A program made the position numbers and the translations under genes. This document shows, piece after piece, positions 1 through 64,000 of a DNA stretch of 64,000 nucleotides (positions within the stretch are counted from its first letter, which is position 1; each line of letters begins with the position of its first letter). Where the stretch lies: NCBI GenBank assembly GCA_964106645.2, contig OZ067040.1. One strand, 5' to 3'. Source of the DNA: Podarcis pityusensis (taxonomy: Eukaryota). Below the pieces are notes generated by a model. It was not told the origin of the DNA, did no database searches, and worked only from the letters and a program-made list of their open reading frames with translations.

Positions 1-952
1 TCAAAATATCTAAGGCTCTCCTTTGTTCTAGAATTGGATCCACCGTTCCCTTCTGTAAGTCCTCGTTATTTCTCTCCAGGAACTTCTCTTTGTCTTGGAT
101 TGTCTTTATTTTGACCTTCTTTCCCTTGTAGTTAAAGGACAGTCCTTGTGGAAACTCCCACCTAAAGAGGATGTTGTTCTTCTTCAGCAGGTAGACCAAA
201 TCCTTATAGAAGGTTCTCACCTCCAAGATATATTTAGGGATGTCTTTAAAGATTTGTATAGGTGAATTTTCAATTTCCAAGGTCTTTTGGTAATGTAGTT
301 TTAATATTTTGTCTCTTTCTTCCGTGGATCTGAGGGTAATCAGACAATCCCTCGGGGTCTTTCTGTTCTGTCTCCTGCCCAATCTAAATGCTGTTATTAT
401 CTTAAATTCTTCCTCCTCCAAATCCTCCTGCCAACAGTCAGCAAATGCTTGTGTTAGGAACTCCACAAGGCTGTCCCCTTCACTCTCGGGAATTGATCTT
501 AATTTCAGGTTTCTCTCCTTTCTCTGTAATTCCATCAAAGACAGGGTCGCATCATGCTCATATACCTTTTTAGCAATCGGTTCTAACTTCTCCTGTGCCT
601 CTCCAGCAATTTTTCTGGCGTCCTCTGCAATTTTACGTGTTGCCGAGTTTTCTTCAATCAGCTTATTTATAGATTCTGTATTGGATGTCACACTTTTCGT
701 GTTCAAGTCCAATCTCGCTGTTAGTTCTGTTAGTTTTTGTGAGTTTTCTGTACTCTGCTTTGTCAAAGTCTCCAAAGATTGATTTATCTTAAGTAATGCC
801 TGTGTCACTGACTCCATGGAGGCAGCTGTCACTTTTTCTTGCCCAGCTGCTCCTGTAGGAGTTAGACTAGAAATTGAGCCTCTTTTCTTTTGTTGCAGTT
901 GTTGCTGTTTAGCTTTAGCTCTGGTAGTTATCTCTTCTGCCGGGGCACTCAT
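1..952 (-). CDS. LINE-1 ORF1p (coiled coil + RRM + CTD), open to the window edge
   Basis: Manual translation from ATG at 952 (MSAPAEEITTRAK...) has no stop for 317 codons to position 2, which is probably why the ORF track omits it. Heptad-like segment (LLKINQSLETLTKQSTENSQKLTELTARLDL), then RKERNLKLRSIPESEG, AFRLG..PRDCLITL, IQIFKDIP and FRWEFPQGLSF, motifs typical of vertebrate L1 ORF1p. Confidence 0.85.
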   Translation of the reverse strand, partial: MSAPAEEITTRAKAKQQQLQQKKRGSISSLTPTGAAGQEKVTAASMESVTQALLKINQSLETLTKQSTENSQKLTELTARLDLNTKSVTSNTESINKLIEENSATRKIAEDARKIAGEAQEKLEPIAKKVYEHDATLSLMELQRKERNLKLRSIPESEGDSLVEFLTQAFADCWQEDLEEEEFKIITAFRLGRRQNRKTPRDCLITLRSTEERDKILKLHYQKTLEIENSPIQIFKDIPKYILEVRTFYKDLVYLLKKNNILFRWEFPQGLSFNYKGKKVKIKTIQDKEKFLERNNEDLQKGTVDPILEQRRALDIL

Positions 953-1868
953 GTCCCAAGGACGTTCCCACAAAGACAGTTCCCTGATGGAAAATCCCAC
1001 TGTCTTAAACCGTTGCAACTAATTCTTTCAGCCCTCTAGAGGGAGCAGAACAAAATGTCCAAGTGAGGGAAACAAAGAAGTTAAAGACAAATATATCAGG
1101 AGGCTTGAATATCTTTTTTCCTGTAGATACTCTTTCAACACACTCCAGTATACTGTAGCAATAAAGTCCCAAAACTTTGTATCAAGCAAAACTTTAACCA
1201 TGTAACTTTCCCACAAGTTTCTAAAGACAGTTCAGTGTCCTAATATCTTGTTTGGCAGTCCGTTTCAGTGGATTAAGACAGCGGAAGGCTTTTTTTTTTT
1301 TTTAGGTAGATCATGCAGAATTCTAATGTCCCTTTTCCTCCCCTCTGCCCTGCTTGCTAGAGGGGATCTATATTCAATGTCAGGTTTAAACAGTTCTAAA
1401 TTGCTTCCTGCGGATGCAGCTTTAAAACTCCGTTGCTTTAACTGTCATGCAGTCGGGGGAAGGCAGACTTCCTTAATTTTCACCTTCCCCGTTTTCAGCC
1501 AAATTTCAGGTTTAAATCTTTAGTTCCAGATAGACGTCCAATCTTACTCACGGGTTTTTCAGTCCAAAATTTACAGGAAGGAATCGGCGCTCTCCGTCAA
1601 TGGCGACGCGGCTTCACCCTGCGGTCTGGGTAACGACTCTCAGCACCGCGCTCTCCCGATGCCGTTCCGGAGCCTTTAAAAAGGCTCTTTCGCAGTAAGG
1701 GGGGGCGCTTCTGGTGCCCACTGAGTCTCCTTGTTCACAGGCTTCCGCGCCTGTGATTTTAGGGGTCCCCCGCTTGCCGTAGCGGGTCAGACCCGAACTC
1801 GCAGAGCAGTCCTCCTCCGGAGCTCGGAAAGAGGACCGCCATTAACGCTGGCGCCGACCGGAAGCTAC
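1..1868 (-). mobile_element. LINE-1 element, 5' portion (about 0.9-kb 5'UTR + ORF1), continuing beyond the window
   Basis: L1-like ORF1 preceded by a leader whose first ~300 bp (about 1580-1865) are CpG-rich and begin ...GCTTCCGGTCGGCGCC on the minus strand; the leader is homologous to about 37800-38264. Confidence 0.8.
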
Positions 1869-4059
1869 CTTTAGTATTTTTGGCAGTGAGTTTTTAGGAT
1901 GGAGATTTGTATGCTGTAATTGTCCTGCTGACGAGTTATGCCTGTTTTTCCTTCATTTGACCTTTTAAAGTAAGGGTAACGAACCTCTGTTCCTCCTGGT
2001 AACATCACCCCTGGTTTTTGGTCATGCTAGCTGATGATGACGGGCAACAGAGTCTAACAATAGCTGGAAGGACATGGCATGGGTTAACTGCTCCTGAGTT
2101 ACAGCATCCTTCTCCCCTACTTATTATAATGACACCCCAAAAAATGTGTAAGATCAGCCTATTAAGCACTATGTGAGAACTTTTCTGACACTGCCAAACC
2201 TAATTATTTTTCACTTAGTTGTCTAAACAAATTAAATTAGCAAGGGCACAGCCAGAATGTCAAAATTGCTTTTAATGAATAAGCCAGCTGCTCAGTTGTA
2301 CATAACTCTTGTCTCAGTACCTCTCTGTCACACAAATTTGAATTTTCCCCTTTGCTGCCTCCATAATGTTTTTAACAATTATATATTGTAAATTACCTAA
2401 GGACTGCCCCATGTTAGGCAATTAATACATGATGCACAGAACTGAGGTTCTGTAAAGGAGGGGTGGAAAACATTGACCCTCAAGATGTTGCTGGACTATA
2501 GCTGTCTATTGGGATTCGCAGGATGATGAGTAAGTCTGCAGGCTTCAACAGGCTGATGCAATACTCTGTGAAGTGCTGGGTCAGAGTGACTCAGCAGGAA
2601 TGTGATTGGCTATCACCTGTTTTAAAAGGAAAGCCTGTTCAACAGTAATGGTGGTTGTGGTGTGGTGTGGTGGTGCTGTGGTGGAGAGTATTCGTTTGCC
2701 CTAAGGTGCAGGTACTCTGTATGAACTGCTTTTGTAAATACTTGCATATAGCTCACATTAAAAAGACTGCAACACTCTCACCATGCTTGACCATTGGCCA
2801 TACTGGACAGTTCTCACCATTGCTATGCAGCAATCTGAATATTAATGCTTCTTCTTCAAGCATCTTGAATGTGCACATTTCTTGTTTGCCTTGTTTCACT
2901 TCCAGAAGTATCACTCCTGGCTGCTTTCCAGGTCTGTGGCTAACTGACCTACAAAAGTATTATGAGAATCTGCCAGGTAGTGATAAGCTGTCCTACTGGA
3001 GTAAGGGCTGGCGAAGGGCTATAAAAAGAACATAAGAGCTATGCTGGATCACACCAATGGCCCATCTGGGTCAGCATCCAATTTCTGTCAGCCAAATGCC
3101 ACTGCAAAACTAGAAAGCAACAAAACTCCCACTTCCTCCACAACTACTGGTATTTAGAGGTATACCGTATAAAAACTTGGAGGATTCATTAGCTATCATG
3201 GATAATGCCTGTGCATTCACCTAGTCTGGTGGAGGCTGTGACTGAGGGGGGGCCATGGCTGCTGTTATAAAATGTAGAATGGGGAAGGTAGAAGACTTCC
3301 TTTGATCTCATGCACCATCAAGTTCCAAGAGAAGCAATGACTCCTGGCTTTGGAAAAGGCAGTGACAACTAGAGCAAACCTCTGCTGCAGCCTCATCCCT
3401 ATTACCGTCAAACAGCACAAGTTCTAAAAATTTGCAATTCCCTGTCACAAATGGTGAGGTCCCTTTCCAGTGCAAACCAAACAAAGCAATTGGTCTACTG
3501 CAGGCATTGTTCTCTTCTTGCCACCATCCACTTAGTCGTCACCTAGTTCAAGGACCTTATGGGAGTTCTGCTGACTTGCTGCTTATTTATTTGGGAGTCA
3601 GAAGACTGATAGCCAAACTCCCAGGCACCTAATTGGAAGTTTCAGCCAGTCACCCCTCCTGATCCCATGTGTGTGAATCTAATAATGTAGCCTGAACAGT
3701 ATAAGCAGAGATCAAAGAGAACGAGCAGGGTTACATACTCATCTCTCTCCTGATAAAATGTCATCAACAAGGGCAACCAAGGCAGTTTCAGTGCCATGGC
3801 CAAGCCTGAAGCCAGACTGGAATGGGAACACCTGTACTAGGTGAGCAGCAGCAAGCAGTTATAGTTTTCTGTTGTCACCTTGGTAACAAATTAGAAGAGG
3901 ATGGTTGTGAATAGTTTATAATGTTTCTGAGCAAGCATGTATATTAACGGTGTTGTGGCCCATCATTCATTTACTGTGTCTCCTACTTTCCTTCCGTGAA
4001 TAGGGGTGAGGTGGGGATGGAAAGGCAATTGTAGATGTGGAATGGATCTGGCTACCATA

Positions 4060-4404
4060 GTCTGAACCACTGAGCCTCTTGGGCTTGCCGATCAGCGGTT
4101 CAAATTTGCACGGTGGGGTGAACTCCCGTTCCCTGTTCCAGCTTCTGCCAACCTAGCAGTTCCAAAGCATACCAGTGCAAGTAGATAAATAGGTACCGCT
4201 GCAGCGGGAAGGTAAAAGGTGTTTCTGTGCGCTCCAACATTTGTCATAGTGTCCTGTTGTGCCAGAAGCAGTTTAGTCATGTTGACCCAAAAAGCTGTCT
4301 TTGGACAAATGCCAGCTCCCTCGGCCTGAAAACGAGATGAGCACCGCACCCCATAGTTGCCTTTGACTGGGCTTAATCGTCCAGGGGTCCTTTACTGTTT
4401 ACCT
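4060..4404 (+). mobile_element. Sauria SINE (Squam1), diverged copy
   Basis: CCACTGAGCCTCTTGGGCTTGCCGATCAG...CCAACCTAGCAGTTC..AAAGCA...AGATAAATAGGTACC, ending in GGGGTCCTTTAC; similar to copies at 13118, 22911 and 45101 in the opposite orientation. Confidence 0.8.
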
Positions 4405-5467
4405 ACTTGTAATCTCAAGTTGGTTTTGATTTTGGTTGCTGTTTAAATGGCTGTTTTGTACTCATTTACGATATAATTTTAAAAGGAATGAAGCCCTCAA
4501 CCTTCCACTTTTAGGCAGGATTGCTCATACACTATCCACACCCCCACCCTACTTAGCCTACATTGCCCTTCTTGCAGTATTACCGCCATGGGAGAGCAGA
4601 AGCATAAAAGAATCTTCATGCTTTCTGCAGTGGCTACTAGAAAGCAGGTAGCTGCAAGATGACTCAGCAGCAGCGAGTGAGTCAAACTCACTACTGAGCT
4701 TTAAGAAAGGAATGGATGTGGGCAAGAAGACAGGATTACTAATAAATCTGACCAGAATTGCATTCCAGGTCAGCCCCAACAGCTGCAATCATGTAGCTCT
4801 TGACAGTGAAGCAAAAAGCTTCTGTCTGTTTTGTCTTGTAGCAAGTTCATGCTAATGATTTGTGTTGCGGAGTTAAGACTGGCAGTCTCTACTAACCTCA
4901 AGATCTGGAGCAAGGGAAAAATTCTGAACTCAGACATAATATTTGGAAACTTGCGTGTAGTTCTCCGCAGTCTTCTGTGCACAGTCAAATTTAATTACAA
5001 CGTGCTGGTACGCATGTGATGTGAACCCTGGCCTGTGCTTTAGCATATCTGCTGAATGTGTTGTCATGGACACCCTGCTTGATTCAGTTCGCAGTTCAGT
5101 GGCCTTGTCTTTGTGTGGCCTTGTAAAGGAACGGTACATTTCGCTGCTGAACAGCATGAGGACAGTAAGCGTACCTTTGCTGGGCAAATTGTTTATAGAA
5201 TTCACTCCCAACAACTCATTTAATGAAATGGCTCTCGTTCTGAGACATAAAATGTAAGGTCCATGTTTCAGTTTACTTGCATTAAAGTGTAAACATCATT
5301 CCTAAGGTGCCTTTGCATTATAGAGATGAAAGACATTTGGTGTGTTTTTGGTGATGCTCAACCTTAGACACAGTTTGACCATGGTATCTAGATAAAACAT
5401 CAGAGTTCAAAATACCCTGAAGTGCACCAGCAAAATGTACCAACTGTGTGGATGTAACTCTATGCAG

Positions 5468-5470
<3 letters not shown>

Positions 5471-5508
<38 letters not shown>
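5471..5508. repeat. (CA)n microsatellite
   Basis: Direct reading. Confidence 0.95.
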
Positions 5509-5510
<2 letters not shown>

Positions 5511-6288
5511 ATCTGCCTAAAAATGAGAATAGAATATTGAGGGAAAGCACCCATCTTATTGCTTACATTGGCTTCAAAAAAGGCAACCTCAAAAAGCTGC
5601 TTCATGCTTTATATAGCGGCTATGTTTGCTACAGACACACTGCTGTTACACAGCTAAGTGTGAAGGGATGGTGTGCATTCCTAACACAGAGAGGGGTGCA
5701 CTAGAGTGTTGATTGGCTGCAAATCCATATGTCATTTATGTGCCTTTCACACTTTACCTCTTTACTTTAATAAACACTCCACTGCAGCCATGGCAAATGT
5801 TATAGTGCAATACCCATCAGGTGCAGATGTATGGAAGCTGCAGTGAGTGGCTACTGATGAGAGGGCCTTCTCAGGTGAGTGGCACCCCAGGTATGAAATG
5901 TCCTCCCCATATATGTCTGCCTGGTGCCTACAATGTGGGAAAATGAGAAATTGGTAGAAATGAACTTGACAGATCTTTCCATCCCAACTCTGAATCTTTG
6001 TTGTTGCTGTGAACTTTGTCTTAGAATTGTTATCTTCTCTTACTATAATAGATTTTATGGTTTTATTTTTGTATACAACTCTTTTTTAAGTTCACTGTAA
6101 ACCACCTTAGTTACTGGGCAGCATATTAATACTGCAAATAAGTAAATAAATGTTCCATAATGGAACACCACATGGGTGGGGGCTGAGTGGGACTAATGAA
6201 GCCACATAGGTCTTTACTATGTGGTCAGCATGAGCTGAAGCTTTGCATGAAGGGCAGCTGTAAAGATCTTATAAGTTATTGTAGCAAC

Positions 6289-6566
6289 CAGAGCCATCTT
6301 TCCTATAGGGCTTAGTGGTATGTTGCGCCAGGGCACCGGCTTCTCATGGGCGCCCCAGTGAGTGGGGGAGCTGCGCTTCTTCCCCTTTCCCTGCATGCCC
6401 GCCAACTGCTCCCCGCCAACCATATGGCTGGCGGGAGTGCAGCTTCCCTCCCAAGCCTCTGCAGGGATCACTTTCCTCCCAAGGTGGCCTGGGAGGGAAG
6501 CTGCATACCTGCTTCTGTGCCTGGCTGGATCTCCCCACGCTCCCTGTATATGTATGTGTGTGTGTG

Positions 6567-6607
<41 letters not shown>

Positions 6608-7365
6608 CACCTGCCCACACAGGAGCATGCTCAGATGACAAGCAATGCTATTTAAAGGCTGTGAGACCGCTTCCCTTCCACCTGACGACAACGTATACAC
6701 ATGCTCCCACTGCCCCTCTCCCTTGCCGTGGGGTGATTGCTCTTCCAAGGAATGGCAGAAAGCCCCACAAGCACTCACTGCAGAAACGGCTGGGGGAAGG
6801 AGTGAGGGAACCCGGAAGGCGAGACAGGGGTGGGGGAGAAGGATGAGGGACACGCCAAAACATGTTGCCCCCGCCTGTTGGGGGAGGGGGGGTTCCTGGA
6901 GAAGAGGTGGCCCCTTTCTCACAGTGGGAGGCAGTGAAGGCAGCCAGGAAAGCAGACCGGAATAGGTGCGATGGCATCTCCCGACTTTTTTAAAAAACAA
7001 CAACTTTGAAGCAGCTGCAGGGGAAGCATAGAATCATAGATGTCTGACTTCGATCATAGAATTGTAGAGTTGGAAGGGGTCCAAAGGGTTATCTAGTCCA
7101 ACCCACTGCAATGCTAGGGGATTCTATTAGCAACGTTTACGGGGGGGGGGGTTAAAGCATGTGAGTGTGGATTTAAATCCCACTCCCCCCACATGGTCCT
7201 TCCTCTTTGCAGCCCCAGGCACCTGTTTCCTGTTATCTTTTCCTGAGCAGAAATAAGCATGGCATCTTTCCTAAAAAAGATCAACAACTTTGGGCAACCT
7301 GGGGGGGGGGGGCACCAGAGGCAGATCTTTGTACCCAGGCGTTGCATATGCTTAAGTCGGCCCTG
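6289..7365. mobile_element. Non-autonomous hAT-type DNA transposon (~1.08 kb)
   Basis: Perfect 8-bp TSD GTAGCAAC at 6281-6288 and 7366-7373; imperfect TIRs CAGAGCCATCTT / (rc) CAGGGCCGACTT; no transposase ORF. Confidence 0.75.
7027..7118 (-). mobile_element. CR1 3'-end fragment inside the hAT element
   Basis: CATAGAAT repeats followed by AGAGTTGGAAGGG...TCTAGTCCAACCC, the reverse complement of the CR1 tail seen at about 32820-32885. Confidence 0.75.
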
Positions 7366-10300
7366 GTAGCAACAGCACTTTTTTGTGGGATCCAGTGATC
7401 ATATAAGTTCTGCTCACAGAATGCTCTTGCTGATGGAACAGGAGACCATTTTAGTTGGTTCCCCCTGATGATGCTTTTAAGAACGTGGTGTACAGTACCA
7501 CAAGATGCTGTAGGGAAAAGGGGGGAATGAGTGAAACCTGTCTCCCACTCTTCCAACGGTGGGAACCTACTGTACATTGGATCAAAGTCCCTTTGATGAA
7601 TGGAAGGTACACCTTCATTAGCAGAAAGGCAACACTGGATATAAACCAATGACAACTTTAACAAAGTCGCTTTTAAGCTGATGAAATTGCTTCAGTATTC
7701 ATATTTTTCTTTTTTTAAACTTTTGTATGTATTTTATGATGCTGGTGTTTCTTGACAAGCATGCTAATGAGAATAGAGATGGGCAGAGTGCTTCTTTAAG
7801 ACAGATCCTCTCAATGGCATTGCCAATTCAAAATACAGAGCCTTGTTCAAGTTTAATGCAGAACCTCATAACAAAGCACCAATTATCAAACAATTTCACG
7901 GCTTGGTTTTTTTTTAAAAAAACACACTAGAATGCTAAATTCTTCAGTGCAGATCAATACAGTGGAGGAAAGAAGCATTATCTTGTGATTGGGAAGGAAA
8001 ACACCAATTAAGCAGGGTGATTAATAAATTTAATAACTGCAGGCTTGAAGTTTTAAAAAAATGTTTTAATTAAATGTCAGAAAAAATGACATTAAAAAAT
8101 GCCCTCCCTGTAATAAAATACTATATTTAAGTTGGATAGGCTGTTGAAAAGTTAACATAAAAATCTTTAACACAGTTCTTATCACTATTTGTACTTTCCA
8201 TCTCCCTTATGGAGTTCCCTCTAGTTTGCCCAGAGGTAAGCATTTTGAAACCCCACTGATTTCGATCTAACACCTGTTGATCTTATCCCTTGCCCAAGTC
8301 CTGCTTTCTGTCTCTGTTGGCATTGTTTTCTTCTTTGACCACATCATCAACCTCTAACTCAGTTCCCACCTCCTCTCTTACTGCATTACACTCAAACTCA
8401 CCACTGTTTGCCACTATCAGCAAACCCTCCCCTTGTCCTTTCTAACACTTGGTCTCTTTTAACCCTCTAACCACCATTCAGCCTCCTGTTTACCATTTGC
8501 TCCAAACTATTGAAACACATTCCTTACTTGCCGAGTACAAAGTTTTCTACTCTGCCTCATCCTCTTGAGAATTTATTCTAAGTTTCTGTGGGAAAGTTAA
8601 ATTATGAAAAGTTTTCACTACAGTTTTCAGTTACTTCTTCAAGATCTTTAGGCATGCAGATATGTACCGTAATTATTTTGGAATCTCGGCACACACTTTT
8701 GTTTTATTTTATTTTTAAAAGCTTTATCAAACCAATTTCACTGTGTGTATATAGTCTACAGAAACATAAAAGTTTATGAAGCCAAGCATAATGGAAAATC
8801 TGCAGAATCTAGTCCCCTTTATGCATTATACTTGTGAAGGAGTTTGATATAATTAGTAGGAAACAGGATTATAACCCTCCACCCTCAGGGTCATGTGCCA
8901 CTCTTAGCCTGCTGCCATATCTCTACACGGAGCACAGATATTTGAAGAGGGGAAGGCTTTGGGGGAGAATTTTATAACTACAATGAGAAGTAGATGAGTG
9001 ACACTTGGACCCTGGTAATTCCTCAGGGTTTGCATTGAAAGTGAGAGTGATGCTTCCTGAATTTGCTTTGTTTGTCTTCAATAGCATCAGCACATTAAAT
9101 CTGATTGGCTACATTGTGACATCATTCCATTCTGACATCATCAATTAATCCCTAATTGTGACAGCCTCTCATAATCCCTAATTGGTTAGGACAATCTATT
9201 TGACAGATGGAAGAAGCATTCTCCTCATCTTCCATGGACTTTGCTTGACCTCAGTGACACTGCAATGTAGCCAGCTCTAGCTCGTTGACTGGGATAGCTC
9301 ATGTAATTAAAGCAGAAAGAACAGGATGCAGTCATTTAAATACAAAAAAGAGCATTGTTACCAAAAGAGCAGCAGAGACAATGGCAGAAAATAGGCTTCA
9401 AAAAAGTGATATGACGGCATAATTATTATGCAATTATATATTGCTTCTATACTAACTTTCTTCTTAATTAGTTGTTTCAATGGGGGTGTTAGGCATTTTC
9501 AAGGTCTCATATTTTAGAATGAAAGGCAGTATATGAATATATAAATATATAAATAGGTCTGGAAAAAATATTACTTCATCCCTGAAAGCACTATTTTCTC
9601 TGTCACTGCTATAATGTTTGTTAACTGTGCTCTGAAAATTGCAAAGAGTGCAAGTGTAAACCCTTTTAACTACAATGATAAACTCTATTTGATGATTTAT
9701 CAGGAGAATTGTTAGACTGGCTTCTAGGCCTGTTAGCATTATGGAAGTAGGTCATTAATCAAAGCTCAAAGAATTCCTAGTACTTCTTACGATAGAAAAT
9801 ATGACAGAGATTTAAAAGATTATTATTTATAATTTATTTTTAAAATCCATAGACCACTTCATGGCATTAAGCCTCTGAAGCAGTGTACAGAGTAAACACA
9901 GAATAAAACTCAGAAACACAAAAAAAGAAAATAAAGAAAAAAGAAACACAAGGTCTAAGAACAATGCAATCAAACTGATAAACTCTAAAACAATAAAACC
10001 ATCCATACAAACAAAAGCACATCATCAAAGATAAAACTGATCTTCTATAAATGACTGGGTTACACTTAGGGAAAGCCTTCCTAAACAAAAGCTTCTTTAG
10101 TAGGCAACTAAGCATCATCATATTTGATTTTGGCTTGTAATTGATTACAGATAGTAGATGCTGCAACAGCAATAGTCCCAGGTTCTAGAATAGGCTAAGT
10201 GAACCTCTGGGGCATATGGTACTCTCAATATAGGCTGCAAATCTACACACACTTACCTTGCAGGAGGTCCTGTTGAACTCAGCGGGGCTTATTCTGAGTA

Positions 10301-10529
10301 GAGATATCTAAGATAGCACCACAAGTCTTTCAGATTTGTTCAGCTGAATATATATTTGACTATATTTGACTTAAATCCTGTGTATATTTAAGATGCAAAT
10401 GGAACAGAGATGAAAGGAAGAGAGGTGGTGACCCCACCCCCACCCCAAAAACCATTTCACGATACATTAGAACATGATATTCAAACTTCAGGATGCAAAT
10501 GCTGTAGTCCTGACTGATCTACTCTTAGC

Positions 10530-10830
10530 TTTCTTGGGTTACTGCACCTTTTAAAGAAAAGCCATAGAAAATCTGGAAAAGATTCAGGGAAGTGTGACAG
10601 ACTGAAAAGTCTTTAATACAAGAAGTGTTTTGAAAGCCTGAAAAAGAGCTGTGTCTTTTATAGGGACAAGGAGGTACATTCTAACACCTGTAAGATGCTA
10701 TTATAAAGATGACGCTAATTTGTTTTCTGTTAACAGAGGAAAGAACAAGGAGTAACAGTTTTAAATGGAGGCGACTCAGGAAGGAACTACATGTTACAGG
10801 TCATACAAGGCTGTCACTGGAAACAGAAAC
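10530..10830 (+). mobile_element. Old CR1 ORF2 C-terminal remnant
   Basis: Degenerate similarity to 32380-32730 (GCACC..TTTAAAGAAAA..CATAGAAAATCTGGAAAAGATTCAG; CTCAGGAAGGAACT). Confidence 0.45.
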
Positions 10831-11114
10831 CTCCAGTTGATTTCTTTCCTAATGCAAAGCAACACTTACTCATGTGACATCACAGTATTGAATGTGCTAC
10901 CACCCACAGCACAACACTGACTGCAGCTGAAAAGAATGGAGAAATGCAAAAGTTGACATCACAACCCAGGTAAATGTCTTGCTACTTGTTAATATAGGGG
11001 GAAAGGATAATCCAGCACAAGGGTGCAATTTTTGGAGGCATCCTCATGTCATAACGTATAATTTTGCCCGGATTTCAAACGTTGCACTCGGCTACGGAAA
11101 CGTCAGCATGAAAT

Positions 11115-11121
11115 ATCTATC

Positions 11122-11156
<35 letters not shown>

Positions 11157-11190
11157 ATCTACCTATCTACCTACTTACCTACCTATCTAT
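11115..11190. repeat. (TATC)n/(TACC)n tetranucleotide microsatellite
   Basis: Direct reading. Confidence 0.9.
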
Positions 11191-13117
11191 TAAATTTCTA
11201 TCCCACTCTTCCTTCCAAAGGAGCCCAGGGCAGCAAAAAAAGTGATAAAACAGTAAAAACATATTTAAAAGGCTTGGGGGGGGGGAGAAAGGTATTTAGT
11301 AGGTGCCAAAAAGACAAAAGAGAGCAGCAGTCTAATATACAACAGCAGGGAATTCCGAATGGTAGGTGCCACAGCACTACAGGCCCAATTCCTACATTGT
11401 GCATTTCTTACCTCCTGATAAGATGGTATTTGCAGGAGACCCTAATTATTTTTCAGGAATATATCCTCTGGAGTTCTCTTGTACACACACCTTGATAAGA
11501 GGCATGAATAATTTGCATTGGGTATTCATTCCAAAATGGAGGTAGGAATTCAATGTTGTGCTGTGGCAGTCATTCCATCTGTGCAAGCTTTTCAGCTTGC
11601 AGGACAGAATGATCCTCAACATGCATACACAATCCCAAGCCAATTTCAGGGGGTGCATGGGGAGAGGAGAGGAGAGGTGTGGAAAGCCTTGATGTCTTAG
11701 TGGAAGTCCTTGTTCCAGCTTCCACTAGCAGGAATAGTTAGCTGAATAAGATATAAAGTGGGATAAAAGATAAAAATGTCAGTTGATTGTGGACCGATTC
11801 TTTATGCCATATAACGTATAACATCCGTCAGTTATTTCAATCACAACCATTAGATTCTTACCAAACGTTGTGAAGATGTTAATAATGTAATATTACTAAT
11901 GACAGCTGGAGTTGGGATCTCTTCTGCCTTTGAAGAATGAAGGTTGTTTCATAAGTTTCTCATGGGGAATCATCAAGAAGTGCAAAGATTTTCACTTTAA
12001 TTGCTGTTATCTAATTATCCTCTTCCAAACGGGAGATAATCAAAGCTGGAATGTGTCTTTAAGGCATTGATTTCGTAGCTACGTGTGGTTTTAAATCTTG
12101 ATCATATGTAGTAGCAGCAGCTGCATTATTCCAGTTAGTTTTGAACGTCATACTATCTGAGTACAGCATAGTGAATGATGTTGAAGAAATGGTGTTTTCA
12201 AATAAAGAATATCAGGAGGACACCAAACTTGAAGACAGGAAGAGAGGAAGCCCCCCCCCCCCCCCCCGGTGCAGTGTGCTTTGAATTTTTTTTTTTTCAG
12301 GAGCATGCTTAGGATGAACTTGAGACTTCAGCCTCTGTGCATATTTCCCCCAAAAAAACTGTCTCAAACTGATCATGCATCTGAAGAAGATATTCGAAAT
12401 ACACTGAGCCCAATAAATATATATTTGCAAACCTGAAGGATTTATTGCCCCTTTTATTTTACAATGAAACGGGTAATGAAAGCATTCCCTAACAGTACAA
12501 TTCTGTACCCCAGGACTAAGTCCCATTGAGTTCCATGGGGTTTACTGCTAGGTAAGTGTGTATAGGACTGCAGCCCATGACTCTTGTATCAAGGGTTTCC
12601 AAAGATTTAATAGATGTTTTACTGTATAGTTCCTCACTCTTCTCAGTAATAGGGAATCCCAAAGGCCTTCTACGGGGTCACTTTCTTTGTGAGGAGAAAG
12701 CACTTGTGTGTATCTTATGATGTTCTATATCTTTACAAATGTACAGTGTGTGTGTGGGATTAATCAAGCATACAGCAATACCTGTGTGAAACTATAAAGA
12801 GTGCAAGTTTCCCTCAGAGAAAAGAGCATTAGAGCCCCCATAAAGGCTCCTTCTTTTTAGTCTTCTGCAAAAACCTACACTTCTATCCCACTTCACGGGC
12901 TACAGGGAAATTTGTTTTTCTGTGAGTCTCACCCTGGGTGAATGAGATACTATCAATAGTACTAGCCATGACTGGCCATTATGGCCTATTTAAGAAACCT
13001 GTTGTAGCAATCAACACCCACTGCAACATAAAATTGATTCTTGTGTTGTCTGATGAGTGTGTACAGATTATTAAAATAGTATGAAAAAAATTATTTTGCT
13101 TGAATAACTACTTCCTA

Positions 13118-13450
13118 AAGGTAAAGGACCCCTGACCATTAGGTCCAGTCATGACCGACTCTGGGGTTGTGGCGCTCATCTCGCTTTATTGGCCGAGGGA
13201 GCCAGCGTACAGCTTCCGGGTCTTGTGGCCAGCATGACTAAGCCACTTCTGGCGAACCAGAGCAGCACACGGAAATGCCATTTACCTTCCTGCCGGAGGT
13301 ACCTATTTATCTACTTGCACTTGATGTGCTTTCGAACTGCTAGGTTGGCAGGAGCAGGGACCGAGCAACGGGGGCTCACCCCGTTGCGGGGATTCGAACC
13401 ACCGACTTTCTGATCGGCAAGTCCTAGGCCACAGTGCCACCCGCGTCCCA
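13118..13450 (-). mobile_element. Sauria SINE, near full length
   Basis: On the minus strand it starts GGGACGCGGGTGGCACTGTGG, has a B-box-like GGTTCGAATCC and an ACCTTT tail; 12-bp TSD AACTACTTCCTA at 13106-13117 and 13451-13462. Confidence 0.9.
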
Positions 13451-13944
13451 AACTACTTCCTACATTGTGATTAACATGTATTCATCTAGAGAAGTATCAT
13501 GTGTTCTGTTGCCGAACTGCTAGTATATCTTCTAAACTGGTGTTTACAGGACTCAGGCTGTGGTAAAAAAATTAAATTAAATTCAGGGAACACTGAGATA
13601 CTTATGAATCAAACTCAGACTGACAGCAGCAAAATGTTCCACCTACATGTATAAAAAAAAACCTAAAGAAGAAATAGGGAAAGTGGCTTTCCTTACCACT
13701 TTGCAGGTGTCTTTTTTCTCTCCTTAGGCTGGGTTCTCACTTTGTACTGCTGGCCTGGCAGTCGCTGAAGTGCCATTCCTTCCTACCTCAACAGGGCAAT
13801 ATGAGAAGCTCTAGGGCCATACATAGGCTTCTCCTTCAATTAGCATTAGTCCAGTTTCCTAAAAGGCAATGCCAGCCTGGGGTTGAGCTGCAGTATGGAT
13901 TTTCCCCACATGGTCCAAAGCTTCAAATATTATTCCAATGGTAT

Positions 13945-14138
13945 GGGAAGGATCATGGCTTAGTGCTGTAGCAAATGCTTTGCATGCAGAAAGGTGCAGG
14001 TTTAATTTTCAGCATCTCCAGGTAGGTCTGTGAGAGAACCCTGCCTGAAACAGTGGAGAGTTGCTGTCAGTCAGTGCAGACAAGAGTGAGCTAGATTGAC
14101 CGGTGATCTGATTTGGTACAGTATAAGGAAACTTCCTT
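13945..14138 (+). mobile_element. tRNA-derived squamate SINE (Squam2/Anolis SINE2-like), diverged
   Basis: Degenerate A/B boxes (TGGCTTAGTG...; AGGTTTAATT), body CCTGCCTGAAAC..GGAGAGTTGCTGTCAGTCAGTG, end AGTATAAGGAAACTTCCT; family name from recall. Confidence 0.55.
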
Positions 14139-14392
14139 TAGTGTATATCATTAGCAGGTGCTAATTATCCTCTTTGTCTTGACAAAGACTATAGTTTTGT
14201 TTTTGTTTGGTGAAATAGGTGGGCAGTGGTAGTGGGAAAAGAACGTTCACTGTGCTACATCTCCTTCCAGTTTTGACATAAGGCAACTTTCTCAACCTGT
14301 TTTCTAATACCTTATCTTCTCCTCAGTCTTTTTTGTTCTCAGTGCAGTTTTTAAGAAGGTTGCATTAGAGCATTCGGATCTTTAGTCACTAA

Positions 14393-14731
14393 GGCTGCTT
14401 ACATACGAAACCTTTAAAGCACATCTGAAGCACATTCTGTTCCTCAAAAAATTCTGGGCACTGCACAGAGGCATAGCACGGGGGCAGGGCGCACTTACTG
14501 TGCCCAAGCCTCGCTTCTCTCCTGAGAGTGACACGGTGGCTCCGGCACCTGCAGGCTCCACATTGCCCGAAATGGCAGCATGGGGCTTACATCCCAAGTA
14601 GCTAGCTGTGCCACTGGCACTGTAGTTTACTCCTCACAGAGTTACAATTCTCAACAACCCTTTAAAACAACAGTGATCAGAATTCCTTGAGGGAAACAAC
14701 ATGCTTCAGATGTCATATTGTGTACACAGCC
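14393..14731. mobile_element. PIF/Harbinger-type MITE
   Basis: TAA on both flanks (14390-14392, 14732-14734); ends GGCTGCTTACA / TGTACACAGCC; internal inverted match ACATCTGAAGCA / TGCTTCAGATGT. Confidence 0.6.
14466..14616. mobile_element. Small hAT-type MITE nested in the PIF MITE
   Basis: TIRs CAGAGGCATAGC / GCTGTGCCACTG; 8-bp flanks GCACTGCA (14458-14465) and GCACTGTA (14617-14624). Confidence 0.65.
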
Positions 14732-15379
14732 TAAGTTATTCAGACTGAGACCTTATGCAGTTATTTTAGGGTAGGTCCCACAGAAATTGGCAAAGCCTTT
14801 CTTTCTGCACAGAATTGGGCTGCATGGTAGCACTTGCTTAGTATATCCCACTGAGTCCTATAATAATTGCTAACTGCTACTACTACTATTTCTTCTTAAA
14901 ATTTAATGTAGTGCATTCACTTTGCAACAAACACGGTGAACTCTTTTGCCATCCCTCCCATAGCAGTCTGAGAAAAGTTACTATTGTTTCCACTATGCTG
15001 ATGGGGAAACTGAGGCTCAGACTGAGTATTACACACAATTCCATGATATATTTTTGTGTTAGCTTCCATACTGACTTTTAAGGGTAGCCCCATGTTAAGC
15101 ACATTGCAGTCGTCCAAATGGAAAGTCACTAGACTAGAGCATGGATTATTGAGGGCAGGTTATCAGGGTAAAAAAAAACAAAAACAAGGGCAACCAGTGA
15201 GCAGCCGGAAATGGGGGTTAAGCACCCCTAGCTGAGGAGTCTTTTTGGGCCAGCTGCGACAGAGCAAATCCAGTCGCACTCCTAGACTTACTAACTTGTT
15301 CCTTCAGAGGGAGTGCAGCCCCTTCCATGTAAAAGTGTGGATGCAACAGCACGTGTTTGCAAACACGTGTCTCACACTC

Positions 15380-16440
15380 CAGGGGGCCAAGATGAGCGGC
15401 AGCTCCCCCACGACCGCACTGGCGTGGGAAGCGCCTCGCCTTGCGGGGGAATCTCACCTACCGCGTTGTCTGGTCAGGAACCAGAGCGGACGGCCTCTTT
15501 CGGGGTTGAGGCAGCAGGGCGGGAGGGCGCTTGCAGCTGAGCGCTTCTTGTCTTCGCCACCCACGAGCCCCTTTTCTCCTCTCCTCCCCCTCAGCCCTGC
15601 CGGCCCCCTGCCCTCCCCCCACAGCAACGTTTCCCGCCTTCTTCTTCCCCTCTGCTGCCCAGTCCACGTGCCCGTCGGCGCTGCTGTTCCCCTTCCTTCC
15701 CGCTCCCGACTGGAGTATCTGCTCGCCCCCCGCCCCGCTGCTTTCGGGGACGCTTCTCCGCCCTCCTCAGACGCTCAGCGTCTCTGCTCGGCGGTGCCTT
15801 CCTCCTCCCCGCAGCCGCGTTGCTCTTTCATCCCTCGAGTTTAATTGCGCGCGCTTTTCCCCCTCCCTCGGCGGGCGGGGGCTCGTCCGGGGCCAGCGCT
15901 CCATGTGCGCGCTTGGGCGGCTGATGGCCCTGCCCTCGCCTCTGTCATTTCTACGTCAGACTCGGAGCCGCCTGAGAGCGCTCCCGCTCTTTCTGGCTCA
16001 CACTCGGGACGGAGACGCGCAAGGTGGCAGCCGCCTGCTCCCGCCTCCTCGGCTCCTGCCCGCCAAAGGCAAAGAAGGGACGCGGCTCCAGCCACGCCAC
16101 GGGGCAGACGGCGGCGAGCAGCGGCAGAAGCAGCATCCATGAGAAGCATCTCTCAGCCTTGAAGCAGAGTAAGAGCGGGTGCTGCGGGGGGGGGGGTGTT
16201 TGTGTGTGTGTGTGGCGGGAGAATCGCAGGACAAAGAGAGAGCGCAGCGCGTAGCTAAAGCCAAACCAGCGGGATCTTAATAGGCTGCGATGGCGAGATG
16301 CGGTTGAGCCAGTCGCCTGCTTTCGCGAACAAGGCTCTCCTGCCTTGGGATCCGCTCCCAAAGAGGGAGGGAAAACTTTAGTTTCAGCACCAAGGAGAGC
16401 GCCCGTCGGCTTTTGCAAACGCGGCTCTCTGAACGCACCA
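15380..16440 (+). promoter_or_regulatory. GPR6: CpG island; GPR6 promoter and first exon region
   Basis: Abrupt GC- and CpG-rich block in otherwise CpG-depleted DNA, directly upstream of the GPR6 coding exon; GC boxes (CCCCGCCC near 15727, GGGCGGG near 15873) and a half-CRE CGTCA at 15954-15958. Confidence 0.85.
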
Positions 16441-16690
16441 GCTATTGACCAGGCTCTATGGGTTTGTGTTGCTTCTTTCCCGCTTATGGATGCTGATCCC
16501 CACTTCCTTGTGCCTTAGACTAGACATGTTTCCTTCACTTTCGTGTTAGATTTCTGCCTTCTATTATTTTGTCCTTTTAACTTAGCTATTATTCTGTGTT
16601 TTCTTCTCTCTTGTTTTTTTTGTTTTAGCAAAGGCATTATTTTAACACCCCTTTTCTTCCTTCCTTTCCTCCTCCTTCTTCTCCTTGCAG
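16169..16690 (+). other. GPR6: Putative 5'UTR intron of GPR6
   Basis: Strong acceptor (long polypyrimidine tract ...TTCTCCTTGCAG|G, AG at 16689-16690); candidate donor AGA|GTAAGA at 16169. The acceptor is well supported, the donor is inferred. Confidence 0.6.
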
Positions 16691-16714
16691 GTGGCATACC
16701 TAGCTGTGGCAGAG

Positions 16715-17698
16715 ATGAATGAAAGCATTGCCTTGAATGAAACCAGGAGCCCTGTGCCCTGGATCCAAGCCAGCAACCAGAATTCTTCTCTGGAGCTCTC
16801 TTCCAAGCTCCCCATCTTTACCATCAACCCTTGGGATATTATGCTCTGCATTTCTGGGACCATCATTGCCTGTGAAAATGCGATCGTTGTGGCCATTATA
16901 TTCTACACTCCCAACCTAAGAACCCCAATGTTTGTGCTGATTGGGAGCTTGGCCACAGCAGACCTACTGGCTGGAGTTGGCCTGATCCTCAATTTTGTTT
17001 TCCAGTATGTGATCCAGTCAGAAACCATCAGCCTTATTACAGTTGGCTTCCTAGTTGCCTCTTTTACTGCCTCTGTGAGTAGCTTATTAGCCATCACAGT
17101 TGATCGCTACCTTTCCCTGTACAATGCACTGACTTACTACTCTGAGAAGACTGCTCTCTGTATTCATATGATGCTGATCATCACATGGGGGGTTTCCCTC
17201 TGCTTAGGACTTCTACCTGTCTTGGGCTGGAATTGCCTAGAAGATTATTCATCGTGCAGTATTGTGAGACCCTTGACCAAAAGTAATGTGACCTTGCTGT
17301 CTGCCTCCTTCTTTGTCATCTTTATTCTCATGCTGCACCTGTACATTAAAATCTGCAAAATAGTTTGCAGGCATGCACACCAGATAGCACTCCAGCAACA
17401 TTTTCTGACTGCATCTCACTATGTTGCAACCAAAAAGGGAGTCTCAACACTTGCTATAATCCTTGGGACTTTTGGAGCCAGTTGGTTACCTTTTGCTATC
17501 TACTGCGTAGTTGGAGATTCCCGCTACCCTGCTGTGTACACTTATGCCACACTTCTACCTGCTACCTACAATTCCATGATCAATCCTATCATTTATGCCT
17601 ACAGAAACCAAGAAATTCAGAGGTCTATGTGGGTTCTGTTTTGTGGCTGCTTTCAATCAAAAGTGTCCTTTCGTTCAAGATCCCCCAGTGATGTCTAA
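16715..17698 (+). CDS. GPR6: G protein-coupled receptor 6 (class A, GPR3/6/12 family), 327 aa, single coding exon
   Basis: Seven hydrophobic segments; NPWDIMLC, CENAIVV, LATADLLAG, VDRY, SWLPF, NPIIY; C-terminus CFQSKVSFRSRSPSDV is GPR6-like; adjacent convergent WASF1 matches known GPR6-WASF1 synteny. First ATG after the splice acceptor is 16715; the ORF-track start at 16685 is intronic. Confidence 0.95.
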   Translation: MNESIALNETRSPVPWIQASNQNSSLELSSKLPIFTINPWDIMLCISGTIIACENAIVVAIIFYTPNLRTPMFVLIGSLATADLLAGVGLILNFVFQYVIQSETISLITVGFLVASFTASVSSLLAITVDRYLSLYNALTYYSEKTALCIHMMLIITWGVSLCLGLLPVLGWNCLEDYSSCSIVRPLTKSNVTLLSASFFVIFILMLHLYIKICKIVCRHAHQIALQQHFLTASHYVATKKGVSTLAIILGTFGASWLPFAIYCVVGDSRYPAVYTYATLLPATYNSMINPIIYAYRNQEIQRSMWVLFCGCFQSKVSFRSRSPSDV

Positions 17699-18124
17699 GT
17701 GACTTCTCCTTCTGTGTCGTTTTGCACAAAGTGACAATCTTTGACTTTTGTGAATTACAGTGCCTGGTATGAACCAGATACATGTTGTGAAATTGTTTTT
17801 TGGGGGGAGATGTTTAAACAGTAGCACTTTATGTGTGTGTATTCTTGAGAATGTGAAAAGTCTGAAGCTTTTGGTTGTGTGTGGGGGGGAGGGACCACAG
17901 TGTGGTTGTATACAAGATTGTGCATCACATTTGTAAAGTGGAGGCATTCCAAGACTACGTAATTATAGCACTTTATTTTTAGCTGCTGAACTGCCAAAAC
18001 AGTATTGCCATTTTTAAAGGGCAAAAAGAAAGAGAGAGAAAGAAGAAGTAAAATATTGTCTGATTATTTTGGGATGTGAGTGATAATATATTTTGCTGCA
18101 CAGTATTGACAAATTATGACATTT

Positions 18125-18170
18125 TGTATACAAATAAAACAATTCATTACATATTTTTATTTTGTGTGTT
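18125..18170 (+). terminator. GPR6: GPR6 polyadenylation signal
   Basis: TGTA (18125), AATAAA (18133-18138) and a downstream U/GU-rich element TTTTGTGTGTT, about 435 nt after the stop codon. Confidence 0.65.
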
Positions 18171-21100
18171 GAGCTGATTTAATAGCCTCTAAGAGCCTGA
18201 AAAACCTTTCATGATGCCTCACCTTTATTTACTTGAAAATATGAATTGGGTTTATCCACCCATATGAAATTAGTTTACTTATGCAGAGGAACCATGTCAT
18301 AAAATAAGTTTCTCAAATATACTGTTTTGTTTATTTTGTTTCTATTCAGTAGTAATTTATTTTCTGTAGAGATAAAGCTAATCAAGCATGTGTATAATAT
18401 TAATTCCTCTAAGTCTTTAAAAGGCCTCATCACTATTCTTAGGTAAGATATGAGACTATCAAATAAAATTGTTTCAGGAGAGGAAGCAAGATCAAAGAGT
18501 TATTCTGATTCTCAGATGATGGTTGCAGCTCACAGGGAGATGATTCTATATGAGTGTCATTGAAATCTTCAAGAGTTCCAATTAATTTCCATTCATTGGG
18601 GGGGGAGGGGTAGCATCAGAGAAAATTTCTATATTTTCCCATTTGACCTCCTTTGTGGCTTAGTTTTGATTTGGTCCATGTTTCCTTCCTGACACACCTG
18701 CGCAAGCTCATAATAAATTGATTTCTGTCACAATCCACAGGCCCTAGGTGCCTCTTTTTGTCTGTCTTTGTCTGACCAATTCTTCAGGGTGACTTATGCA
18801 CAGCTTGCTGGCTGTGTGCATTAGGCCACATTGTGATATAACCCATTCACTTATAATAAGTCATTTTTTTCCAGAAGCAGCAGGTGAGAATTACATCTTA
18901 GCTTGGAAGGACTTGCACAGCTGAATCAAAATGAATAAATAAACCAATACTTTGAAACCATAGTGTATTGCAGTATACGTCTAGATTCAGAGTATCCTTG
19001 GGAGAGTTCCTACTTAACTAGAGTCAAATGATTATTTATTATCACTTCTGCTTTTAATTTAAAAAGTGCAGCTATCTAAAACATCTCTAATAAGTTCTAG
19101 AAAGCAGATTCCATATTTTTTTTCTAGGTCATAAATTCTTTAAAGTATATTAATCCAGATGCAATCTTTTTAAAGAAAGAAACAACCTATAGTTTAGACC
19201 AAATCATCCGGCATTTGCATCCTGCAGCAGTAGAGACTCAAAAACCCAAAACTGCATGAACACTTTGATCCAGTAACATTAAAATGAGGAAAACATAAAC
19301 ATGCTAAAATTCAAGGTTAACAAAATCTGGGAACTGATAGAAATTTCTCCAATCCAGTGAAAGCAATATATTCATGGGAAATAGTTCCTCTGACAGCAAG
19401 AGTAGACACACTTTTTTCTCTTGAGTGAGGGCTGCATTTCATTGGGTAATTTGTCAGGCTGCATACTGGTAGTGAGTGTGACTGAGGCAAAAGTAAATGG
19501 GACCAAAGTTTGGCAGGATTGCTTATTTTCTCTCTTCCAACTCTTTCGTGCTGTTTTTCACTTCCTTGCCATCTGCATGAAATTAAGCAGAGACACATGA
19601 CATGAGAGGGCAATATGCAGCTCTACAACCTATGACTTGTATGGATAATGGGGGGGGGGCAGGGAGGACCCTGGATTCAATAGCTGCAGCATTCAGACTC
19701 CTGCAGATTTTTAAGGGATGGTGACACCGTTTTGCCACGAAAATTATGAAATTAATGCATAAATTAATGCAATGCCATTCACTTGTTGAGACATGGATTG
19801 GGTGTGGGGGGAGAGAGTATGAATATAGTCTCAAAACATCTGGAGGGCCAAGGTTGAGGAAGCCTGATCTAGTAGTTACCCCTTCCCTTCCTCCAAGTTG
19901 CTGAACAAATCAGCAGAAGTATTGCTCTGCTAGCACTAGTTAGGTAGAAGGACAGGCTCTGTGAGAGTTTGGTTGTGTTGGCAGTTCCCTAAACTGGAGC
20001 AAATGAGTATATTGTGAGTAGAATGTATATGTTAGTTTTAATATCTGCAGCGGCTACACAACATCATTTGGCAACAAAGACTGTAAAGACCAAATCTTTT
20101 GGATCAGGTGATCCCTACATCTCTCGCTCCTCCCACTTACATAAGTATAGACCAAGAAATACTACATAAAAATAGCACCAATGTAATTTTCACTTGGAGA
20201 GCACCATGCTTGAAATACAAATTTAGTCCATTGCTTAAGTATCAAACAACTGTAGAATGCCAAACATCAGGTATTTAGATGTAAAGACCTAGTTAGGCGA
20301 TCTGTAATTATCAAAATGAGGAAATGAAAGGCTATTTCACACAGGCATGCATGCCACATGATCTCCCACCACTTTATTGTTCAACTTTTGACGACTCGCA
20401 GTGTGAACTGCTTTTACTGGAAAGTATTGCATTTGAGGTGACATGAAACCTCTGCTTGTATTTGACCTGGGAAGGCTTTTTCCATACAACAAAGCCATCA
20501 TCTGGCATGTGGTCATCAAAGGATGAAGCATGTATAAGCAGTGCCAACTAGTTTCAAGGAATAATACTGCTTACACTGTACCTACGTAGTGTATATAACA
20601 TCAGATAGACAACAATCTTTTGTCAATTTTTGGCTATTTGATCATCAAGCTGTGCTAATGATATGTGAGCAATGTCTTTACTTGCTACTTATATAATCCT
20701 GCTCCACCATTACCAAAATACAATAAATTTACAGTACACCAGCATTTACTGAATAAGGAATAAGCTGTACATAAACAAGAGGCAATAGTTCCACTGATTG
20801 ACATCTAATTCATTTCACATAATCTTTTGTGATATTGTTAAGTTGTGCATCTTTTACAATGCATGCAAATGTTTATTGAATGTTAAGGTGTGAAAACATG
20901 GGCAGAGCAATCCTTTACTCATATTGCTTTGGGACCAGATACAGTATATGCCGCTGCTACATTGGTAGAATTGCTACCATATCCAAGGTGTGCTCAGGAG
21001 GGGACAAGGAAAATACACAAGCAGAAAATACAAAAATTGGCAGACATGTCATCAGCAGTCATGGGAATTCTGCCAATACCTGAGAATCCATGTTCTACAC

Positions 21101-22849
21101 ATGGAGGGAACCAGTGAACCCATGATGATGGGGACCCTCACCCAACACACACCCCTACATCACCCCCACACACCCCCACACATGGAAATGATACAATACC
21201 ACAACATCCCCATGAACTCAGTCTTTGCTCCTGCCAGCCCCAAAGCAAAGATACAAATTCATTTATACTGCTCACAATCACAGTTTTATAAGCACAAGGG
21301 AAGCAAGAAGACACACCACAGCGCTCACCTAGCTTTTTAGGCAGGATACCTACAAATATTACACACACACCTCCTGGGACAAGAGTTCAAGACTCGTTTA
21401 GAAAGTTTATTTTGTAGGGCAGCTGAAGGAAGGCACAGGACCTACAACAGGGGCAGACACACACACAACAGCAGCAGCCTCCAGTGGCTCACTCCATAAG
21501 GCATGGATTTGGAAAGCAGGAGACGAGAGCTTAAGCCTATCAGGGGAAATGTGGGGAAATACCCTATTCACTTTGAGGGGAAGTCATGTCAGAGGGCACT
21601 GCATGTGCCTAACCATTTGAAGTTGGAATGTGCCTGCCATTTTGAACCTGGAAATTCCCAGATTAGTGAATCCTCTTCCTTGAAGTGAATAGACCAGTCT
21701 ACACATTGAAGCACGTGCAAGATTCTGCATTGTTGGAGGGCTGTCTTGTTAACACAAGTTACTTACTGGTGCATTGAGTAATCTGATCGATCATTCATGG
21801 TAGGATTGTTTTTAATATTAATTTCCCCAGATGATTGGGCACAATCCAACCATAGGTATGCATTTTAAGTACTATTAAGTTAAATGGGTGTATGGGGTAT
21901 GAGGGGACTTACATATACTGGCCTATATCCAATTTAGTCTTGAATAACTGTTCCCACACCCAGTTTTTCATCAGTTGGCATTCCATGCCACTGAGCATGT
22001 TCTTTGGAGGTCTCCCCCCCCCCCATGTGTTTTGTCCTTCTGCAAAATGTTGTGCTTCCCCCACCCCAGCCTGCTGATAATCTCTTTCTCTCTATTGTGC
22101 ATGGGTAGTGCCATTTTGGATACAGAAGCAACACAATGCACACCCTAAACATTGGAAGTAGAGGGCTTTTTAAAAATAAAGTTTTCTCTAATGTCACTTG
22201 TAATTGCTGACTTAATGCTGAATCAAGCTGAGTGGGGTGGTTGCCATCACTAATTAGACAACAGTATTAGGAAGGAAAGAAATGGAGTTCCCTCTTCCCA
22301 GTCTAACCTCATGGCTGCATAATAGTTGGTGCTGTCAGACCCTTCATTTCAGATGGCTGCAGTTGTAAAGAACATCCCTCCCTCTCCCGCCCAACCTAAG
22401 AGGTGTCTGGTGCCATCAGAGCTCTGTGATATGTGACCTTTTCTCCACAAGGATGCACACTGTTCTCATAAAAACCCACAGAAAACATGTGTACAGCATA
22501 ATATTTGAAGATCGTGCAAGTGTCTGTTCTGCCTCGTGTACACTCATTGGGAACCCTCTGCCACTCATGTAGTGAGTATATAGACACTGGCATTATGTTT
22601 GCAAATGATGACATGTGCTGATCTATGTGGGTCTTTCTCCCCCTTGAATACTAGTGTATACGTGTGGTGGAGCAGACCTCAGAAACTTCAGTATCTCTGG
22701 CAGAACATAACATCTCTTATTAAAGGGGTTCCTCGACCATATCGGTATGAACGCATGGTTTCCTACATCAGGACAGCTACATTTTAACCATTCCCCAATC
22801 ATTTATAATACTGAAATCGATAAATGTTAATAATTGGATAAAATCTTTA

Positions 22850-22853
<4 letters not shown>

Positions 22854-22896
<43 letters not shown>
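22854..22896. repeat. (AAT)n microsatellite
   Basis: Direct reading. Confidence 0.95.
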
Positions 22897-22897
<1 letters not shown>

Positions 22898-22910
22898 TTT
22901 TTTATGTATA

Positions 22911-23274
22911 AAGGTAAAGGTAAAGGTACCCCTGCCCGTACGGGCCAGTCGTGTCCGACTCTAGGGTTGTGCGCCCATCTCACTTAAGAGGCCGGGGACC
23001 AGCGCTGTCCGGAGACACTTCCGGGTCACGTGGCCAGCGTGACAAAGCTGCATCTGGCGAGCCAGCGCAGCGCACGGAAATGCCGTTTACCTTCCCGCCA
23101 GTAAGCGGTCCCTATTTATCTACTTGCACCCGGGGGTGCTTTCGAACTGCTAGGTTGGCAGGCGCTGGGACCAAGCAACGGGAGCGCACCCCGCCGCAGG
23201 GATTCGAACCGCTGACCTTTCGATCGGCAAGTCCTAGGCACTGAGGCTTTTACCCACAGCGCCACCCGCGTCCC
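22911..23274 (-). mobile_element. Sauria SINE, full length, young-looking subfamily variant
   Basis: CpG-rich; minus-strand start GGGACGCGGGTGGCGCTGTGG; (ACCTTT)n tail; 13-bp TSD TTTTTTATGTATA at 22898-22910 and 23275-23287. Confidence 0.9.
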
Positions 23275-23959
23275 TTTTTTTATGTATATACCATGTCAAA
23301 AAAATCTCTCTCAGCTTGCAAATTGTTTCTGGGAAGGAGTACACCTAAATGAGGAAGGGGACGCTTTGGTTTTGTCTAGTCCTGGTTAACTCTTGGACTA
23401 GAATTGACGTCAATCTAGTTGCAGTAAAAAGATGGCCTTTCATTTTCATACTCAGGTTGGATCTGCAAGGGTACCTGAGCAGAATAACATTAGCACCAGC
23501 TATGACATTTTTGGCTTTCCAAATAAGAGAAGCCTCTAGTTATATGCAAATGTTGAAAGCACTTTGGGGAAGAGATAATATTCACAGTGTAATTTTGCAT
23601 GTCTTAACTTTTCCTGCTTGGAGGGCTCTTTAAAATTTAGTAACAAGCACTAGAGAGAAATCCCAGTGTGAAATGAATGAACTAGAGATTTATCAGCAAA
23701 TGTGATTATATTTTATTTGAGTTTTATCAGAACCATAGCTGTCATTTGCAATACAGGTGCATAATTATCATAGCATATATGAACAGTATAGTATAGTGCT
23801 GGCTTTTCACCAATTACTGTTGTTGTGAATTAGTCACTGTTCTTATATACATATGAGATTTGCAGACATTACATTGCCTTTTTCATTCTTCATTGCCTTT
23901 TGGCTATTTACAATCTGCATCATTGTGTTTGAATGTGTACATGTGTAAGTGGGAATTTT

Positions 23960-23960
23960 A

Positions 23961-24006
<46 letters not shown>

Positions 24007-24315
24007 TTATACACCATCCATCTGGCTGGGTTTCCCCAGCCACTCTGGGCGGCTTCCAACAAAATATTAAAAATACAATAAAACATCAGACATTATGTTC
24101 CCTAAACAGGGCTGCCTTCAAATGTCTTTTAAAAGTCAGGTGGTTGTTCATTTCCTCGGGTGCCACTACCGAGAAGGCCCTCTGCCTGGTTCCCTGTAGC
24201 TTTGCTTCTCGCAATGAGGGAACCGCCAGAAGGCCCTCGGCGCTGGACCTCAGCGTCCGGGCAGAATGATGGGGGTGGAGACGCTCCTTCAGGTATACTG
24301 GGCCGAGGCCGTTTA
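23960..24315 (-). mobile_element. L2-type LINE 3' fragment with (AAT)n tail
   Basis: CCATCTGGCTGGGTTTCCCCAGCCACTCTGGGCGGC...GAGAAGGCCCTCTGCCTGGTTCCCTG; same family at 25272, 47613, 51117 and 53725. Confidence 0.7.
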
Positions 24316-24514
24316 AATAGACTACAGCAGCATCCAGAACACTTCCAAGTTTTTATTTGATATTTGTTTGGCCGAGTGTTTTATGTTGCATGATGTCCTT
24401 CTAGAAGCCATAATTTGCCACTATGTGTTGGTGCCTCATATAATTTGTGGGGCCCACCTTCTTGAGTTAGAATCCACACCTGGATCCAGTTAAATCAATG
24501 GGACATGACTATTG

Positions 24515-24763
24515 GTGTAACGTTGTGTAGTGGTTAAGAGCAGTGGACTGGTAATCTGGTGAACCGGGTTCGCGTCTCTGCTCCTCCACATGCAGCTGCT
24601 GGGTGACCTTGGGCCAGTCACACTTCTTTGAAGTCTCTCAGCCCCACTCACCTCACAGAGTGTTTGTTGTGGGGGAGGAAGGGAAAGGAGAATGTTAGCC
24701 GCTTTGAGACTCCTTCGGGTAGTGATAAAGTGGGATATCAAATCCAAACTCTTCTTCTTCTTC
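24515..24763 (+). mobile_element. tRNA-derived SINE (Squam3-like) with (CTT)n tail
   Basis: A box TGTAGTGGTTAAGAGC, B-box-like GGTTCGCGTC, CORE-like GGGTGACCTTGGGCCAGTCAC, (CTT)n tail. Confidence 0.75.
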
Positions 24764-25271
24764 TATTCTTAATTTTATGTGAAAGGCTTAAGAATCTACT
24801 TAAATCAATTATTTTGAAATCAACAAGAGAAATCAACAACTAATATTTATAGGTTGGGTGGTATCCATTTTTGTAATTTCAAATTTCAAAACAAAAACTA
24901 AACTACAATTTATTTTTTTGCATGATTCATCAGCATTCAAACACATTTACATCCCATTTTTTTGGATAGCTTGGGGCCCCAATATGCTTAACTTCAGGTG
25001 GACTGTGCACGCAAATCTTCACACTCAGTTACAAAAAGCCACTGCATCCAAAACAGAATTTAAAGCTACTGCTTCAAAACTGTAGAATTTGAAAATAGTT
25101 TTGAATAGATTTATGGTCTCTAGAATAACTTTTTGGGTAGTTTTTGTTGGAAAAAAACAGTGGCTAGATTGCAATTTCAATTCTACCTCCCAAGTATGTG
25201 CTAAAATATTCAAAATTCATCAGATACATGAAGCGTAATCCTCCGTTAGAAGATATGTATGAATATATACA

Positions 25272-25600
25272 CATACCTGAAGGAGTTTCTCCACCCCCAT
25301 CGTTCTGCCCGGACACTGAGGTCCATCTCCAAGGGCCTTCTGGCAGTTCCCTCATTGAGAGCAGTGCGGTTACAGGGAACCAGGCAGAGGGCTTTCTCGG
25401 TAGTTGTGCCCGCCCTGTGGAACGCCCTCCCATCAGATGTCAAAGCGATAAATAACTACCTGACATTCAGAAGACATCTGAAGGCAGCCCTGTTCAGGGA
25501 AGTTTTTAATCTGTGGTATTTTAGTGTATTTTTGGTTTCTATGGAAGCCGCCCAGAGTGGCTGGGGAAACCCAGCCAGATGGGCGGGGTACAAATAATAA

Positions 25601-25637
<37 letters not shown>
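25272..25637 (+). mobile_element. L2-type LINE 3' fragment followed by (TTG)n
   Basis: Reverse-complement match to 23960-24315 and 53725-54072. Confidence 0.7.
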
Positions 25638-25638
<1 letters not shown>

Positions 25639-26424
25639 GTGTATGCATGTGTATGTGCATGTGCATGTTCTGTTGCTTTATTATTTCTATTAATTTATGT
25701 TAACCCGATACAAGCAAAAAGTTAAATCCTTAGACTACAAGAGAATAATAACTAGGTACACTGTCCCCACTTTAAAATAACTAAGTAGGCCAGCCCCATA
25801 CTAATTTTCACCCCTGGGGGTGGGGATCACGCTCAATAATTTGAGAAGCTCAATAAGCTCTAGAAGTTGGATGTTTCAATAATACTGGAAATTACCTCTA
25901 ATTTCTGCTTGAGTGTCATCTGTTATTGGATTTTAATTACAATCAAATCAACCCATTCATATGAATACTCGGTGGTGGTGGCAGGCGTAGGAGGGAGAAT
26001 GTGTTGCAAGCACGTTTTCATTTTTAAAAAAAGAAGAAGAAAGGGGAGCATTTGAACTGAAACATCCTACACACACATCAACAAAACATGGTTTTCAGAT
26101 TTTAAATGGATGAACCTGGTAAACTTCTACATCTGTTCTGCATCAATTTATGTCACAAAATGCTCACAGATATATAAGTAAATGAATAAATTGACAGCAC
26201 TCCAAAGGCAAGCTCTTTATTAGATGAGCTACACCACTGGGGTAAGTGCCAGAGCCCTTAGCCAGAGCGCATTCTATCCTTATTCAACAGGAGTTTTGCC
26301 TGAAGGGTCCACAAAAAGCTGATGCACTATTAAAGCCTTCAGTGTTAATTTCACTACCCTGCTATTGCTAAAGGAACTATCCAGTCAGAGTTAAGCATTT
26401 TCAAGTCCCACTGGGTGCTATTCA

Positions 26425-26660
26425 CACTGGCGGATGAAGTTGGGGGGGTGGTCAAACCCGGGTGCCATCCTGGGGGTGACATCGTGGCTACCCCACGGGA
26501 CACGTGGTGTGCATCCCTGGGAAGCTCGCCGCACCCCCCCTGCAATGTGGAATGCTTGCCACACACCCCCAACGTGCGCCACGCACCCCACGGGCAATGT
26601 GCCAGCCACGCCCCCAGATGTACGCCGCACCCGGTGCCGGAGCAGGTAGCTTCGCCACTG
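26425..26660. mobile_element. hAT-type MITE, GC-rich
   Basis: Perfect 8-bp TSD GCTATTCA (26417-26424, 26661-26668); TIRs CACTGGCGGA / (rc) CAGTGGCGAA. Confidence 0.8.
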
Positions 26661-27107
26661 GCTATTCAACTATATTTTAAGAGTAAACTCGCTGAAATTT
26701 ATTAGCATGACTAAGTTAGGTCCATTAATTACCACTTAGTTGAATATCACCCATTGATTTCAGTGGGAGAATAGATTCCTTGCTTACCACTCTTCTAATC
26801 ATAGAATAGCTTCTGTGTTCTACCAAACCAGGGTTATATCTATTCCTCATAAATTCAATAAAAGGAAACCAATTTATACAAAAAGTCTCTATTGTATTCT
26901 TCTCTCTCTGGTTTTAAAAAAAATCCCATGAATTTCATCATCTCTATTTGCTACTTTTCATAATTTAATTAACAATTCCTTTAGAGCATGGGCTTCAAAA
27001 GGAATTATGCCCCTTCTTTGCCAGCAAATGTTTTGCACCTGCCAATGTACTCCATACTAAATTGATGCTTTCCTTCTACTGTACATACAAATCCTAGTAT
27101 CAATGTA

Positions 27108-27349
27108 CAGTGGTACCTTGGGTTAAGAACTTAATTCGTTCTGGAGGTCCATTCTTAACCTGAAACTGTTCTTAACCTGAAGCACCACTTTAGCTAATGG
27201 GGCCTCCTGCTGCTGCCGCTCCACCAGAGCACAATTTCTGTTCTCATCCTGAAGCAAAGTTCTTAACCCGAGGTACTATTTCTGGGTCAGTGGAGTCTGT
27301 ATCCTGAAGCGTATGTAACCTGAAGCATATGTAACCCGAGGTACCACTG
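27108..27349. mobile_element. Tc1/mariner (pogo/Tigger-like) MITE, copy 1
   Basis: TA flanks; TIRs CAGTGGTACCTTGGGTTA / TAACCCGAGGTACCACTG; homologous copies at 34847 and 41618. Confidence 0.85.
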
Positions 27350-29239
27350 TAAAATGACTGTATAGAATTTTTTAAAAGCCAAAGGTTTCTTGATAATTTG
27401 AACAATGACTTACTAAAACTTCTTCCAAAAGGGTTTGATTACTGGGCATTTCCACCAGACATAAATAACATTACCCATTATTATCTCCTATTTGTTATTA
27501 TTATTATTATTTTATATATCAAATCAACATGCTGTTAAGTGCCACTGATACAGTATTTTATAATGATTTCCTTTTAAAAGGAATTTCAAAGAAGGCTGCA
27601 TTCTTCTCTCCTTACAAAAAGCAAGAACAGAATTCAACTAAATGTTGCTGGTAGACAGTTCCTGGAAAATGATGTACTTTATTTTACACTGAATAGTGAT
27701 AAGGTGTCTCATTACCAAATTTACACATTTTCCCAGGCCACAGTTCTCAGGTGTGACTGCTTTTCAATTGTTACTCTGATAAACTGCATCCTTATAAGGA
27801 ACAAACTAATTCTGTGCTGTATCATCTTAGTGAACATTCATAGGGAATTATAGGAGAAGAAATAATAAACGGTGGTTGTATTGACCAGAGCTTGGATGAC
27901 TATTTAAGTAGGAATTTAGGTTTTGCTCTGATAAGTGATTAATTTCATGACACATTTTGTATGACTAAATATTTACCACAGTTGTAATAGTAGCAAGTAA
28001 TCTTCTGCATCACAGGAAAATAAATAATAAGATTGCCATACCTGCAGGGAGATATGATTTGTCTCTTCTGGTTAATGTTATATACTGTAGGGAAAAGTGA
28101 ATCTATTTACAACTTAATGCTACGAAAAAAGGCGTACTCCACAAGATCTAAGAGGTAAGAAAATTAAATTACTCTGAATTCATTAATCTGCTCAGAGGAG
28201 AGATCTTCAGCATGGCTAACCCTTCCAGATTTTGAGTTATTATTTCCATAGAACCAGAAATTTAGGATGAAAGTCAGTTTATCAACTCCGGCTCTCAGAC
28301 CTAGCGCAAAGTATCCTTACCATGATGTCTGGAGGCAGTTCTGGGATGGATGTCAGCAGAGGCTTAATCCAGATAAAATGGAAGTGATATAGAAGGGTGG
28401 GAAACCTGCTGATCTGAATCGAACTGAAAGACAAAGTTTTCACACAGTGTTGTTGTTTTACCTGTACTTGGTGCTATCTGTGGAGGCACAGGTGGTATTG
28501 GTTATCAAGGGTGCCCTTTACTAAATTCAGCTGATATATCAGCTGCATCCCGATTTGGGAAAATGGAACTTGCTACAGTCATTCAATGCCCTGGTTGCAC
28601 ACTCTGTGCATCTGCCTTTAAAGAAGCTTCAGCTGCTGAATAATGCAGATGTCTGGTTGTTTTTGAGCGTATATAGGCAATCAGAGCATATAACACCAAT
28701 TCTGTGCCCAGCTGCACTGGTTGCCAGGGTTAGAGAGAGCGGTTTGGAAGAGATATCCTTACTGTTTTGTAAAAGAGTTAGCACAATGGTTATTGCTCCA
28801 AGCGCATTAAAACTTGGTTAGATTGCAAATAAGTGAATGTTTTACTCACAGAGTTTCCAGAAGTTGCATCAAACAAGTCTCCATCTGTTGGCAGGAAAAC
28901 AAAGGAGAGAGAAAATGTTCCAAATGACTTAAACAGAAAAATAATTGGTTTCCGTACAAAAAGGATCATTCAATATTCGGGTTAGCAAAGATGCAGACTG
29001 TAAAATCTCCTTCAAGAAAGTTACAGTTCACTTGCAGGGAGCCATGGCCACATGGCTTCTCGCTTGCTCCAGGGAGCATGAAGAGAGAAGAAGAAAGGGA
29101 TGGGGCAGAGGTTGTCCAGAGCCTGCTAAACCATACCCATGCTGGCGACTTGAGCTCAGGACTCAGATTAACCCTTTCATGCACCCAAGTGTTAGTCAGT
29201 AACTGTATATTGCAGCAGCCAGTGCATTTCCAAAGCCAA

Positions 29240-29878
29240 TTTGAAGATCTCTCCCTCATTACAGTCGATCAGGTATATGAAGACGAGCAGCAAAGTCAGT
29301 CCTCAGGGAATGTGCAGGCGACCTTGGAGCGGACAGCTCACGAAAGAACCCCGACCAAACCTAAGAGGAGGCGTGTAGTGGTGATAGGGGATTCCCTACT
29401 GAGGGGAACAGAAGCAGTGATCTGTGGGCCTGACAAGATGTCTCGGGAAGTGTGCTGTCTCCCCGGGGCTAAGATCCAAGATGTAACTGAACGACTGCAA
29501 GGAATCATAAAACCCACTGACAAATACCCCTTCCTCTTGGTTCATGTGGGAACCAATGACACTGCAAGCAATAGCCTCCAGAAGATCAAAAGAGACTACG
29601 AGGCTCTGGGCAGGAAATTGAAGCAATTAAATGCACAAATTGTGATCTCATCTGTCCTCCCAGTTGAACGACGTGGCCCAGGGAGAGAGGGGAAAATAGT
29701 GGAAGTGAACAGCTGGCTTCGCAAATGGTGTAAACAGGAACGGTTTGGATTCTTAGATCACAGACTGCAGTTTCTTGAAGATGGACTTCTGGCAAGCGAT
29801 GGGCTGCACCTCACAACGGTTGGGAGAAATGTTTTTGCCAAAAATCTCAGAAACCTCATCTGGAGGGCTTTAAACTGA
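29240..29878 (+). CDS. CR1 ORF1 C-terminal part, SGNH/GDSL esterase-like domain (5'-truncated)
   Basis: [11 protein letters not shown] (block I), CLPGAKI (II), HVGTND (III), SDGLHL (V). Confidence 0.85.
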
Positions 29879-29883
29879 CTAAT

Positions 29884-32805
29884 GTGGGGGAGGGAGACAG
29901 TGCTCCTGAAGGTAGGAGTCTATCAATTGATGAAGATGATCATCCAAATGTCATAGACCAAATGGAGCAAACAGCACACAGACCTAGTGGTGGGAGGAAA
30001 AAATCCTTAAATAAGAGTCACGGGGGAATGATTAATGGACTTCAATGTCTGTACACTAATGCGCAAAGCATGGGAAATAAACAAGATGAGCTTGAGCTCT
30101 TGGTACAGCAAACTAAATATGACATAATAGGCATCACTGAAACCTGGTGGGATAAGTCCCACGATTGGAATGTAATAATGGGGGGATACAATCTATTTCA
30201 GAGAAACAGACCAGACAAGAAAGGAGGAGGAGTGGCGTTATATGTCAGGGATGTGTATACCTGTGAAGAGATCCAAGATTTAGAACCTCAAAGCCAAAGT
30301 GAGAGCATTTGGGTCAAAATTAAGGGAGAGAAGAATAACAGTGACCTCATTGTGGGAGTTTACTATAGATCCCCAAGCCAAACGGAGGACATAGATGATG
30401 CCTTCCTGGAACAGATGGCCAAGCATGCAAAAGGAAGGGAGATAGTAGTAATGGGGGACTTCAATTACCCGGATATTTGTTGGATGTCAAACTCAGCCAA
30501 GAGCATAAGGTCAAACAGATTCCTCACTGGCCTTGCAGACAACTTCATTGTCCAGAAAGTGGGAGAAGCAACAAGAGGAACAGCCATTTTAGATCTGGTC
30601 CTAACCAATGTTGATGACCTGGTTAGTGGGGTAGAAGTGGAAGGATCATTAGGTGCGAGTGATCATGCTCTTCTGAAGTTTACTATACAGCGGAAAGGAG
30701 CAGCCAAGCATACTAGGACTCAATTTCTTGACTTTAAGAAAGCAGACTTCATAAAACTTAGGGAAGTGCTGGGTGAGATCCCATGGACAGTAATACTAAA
30801 AGGAAAGGGAGTTCATGATGGCTGGGAGTTTGTTAAGAGGGAGATACTAAAAGCACAACGTCAGGCAATACCAATGAGACGGAAACATGGAAGGTGCCTA
30901 AAGAAGCCAGGGTGGCTATCTAAAGAACTTTTAACTGAGTTAAGATTAAAAAAGGATGTGTACAAAAAATGGAAAAGGGGGGAAACCACCAAAGAGGAAT
31001 TCAAACAAATAGCCAGCACGTGTAGACACAAAGTCAGAAAAGCTAAAGCACAGAATGAGCTCAGGCTTGCTAGAGAGGTTAAAAGCAACAAAAAAGGCTT
31101 TTATGGGTATGTTTGTAGCAAAAGGAAGAACAAAGAAACAGTGGGGTCACTCAGAGGAGAAGATGGTGAAATGCAAACAGGGGACACAGAAAGAGCTGAA
31201 CTCCTCAATGCCTTCTTTGCCTCAGTCTTCTCCGATAAAGAAAACAATGCCCGACCTGAAGAATTTGGAGCAAATGATTCAGCAAAGGAAACACAGCCCA
31301 GAATAACTAAGGAGATAGTACAAGAATACTTGGCTAGTTTAGATGTATTCAAGTCTCCAGGGCCAGATGAACTGCATCCAAGAGTATTAAAAGAACTGGC
31401 AGATGTGATCTCAGAACCACTGGCAGTCATCTTTGAGAATTCCTGGAGAACAGGCGAAGTCCCGGCAGACTGGAGGAGGGCAAATGTTGTCCCTATTTTC
31501 AAAAAGGGGAAAAGAGAGGACCCAAATAATTACCGCCCAGTCAGTCTGACATCAATACCAGGGAAGATTCTGGAGCAGATCATTAAGCAAACAGTCTGTG
31601 AGCACCTAGAAAGGAATGCTGTGATCACCAATAGTCAGCATGGATTTCTGAAAAATAAGTCATGTCAGACTAACCTGATCTCGTTTTGTGACAGAATTAC
31701 AAGCCTGGTATATGAAGGGAACACAGTGGATGTAGCCTACCTTGATTTCAGCAAGGCATTTGACAAGGTGCCTCATGATATTCTTGTAAAGAAGCTGGTA
31801 AAATGTGGTCTTGACTATGCTACCACTCAGTGGATTTGTAACTGGCTGACTGACCGAACCCAAAGGGTGCTCATCAATGGTTCCTCTTCATCCTGGAGAA
31901 GAGTGACTAGTGGGGTGCCACAGGGTTCTGTCTTGGGCCCGGTCTTATTCAACATCTTTATCAACGACATGGATGATGGACTCAAGGGCATCCTGATCAA
32001 ATTTGCAGATGACACCAAATTGGGAGGGGTGGCTAATACCCCAGAGGACAGGATCACACTTCAAAACGACCTTGACAGATTAGAGAACTGGGCCAAAACA
32101 AACAAGATGAATTTTAACAGGGAGAAATGTAAAGTATTGCACTTGGGCAAAAAAAATGAGAGGCACAAATACAAGATGGGGGACACCTGGCTTGAGAGCA
32201 GTACATGTGAAAAGGATCTAGGAGTCTTGGTTGTCCACAAACTTGACATGAGCCAACAGTGTGACGCGGCAGCTAAAAAAGCCAATGCAATTCTGGGCCT
32301 CATCAATAGGAGTATAGCATCTAGATCAAGGGAAGTAATAGTGCCACTGTATTCTGCTCTGGTCAGACCTCACCTGGAGTACTGTGTCCAGTTCTGGGCA
32401 CCACAGTTCAAAAAGGACATTGACAAACTGGAACGTGTCCAGAGGAGGGCAACCAAAATGGTCAAAGGCCTGGAAATGATGCCTTATGAGGAACGGCTAA
32501 GAGAGCTGGGCATGTTTAGCCTGGAGAAGAGGAGGTTAAGGGGTGATATGATAGCCATGTTCAAATATATAAAAGGATGTCACATAGAGGAGGGAGAAAG
32601 GTTGTTTTCTGCTGCTCCAGAGAAGCGGACACGGAGCAATGGATCCAAACTACAAGAAAGAAGATTCCACCTAAACATTAGGAAGAACTTCCTGACAGTA
32701 AGAGCTGTTCGACAGTGGAATTTGCTGCCAAGGAGTGTGGTGGAGTCTCCTTCTTTGGAGGTCTTTAAGCAGAGGCTTGACAACCATATGTCAGGAGTGC
32801 TCTGA
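29884..32805 (+). CDS. CR1 ORF2: APE-type endonuclease + reverse transcriptase, 973 codons without a stop
   Basis: EN motifs YTNAQS, GITETWW, GDFN, SDH; RT motifs [36 protein letters not shown]. The listed start is GTG; the first in-frame ATGs are at 29962 and 30028. Confidence 0.95.
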
Positions 32806-34846
32806 TGGTGTTTCCTGCTTGGCAGGGGGTTGGACTCGATGGCCCTTGTGGTCTCTTCCAACTCTATGATTCTATGATTCTATGACTTTAATGCCCTAAA
32901 TGACTTGGAACCAGGTTACTTAAAGGACCATCTGCAGCTGCATGACGCTTCCCAGGCCTCTGCATGTGCCTGGTTTTTAGACAGGAGAGACACAGCCTTT
33001 TCTCTTGTGGCCCCATCTCTATGGAATGTCCTTCAACTGAAGACATTCCTGGCTCCCTTTCCTATTTTTAAAGGAGTCTTAAAGAGCTGAATGTCTCAGT
33101 CTGTTTTTTATTGATGCTGGCTTTACATTATACATTCTGTAGTTCTGGTTTCAACTGTTAGTAATATTTTTATTTTTATTTGAAATGTTACCTAACTGTT
33201 CTTGTATCAGTTATTTGTAATGTGTGTGTGTGTGTGTACATATGTATTACTGTTACAAGTTTTTATGTTCTTAGTTTGTAAACCACCATGAGGTGGTTTT
33301 TCCCTATAAAGGTGATATAAAAATAATCTAAAGAAAATAAAGAAAAGTGTTTGCTATAGGGGACATATGTCACCTGCCCCAAGTGGTGTGGGGAGGTTAA
33401 AAAACCCCAGAGGGCATGTACCCTTGCGTATATCTCCAAATATATGCCCATTATTCTATGAAAAACATCCCAGGCAAGACATTCATCCACCTCTCATGGA
33501 AGTTTGTTCTGTTGCTATTCATAGTCTTTTGTTGCAATGCATATGCTCATAATATTTGATCTAAATCTTTCTTTCTGTAATTTTAAGCAGCTCTCAAACT
33601 GACATCTTTTATCCTAAACCCAGTTACTGATGGGTATCATTATTTGGTGGCGAGGGAAAAGCACTCAGCACCCTTTCACAGGCATCCTGCATGTCTGAGC
33701 TTTTGGAATTAGAATAGATTCCCAAATCAAAGCATTTATGAGCCCTGGTTTGAATTAATCCTTTCCCATTTGACAAGCATGTTCTACACCCACAAGGCCT
33801 CATGGTGACAATGAGCCTATATAAGCACATGAGGTAATGTTGCAGAAAGCTGCAAAGTACTTTCACTTATGTACACAGACCAGCTATGAGTCCAAGGTAC
33901 AATCTACATATGGAGTTCTGGGGTGGGACCTGGTGCTGTGATCTTCCTTCTCCCCACCCCCATGCATTGATTGTACCTGGTTTGCAATCATCTGCACAAA
34001 ACTTAAGCAGCACCAGCATGTCAGCCAATAAGACCTAGAGAGTTTGTGTGCTTCTCATGCATATCAAGTGAAAGTTCACAAACAGCAGATCAGGAGAGCT
34101 CTAAAGATGGGGGTTCCTTCATACAACACATTTTTCTACACATGAACAACTGGAAGCTTTCTTCCTTGGCATGAAAACTTTCTGTATGAAAGGCTTTTAA
34201 ATTTTATTTTATACTGTTGTGTGTGCCCCCACCTACAACCTGAAGTGGTAGAGCCCCCAGACAGCTTTCCCTCCTCATCTGCCATTTATGAGGAGGCCAT
34301 GGGTATAGGAAGGAGGATGGTATGGGGTTAGAGGGGAACTAATCTGTCAATGTCAGTTTAACTCTTTCTCATTTTTCCAGTCTTCAGTTCTTCCCATTTC
34401 AACATCAATTCCTGATTTTTTCAAAAAGTCTGCAGGAACATTTCTACACATTTTTGCATGCGATTCTCCTAATATGTAGGGATTTATATGCTACTTTTTC
34501 CACAAATAACTTCCCATAAAATTATGTATTTTCAGCAAACTTTGTCCTAATACACACTTTTTTTGCATGCATCTTTTGGTTGGAGATCTGTAACACAAAA
34601 TTAGGAGGAATGAGAATTTTGAAGGATAGCTCTGTTTCAGTTTGCATATTGGGTTGGTAAGAGCAAAGGAGGCAAGTTTGGGTTTCTTTTCCCATCCCTA
34701 ATTACAATAAAGGGGACCTGCTTCTTGGACTGCCTGGTGTGAGGAGTCTGAGGCACAAAGTGAAGGATTACTAGTTCTATTGAACGTTACTACTCTGGCT
34801 ACTTTTGTATATAATTTTCAATGTTCCTTGCTTGGATAAAGAAAAA

Positions 34847-35077
34847 CAGTGGTACCTTGGGTTACAGATCCTTCAGATTACAGACACTTCAGGTTACAGA
34901 CTCCGCTGACCCAGAAATAGTACCTCGGGTTAAGACCTTTGCTTCAGGATGAGAACAGAAACTGCGCGGCAGCAGCGGGAGGCCCCATTAGCTACAGTGG
35001 TACCTCAGGTTAAGAACAGTTTCAGGTTAAGAACGGACCTCCAGAACGAATTGAGTTCTTAACCTGAGTTACCACTG
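34847..35077. mobile_element. Tc1/mariner MITE, copy 2 (opposite orientation)
   Basis: TIRs CAGTGGTACCTTGGGTTA / TAACCTGAGTTACCACTG followed by TA. Confidence 0.8.
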
Positions 35078-36117
35078 TATTGAATAAGGCAGTGAACTTG
35101 GCTTCTTATTTTTGTAGCACGAATTTAGCTATCAACCCACACACTGGCATATCACCATAACTTTGAAATTGCCATCTTGCCACCCCTTCACTGAATGCAG
35201 TTAATAAAAACCAATCTGTGTTAATCCTTTAGTTGACCAGATCCAGGACTTCTTAAAACATGAGAAAATCAATCTTTGTTAACACATGCTACTCAGTGAC
35301 TAATGGTTGTAAGATTTATTTAGCACCAGCATATGCAAAGTTCTGAAATATGGGGGAGATGGGATGGAAATTAAAATTCTGAATGTGCATACACTGAAAA
35401 CAAAACAATTTCTTATACGACTCCTTGCATTCTCTTCCAAATTGGACAGCTTGTTGACTTCTGTGTTCTGGACTCATTGTGCTGCCAACCCAGCATTATA
35501 ATACTGTCAGTTTTAATTATGCTAATTCATTCTCCTGATGACACTTCATGCTTGGAAAACCCACTGCTTCCATTGACGCAAGATTACAGTGTCATACGCC
35601 CAGTGGTATTTTGGTCTTTCTTTGCTGCTTTTTCCTTTCTCAGTAAATTTCAGCCTGGAAGTGATTGGATTTGCAACTGAAATGGAGTCAAACTAATGAA
35701 CTACAATGTGTAACCAAGCTAACTTGAAAAAAGCTTCATGTCATCTTTTAATACTCAATGGAGCTTGTGCTGTATAACTGTGGCTGCAGTTGGTTAATAG
35801 GCTGCTGATCTAGATGGACCGGTAACCTGACCTGGTAAAAGGCATGGCCCTATATTCCTACAATCATATCAAACTGTGCCAACTTCATGCATCTGTCTAC
35901 TGCAAAAATGCAAATAAAACTATAAACAAAACTGCTGATTGTTTTTTAAATCTTAATATCCTGGGTACCTGGCGGCAAGTCATACTGGTGTGCATGATCC
36001 CATGGCACAGGCTGGCATGTAGTCCAGCAAGCCAACAAGTCCAAAGTCCAGGTTCCTACCCCAGCAGCTGATCCAGAGGTCAGCATCTGGCAGTCAGTCC
36101 CACACAAGCAAAGTCTC

Positions 36118-38264
36118 TCTTTTTTTTATAAGATATTTATTGAGATTTTCAAAATGCTACAAAATAAAAATAATAATAATAAAAAAAGAAAATACAAAAT
36201 AAAAATGGTTAACAAAGTAAACAAAGAGAGAAACAAACCCTTCCAACAATACGAATACAAATTCAAAATAAGAAAAAAAACAGAAAAAGACAAAAATACA
36301 CCACAAACATTTAAAAACATTTAAAAACAAATTCATTATTCTCAAATCCTCAACTGTCATTACCTTCTTTCTTTGACCTCCTCCTCCTCCCTTTCTTTGT
36401 ATCCTAGTTATTAATTATCCCAGCAAATCCTTTCCATATTTCATAATATTCTGTCGTTACATTACCTTAAACTGTTTTAATCTTATCTTTTTATATAAAA
36501 AAAGAAACCTTAAAACTTAAAGCTTAAATCTTATCCTTACCAACTTCTCATAACCATAATATTCTTTCATAATTCTTTAGGCATCTTTACTAAAGCTGAG
36601 TAATTTCATTCCAACATTTTTCTAACATTCATCAATTTTATAAAACAGTCCTAATAGTAAAAAAAAAAGAAATACAAACAAATCCAATCTTCATCCAGCG
36701 TCCCTTCCTCCTGGTCCCGGGTTTTGTCAGTCCTTATTATCCCATCGATCTAGCGCATTAACCTGGCAACCTTATATCCGAGGCCCTCAAGTCTCTTCCA
36801 TGTCCCTTCCGCAGCTCTTCTTCATATTTGTAACTGTATTTTCCCTTGTCTCCTGCTCGTGGTAACTCCAGCTTGACAATATTTTTGACCCTTCTCGACA
36901 GATCAGCCCCTTTTCCATATTCAACACTAAATTCCATGTGATATTTAAAAACATGTTTCAAAAACCCTCCAAAATTAAGAGCCCCCACAATCCCAAACAT
37001 CTCACGGCCCATTGCCAGATTTGAAAAGTCCAAACATCCCAGCATAGGGGGGTCAATCCAGCCCCCCATTTCCAAGCCAAACCAAACTTTTTCTTTCCAA
37101 ATCTGGCTTTTTCCAAGTTCATTTGTCAAATCCGAAAGCTCATATTCCTGTTGGGCCTGTTCTGTCAGGACACACTCCTGATTTAATTCCTGGGTGGGCT
37201 CCACATATTTTCCCACTGTCTGTTCAAAATTTCCCACTGCCTGTTCAAAATTTCTAGTCGAAGTCACCATCAAATTCATCTTCTCATGTAACTGTTCCAG
37301 TAGGACATTTGTTTTATAGAAAGCGCACAACAGAGCTTCTGAATACATTGTCCTGCAAGGTCAAATGTCTGTTCCCACGATTGTAATCTGTAACAGCTGC
37401 CGGCTCCCTGGAATTGGTTACAGTTTCACAGTCTCCCTCTAGGGGGAAAGCTTCTATTTGTTCTTGCAACAAAGTTTCCCTTTTTGAGATATTTTGTCAA
37501 TATTTGTTCCTTTAAAATGCGAAAGGAAACAGTGGAATCACTATGTTTCTCTTCTTTTAGCTATCTGTCAAAAACGTTTGTCTCTGGTCAATGAGCTTCA
37601 AACGTCTGTCCTGACACCCCGCTCCAGGATCAGGATGGTGGAAAGTTACTTTACTTTAAACTCACTTTAAACAGTCCGAAAAAGATCCCCCTTCTTCTCC
37701 TGCTGTCGAAGGGGGGTTCCACAATTTTAAATGATGAAATCCAATCCTTTAAAGGCGATTTTCTAAGCTCTAGTTTACGTTGTCTTTGCTTTATTCTGTC
37801 TACAAAAGAACGGAAGACTGACTTCCTGTTTAGACCTTCCCGTTCAGTACCAAATTGAAATAAATTTTTAAATCCAATTCCTTTCTGCTCGCAAGTCCTT
37901 ATTTAAGGTCCAGTTGTTCAAAGTTTAACTACTCACAGGTGCTTATTTTAGAGTCCAAATTGTCCCAGGAAAAAGGCAGCGCTCTCCGGCAACGGCTATG
38001 CGGCTTCGCTCCACGGAAATAGCAGTTAACTCACAGCACCGCGCCACTTCCCCCTCTTCACTTTGGAGCCCGTTAATGGGTTCCTTTGCGAGTTGGGGGG
38101 GCGCTAAAGGTGCCCGCCGAGTCCCAAGGTCACAGGCTTCATCCGCCTGTGATTTTTAGAAGGGTCCCCACTTCGCCGTAGCGGAGAAGACCCGTTTTCC
38201 GCGGAGCTAGTCCCTCCAATTCAGAGGGAGTCCACCATTGCCGATGGCGCCACCCCGGAAGTCC
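36118..38264 (-). mobile_element. Full-length non-autonomous L1-related retroelement (HAL1-like), 2147 bp
   Basis: 19-bp TSD CCCACACAAGCAAAGTCTC (36099-36117, 38265-38283); AATAAA (36136-36141, minus) plus short A tail; 5' end GGACTTCCGGGGTGGCGCC with leader homologous to the L1 at about 1450-1865; a single long ORF, no EN/RT. Confidence 0.85.
36758..37348 (-). CDS. 196-aa ORF of the non-autonomous element; N-terminal predicted coiled coil, remainder unrecognised
   Basis: ATG-initiated, at the position equivalent to L1 ORF1; 21-bp tandem duplication (37210-37251) encodes a heptad repeat NFEQAVG/NFEQTVG. Confidence 0.55.
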   Translation of the reverse strand: MYSEALLCAFYKTNVLLEQLHEKMNLMVTSTRNFEQAVGNFEQTVGKYVEPTQELNQECVLTEQAQQEYELSDLTNELGKSQIWKEKVWFGLEMGGWIDPPMLGCLDFSNLAMGREMFGIVGALNFGGFLKHVFKYHMEFSVEYGKGADLSRRVKNIVKLELPRAGDKGKYSYKYEEELRKGHGRDLRASDIRLPG

Positions 38265-40357
38265 CCCACACAAGCAAAGTCTCAAAGAGAGCCCTGGAAC
38301 ATCCAAGATGTGGCCCAACCAATATGGGGACTTGAGCAAACACAGCTCCATAGCTCTACTGCCCCTTTTATACTCTGCATGCTGATTTCAGCCTCTGAGC
38401 TTGATGAGGCATGTGACCCTCACTTGTTCCAGCTGAGGAATCACATCCTTCTTTCCAGAGCCAATGAGCCCCACCTGGCTAGCTAGGGAGCTGGGCTGTG
38501 GACCCTTGCCTGCCTCAGTCTCCTAGAGCATACCTCCTTACACCTCAAAGCCTGCTGTATTCGGGGAGACAGGGGCCTCTCTGGCTCTGGTGATGGGTCC
38601 TGCTGCTCTGGTTCCTATGCACTGACCCCATCCCCTCGCTATCCTCCACTGAACTGTGAGTACTTTCTACACCAACCTCTCCTTCTCCATTCCCATCTTG
38701 CCCCAGTGCGTCTCATTAACCCCTTGCTGGGTTCCTCTTCCTTCTTGCCTTTGTCCTGCCAGTTCATGACACTTAAGCTATATAGTTTTTAACATCTGAT
38801 TTTATTGGCAATTCGGATCAGTAATTTATATTTTATGTAAAACACTTAGAGGTTTTGACAATTAAGTGGTATATAAATTCTGTTAAATAAAAAGCATAAA
38901 TATGTGGGAACAGTTCTATAGCTGGCATATGGCTGGTTGAAGGGCTGTGGGAAGCAGTGTGCATGTCACTGCAGCGACAGAAAGGAAGACCAACCTACAA
39001 GATGGTACTTTCATTACCAGAGAACAGGTACTCCTGCAGGAAAATGGCCACAGGTGAGTCATGCTCTAAGAAGTTGGGCAGGGCCATCCATTTAACTTTT
39101 TTATCCTCAAAGTGACCCCCAGTGTGAGATTTATGGTGAGAAGGTGGATCCACTCCATTCTTTCATAATTTAGTGGGAGTGATTCATCATGGGCTAACTG
39201 TAGTGACAAGGCATGGTGAAACTGGGTTTGGTTCTAAGGGGTCTTTTGGCTGCTCCCATGTGCTATTATTGGAAATAGGGAACAGACTCTTTCTATGCAT
39301 TGGAGTGGCATTTTTGGTGATCTCAATGTTACTACTGTGATGTCAACTTGCTATTTATCTGCTGCTTGAATTTATAACTGCATTTTAAGTAATATTGTCG
39401 CTGTTAGTGCTAATTTGATATTGGATGAGGTGGATATGTGATTTTGCTGACCTATTAGCATGGCAATGAGAGTTTATTCCCCAGGGTATATTTCCAAGGT
39501 AAACTGGGAGGACAAGAGCCTCGGGCGGAAGTTAGAGAAATAAGTCAAATTCCTCATATGGAGAGTAGACTTATTTGCTGGAGCTCAATTATGTTGCATT
39601 AGAGATGTGAGAGATGGTGTGGCTGGATCAGGCTGTAATTAAGTAACTGCACTTATTATAATATCATGTGCTTTTTACTGAGTCTTCTTTTGGTTGCCTT
39701 CTCCGCTCAAAGCTCTGTAGTCCCAGAGCAACCTGTTTTATTTTTACTTGGATTGTGGCCAATGTGTGTACACTGCTTTCCACACCAGCAGTGTGAGCAC
39801 ATTGGATGCACAGTAAAATGGAATGCATACACCTAGATGTCTTTGAGCAGAGGTGATAGTGGGACAAATGAAAATACTATGATGGCCTCACTCTGTCAGG
39901 AGAAAGGGAGACTGAGAGGAGACAACATGGCACCCCTTTAAGAAAAAGTTTTCAAAAACAACAACATACAAACAATAAAGAAACAAAAACAATGGCTGTA
40001 CGGAGCACATTATTGCAGTTGAAATAAAATAAAGGTTTGGTGCACTTTTGCAAACATCAAATTAAGAGTCAATTAAGGGTGGTGCTGAAAGCCTTCTAGT
40101 AAAGGCAGTACACTGAAGCTGCTTGCCAGGTGGAACAGAGCCACAACACTAGATTCCCGACAGATGGGGCACTGTTGCTTACCTGTGAGGGAAAGGACTA
40201 GGGGCAAGGAAGCAGAGAGGTCAACACAGTGCAAACACACCAGCAGGAACACAGATTGTCTCCACTGTACAGCTCTGACCTCCCCTCCCCTTGCCTCTCC
40301 TGGTAAATAACAGTCACCCACCTGTCAGGGCACTGTGTTTCAATGTAATACTTTTTG

Positions 40358-40490
40358 AGCTTAGTCATGCTGGCCACATGACCCGGAAGCTGTATGCTGG
40401 CTCTCTCAGCCAATAAAGCGAGATGAGCGCCACAACCCCAGAGTCATCCGCAACTGGACCTAATGGTCAGAGGTCTCTTTACATTTTACT
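40358..40490 (+). mobile_element. Sauria SINE 3' fragment
   Basis: GCTTAGTCATGCTGGCCACATGACCCGGAAGCTG...GGACCTAATGGTCAG, the reverse complement of about 13120-13245. Confidence 0.8.
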
Positions 40491-41617
40491 GGGAATGTGT
40501 GTTCAGATGCAGTATGAAAGAGAGGGAGAAAATGCAAAGTTTTAAATTAGGGAGATATTAGTACCCCCCGTCTTTGGAAGAATTAGGCTAGTTGGTTCAG
40601 TGGGTATGGTTTTGCTTTGCAGAAGGTTTCTGTGCCTTCTGCCATACTTTCTCTGCTTGCCCTCTTCTCCTCTCTTCCCTGAGCACCAGCCATGATTATC
40701 ACTCTTTAATCTTCCCATTGCAACTGCCAGCAAGCAGGAGCTCTTATACAACACTTGCTCTCAGGGATTGTCTTTTCCCAGAAATTATTCATTCTGCTTT
40801 TCTCAAGAGCCCTCAAGTCCATAGCACTGGAATGGACGCTAACCCTTCAAATGTTGAGACAAAAGTGGTCCAGGTTTTCATTCATCTTTTTTTCTTGCTC
40901 ATTGTTTCTTATTCATCTGTACACAAAAGATAAGGAAAACATTATGTACCTTGCAAAGCATTCTTGAAAGATGCAAATTTGCTGTAAGAGAAGGAAGGGC
41001 ACATGTGAATATGAAAAATGACTCAATCCACAAGCCAACTGAGCAGATATCTTTCTATTTCTAAGCTGATTGACAGCTCAATCCAAAGCACATTGTTTGG
41101 AAGTAAATTTTTCTGGGTATTGTAGACCTTGCTTCCAAGCAAGTGTTCTTAGAGTCAGCATGACAGTCTTGTTGTGAGACTAAAAGAGGAGCAGTTTGAT
41201 TAGCCACAGCAACAGTAACAACTTCACCATCCCCTCAAGAGCCTTCATAAGTCACCCCTGCCAACCAGAAGAGCCAGGAGATGCAGACTGCATGAGGAAG
41301 GATCCTACCACCTGACATTACCTGGCCCAAATTGCCACAATGGCAATGATACTTGGGGACTTCTATTCAAAGCCTTGGTCCTACGGTGTTCCTTAAGTTT
41401 CCATTTTGTACTCTGTGCTACTGGGCAATTTATTTATTTATTTATTTTAATTTCATAAAATTTATAAACAGCTTAATAGTAAAAAAAAACCCCTCAGAGC
41501 AGTTTCCAAGAAGAATACAATAGAATTATCAGTTAAAACACAACTATTTACAACATTAGAAATTAAAATCAGCAATAAATTGAAAAGAGTTTAAGACTCA
41601 CATCAACATTCTACATA

Positions 41618-41832
41618 CAGTGATACCTCTGGTTACGTACTTAATTCGTTCTGGAGGTCCGTTCTTAACCTGAAACTGTTTTTAACCTGAAGCACCACTT
41701 CAGCTAATGGGGCCTCCCACTGCCGCTGCCCGATTTCTGTTCGCATCCTGAAGCAAAGTTCTTAACCCGAGGTAATTTTTCTGGGTTAGCGGAGTCTGTA
41801 ACCTGAAGCGTATGTAACCCGAGGTACCACTG
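41618..41832. mobile_element. Tc1/mariner MITE, copy 3, nested in an L2 remnant (about 41430-42120)
   Basis: TA flanks at 41616-41617 and 41833-41834; TIRs CAGTGATACCTCTGGTTA / TAACCCGAGGTACCACTG. Confidence 0.85.
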
Positions 41833-42750
41833 TATCTGGGTAGGCTTGTCTAAAAAAAAAGTGTTTTTAGCTGTCGCCAAAAGGAGTACAATAAAGGCAC
41901 CTGCCTGATGTCAGTAGGCAGGGAGTCCCAAAGTATACGTTCTGCCACACTGAAAGATGGGTTTCTGACAAATGTGGGATGAGCATTGTGTGGCATTATG
42001 CTACATTTGTAACAGTGCCAGCTCCATGGATCAAAACAGTTGACTGGGCATATATGGGGTAAGACAATATTACAGGTAAACTGGTCCCAAGTTGTTAAGG
42101 TCTTCTGTATATGAAACCACTGGGTGAAGAGCTCTGGAATTTGTTCTTTTCCGTCTAGAACGTCATACTTCCAAAGCATTCTGTTCTCTTTCCCCTTGCT
42201 GTGGAGTAAATGAGCTACATGGAGGGGTGTGAGTACACACTGGGAACTATTTTTCAGATTCTGACTTAACGTTCATTTTTCATTTATAAACCCAAAGCAC
42301 GAAAAAATGGGTAACCTGAGGTAACTGCCTTTGAGAACTATTACAACAGGCCCATGTGAAATGCATTTTACAAACGGTTGTCTCAGACATTAGATTGATC
42401 TGCTTCCACAATCACAATTTCTGCTACCTTTCTTCAGTGGCTAGACCTGGCATATTAGCATGAGAATGATGACTATGCTGCCTTTTCAGGCAATTTTGTG
42501 TGTAAGTAGCAGGTGACATAGCTAACTGATTTTGAAGAAGTGGCTTAATTCAACACAGACAAAGGCATCCAGTGCCCCTGAGGGTAGCAGACTACTGGGG
42601 GTAGGTATGTGACAGACCTGTGGCACACATAGTTCTAGTCTCCAACAGAGGGGAATGGCTAGAGACTTTGGGAGAAATTGTGTGGGAGGGGGTCTCCTGC
42701 CCCCCTCCCAGCATCTGCCACCTGAGACAGTTCCCTCACTTTGTCTAAGC

Positions 42751-43250
42751 CAGCCTTTCTCAACCTGTGGGTCCCCAGATGTTGTTGAACTACAACTCCC
42801 ATCACACCTAGCTAGCAAGGCCAGAGCTCAGGGATGATGGGAGTTCAGGGTGCCATCACGGCTGCCCGCCCCCACAGGCGGTGCGCCCCGCCTCGCCCCG
42901 CCCTGCGATATGCACCAGCCCCGCCCCCACCTGCTCTCTGCCCCCAGTGCTGGAGCATGAAGCCCAATCGCCTTCTCAATCCGGACTGCAGAGGGTCCGG
43001 GAATCAGTGTGTTTTTACATTAGTAGAATGTGTCCTTTTATTTAAAATGCATCTCTTGTTTTTTGTGGGGCCTGCCTGGCGTTTTTACATGAGTAGAAGG
43101 TGTGCTTTTATTCAAAATGCAACTCTGGGTTATTTGTGGGGCATAGGAATTCGTTCATCCCCCCCCCCCCCCAAAAAATATAGTCCGGCCTACCACATGG
43201 TCTGAGGGACGGTGGACCGGCCCACGGCTGAAAAACGTTGCTGACACCTG
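42751..43250. mobile_element. hAT (Charlie-like) non-autonomous element with dissimilar ends
   Basis: 8-bp flanks GTCTAAGC (42743-42750) and GTCTAAGG (43251-43258); ends CAGCCTTTCTCAAC and (rc) CAGGTGTCAGCAAC. Confidence 0.65.
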
Positions 43251-45100
43251 GTCTAAGGGAAGGGCTGGCACTGCTGAAGCTAGGGAGGTAAGGATGTGGT
43301 CAGTATACCACCCTGACTTGCATGGGATATAAATGAAATGGGCAAATCAATCAATGAAAAGGTGAGGATGCAAATATTGAATTATCATTAGCTCTAGTCA
43401 GTGTTGGAAAAGAAATGTATTTATAAGCTCACCTTTTTTCCTGACAGGGACTCAAGATGACTTACAGATAAAACAGAAACAGCTAAAAACATACATGCTT
43501 TTTCATGTGTGTGAGAGAAATGATATTGAGACCCTATACCTGAGGTGGGAAATACAGCCAAGTGGGGGATGATTTTGAGCTGAAACAGATGATGGGGTAG
43601 ACTCATGGAATTCTGGGTAACATGGAATTCTGCCTAGTGTGCAGGCTGAGTCATGTCCTGTCTGAAGAAAAGTTCTTTGTGCCTCAAAGGGTTTCATATT
43701 CTTGTTCCAACAATCCAGAAAGTATATTAAATTATCCTCAATCTCTGATATAGTATGGTTAAGGATATCTAAACTTTCATACAACTACTTTTCAAGATTT
43801 TAAATGGTAAAAAAAAAAACATTGGTGGCAAAAAAGCCAAAGTTAAGTATATTTTAAGACACAACTCTCTTCTGTTGAAATGGATAGGGTTTTGAAGTGC
43901 ATAGCTTTTCTTGGATTGATTCCAAATCTCTTTTATATCTTAGTCTATTGTACTCCCTAGCTAACACTTTTGATGTTGGATGTTATTGTCTTCAAAATTC
44001 AGAACACTGGGCTAATGCAATATCTCCTTCAGATGGCCCTTCTCTGAGGCTTTTAACCTCATATAAATAAATGGCAACAGCTTCTTGGCTGTTCCATTAT
44101 TTTGTTATATTGATCTGCTGCACTGAGCTCATGGTGTTATGGTCAAACAGTTCTGACTCTGTGGCTCACATCTACAAGAGGAGGCAAGAGAATTATTACT
44201 CAGTTCAATTTCCTGTCAAGCACTATTTCTCAGGAGTGTATTTTTATTGGATTCTTCAAATAAGTTTGCTTGCCTGCACACTCTTTTTATGATTTGACAC
44301 CTTAAAGAGTCTCTTACAACACCTTAAGCACGTGTAAAATGCCCCCAGTCTCACTCCCATGTAGAGACTACGCTTCGAGGAAATGAATGCATTTTAAATT
44401 CTCTGCTCTTGATCTTGTATGAAAATGTGATCCTTCATTGCCTGTTTTTAAAATATTTATATACAACAATCATCATAGCTGTCAACTTTTCCCTTTTCTT
44501 GTGAGGAATAAAAACAATCCATAGGAAATGGGACAAGAAAACAAGAAAAAATTATCATAAATCCAAACACTACCTTAAAATGCCCACTGGAACAAAAAGT
44601 CTTAGTCATGTGCCTGAAGTTCAGAAAGTAGGGTAGATATCTAATCTCATTTGGGAGGGATTTCCACAGGCTTGGGCTCACTATGCTGAATGTAATTCTT
44701 CTAGTAGTTATGAGCCATGCATAAACCATAATGGATCACCAACAGAGACTCCCCCAAAGATCTAAGTGATGGAGAGGGGGTATAAGGGATCAGGTGGGTC
44801 CTTGTGATATCCTGAGCCCAAGTTGTGAAGGACCCTGTAAATTAATACAAGAACTTGAACCTGGCCTGTTTCTTTCCTGACATCACAGCCATGAGTAGGG
44901 TCAATAATAATAAGCTCTGAGAAGTGTTCACTCAAATTTACTATGAGTCTTCCCGGTAAGTATAGATAGGATTGCATTCACAACCTCAGTAGTATGGAGG
45001 AAAGCATATGGACACGAGTATTTTCATAATGCATAAGTATGATCAGCACTTATAAATATCTTGTGATTGTAAGTTCTCACAACATCCTGTTGAAACTGTG

Positions 45101-45450
45101 TAAGGTAAAGGTAAAGGGACCCCTGACCATTAGGTCCAGTCGTGGCCGACTCTGGGGTTGCGGCGCTCATCTTGCTTTATTGGACGAGGGAGCCGGCGTA
45201 CAGCTTCCGGGTCATGTGGCCAGCATGACTAAGCTGCTTCTGGCGAACCAGAGCAGCGCACGGAAACGCCGTTTACCTTCCCGCTGGAGCGGTACGTATT
45301 TATCTACTTGCACTTTGATGTGCTTTCGAACTGCTAGGTTGGTAGGAGCAGGGACCGAGCAACGGGAGCTCACCCCGTCGCGGGGATTCGAACCACCAGC
45401 CTTCTGATCAGCAAGTCCTAGGCTCAGTGGTTTAACCCACAGTGCCTACC
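45101..45450 (-). mobile_element. Sauria SINE, near full length
   Basis: High similarity to 13118-13450, including GGATTCGAACC and the AAGGTAAAGG tail. Confidence 0.9.
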
Positions 45451-48400
45451 TGCCACCAACTATTATGTCCTGGTGCCCAGACTGAATGTATTTGAGTCAA
45501 ACTGTTTCTCAGGAGAATGTTTTTCAAAGTTATCCATGAGTTCCCAGCCTTTGCAGTTGGTCTGTAGATCTTTCTGTACCTTTTCTTCTTCTTCTTTATT
45601 GCATTTCTATACCGCCTTTCATCTGAAGATCACAGGGTGGTTTACAATATAAAAACACAAAAATAGGTACCGTGATAACAAACAAAAACAATAAAATAGC
45701 TTTCTGCAGAAACGAATACTGCAAATCATGCACATGGGTAGAAGGCAACTCGTTAACCATTCCTGCAGGGATTCTCTATCCAGTTGAGCTTGATCTTGTT
45801 ACAGAGGAATTACTGAAGTCGTTTAGGGATAGCTGCCCTGGAGTGCCTTGGCTATGGCCTTAGAAACATGCCATATAAAGTTCTATTCTGAGCCCCTGAG
45901 CAATGGAAAGGTGAAAAAGTAAACCATAGCTCTTCAAACTCTTTCACCTAACTGTGTTACAGGTTTTTTTTTCCTTTTTAAAAAGCATTGATGATTTAAG
46001 AAGCAGGGAGCCTATAATAACATCCTATAATAGATCCGTGTTTGAACTACAGGGACTCAGTAATGATGTGCCTGCATGGGGTAACACATCCGTTCCCTGC
46101 AGTCCACCTGCCTGCAGCCTCCTGCTGGCAGTGCCATCTTTTGCTTTGAAACACAACAGCCCCCACCTGGGTCTTTTTCCTCCCCCTGCTCTTTCACCTG
46201 CCTCATTCTCAGCCTCCCAATAGACCAGAACACAATGGTGCTCTTGGGAGCTTTGCTGTTGCAGGATGGAGCATTTGTTGGGAGAAAGAGAAAGGGTCTG
46301 GACCCAAACTAGGCATCCTCTCATATGCCAGGCTGCTCACTACAATGACAGCAGAGATAGTGAGGCACTATTGGTGGTGCTCAGAGGGATTCAGGTTTTC
46401 CAGCTGTCTCATGACTTGGGCTGGGACCTGACCCAGCCATTGAAAATGCTTTGTTTTTATCACAATGCCCCCAAAATAACCAGCAAGGGTATTTATAATT
46501 TATCCCATTGGCTTAGCTGACAGACTAGCTGCCATTTAGTTCTTTCTTTCCCTGAACTATTTCTTTCCTGCATAGTCACTGTAAGAACAGCCATGTAACT
46601 TCAAGAAGTATTGTTCCAGTTTCTTTATTTTCCCCTTCCCATCCCATTCTTTTTTCTTATTGTGTCATGACTATTCAGAGGTGCCGCCTTGGGCCAAAGA
46701 TTGGGGAGCGGGGAGCAGCAACATATCATGTCCCTGATGCATGCCTGTGACATCACGTGCCTGTTGCCCATCATGCTTGCATCATCGGGAGGAAGCCTTG
46801 CCCGGTGCCACACAGTTTCAATGGCTGCAACTCCTTCTCTCTCACGCTCAGGAGGAGCCTGCCTTTGATGCTGCACTGCGCTTGGCTTGTTAGTTCAGCC
46901 TCTTCCAGTAATGGGTGGGTGGAAGTTGAGCCCCCTGGTAAGGAATATTGAGGAGGCTGACGGCACTTCTGCTCCCTAGATTTGGCACACCTGTGTCTAT
47001 TAGATTGTAAGCTTCTCAGCAGGGACTACCTTGTTTTTTATAATAGCACTTACAATATTTTAGTGCTTTTAAAATTACAAATAACATTTTTATCTCACCC
47101 TTCTCCCAAGGAGCTCTGGGAAATACTAGGGGGACTATGCAGATAGGTTATGCTGAGAGAGTGATTGGTCAAAGGACACTTGTTTCAATATCCAAAGATT
47201 CACCTCTAGCCTAATCTTGCATTTGGGGACTTCCGTCTTGTAATTTTACTTATTGTTATTATATTATACTGGTTAGTCTCTTGTTACACAGATTTCTTGC
47301 TAAGTGATTTACACAAGTATTTGAAAATATAAACATAAATACATTATAGTATTAACCAATTCATACAAAAACGCATGCAATTCATAGAAGTATACAAAAC
47401 AACACCCCTACCCAATAACAACCACAGGAAGCTTTGGCACCATACTAACAGCAAAAAAAACAACATGCTAAAACATCAGAAGTGAGGGAAATGGATGTTG
47501 TAACCTGGCACTGAAACAAAAGTACCAGGCAGACCTCACTGGGGAGGGTGTTCCACTGATGCAAAGCCACAACTGAAAAGGTCCTCTCCTATAATTATTT
47601 AATAATAATATATTTTTTTTGTACTCTACCCATCTGACTGAGTTGCCCCAGCCACTCTGGACGGCTTCCAACATAATATACAGAAACACCACAACAGAGC
47701 AGAATACATTAGAAGCATATGCAAGGCTGCCCTCAAATGTCTGTGGAAGGTCGTATAATTATTTGCCGTAATCCTCTAGTCCTCCCTCAAAGAAGGAACC
47801 CTGAGAAGTAATGCTGCTGGTGTTCTACTATAGATCAGGCTGTGGCCCAGCTGTAGGCCCAGTTGTACCAGTTGAAGGTGATGACCTAGTTTGTTTCAAA
47901 ACTGAGGTGATATTTGAACCCGGATCTCCCCAGACTTAGGACATTTCCGCTTGTTCTGTGCATAGAAAGCACTGGTCCTGCTCCATTACTAGGGAAAACC
48001 TGCTCTTTAGCTCTAAATTGAAGCAAACGTCAATCCGGAGAAAACACAAATTGCCGTTTGCTCCAATTGCATGCTAAACAGTGGTTTTCCCTGGAGAAAA
48101 GCAGTGGAACAAAAGGGAGTAGGGATAAGCCATGAGTCAATTACATTACGCAACTCTAAATACCAGGTGACACACTTCCCTGTGGAGGAGTAGGGCGTGG
48201 CATTTTTTAAATATTTTGACTCCATTATTGCAAAGAAATGAATTAAAAAGGCTGATTTTTTTGTAAATTATATAAGGCTTCTTTGATGTGCTTTGCAATC
48301 TTTATGTGGCTTTGGTTGCTCCTTTAAGTTTGGTGATGAATAATCTCCACATGGCTGATGATGAACAGAGGATGAGAGATGAATGTTTTAGTACAGAATC

Positions 48401-50207
48401 TCTTCTAGAAAATGGTGGGAAAGAGTATGCTTATTATAAAGGGCAGAAAGAACAAACAGACAAATTGCTAGTTGGTTCACAGAGGCTCCATACTGAGTGA
48501 AATATTAAAGCAAATAAGCATAGGATCAATATGTAATAAATCAGCAGAAAACAAGTTTCCCTGCTGAAAAACAGTGAGATGCCATGAGGATGGGTTATAT
48601 CAGGTAAAATCAATATTTTCTTTGTCAAACTTTTTTTATGGTGAAAAAAAGGGAAGACATTTGTCTGCCTTTCAGCAGACGTCCTCAAAGAAAAACAAAA
48701 CAGAAGGCAGGTTAGTGCAGATTATAGCATCCCCAAGAAGGAAGTTGGTAAACTTCTTTTTTAGAACACACAAGCTGTTGGAGGTACCATGAAACCTCAC
48801 ATGTTAAATTATGACCATGCAGCCAGCTTCAAACTCTTACTCACTACCTTCCTCTCTGTTCTTCAGTCCTTTTCTCAGCCACCCTTCTCACAATGAAGAC
48901 TTTTCCATAATTCCTTTGTCCAGGGGGAGAGGTCAAGCTGAAGAACCAGACCAAAGTCAGTAGCTTTATAGGGCCAAGTGGCTTGTATTGGGCCATACTC
49001 ACTCTTTGTGTCACTTGAACCCTAGGAGGTGCAATATGACCGTCTGTAGTGGTGGCCTTGATGGTACAGAGACAATAAGGCATCTGGGTCTCACTACTGA
49101 AACCCTCTGGCATCTTATACCCCAAATGCCTCGATTCTTGTCCACAACTGTAAAAAAACCCAAAGTACTGTATGTGTATTTGAAATGGTTTTTGTGTTTT
49201 CATTGCCCTGCTGCGTGTTTTTCTTTTTCATGATTATGTTTTTATTATCCATTTTGCATTTGTATTTTTGGTAGGGATGGCGTAGGAATTTGGTTCCCAA
49301 AACAATACACAAGCATAAGTATCCTTCAAAATTCACACTTCTGTGATTTTTGCAATGCCAGAACGAAAATATGGGAATACCCATTTTGAAAAGCTACATA
49401 GCAGTCATGATTGCTGTACAGCAGTTTGAGATATCAATTAAATAAGGCTTGTGTCAGCCACCACTGCTTAGTTTGCCGTAATGTGTGAGTTAGGGGTTTT
49501 CAACCCAAAGGGTTTTGGCATACATACCTTGCTCATAGCCCCATAATTTATTACTGTAGTTAGATAGTCAGTATGTAAAAAGTGATCTGTCAAAAGACGT
49601 AGGTGATCTGGAAGAAAATGTGTGCACTGCCAAAGGATGTAAGGGAACCTGATAAATACTAGCTATGCTTGCTCAAAAGTAGGCCCCACTGATTTCAATA
49701 AGACTTATTTCAAAATAAACCTGAATTCTGAGTGTTTATTTATTCTTGAGACTGTCTTGTGATGTAAGAAGGTGTCTGGCTGTGCAGGAGATGCTGGTGA
49801 GAGCAACACATGCAAGGGCACATGACATGCAAAGATTATTCTAAACTACACCAGTTGCCAAGTAAGACAATCTGTGCAGTTGATATTTCTCCTGGCTGTG
49901 TTTACTCTCCTCTGAACAGTAAGTTAATGAAGGTGTTTTGAACAATCATGTGTTTGGCAATGAGAAATGATTTTTTTAAAATTATAGTCAAAATTTTGAA
50001 TTAGAAAGAATTTGACTTATGAAGTTTCACTTTGGGCACTTAAATAAAAATAAAAATAAAGCAGTTGATGAACAAGAACGTGATGCGATCACAAGCTCAG
50101 CATTTGTGTAGACAGCAGTAGTTTAATCAGCAAAGCATCTTTGCTGTCATTTATAAAATGAAAATCTGGGGTTAACGTGTTTAAAATTAGAAAGGCAATC
50201 CCTGTGT

Positions 50208-51370
50208 GTGTGGTTTTTTTAATTCAAATATTTTTTTATTGATTTTCATGTAAATACAAGAACAACATAGAACTACAGTAACTTGTCCAGTGGTACATTC
50301 TTAAGTTTCATATGCAGTACACAGTACACAAGCAATACATTTATTTATGCATTGTCAATTCAGGTTTCTTCTCCACAGAGATTCTTGTGTTGTGGGTGGA
50401 ATGAAAGTATATACTGTCTCATTTTTAAAGGAAAATAATGGAAGCCAAGTCTCAGCAAAAATGTCTATCTTTGAAGTGCCTTTATTTACCCTTCTATGGC
50501 AAGTAAGGCATTCCGATAGAGCCACATTCCAAATATTATTTACCCAGGTTTCAAGGGGGATTTCTATTAGCTGATAATAGAAAAAAATATTAAGTCTCTG
50601 CATTTAAGGTTATTTTTTAAATTTGAGCCTAAGGATAACAAGGCAAGAGCTGAATTGGGTGGAAGGAATTGCTGAGTAATTTTGGAAATAATCTGGAACA
50701 CCTTTCCCCAAAAGGTGTAAACCAACGTGCCACTCCACCATGCATGAAAATACGAGCCTATCACTCAGTGGCCTTTCCAGCATAGGCGAGAGATGGTAGT
50801 GTTTATTTTGGCTAGACGTGGTGGAGTCCAGTGCCAGCGAAATACAATTTTAAGAGAAGCCTCCTTCAAATGAGCAGAGATTGTACGTAGGGATGGGTTG
50901 TGCTAAATCGATTGCCATTTATTATCTGCAATTAGGATCCTCAAGTCTCTTTCCCACACTGTCCGGAGGCCTCCTGTATCACCTGCATATTGTTCTAAAA
51001 GAATGCTATAGTTTAAAGACGCAGCTCCTTTTATGCCATATTTTGATTTGTTATATAGAGACTCAAATGACATAAGAGAATGAAGGCCATTCCCCTTGCG
51101 TTCCAAGTATCTTGCAAATAATAATAATAATAATTTATTTATAACCCGGCCATCTGGCTAGGTTTCCCCAGCCACTCTGAGTGGTTCCCAACAGAATGAA
51201 TGTGCACAATTGAATAGATTGAAACCAGGTTAACTGGGCATCATCCAATTTCTCCATGAGATCATGCGTTGAGATTGCTTTACCTCGAGGCAGAAGGTCT
51301 CTTATCGACGGATACCTTTCTCCTCAAGTTTTTAAAATTGTCTTTATTTATCCTCTTGTTGGAATGATGG
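50208..51370 (-). mobile_element. 5'-truncated, decayed L1 (ORF2 C-terminus + 3'UTR + tail)
   Basis: 15-bp TSD AGGCAATCCCTGTGT (50193-50207, 51371-51385); minus-strand translation fragments LKIVFRWHWTPPRL...CWKG..HAWWS...FWGKV and WVNNIW...FAETWLP resemble the L1 ORF2 Cys-rich C-terminus; an L2-tail fragment is nested at about 51117-51196. Confidence 0.8.
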
Positions 51371-51934
51371 AGGCAATCCCTGTGTTTGATGGGAAGGGTA
51401 CAGTCAGACATAGCTGCTCGCAGAAGAAAAAATAAAGGAGCAGCTAGTTATGATTATAACTGAAAGATCAAATGACTCTTAAAACTATCATCCATGCCTG
51501 TCTGTATAGGCCACTTCTTGTTGTCTGAACTGCTTTCATTTGCACAAGTGCTTTTGGTAGGTTAGTTTAAGGCAGTCTTTGCCAACCTGGTGCCCTTCAG
51601 AAGTTTTGGACTACATTTCCCATCAGCCCCAGCCAACACAGCTATTTCAAGGGCATAAGGCTGATGAAGGCTGGTTTAAGAGATATTGAGCTTCAGGTTT
51701 TGCATCCACTGTGTGCAGGAAACTATTCCCTGTTTCATGAAAAGACAGCTTCACTAGATGTACATCTCCTTTAAAGTTTGTATCATACTGGCTCAACTGT
51801 GCTTCCTGAGCGCATGTTTGAAGCTCACATGTAGGTATGGCCTTGACAGGCTGCTCTTCATTTTATCAACATCAGTAAATGTGTTTTATTTTTAGAAGCA
51901 ACTGCCCTTTAGAGAGCACCTGCTGAAGTAAGAA

Positions 51935-52095
51935 TGGAATGGACTCCCCCTGGACTCTCCTTCATTGCAGGTTTTAATGCAGAGGTTGGAGGCCTTCTGC
52001 CAGGGATGCTTTAGTTGCAATTTCCTGCACTGAAGGGGGTTGGACCAGATGACCCCTGGGATCACTTCTAACTCTACAGTTCTATGATTCTATGA
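51935..52095 (+). mobile_element. CR1 3' fragment
   Basis: GACTCTCCTTCATTG..GGTTTT..GCAGAGGTTGG...GGGGGTTGGACCAGATG...TTCTATGATTCTATGA; similar shorter tails at about 54520-54596 and 54795-54860. Confidence 0.8.
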
Positions 52096-53724
52096 AACTA
52101 ACTGTGAATTTAAGCATACTTAGGCGGGAAGCTTTTCCACAAAATTCCTTAGTACACCACAACTGAGTGCAAGGATGCAAATATGCCCGATTAAAATATT
52201 GGCAAAGCAACTCTGAGAGGGAAAGTTCGGCATTGGAAAAGTGGTCACGTCCCCCCCGCACTCCGCCAATCCCCCCTGCCCCAAGTTTGCTATGTTTGCT
52301 TGTGAGGAAAACACCTTCAATATAAACCTAAGATCTGGCACTTTTTGCAATCAAGCACTGCTCACAAGCCCTATTCTGTGATTGCATTCCATATGCTTGG
52401 GGAGTTTTGCCTTCCCAGCCCCAACCCTCTTATGGCAATATTCTTGTATCATTGATAAACTTTACACACAGGCCTGGACACGTCACTGCCTGATGCAAAG
52501 AACAATGTGTGTTCCCCACCACCACTCAACTTCAGCTCAGAAACAGAAGCTGAATCTTAATTCACCCCGGTAATGGGTCTTCCACAGCACCTGAGGCAGC
52601 AGGCTAATTTAGTGTGGGGCAAAGGCATGTGATATAGTCTACATAGCTGTGTCTTCAGACACAGGGAACTGGGCAGGGCACCTTAGGAGCAACAACCAGG
52701 GAGCTGCTGCTCTTCCCCCTCCCTGCCCAGCACCTGCTGCTTGAAGTGGTTGCCGGACTTTGCCTAATGGGAGAGCAGCCTTGCTTACTCTTATATTCCA
52801 TATGTTCCCATATCCACACTCATCACTGTTTCACAAATGCCGTCTGCGGAGATAAATGTGCCCCATCATGTGAGACAGTCATCCACCTCTCTGCTCACCA
52901 GCGTGTGGATGCAGTGAACTGAACCTTTACCAAATATTCAGGTGTGATCATGGAAAAGGGGGCGCATGCTTCTTGTATGCACTTGTGTAGATAAAATGTC
53001 ACAAAAGCAGCTCTTCCAAAGATCTTCTGGAAATCTTTAATGAGCTTCAGATTGTGAAAAGCAGGGGGATGCTGCCACCTGTTGGTGTGCATTTTCATTT
53101 TCACAGACTCTTATCCTAAATTCTACTTCTTATCTTTCTCCATTAGGCTTTTGAAACAAAAAGATTAGCTGTGAGTGAAACATCAGCAGGATGACTCAAG
53201 CACTGTGGAAAGCAAGGTCCCTTAAGCAACTGCAGGTGACCAGCTTCTTCTTGCCTGGGGATCAGACAAAGTCCTGGATAAGTCAATGAATGGCTACTAA
53301 TCATGGTGGCTGAATACTACTTCCAAGAGCATAAGCCAAAGGTTGCCAACCATCTTGGACCAGTGAGCACATTTAAAATTTTGAAAGAGTTCTGTGGGCT
53401 CCAGTCACAAAATAGCTGCTATGGGGAGAGGGTGTGCAGCATAACATCACATGGCTGCCGTGGAGAGTGTGGCACAACACACAATTTAGAGAGACAGGCA
53501 CAGTGGACGACTTTGCTTTACCATGCAACCTCAGCTGTATCCTGCTGGCCCTGGTTTTAACATATACACACTATGCAGAGATGTTGCTGTCAATGTGTCT
53601 ATTTTATTGTTATGCCGTCTGTTATTATGCTTTTTATTATGTTTTTAATGTTTTACACCGCCCTGGGAACTTTGATAAAGGGCGTATATAAATTGAATTA
53701 ACATCAACAACACCAACACCATTT

Positions 53725-54072
53725 AATAATAATAATAATAATAATAATAAATTTATTATTTATACCCCGCCCATCTGGCTGAGTTTCCCCAGCCACTCTG
53801 GGCGGCTCCCAATCTAGTGTTAAAAACAGTACAGTGTTAAATATTAAAAACTTCCCTGAACAGGGCTGCCTTCAGATGTCTTTTAAAGATAGGATAGCTG
53901 CTTATTTCCTTCACATCTGAAGGGAGGGTGTTCCACAGGGTGGGCGCCACTACTAAGAAGGCCCTCTGTCTGGTTCCCTGTAACCTCACTTCTCGCAATG
54001 AGGGAACCGCCAGAAGGCCCTCGGCGCTGGATCTCAGTGTCCGGGCTGAACGATGGGGGTGGAAACGCTCCT
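53725..54072 (-). mobile_element. L2-type LINE 3' fragment with (AAT)n
   Basis: Close match to 23960-24315. Confidence 0.75.
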
Positions 54073-55374
54073 TAAAACAAATTACAATCTCAAGAATAAA
54101 GTGGGTGTTTAGATATTATTTTCCCAAAAATAATAAGCTAGCTAATATTTTGCCACATCACAATTTTGGCCTTAAAAAACTGTTGGCATGCTGAGCAGCA
54201 GAGGGCCCTCATTCTTCCCTAGAGCTATCTATGACATGGACTCCATGCAATATTCATTTCAGCTCAAGATTGGCATGCAATTGTTGTAAACATAACTTTT
54301 TTAAAGAATAAGAGGCTACCAAATGTACATAGTAAAACTTATATTGGCAATAAACACAAGAATGCATGTCAGGAGATAGAAAGGCAGCTCTGGTGACCAT
54401 GAGATGTTTACATGAGATGTTAACTCTTTATTGTAACCCCCAATCTGTAAGGGATGCTGGTGTAGCAATAAAACTGCTAGCACATTTGCAAAGTTAAGCA
54501 GGGTCTGGTTTGGTTTCAAAATGGATGGGGGACTGAGCATTGAGGAGGTTGGACTAGATGATACCTGGTTCTCTTCCAACTCTATGATTTTATGATTAAC
54601 ATTTTAATAACGTTTCAGAAAAATGTAATCGGTCAGTGTAAAGTTTAGCTATTCTGCAATTACAGAATTTGCATCCATCCATCCAGTCTATGGAACTGAG
54701 AGGATTTTGTATTTTTGTGCTGATGCAAACATTTGCACAAACTATATTGGCTACCATTCTATTTCTTACTTACAAGCATGGTGTAAATCAAGGAGCATTC
54801 CGGGGGGGTAGACTAGATGATTCTTGGGCACCTTCCAATTCTACAATTCTTTGATTCTATAAATAGAGGATTAGACTGGGGAAGAAAGCAATATGACATG
54901 ATTATTCTTAAAACCCTCTTTTCAAAAGGTAAAAGAGAGTATTTTATTCCCACAGATTCCGAAAGCACAATAAAGGATCAAAAAGAGGAAAACTGTTATG
55001 GAACTTCGGAAGAACCCTGAGACATGTGAGTTGTGCAAGTCCCACTTTATAATATTTATGCGACCTCCTGTATGCATTCTGTATGTAATCCAGTATTGCA
55101 TGTTTGGCTAGTAGCAGTTCTCCTGGGGCTCAGTATCTCACAAAACTGCTGGTGATGCCAAGGACTATGTGTGGGATCTTCTGTATGCAGAGCCCTGTGT
55201 AATGTCCATGTATATGCAGAAATGCATCTGCCCGCCCCTCTTCTTTCCAGTGTGATGGTGTTCACCAAAACACACAAGGAGCGTAATCAAATGTCCTGTC
55301 AGGTGCCTGTCTTTATGCTATGATTGACCCTTTGGAATACTGTAACATACTCTACATAGGGTTAAACTCAAAGA

Positions 55375-55955
55375 GCTGCCGCCAAGTTGCTGACTGGGGC
55401 TGATTGTAGGGAGCATACTATTTCCTTGCTACAACAGCTCCACTGGCTTCCAGTCTGTTTCTGGGCACAATTCAAAGTTTTGACCTATAAAATACTATAC
55501 AGCTTAGGTCCAAGATATCTGACCATATTCCCTCATACGAACCTGTCTGGGTTTTGAGATCTTCAGGGGAGGTCTTTCTTTTCAGTCCCACCACTTTCAC
55601 AGGCATGCTTGGTGGGGACACAGAACAGGGCCTTCTTGGTGGCTGCCCCCTGACTTTGGAACTGCCCCCTTCCCCAAGAAGCTAGACTGGCTCCCTCCTT
55701 GTTGTCCTTTGGTTGGCAGGTGAAGACCTTCTTCTTCTACCAGGTTTTTGGAAATGGACTTTTAACAAAAGGGCTGGTGCTATGCTGTTTTTATCATAAT
55801 TATTTGTATGTTTAAACAGATTTTATATGTATATAGTTTTAATTATATCAGTGTTTAGTTTTTTAAATTATTTTTTTATATATTTTAACATTATATTTTT
55901 TAAAAACTGTCAGCTGCCTTCAGTCTTGTCAGGAAAAAAGGCAGGGTATAAGTAA
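55375..55955 (+). mobile_element. Older L2-type 3' fragment
   Basis: CAGCTCCACTGGCTTCCAGTCTGTTTCTGGGCACAATTCAAAG...AGGGCCTTCTTGGTGGCTGCCCC..TTTGGAAC (LHWLP-type ORF2 end); similar remnants at about 28300-28730, 44560-44870 and 56840-57270. Confidence 0.55.
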
Positions 55956-58760
55956 ATATAATAATAGTGATAGTCCTAATATAGCCAGGATTATCTGCAT
56001 AGGGAAACTTCCATGTGAGGATTCTCATATGTGTAGGGATTATGTGTAGAAGAAAAATCTGCACACCATCAGACTGACTGCTAAGAAGCATTGTGTGGGT
56101 GTCACTGCCAGCACTGCCAATAACGTTGTGAGGTGCATATTTCTGTGTCACAACTGGTCATGCTGTTAAAACTTGAGCACGTGGCTACATAACACTGCAG
56201 TGTTAACTGGGGCAGAGTGGTACCAAGATGATGCTATCAGGCATTGCATTAGCCTCCAGGAAGGCCACTGGGGTGTTGTTTTCTGGAAAGACCACCAATG
56301 GCCCCACTTTCCATCTCATTAACACAGTCTCCAGAAGCCATGCAAGGTTATTGCTGAGTCATGTAGAAGCAAACACTTTTCAACAGGAGATGAGCACTGG
56401 CAACTTCATGGTATTGCTTCATGCCATACTGACAGCGAGTATGGTAGCTTGTTGGATTAGACAATTTGTTAGTCATATTCAGCATAGTGTCAAAATACAA
56501 ACACGATTAACTTACAGATGAGGTATTTAGTGGCAATATAGGTAGGGGTGTCTCCTCTTCACACCCTCCAACTTTCTGAAGCAAGTAAAGCTGAATTGTG
56601 CAATTTAATGTATTTATTTATTGGGGACATTTCTAATCTGCTCTTCAGTGAAATATCTCAGAGTGGCAAATGTAGATTAAAAATTAACAATAACATAATA
56701 ATATAAAAACAAGGAGAAAGATTTGGTGAAACTAGACAGCTCATTAAAGCACAACATATGGTCTGGGTGGTAACAAGGTCTCCACATGGGACCAGAGTTG
56801 AAATGCCACAACTCAGATCCCCACCCCCATAAATCTGAAGAGGGGCATTTGAGGTGGATCTCAATTGGGAGGAGGCAGTTCTTAAGTGAGCCTGGTCCCA
56901 GGCCATTTAGAATTTTCAACTTTAAAAGCAGCAGCTTGACTTGGTCTCAGAATGAAGCCAGTGCAGCTGTTTCAAAACTGGCGAGAGATGCATTCCATCA
57001 GTTTGGCCCCACTGAGTAATCTTAACTGCTATATTCTATGCTAACTGCAGCTTTTGCACTCTCTTCAAGGGCAGTCCCATGTAAAATGGGTTGCAGTAAT
57101 TTGAGATGTACCAGAGCATGAATGATTGTGGCCAGGCTATTCCAGCTGAAGAGAAGGTGCACCAGCATTAGCTGAAAGGAACCTCTCCATGCCACTTGAG
57201 CTACTTGAAAAAGGACCAGAGCTATAAGCATCTGCAAAAGATAAACCTGGTCCTTCAGGGAGAGTGCAAACACCACCTGCGGGCACGGTAGCCCCTCTGT
57301 CTTATCAGGATAAAGACTATTTGCAAAACTAAGTCCTGCTTAGCTGTCTCTCCAAAACTGAACACTTTCAAGCCTATATCCACATTTATTGAGACTAGAC
57401 AAATGTCTTTAAAAAAAATTGAGTTTCAGAATTATTTCTGTGACCAGTATCAAAATCAATATTTTCTTCTTACACAGAAGTGCAGAAAACATAGTTCACT
57501 TTGCAAAAATTATGTATGTTTTGCAGAATTCAGCTTTTATTTGCACAGAATTTGAAAAACCATGGCAGTAATTTTGCTTGTTTAAAACACCAATGAAAAA
57601 GGATGAAGTACACAGAAAGTGCATGGTAGTACCTAGGTAGCAATTATCAGGTGTGTCTCTGAAATGGCGGACTAGCACTGTGCAAAAAACATGGCTGCTA
57701 ATCATAGCAAATGAATCAGCCAGCCCATTTCCCAGAGAAACAAGGTAAAGAGATTGCCACAGGCAACGGTTTGCTTTGGGCAGAAAGTAGTAGGCATATC
57801 TCTCAGTTGATCCAAATTCTTGCAAAACATCACTTACTTACAGAGAATCTCCCTCGTCAAGGTTGGAAAGCTTATCTGTAGACAAAATATTTATAGCTGT
57901 TAGTTTAGTTCTAATAATCTGTTCATTAGAACATATTAGGAGACAAAAAACCCCTCCTTTATATAGATTACAGATTATGCGTGATTCATCATAGTTATTT
58001 CTGGCAGCACTTCTTGGCACACAAACATTTCTTTGAAGGCAGAATTTACCATCAAGCTGCTTTATGGGTTCTTTTGAGAGGCAGAATAGATTGCTCTGTA
58101 GTACAGAGCAGGAAATATAAAACAGCCTCCCACCTGCTAATGATCATCAGCCTACTTTGGAAAGCGTAAGAGCTACGAGTTCTCTAGCTGTCAGTTACAC
58201 ATTGCCTTCCTACGCAGACTGTTAAAATTGAGAAGCTAGGTTATTTCATGTTAAACTAAACAGTGCCTTAGGTTCTTCATTACTTAGCTAAATCAAATTG
58301 GTGTTTTGACCCTTTTTGTTATTTTAGCTGTTTGGGAAGGAATAAAATTGCAGATACATACCACATGGACAAAAAGCAACAGTATTTTGTTATATAACTA
58401 CATGGTTGTTGTTGTTTTTTAAGGTGATGGCCCTTTTCCAACAGTGAATGGTAACAATTATTAATTATGATTAATCTGTAGATAAAGAACTTGAGGATTG
58501 AGTAAATTCAGCTGAAGCTAATGTTTTCATAGCACAGCTAATTTAAGAAACGAGCAATTGTTTTAATTTTGGTTGGTGTGATTGGTTGATTCATACTAAG
58601 TAGTTCCTGACTTACTTAAGGCAATAAATTCCCTCTGAGTAGGGCTACAAATTCACCCAAACATTGGTGTCTGCTGTTGTTTTTGTTTCTTAAACAGTAA
58701 TGCTCTTAAAGTGACTCGGTGCTGAAAAAAGCAACAGCCAGAAACATTTAAAACAAACCA

Positions 58761-58766
58761 TTTATT
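58761..58766 (-). terminator. WASF1: WASF1 polyadenylation signal (AATAAA)
   Basis: TTTATT on the plus strand about 750 nt past the stop, followed on the minus strand by TGGTTTGTTTT and U/GU-rich sequence; the intervening 3'UTR is repeat-free. Confidence 0.65.
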
Positions 58767-59513
58767 TAAATCAAACTGTTATTTCTAACAGTTACATAAG
58801 TTACATAGAATGGCTAAGTCAGAAGATTTCACAAGGTGGGGGAGGAGGGTCAAACTCTCAAGCAGGCAAAATAGTATCACACAATAGGTACCAGTAAAGA
58901 AAATCTTAAAACATTCAAATAAGGCCATAATTTTTAATTAAAAACAACAATAAAACCCCCAAAGATCATTATTTGTTTTTCTTTCAGTGTGTCCAGTGCT
59001 GCTAGAACTACATGTACCTTGCAATGTACAGATTTAATCCAGGCAGTAATAACTAGGGTGCAAACCCCGAAGTTCGTCTCCTGCTCAAATCCCTATGAAG
59101 TACCTGGGAATTGCAGCACTTGATGGATTACACCCTTCTCTGTTTTTAAACTGTTAACAGTGTAGTAATGCTCATTACTACGTACAACTCTCCTGGAAGC
59201 TTCTGCCTTCATAACTTAAAATTCACAAAGTGCACAGTTAAAGATATGCCAGAAAATTTAAATCTGCTACTCTACCAACAGCTGCCCATGCTTAATACTT
59301 AGTGGTCTACTGGAACAAAATTACACTCTTTTAAAAGAGCTGTATCACTGTAAAACATTTAGTTTCAAAGATGTGCCAACATTTTGTGAACTGAAAAGTA
59401 GAAAAACATGGATTATATAAAGAAAATACAAAAACACTAGAAATGACCAAACAGTTTTAAAGAACAAGCACCACAATGGACATCAGCATTCAGTTTAGTA
59501 GCATATATCCATT

Positions 59514-59747
<234 letters not shown>

Positions 59748-61129
59748 TCAAAGCATTGCCAAAGCAATGTTTTAGACAGCTTTTTATAGTTCATGCATTT
59801 GCGGTTTCCCCAGTATCTTGCAAATCTCCACAAAAAACTAGTTTGTATATGGCTATAGGTTTATACAGGGAGGGGATTTCATGTAACATAGAGAAAATTG
59901 TTTTGATTCTTCTCCTAAGGACATAAGTGTATGGAAATATAAGGCATAAAAATGCCATTATCACACAGTGAGACTCCAGTTTCTCCTCATGAACACAAGC
60001 TATTTCTACTTTTTTTTAAAAAAAAAAAGTACCAAAGGTTGAAGTTATAATTGGCTACTAATGCAGATGTCTTTTTGAGAGGCATATATTCTTTTCAATC
60101 ATGCTTTTACTGTAAAAAGCAACAACAAACTTCTGTTGTAGCTTGTATTAAATATTCAATGGTCCTTTAGTGACAATGAAGTTTTTTCCTGGTAGCTTTA
60201 GAAATCAGCTCAAATAGAAGGCTGATGGATGCTAATCCTACCAGTAAGTATTAGCAGCAATAAATATTATATACCCTTTTCTTCTTCTTCATTGTCCTTT
60301 TTAGGGTTCTAAACTCATCAACAACAGTTGCCCATATGAAAAAATTCCAACTTCCCCTTACTGTTGATTAAAAAATAAATTCTGCCTGCATAGTTAGTTG
60401 CACGTGGAGAGAGTCACACATGAAGAGTAAACTGCAGCAAAGTCTAGTAGAAATGGGATAATGGCTTCTTTTATTATTTCAGAGTAATTTAACAGCAAAG
60501 GGAAATGTCAACAACTCCCTCAATAAATATTCCGAGGTTTGCTGCTAAATTGCTATAAAAATTGTAGCCTCTGATATGGTGACTAAGACTCCCAGGAGAT
60601 AAAACTAGCCTCTCTCAAATTATGCTGGAGAACAACGTCTAAGAGCACATGCTCTCCAAATGTTAAGCAAGCCTGACCTTCCAATGTTGGGATATGCAGT
60701 ATATACACAAAGCAGAATACCACTTGGTGATTGTCTTATATGCCCACCCCCTTTCTGCTTTGCTTTATTTAAGTTGAGAAAATACACAGCTTTTCTGAAA
60801 CCATTCTCAAGCTACTAATTATCTAAAGTTGACAATGTAAAAAGACCGACGTCATGAAAATTATCATAGTTTCTAGGTGGCAGAAGGATGTAACATGACC
60901 AGCACAATATCTATCTGTATTTGATTGGTTAAACAATTTGCAATTAATAGAAGGAAAACCTGGTTTTTCTATTTATTACATAAATTGTGGGTTTTTAAAG
61001 TCATTCTGGCTCAATTTAAAGAAATATTATTTAAATAATGCTATAACCTCATGGTCATAAAACTGTAGGCCAATTGTTCTGTCATGTGAACACTTCTTCA
61101 GCTAACATGAAGCCACTTTTACATTCTTA

Positions 61130-61500
61130 TGTTAAGGAGCCCATCTCGTCCAACACCCTGTTCTCAAAGTGGCCAACCAGAAGCTGGTGGGAAATCCGCA
61201 AGCAGGATTTGAGCACAAGAGCATTCTCCCCTCCTGTGGTTTTCCCTTCCTGTGGCCTTATCACCTCCAACTGTGAAGGCAAAACCTAGGCATCATGGCT
61301 ATGTTATGTCTAATCCTCTTTAGTTCCACAGTTAACTATGTGCTGCATGAAGAACTTTGTTTTATCTGTCCTCAATCTTCCAACATTCAGCTTCACTGGG
61401 TGTCCATGAATTCTAGTGTTGTGTCAGAGGGATAAAAACTTTTCTCTATTTATTTTCCCCAGGCCATGCATAATTTTATAAACTTCTAACATGTCACCTT
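61130..61500 (-). mobile_element. Old CR1-type 3' fragment in WASF1 intron
   Basis: CCCATCTCGTCCAACACCCTGTTCTC...CAAGCAGGA...CATGGCTA...TGAAGAACTTTGTTTTATCTGTCCT; a related short tail lies at about 3030-3200. Confidence 0.5.
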
Positions 61501-61695
61501 TACACTTTAGCCAAGGATATGTAAAGTGCATATGAGAAAAGAATCTATATATGGTAATCTGCCTATTTTGCAGAACCAATGAAGTGTTTAAAATATCCTC
61601 AACAGAAATAATTTAATTGAAAACATTAAATCTGCTAAGAGAGTATTTGATTCATTAAACGAATAACGCTGCTAACCAATGAACAGAAGAGATAC

Positions 61696-62291
61696 CTTTT
61701 CGTATTGCTTCCAGAAGGACACTTCTGGCATCGCTGATGACAGGTAGTGTTGATGGGTGACGCTTGGGTTCAGGAGCAGGAGTGACTTGTGAAGGTGGTG
61801 ATGGAGGCATTATTGGAACGTGAGCCCCAGGGGCAACAGATGTGGGAGTGTGGGAGAGTGCTGTAACTGGTGATGAGGGTCGGATGCCAGGAGGTGGCAA
61901 TGGAGGAGGAGGAGGAGGTGGAGGAAGTCCTTGCATTTCGCCCTGTGGAACTGGAATGGCTTCACAGACTTGGGCCGCTCTGGTGACGGGAGGAGAGGGT
62001 TGTGCCAAAGGAGGTGCAATTGGAGGAGGAGCAGGGTGAAGCACTCCAGGAGCAATCTGGAGAGGAGCTGGGGGCGGCGGCACAGCTGGAGCTTGCAAAA
62101 CAGCTGTTGGAGGGGGTGGAGGCGGTGGCACTGGAGGTGGTGGAGTGGAAGTCATTGCAGATCTTAATGAAGAAGTTGACAAGGCGGATGGAAGGGGTGG
62201 TGGAGGTGGAGGAGGAGTAGGACTCACAAACACTGGTGTTCTGCCAGTAGCAGGTGACTGAGGACGATTTTCAGTCAAACCTGTGGTAGAG
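61696..62291 (-). CDS. WASF1: WASF1 proline-rich exon (to start of WH2)
   Basis: Acceptor TTTTCCATTTCAG|C TCT ACC ACA GGT; donor AAAAG|GTATC; 596 nt (1+594+1) keeps frame; encodes [32 protein letters not shown]...[14 protein letters not shown]. Confidence 0.95.
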
Positions 62292-62581
62292 CTGAAATGG
62301 AAAACACTCCAAGTGATTACTATAAGAGTGAAAGCTGGCCACAGGGCATTTATATTTAACTTTCAATTAAACTCCAGTAATACGGCTATTGCAGATATAT
62401 TTTTGCACAAGCATGCTAAAGGGCACCATAGTTTAGTCATTTACTACAAGCTTTTACTACTCAAACAATGTAACAACAACACTGCGTTATTTACGCTTTC
62501 ACTTTTTGAGAATGTTCCATAAATTCAAGTTCTGTCATATGGCCAGTGCTAGACTGAAACCAACTTGAAATACCCTTAAAA

Positions 62582-62721
62582 CAGGGGTGAGGGATCTGTG
62601 GCCCTCTTTATGGTATTAGACTGCAATTCCCTTTATTCCTGACCATTGGCCAAGGTGGTTGCAGCTGGTGAGAGTTGGGAGTCCCAACAACATCTGGAGT
62701 GCTTTGGTTTCCCCACACCTG
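62582..62721. mobile_element. Short palindromic hAT-type MITE
   Basis: Ends CAGGGGTGAGGGATC / GTTTCCCCACACCTG with an internal inverted repeat; fragments of the family also at about 2455, 19835 and 51570. Confidence 0.6.
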
Positions 62722-63305
62722 CTTTTAAAGCACAGCATGAAAGCACTTTAGAACTGGGAACTAGTATTAAACTGATCTCTAAACATGTTAACAAATTTAC
62801 AACTACATTTTGGAATGTGTTCGTTTCTTGAAGCCTATGTCTCAAGCCAGGTCCCCACATGGCTAATACTGTGTGAGATGAAGCAGGGTATTTTCCTTAC
62901 CTTATTTTCAAAAATCAGTGCCTGTGTCCTGCACTGGAAAACACTCTAAAACTCATATAAAGTTGTGTTTGAAGTTTGTTTTTTAGACTTATGCTTTAGA
63001 GTGTTTTGTACTGAACGAGATAGAAGTACTTTAAAAGACACTTCGAAAAACTGATTTTTTGTTTTTTTTAAATGTACCGGTAGGTTTTCTTTCAGTAATA
63101 ATGTAACAAAACTGAAATCTCAATGTTAAGTTCTGTATTTATTATAGTACAGTATCTCAAAGTATTTGGCAAACAAGCATTCCATGCCTTTTAGTTCCTT
63201 GATAGGTTGATTTGCCTATAGCCAAGACCGGTGGTGTCAATCTTTCCCCCACTTTGTCAGTTCAATGAAAAGGTGTCCTGAATTAGTATTTTAAGTGTTT
63301 CATAC

Positions 63306-63485
63306 CTGACACAGGGTGGAATGGGTTTCACATCTCCTGCTCCATGCATTGGTGGAGGTGGGGGCGGCTCATGTGGCCTGACTAAGACACGTTCCTCTGC
63401 TCTGCTCAGCAATTCAGTCATCTGGCTGTATGGCAATGCAGAAAGAGAATAGGGTCCATCCATGTGTTCCACATATGCCTGAGGT
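63306..63485 (-). CDS. WASF1: WASF1 internal coding exon
   Basis: Acceptor TTTCTTTCTTTTCAG|A CCT CAG; donor GTCAG|GTATG; 180 nt; encodes (R)[59 protein letters not shown](S). Upstream exons lie beyond the window. Confidence 0.95.
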
Positions 63486-63885
63486 CTGAAAAGAAAGAAA
63501 TCCACTTACAAATTGTATATGCTAATTTTGCATCCTATCTACAGCCCTATTGGTTTCAAGAACCACAAAAGAATGAAGACAGTCCTTCTGGCAGTTTGTA
63601 TGGGGTTAAGACCAAAGACAGAAACAGTACAAAATGATCAGTAGAACATGACAAACTAGGTTACACAAAGTAGCTCTGCAAGTATAAACGAAGCACTTCG
63701 CAAGCATTTAGCAAATATTTTTTGCTTACATTACTCTAACAATTTTTGTATGTTAATAAGAGTATACAAATAACAGTAAATAATGTAAATGGTAGGTTGA
63801 GTTCTTCTAATCGCAAAGTAGAAAACAAATAAAGGGGATTTCTGGTTCTCTGAAACAGAGGCAAAAGAAGGACAAAGGCTTAGAC

Positions 63886-64000
63886 CAGGCATGTCCAAAG
63901 TCTGTTTCGGGGGCCTAATCCGGCCCCTGTGGAAGTTTTTTTCCTGGGGTAAATCCTAAAAAAGCCTGAACAACTTCAATCCTTAAAAAAGGTCAGCAAC
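63886..64000. mobile_element. Left end of a hAT/Charlie-like element, cut by the window edge
   Basis: CAGGCATGTCCAAA...GGGGGCC.AATCCGGCCC after a TTAGAC target-like site. Confidence 0.5.

What the first reader, a model, noticed from the sequence alone, without database searches (positions are those of the whole stretch)
36118..38264. Complete L1-leader-driven non-autonomous retroelement encoding an unrecognised 196-aa protein
Seen: the hallmarks of target-primed insertion (19-bp TSD, AATAAA + A tail, pyrimidine|purine target TTT|GAGA) and a 5' leader that aligns block by block with the L1 at the window start (e.g. GCGCTCTCCG, GCGGCTTC, CAGCACCGCG, GGGGGGCGCT, TCACAGGCTTC, CGCCTGTGATTTT, GCCGTAGCGG, CCGGAAG). 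It has no ORF2, and its single ORF has a helical N-terminus but none of the RRM/CTD motifs visible in the neighbouring ORF1p. Established: HAL1 ('half-L1') elements are ORF1-only L1 derivatives mobilised in trans. Inference: this may be a squamate family that kept the L1 promoter and a coiled coil but replaced or heavily diverged the RNA-binding half. Such a protein could co-oligomerise with L1 ORF1p to hijack or restrict L1, forming a parasite/helper pair with both partners in this window.
Basis: partly seen in the sequence, partly recalled or inferred. Interest (0 to 1): 0.8.

Follow-up and report, generated by a model that had tools for sequence, protein, structure and literature searches.

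The report
Lizard half-L1 with cut-down ORF1
This is one complete copy of an abundant lacertid-lizard "half-L1": a 2.1-kb jumping element that kept the promoter-leader, the tail and a heavily pruned first gene (ORF1) of an L1 retrotransposon, lost the copying enzyme, and so must borrow that enzyme from full L1 elements.

Summary
Window 36118-38264 (minus strand) is a complete retroposed unit with a 19-bp target-site duplication, AATAAA and a short A tail. It starts at the lizard L1 5' consensus (GGACTTCCGG...), has one 196-aa ORF and no ORF2.

It is a family, not a one-off. Two more full-length, TSD-flanked copies lie at other Podarcis lilfordi loci. One DNA run laid 11,248 contigs on the element and none on its flanks.

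The "unrecognised" protein is a diverged, internally deleted L1 ORF1p (profile-profile 98.3%, E 2e-14). The coiled-coil helix is kept but shortened, about 40 residues of the RRM core are missing, and the CTD is only partly recognisable. The 3' part keeps about 100 nt of the ORF2 end, out of frame, followed by the L1 3'UTR.

So this is a HAL1-like non-autonomous L1 derivative of lizard "clade 1" L1.

Selection on the ORF is suggested but not proven. Deeply diverged lineages keep 182-215-aa ORFs ending ...RDLRASDIRLPG (182 aa is the shortest of the deep members). Among close copies, however, omega is 0.57-0.66 against 0.68-1.68 in control frames.

Co-oligomerisation with L1 ORF1p is untested. 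The L1 at the window start is not the closest helper.

The scan found this family before on other DNA of this genome (s1-722477 and others).

The parts
36099..36117 (.). Target-site duplication, copy next to the poly(A) end (cccacacaagcaaagtctc on the + strand)
   Evidence: Identical 19-mer at 38265-38283; read
38265..38283 (.). Target-site duplication, copy next to the 5' end of the element
36118..36127 (-). Short poly(A) tail (A8 followed by GA) at the 3' end of the element
   Evidence: the same 3' terminus ...TTCAATAAATAT...A(n) is seen in copies L001 and L005
36137..36142 (-). AATAAA polyadenylation signal
36120..36493 (-). A-rich 3'UTR homologous to the 3'UTR of an autonomous lizard L1 (element nt 1772-2145)
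   Evidence: blastn to L009 19264-19513: 65% over 249 nt (E 8e-14); last 79 nt 84.8% (E 6e-21)
36601..36735 (-). Remnant of the last ~100 nt of L1 ORF2 plus its stop. It is out of frame with the element's ORF and lies downstream of that ORF's stop.
   Evidence: Element nt 1530-1582 and 1622-1664 align to L009 19085-19137 and 19166-19208; the ORF2 stop is at L009 19185-19187. tblastn gives TDKTRDQEEGTLDEDW against ORF2 TGRIQDQGEESVEEDW in frame 1534 mod 3, unlike the ORF frame.
36758..37348 (-). 196-aa ORF: a diverged, internally deleted L1 ORF1p (coiled-coil helix kept, RRM core missing, partial CTD, conserved tail ...RDLRASDIRLPG)
37211..37252 (-). 21-nt tandem duplication (one mismatch) that adds exactly seven residues (NFEQAVG/NFEQTVG) to the helix. 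It marks a subfamily and is shared with copies L003 and L005.
37349..38264 (-). 916-nt 5' leader derived from a lizard clade-1 L1 5'UTR
37929..38264 (-). CpG-rich 5' end of the leader (GC 58%, CpG o/e 0.84), starting GGACTTCCGG. This is the most L1-like part and the presumed internal promoter.
   Evidence: 82.7% to the 5' end of the L009 L1; CpG statistics; consensus GACTTCCGGTGN8ATGGCG for lizard clade-1 L1 in PMC5381506
1..1866 (-). 5' part of an L1 (5'UTR 953-1866; ORF1 from 952 running off the window start). It is a relative of the helper lineage, not the closest one.

Best explanation
The insert is a full-length member of a high-copy, lacertid-lizard family of 'half-L1' (HAL1-like) non-autonomous retrotransposons. 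The family arose from a lizard clade-1 L1 by loss of nearly all of ORF2. What remains is the L1 5'UTR (internal promoter), a pruned ORF1, about 100 nt of the ORF2 end, and the L1 3'UTR with AATAAA.

Inferred life cycle: transcription starts at the conserved GGACTTCCGG terminus and the RNA is polyadenylated. ORF2p made by autonomous L1s then captures it in trans, nicks a relaxed TTTT/AA-type site and reverse-transcribes it by target-primed reverse transcription. Here that gave a 19-bp TSD.

The 196-aa product is an ORF1p remnant. It has a confident N-terminal helix homologous to the ORF1p coiled coil, followed by a degenerate RRM/CTD region that has lost the RRM core and is not predicted to fold.

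I judge it more likely than not (about 0.55) that an open ORF is needed for propagation. The need could come from translation of the RNA or from the helical protein itself. The rest of the statement does not depend on that.
For: Shown:
- TSD, AATAAA and A tail.
- Two further full-length copies with their own TSDs at unrelated P. lilfordi loci: L001 (86.6% identity, TSD AAAAGTATGACTCAnGCGA after ...TT) and L005 (90.4%).
- One DNA run laid 11,248 contigs on the element and none on either flank. Words of this copy occur in runs of at least 7 coded organisms.
- The 5' 336 nt are 82.7% identical to the 5' end of a P. lilfordi L1 that carries ORF1 plus an EN-domain ORF2. The 3' part is collinear with that L1's ORF2 end and 3'UTR.
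- hhalign of the family (9 sequences) against lizard L1 ORF1p (16 sequences): probability 98.3%, E 2.1e-14, 203 columns. hmmsearch of the family profile against six-frame ORFs hits only the two ORF1 frames, 49 and 25 bits. A joint MAFFT alignment is collinear.
- The ORF1p alignment itself hits mouse L1 ORF1p 2ldy (E 6e-4) and trimeric coiled coils.
- AF2 with the joint alignment: residues 1-48 helical at pLDDT 87-95, residues 54-172 under 50.
- Deep lineages (P0005-P0010, 25-41% identity to the window ORF) keep 182-215-aa ORFs with the same ends. Their contigs carry the L1 leader upstream (L006) and the ORF2-tail remnant downstream (L007).
- Neutral simulation: at 0.5 substitutions/site only 3.5e-4 of ORFs stay open, counting substitutions alone.

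Inferred: trans-mobilisation by L1 ORF2p, promoter activity of the leader, and translation of the ORF.
Against: - No autonomous partner is shown to be active, and the only L1 in this window is partial and 69% identical in the leader.
- Coding constraint among close copies is weak. The ML omega is 0.57-0.66 in the real frame against 0.68-1.68 in the five control frames. The ORF is not better conserved than the leader between the window copy and L001 (88% against 94%).
- Copy L005 is frameshifted, and part of the contigs in a DNA run carry 1-nt deletions inside the ORF.
- All protein-database members were found because they have open frames, which is ascertainment bias.
- RNA evidence is only contigs from runs whose RNA status is a guess.
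- I could not compare with Repbase or Dfam.
Confidence: 0.88

Rival explanations
1. The structure and mobilisation are the same, but the ORF is a decaying relic with no role. The family would spread as an essentially non-coding, polyadenylated RNA carrying an L1 promoter, and open frames are seen only in young copies and through ascertainment.
For: Omega is 0.57-0.66, close to the +1 control frame at 0.68-0.80. The C-terminal two thirds are not predicted to fold. The RRM core is deleted. Frameshifted copies exist. About 20% of neutral copies at 6% divergence would still be open by chance.
Against: Lineages that differ by more than 0.5-1.5 substitutions per synonymous site still carry ORFs of 182-215 aa with conserved first and last motifs. 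Four members at 90% identity or more, all intact, sit in one deep lineage. Chance retention at 0.5 substitutions/site is 3.5e-4 before counting indels. Indels between subfamilies are all in frame: 21, 54 and 15 nt.
Confidence: 0.32
2. The retained coiled-coil helix lets the protein form mixed trimers with L1 ORF1p. It would either gain entry to L1 ribonucleoprotein particles (hijack) or poison them (restriction).
For: Only indirect. The helix is homologous to, and collinear with, the ORF1p coiled coil. It is the only confidently structured part. A subfamily indel adds exactly one heptad.
Against: There is no positive evidence. The coil is shortened by about 35 residues relative to ORF1p and is about 25% identical to it. 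In known L1 biology, trans-mobilised RNAs such as Alu and processed pseudogenes do not require ORF1p mimicry (established knowledge, not tested here).
Confidence: 0.1
3. It is a one-off product: a single internally deleted or chimeric L1 transcript inserted once.
For: Only one copy lies in this 64-kb window.
Against: Three TSD-flanked full-length copies lie at different loci, thousands of contigs match in DNA runs, and diverged subfamilies share the same architecture. Earlier notes of this scan report the same kind of element at other places in this genome.
Confidence: 0.01

Closest known systems
HAL1 ('half-L1') elements of mammals (Smit 1999; Bao & Jurka 2010, as cited in PMC5753468 and PMC5322556)
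   Same: Both are L1-derived with an own internal promoter-leader, encode only an ORF1 homologue with no EN/RT, carry a poly(A) tail and TSDs, are multi-copy and depend on L1 ORF2p in trans. HAL1 is reported to have arisen independently several times.
   Different: The host is a lacertid lizard and the parent is a lizard clade-1 L1, so the origin is independent. The ORF1 is cut down to about 200 aa: it starts at an internal Met, has a shortened coil and has lost the RRM core. A ~100-nt ORF2-end remnant is retained. I found no paper describing HAL1-like elements in squamates, but I could not check Repbase or Dfam.
Lizard 'clade 1' L1 families (L1_AC of Anolis; Boissinot & Sookdeo 2016, PMC5381506)
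   Same: Both have a long 5'UTR with a CpG-rich start and the conserved terminus GACTTCCGGTG...ATGGCG, an A/T-rich 3'UTR ending in AATAAA and poly(A), and the ORF1p coiled-coil/RRM/CTD order.
   Different: There is no ORF2 and ORF1 is pruned. Total length is 2.1 kb instead of about 6 kb.
L1 ORF1p (mouse 2ldy; the human trimer structures are recalled from memory, not tested)
   Same: The N-terminal helix is homologous to the trimerising coiled coil, and the order of remnants follows ORF1p.
   Different: The invariant RRM block (RDCLITLR...KDIP in lizard ORF1p) is absent. There is no Pfam or PDB sequence hit and no confident fold beyond the helix.

Membership tests
HAL1-type (ORF1-only) non-autonomous L1 derivative | 5' and 3' ends derived from an autonomous L1 | tested here: met
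   5' 336 nt are 82.7% identical to the L009 L1 5' end, and 69% to the L1 in the window. The 3'UTR and ORF2 end are collinear with the L009 L1.
HAL1-type (ORF1-only) non-autonomous L1 derivative | Encodes an ORF1p homologue | tested here: met
   hhalign probability 98.3%, E 2.1e-14 over 203 columns against lizard L1 ORF1p; hmmsearch 49 bits to the ORF1 frame only. The homologue is truncated.
HAL1-type (ORF1-only) non-autonomous L1 derivative | No endonuclease/reverse-transcriptase ORF | tested here: met
   No other ORF of 150 aa or more lies in 36118-38264. Only a ~100-nt ORF2-end remnant is left.
HAL1-type (ORF1-only) non-autonomous L1 derivative | Poly(A) tail, TSDs and an L1-type target, in several independent insertions | tested here: met
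   Window copy, L001 and L005. The repeat boundaries coincide with the TSDs in read depth.
HAL1-type (ORF1-only) non-autonomous L1 derivative | Mobilised in trans by L1 ORF2p | not testable with these tools
   Inferred from the insertion hallmarks and the absence of an own RT.
Mammalian HAL1 lineage (descent from the Repbase HAL1 families) | Sequence descent from mammalian HAL1 or mammalian L1 | not tested
   No mammalian HAL1 sequence was at hand. The leader and ORF group with lizard L1, so an independent origin is inferred.
L1 ORF1p (functional RNA chaperone) | Trimerising coiled coil | tested here: inconclusive
   The homologous helix is present at pLDDT 87-95 but is shortened. Oligomeric state was not shown; the complex job gave no verdict.
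L1 ORF1p (functional RNA chaperone) | Intact RRM domain | tested here: not met
   About 40 residues holding the invariant RDCL..R..E..KDIP columns are deleted in all family members. pLDDT is under 50. There is no Pfam or PDB hit.
L1 ORF1p (functional RNA chaperone) | C-terminal domain (FRWEFPQGLSF block) | tested here: inconclusive
   It aligns to GLE..RDL..N.K in the older lineages and to KLELPR in the window copy. It is not predicted to fold.

The most novel reading that the evidence does not exclude
A retrotransposon parasite has kept, over deep divergence, only the coiled-coil helix and a short conserved tail of ORF1p because this mini-protein co-assembles with the helper's ORF1p trimers. 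That would give the half-L1 RNA access to L1 particles or dampen the helper. It would be a protein-level mimicry layer in LINE parasitism that known SINEs, SVA and mammalian HAL1 do not show.
Probability: 0.1. Interest if true: 0.7.

Novelty: new member of a known kind. Interest (0 to 1): 0.4.

Why it matters
HAL1 elements are textbook only for mammals. A lizard family with the same logic shows that ORF1-only parasites of L1 arise repeatedly wherever 'relaxed', poly(A)-recognising L1s are active.

This family also goes further than the mammalian case. The ORF1 has lost its RRM core, yet an open frame with conserved ends persists across deep lineages. That makes it a natural experiment on what part of ORF1p, or merely its translation, a trans-mobilised L1 RNA needs.

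For annotation, these 2.1-kb units will be mis-called as 'hypothetical proteins', as in P. lilfordi, or fused into false gene models such as P0004.

Tried and rejected
- Pfam on the ORF and on all nine family members: no meaningful hit. The Pfam L1 models also miss genuine lizard ORF1p, so this blank says little.
- BLASTP against the neighbouring ORF1p: nothing. Only profiles see the homology.
- Profile against PDB sequences: nothing.
- AF2 with 5 sequences: pLDDT 33, unusable. With 28 sequences only the N-terminal helix is confident, so no fold search was run.
- Exhaustive HMMER over 1.84 billion representatives with the 5-sequence profile: only 8 hits, all family members, and no ORF1p at E up to 0.001.
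- Complex prediction of two copies of the L1 ORF1p coil (P0023 56-165) with residues 1-80 of the ORF: no verdict (score 0.27, mark 0.34). This is neither for nor against binding.
- Nei-Gojobori dN/dS of 0.29-0.45 looked like constraint but is inflated by a transition bias of kappa about 4.4. The ML codon model with frame controls is much weaker.
- Twelve listed population variants in the ORF split 5 synonymous to 7 non-synonymous, too few to decide.
- Origin of the conserved tail RDLRASDIRLPG from the ORF2 end in any frame: not found. A resemblance to the ORF1p tail motif DIANLSFGLP is only suggestive.
- P0014 (P. muralis) could not be fetched.
- Bao & Jurka 2010 is not held in the library.
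- Repbase and Dfam were not available.

Full report
**What is in the sequence.**
On the minus strand, window 38264 to 36118 is a 2,147-nt insert.
- It is bounded by a perfect 19-bp direct repeat at 36099-36117 and 38265-38283.
- It begins GGACTTCCGGGGTGGCGCC and ends in AATAAA, 13 nt, then A8 and GA.
- The reconstructed empty site, ...CTCTTT|GAGACTTTGC..., puts the first-strand nick at 5'-TCTC/AAA-3'. That is a relaxed form of the L1 endonuclease target.
- The insert holds one ORF of 150 aa or more, 36758-37348(-), 196 aa. It holds nothing resembling an endonuclease or reverse transcriptase.

**The leader is an L1 5'UTR.**
- blastn aligns element nt 4-319 with the 5' end of the L1 at window 1-1866(-) at 69% identity, E 1.4e-19. 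Nothing else in the 64 kb matches.
- A four-way alignment shows further conserved blocks to about nt 640.
- The first 330 nt are GC 58% with CpG o/e 0.84.
- Boissinot & Sookdeo 2016 (PMC5381506) give GACTTCCGGTGN8ATGGCG as the conserved 5' terminus of lizard 'clade 1' L1, with long, CpG-rich, alignable 5'UTRs. The element, its relatives and the two L1s examined here all start this way.

**It is a family.**
The word search found related ORFs in Podarcis lilfordi and in Logan contigs. I fetched their DNA.
- L001 (P. lilfordi OX395127.1) holds a full-length copy, 86.6% identical over nt 2-1980. It has its own TSD (AAAAGTATGACTCAnGCGA, preceded by TT), AATAAA and poly(A).
- L005 holds a third full-length copy, 90.4% identical. 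It has its own TSD and poly(A) and a 2-nt insertion that breaks the ORF.
- All three copies begin within 1-2 nt of the same 5' nucleotide.
- Contigs of one DNA run laid 11,248 pieces on the element and none on either flank. The depth boundaries fall in the bins that contain the TSDs.
- Sampled words of this very copy are held by runs of at least seven coded organisms in 12 studies.
- A one-off deleted L1 is excluded.

**Both ends and the middle come from one L1 type.**
An L1 in P. lilfordi (L009) has its 5' end near 9057 and ORF1 (P0023) at 10001-11113. An Exo_endo_phos ORF follows ORF1. The ORF2 stop is at 19185-19187 and poly(A) lies near 19513. A nested foreign insertion sits inside.
- Its first 336 nt match the element at 82.7%.
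- Collinear with that, element nt 1530-1582 and 1622-1664 match the last ~100 nt of ORF2 and its stop.
- Element nt 1772-2145 match the 3'UTR; the last 79 nt are 84.8% identical, E 6e-21.
- The ORF2-end remnant lies after the element's stop codon and in another frame.

So in this copy there is no ORF1-ORF2 fusion protein, unlike what some other first-stage notes propose for look-alike elements.

**The 'unrecognised' protein is a pruned ORF1p.**
Simple searches are blank:
- Pfam;
- BLASTP against the neighbouring ORF1p;
- PDB sequences;
- an exhaustive HMMER search with the 5-sequence profile, which found only eight family members.

With the deeper members added, the picture changes.
- The family profile hits exactly the ORF1 frames of L009 (49 bits) and of the window's L1 (25 bits) among all six-frame ORFs.
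- hhalign of the 9-member family alignment against 16 lizard L1 ORF1p sequences gives probability 98.3%, E 2.1e-14, 203 aligned columns and 24% identity.
- The ORF1p set is anchored to mouse L1 ORF1p (2ldy, E 6e-4) and to trimeric coiled coils.

The joint alignment shows five features.
- The element's Met corresponds to an internal Met of ORF1p (MSSEDVLALALGKINESLENL against MYSEALLCAFYKTNVLLEQL).
- The coil is about 35 residues shorter.
- The first RRM half is recognisable (EFKIVSAFRLG against MFGIVGALNFG).
- The ~40 residues carrying the invariant RDCLI.LR..EERDKIL...KDIP block are absent in every family member.
- The CTD block FRWEFPQGLSF is partly kept in older lineages (GLE.hRDLffN.K) and further eroded in the window's subfamily.

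AF2 agrees. With the joint alignment, residues 1-48 form a helix at pLDDT 87-95 and residues 54-172 stay under 50. With five sequences nothing is confident.

**Is the ORF maintained?**
Evidence for:
- Six lineages with 25-41% identity to the window ORF (P0005, P0006, P0007 with three members at 90% identity or more, P0008, P0010) keep 182-215-aa frames. They share a similar start and the same end...G.(E/G)RDLRASD(I/L)R.PG.
- Their contigs show the L1 leader upstream (L006: 75.6% to the window's L1, E 1e-47) and the ORF2-end remnant downstream (L007: KDYLQKYCKI). The architecture is therefore old.
- Indels between subfamilies are all in frame: 21 nt (exactly one heptad), 54 nt and 15 nt.
- A substitution-only simulation leaves 3.5e-4 of ORFs open at 0.5 substitutions/site.

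Evidence against:
- Among the closer copies the ML codon model gives omega 0.57 (4 sequences) and 0.66 (5 sequences) in the true frame. The five control frames give 0.68-1.68.
- The lower Nei-Gojobori values (0.29-0.45) are inflated by kappa of about 4.4.
- The ORF is no better conserved than the leader.
- Broken copies exist.
- Every database member was ascertained through an open frame.

I put about 0.55 on the ORF being needed for propagation.

**Mechanism.**
Shown: structure, homology, copy number and insertion hallmarks. Inferred: everything about activity.
1. The element is transcribed from the L1-type internal promoter and polyadenylated.
2. Its RNA is probably translated into a coiled-coil mini-ORF1p.
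3. ORF2p from autonomous clade-1 L1s copies the RNA into the genome by target-primed reverse transcription.

Noll et al. 2015 (PMC5322556) independently predicted a relaxed, poly(A)-recognising L1 system in lizards, which fits. Whether the mini-protein coats its own RNA, joins L1 ORF1p trimers, or matters only because translation keeps the RNA at ribosomes is open. The one complex prediction I ran gave no verdict, and I do not count it either way.

**Comparison with the known, and novelty.**
By every structural criterion this is a HAL1-type element (see the membership table). HAL1 is described for mammals and is said to have arisen several times (PMC5753468). I found no paper on squamate HAL1-like elements, but I could not consult Repbase or Dfam.

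The parent is a lizard L1, so the origin is independent of mammalian HAL1. The loss of the RRM core is the distinguishing trait.

This scan has already met the family on other DNA of the same genome. Note s1-722477 and its follow-up reached the same reading, and several other notes describe 2.2-kb 'mini-L1' units. I reached my reading from my own tests before seeing them.

**Verdict.**
The 'new protein' is a degraded ORF1p.

The finding is of moderate interest. It is a new (squamate) member of a known kind, with one unusual and testable feature.

Noticed in passing
window 28991-32805 (+): Apparently intact CR1-type LINE. ORF1 is 295 aa with a GDSL-esterase/OSK-like domain, directly followed by a 973-aa ORF2 with Exo_endo_phos and RVT_1 domains. 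Another first-stage note (s1-729628) concerns the ORF1/ORF2 junction.
   Followed up: no
window 16685-17698 (+): A 337-aa single-exon ORF with a full rhodopsin-family 7TM domain (7tm_1, E 3.5e-32; weak olfactory-receptor hit). It is probably an intronless GPCR gene.
   Followed up: no
P0029 / P0030 (Podarcis muralis proteins, not in this window): These are TRIM39-like gene models with RING and B-box domains. Residues 192-454 of P0029 are 71% identical to lizard L1 ORF1p P0023 residues 104-370, up to the last residue. This is either an annotation chimera caused by an L1 insertion or a TRIM-ORF1p fusion with TRIMCyp-like logic.
   Followed up: partly
L005 476-5042 (P. lilfordi CANTUW010000783.1): The deposited gene model P0004 ('hypothetical predicted protein', 251 aa, about 14 tiny exons) is stitched partly from a frameshifted copy of this half-L1. 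It is a false gene model caused by the repeat.
   Followed up: partly
L009 about 17400-18190 (P. lilfordi OX395131.1): The reference L1 used here carries a nested fragment of another LINE's reverse transcriptase inside its ORF2, which is why it spans about 10.4 kb.
   Followed up: no
L006 1-422 compared with window 1555-1866: The leader of a deeply diverged half-L1 lineage (the P0007/P0013 group) is closer to the window's autonomous L1 leader (75.6%) than to the leader of the window's half-L1 (71%). This hints that half-L1 lineages track, or exchange leaders with, different L1 families.
   Followed up: no
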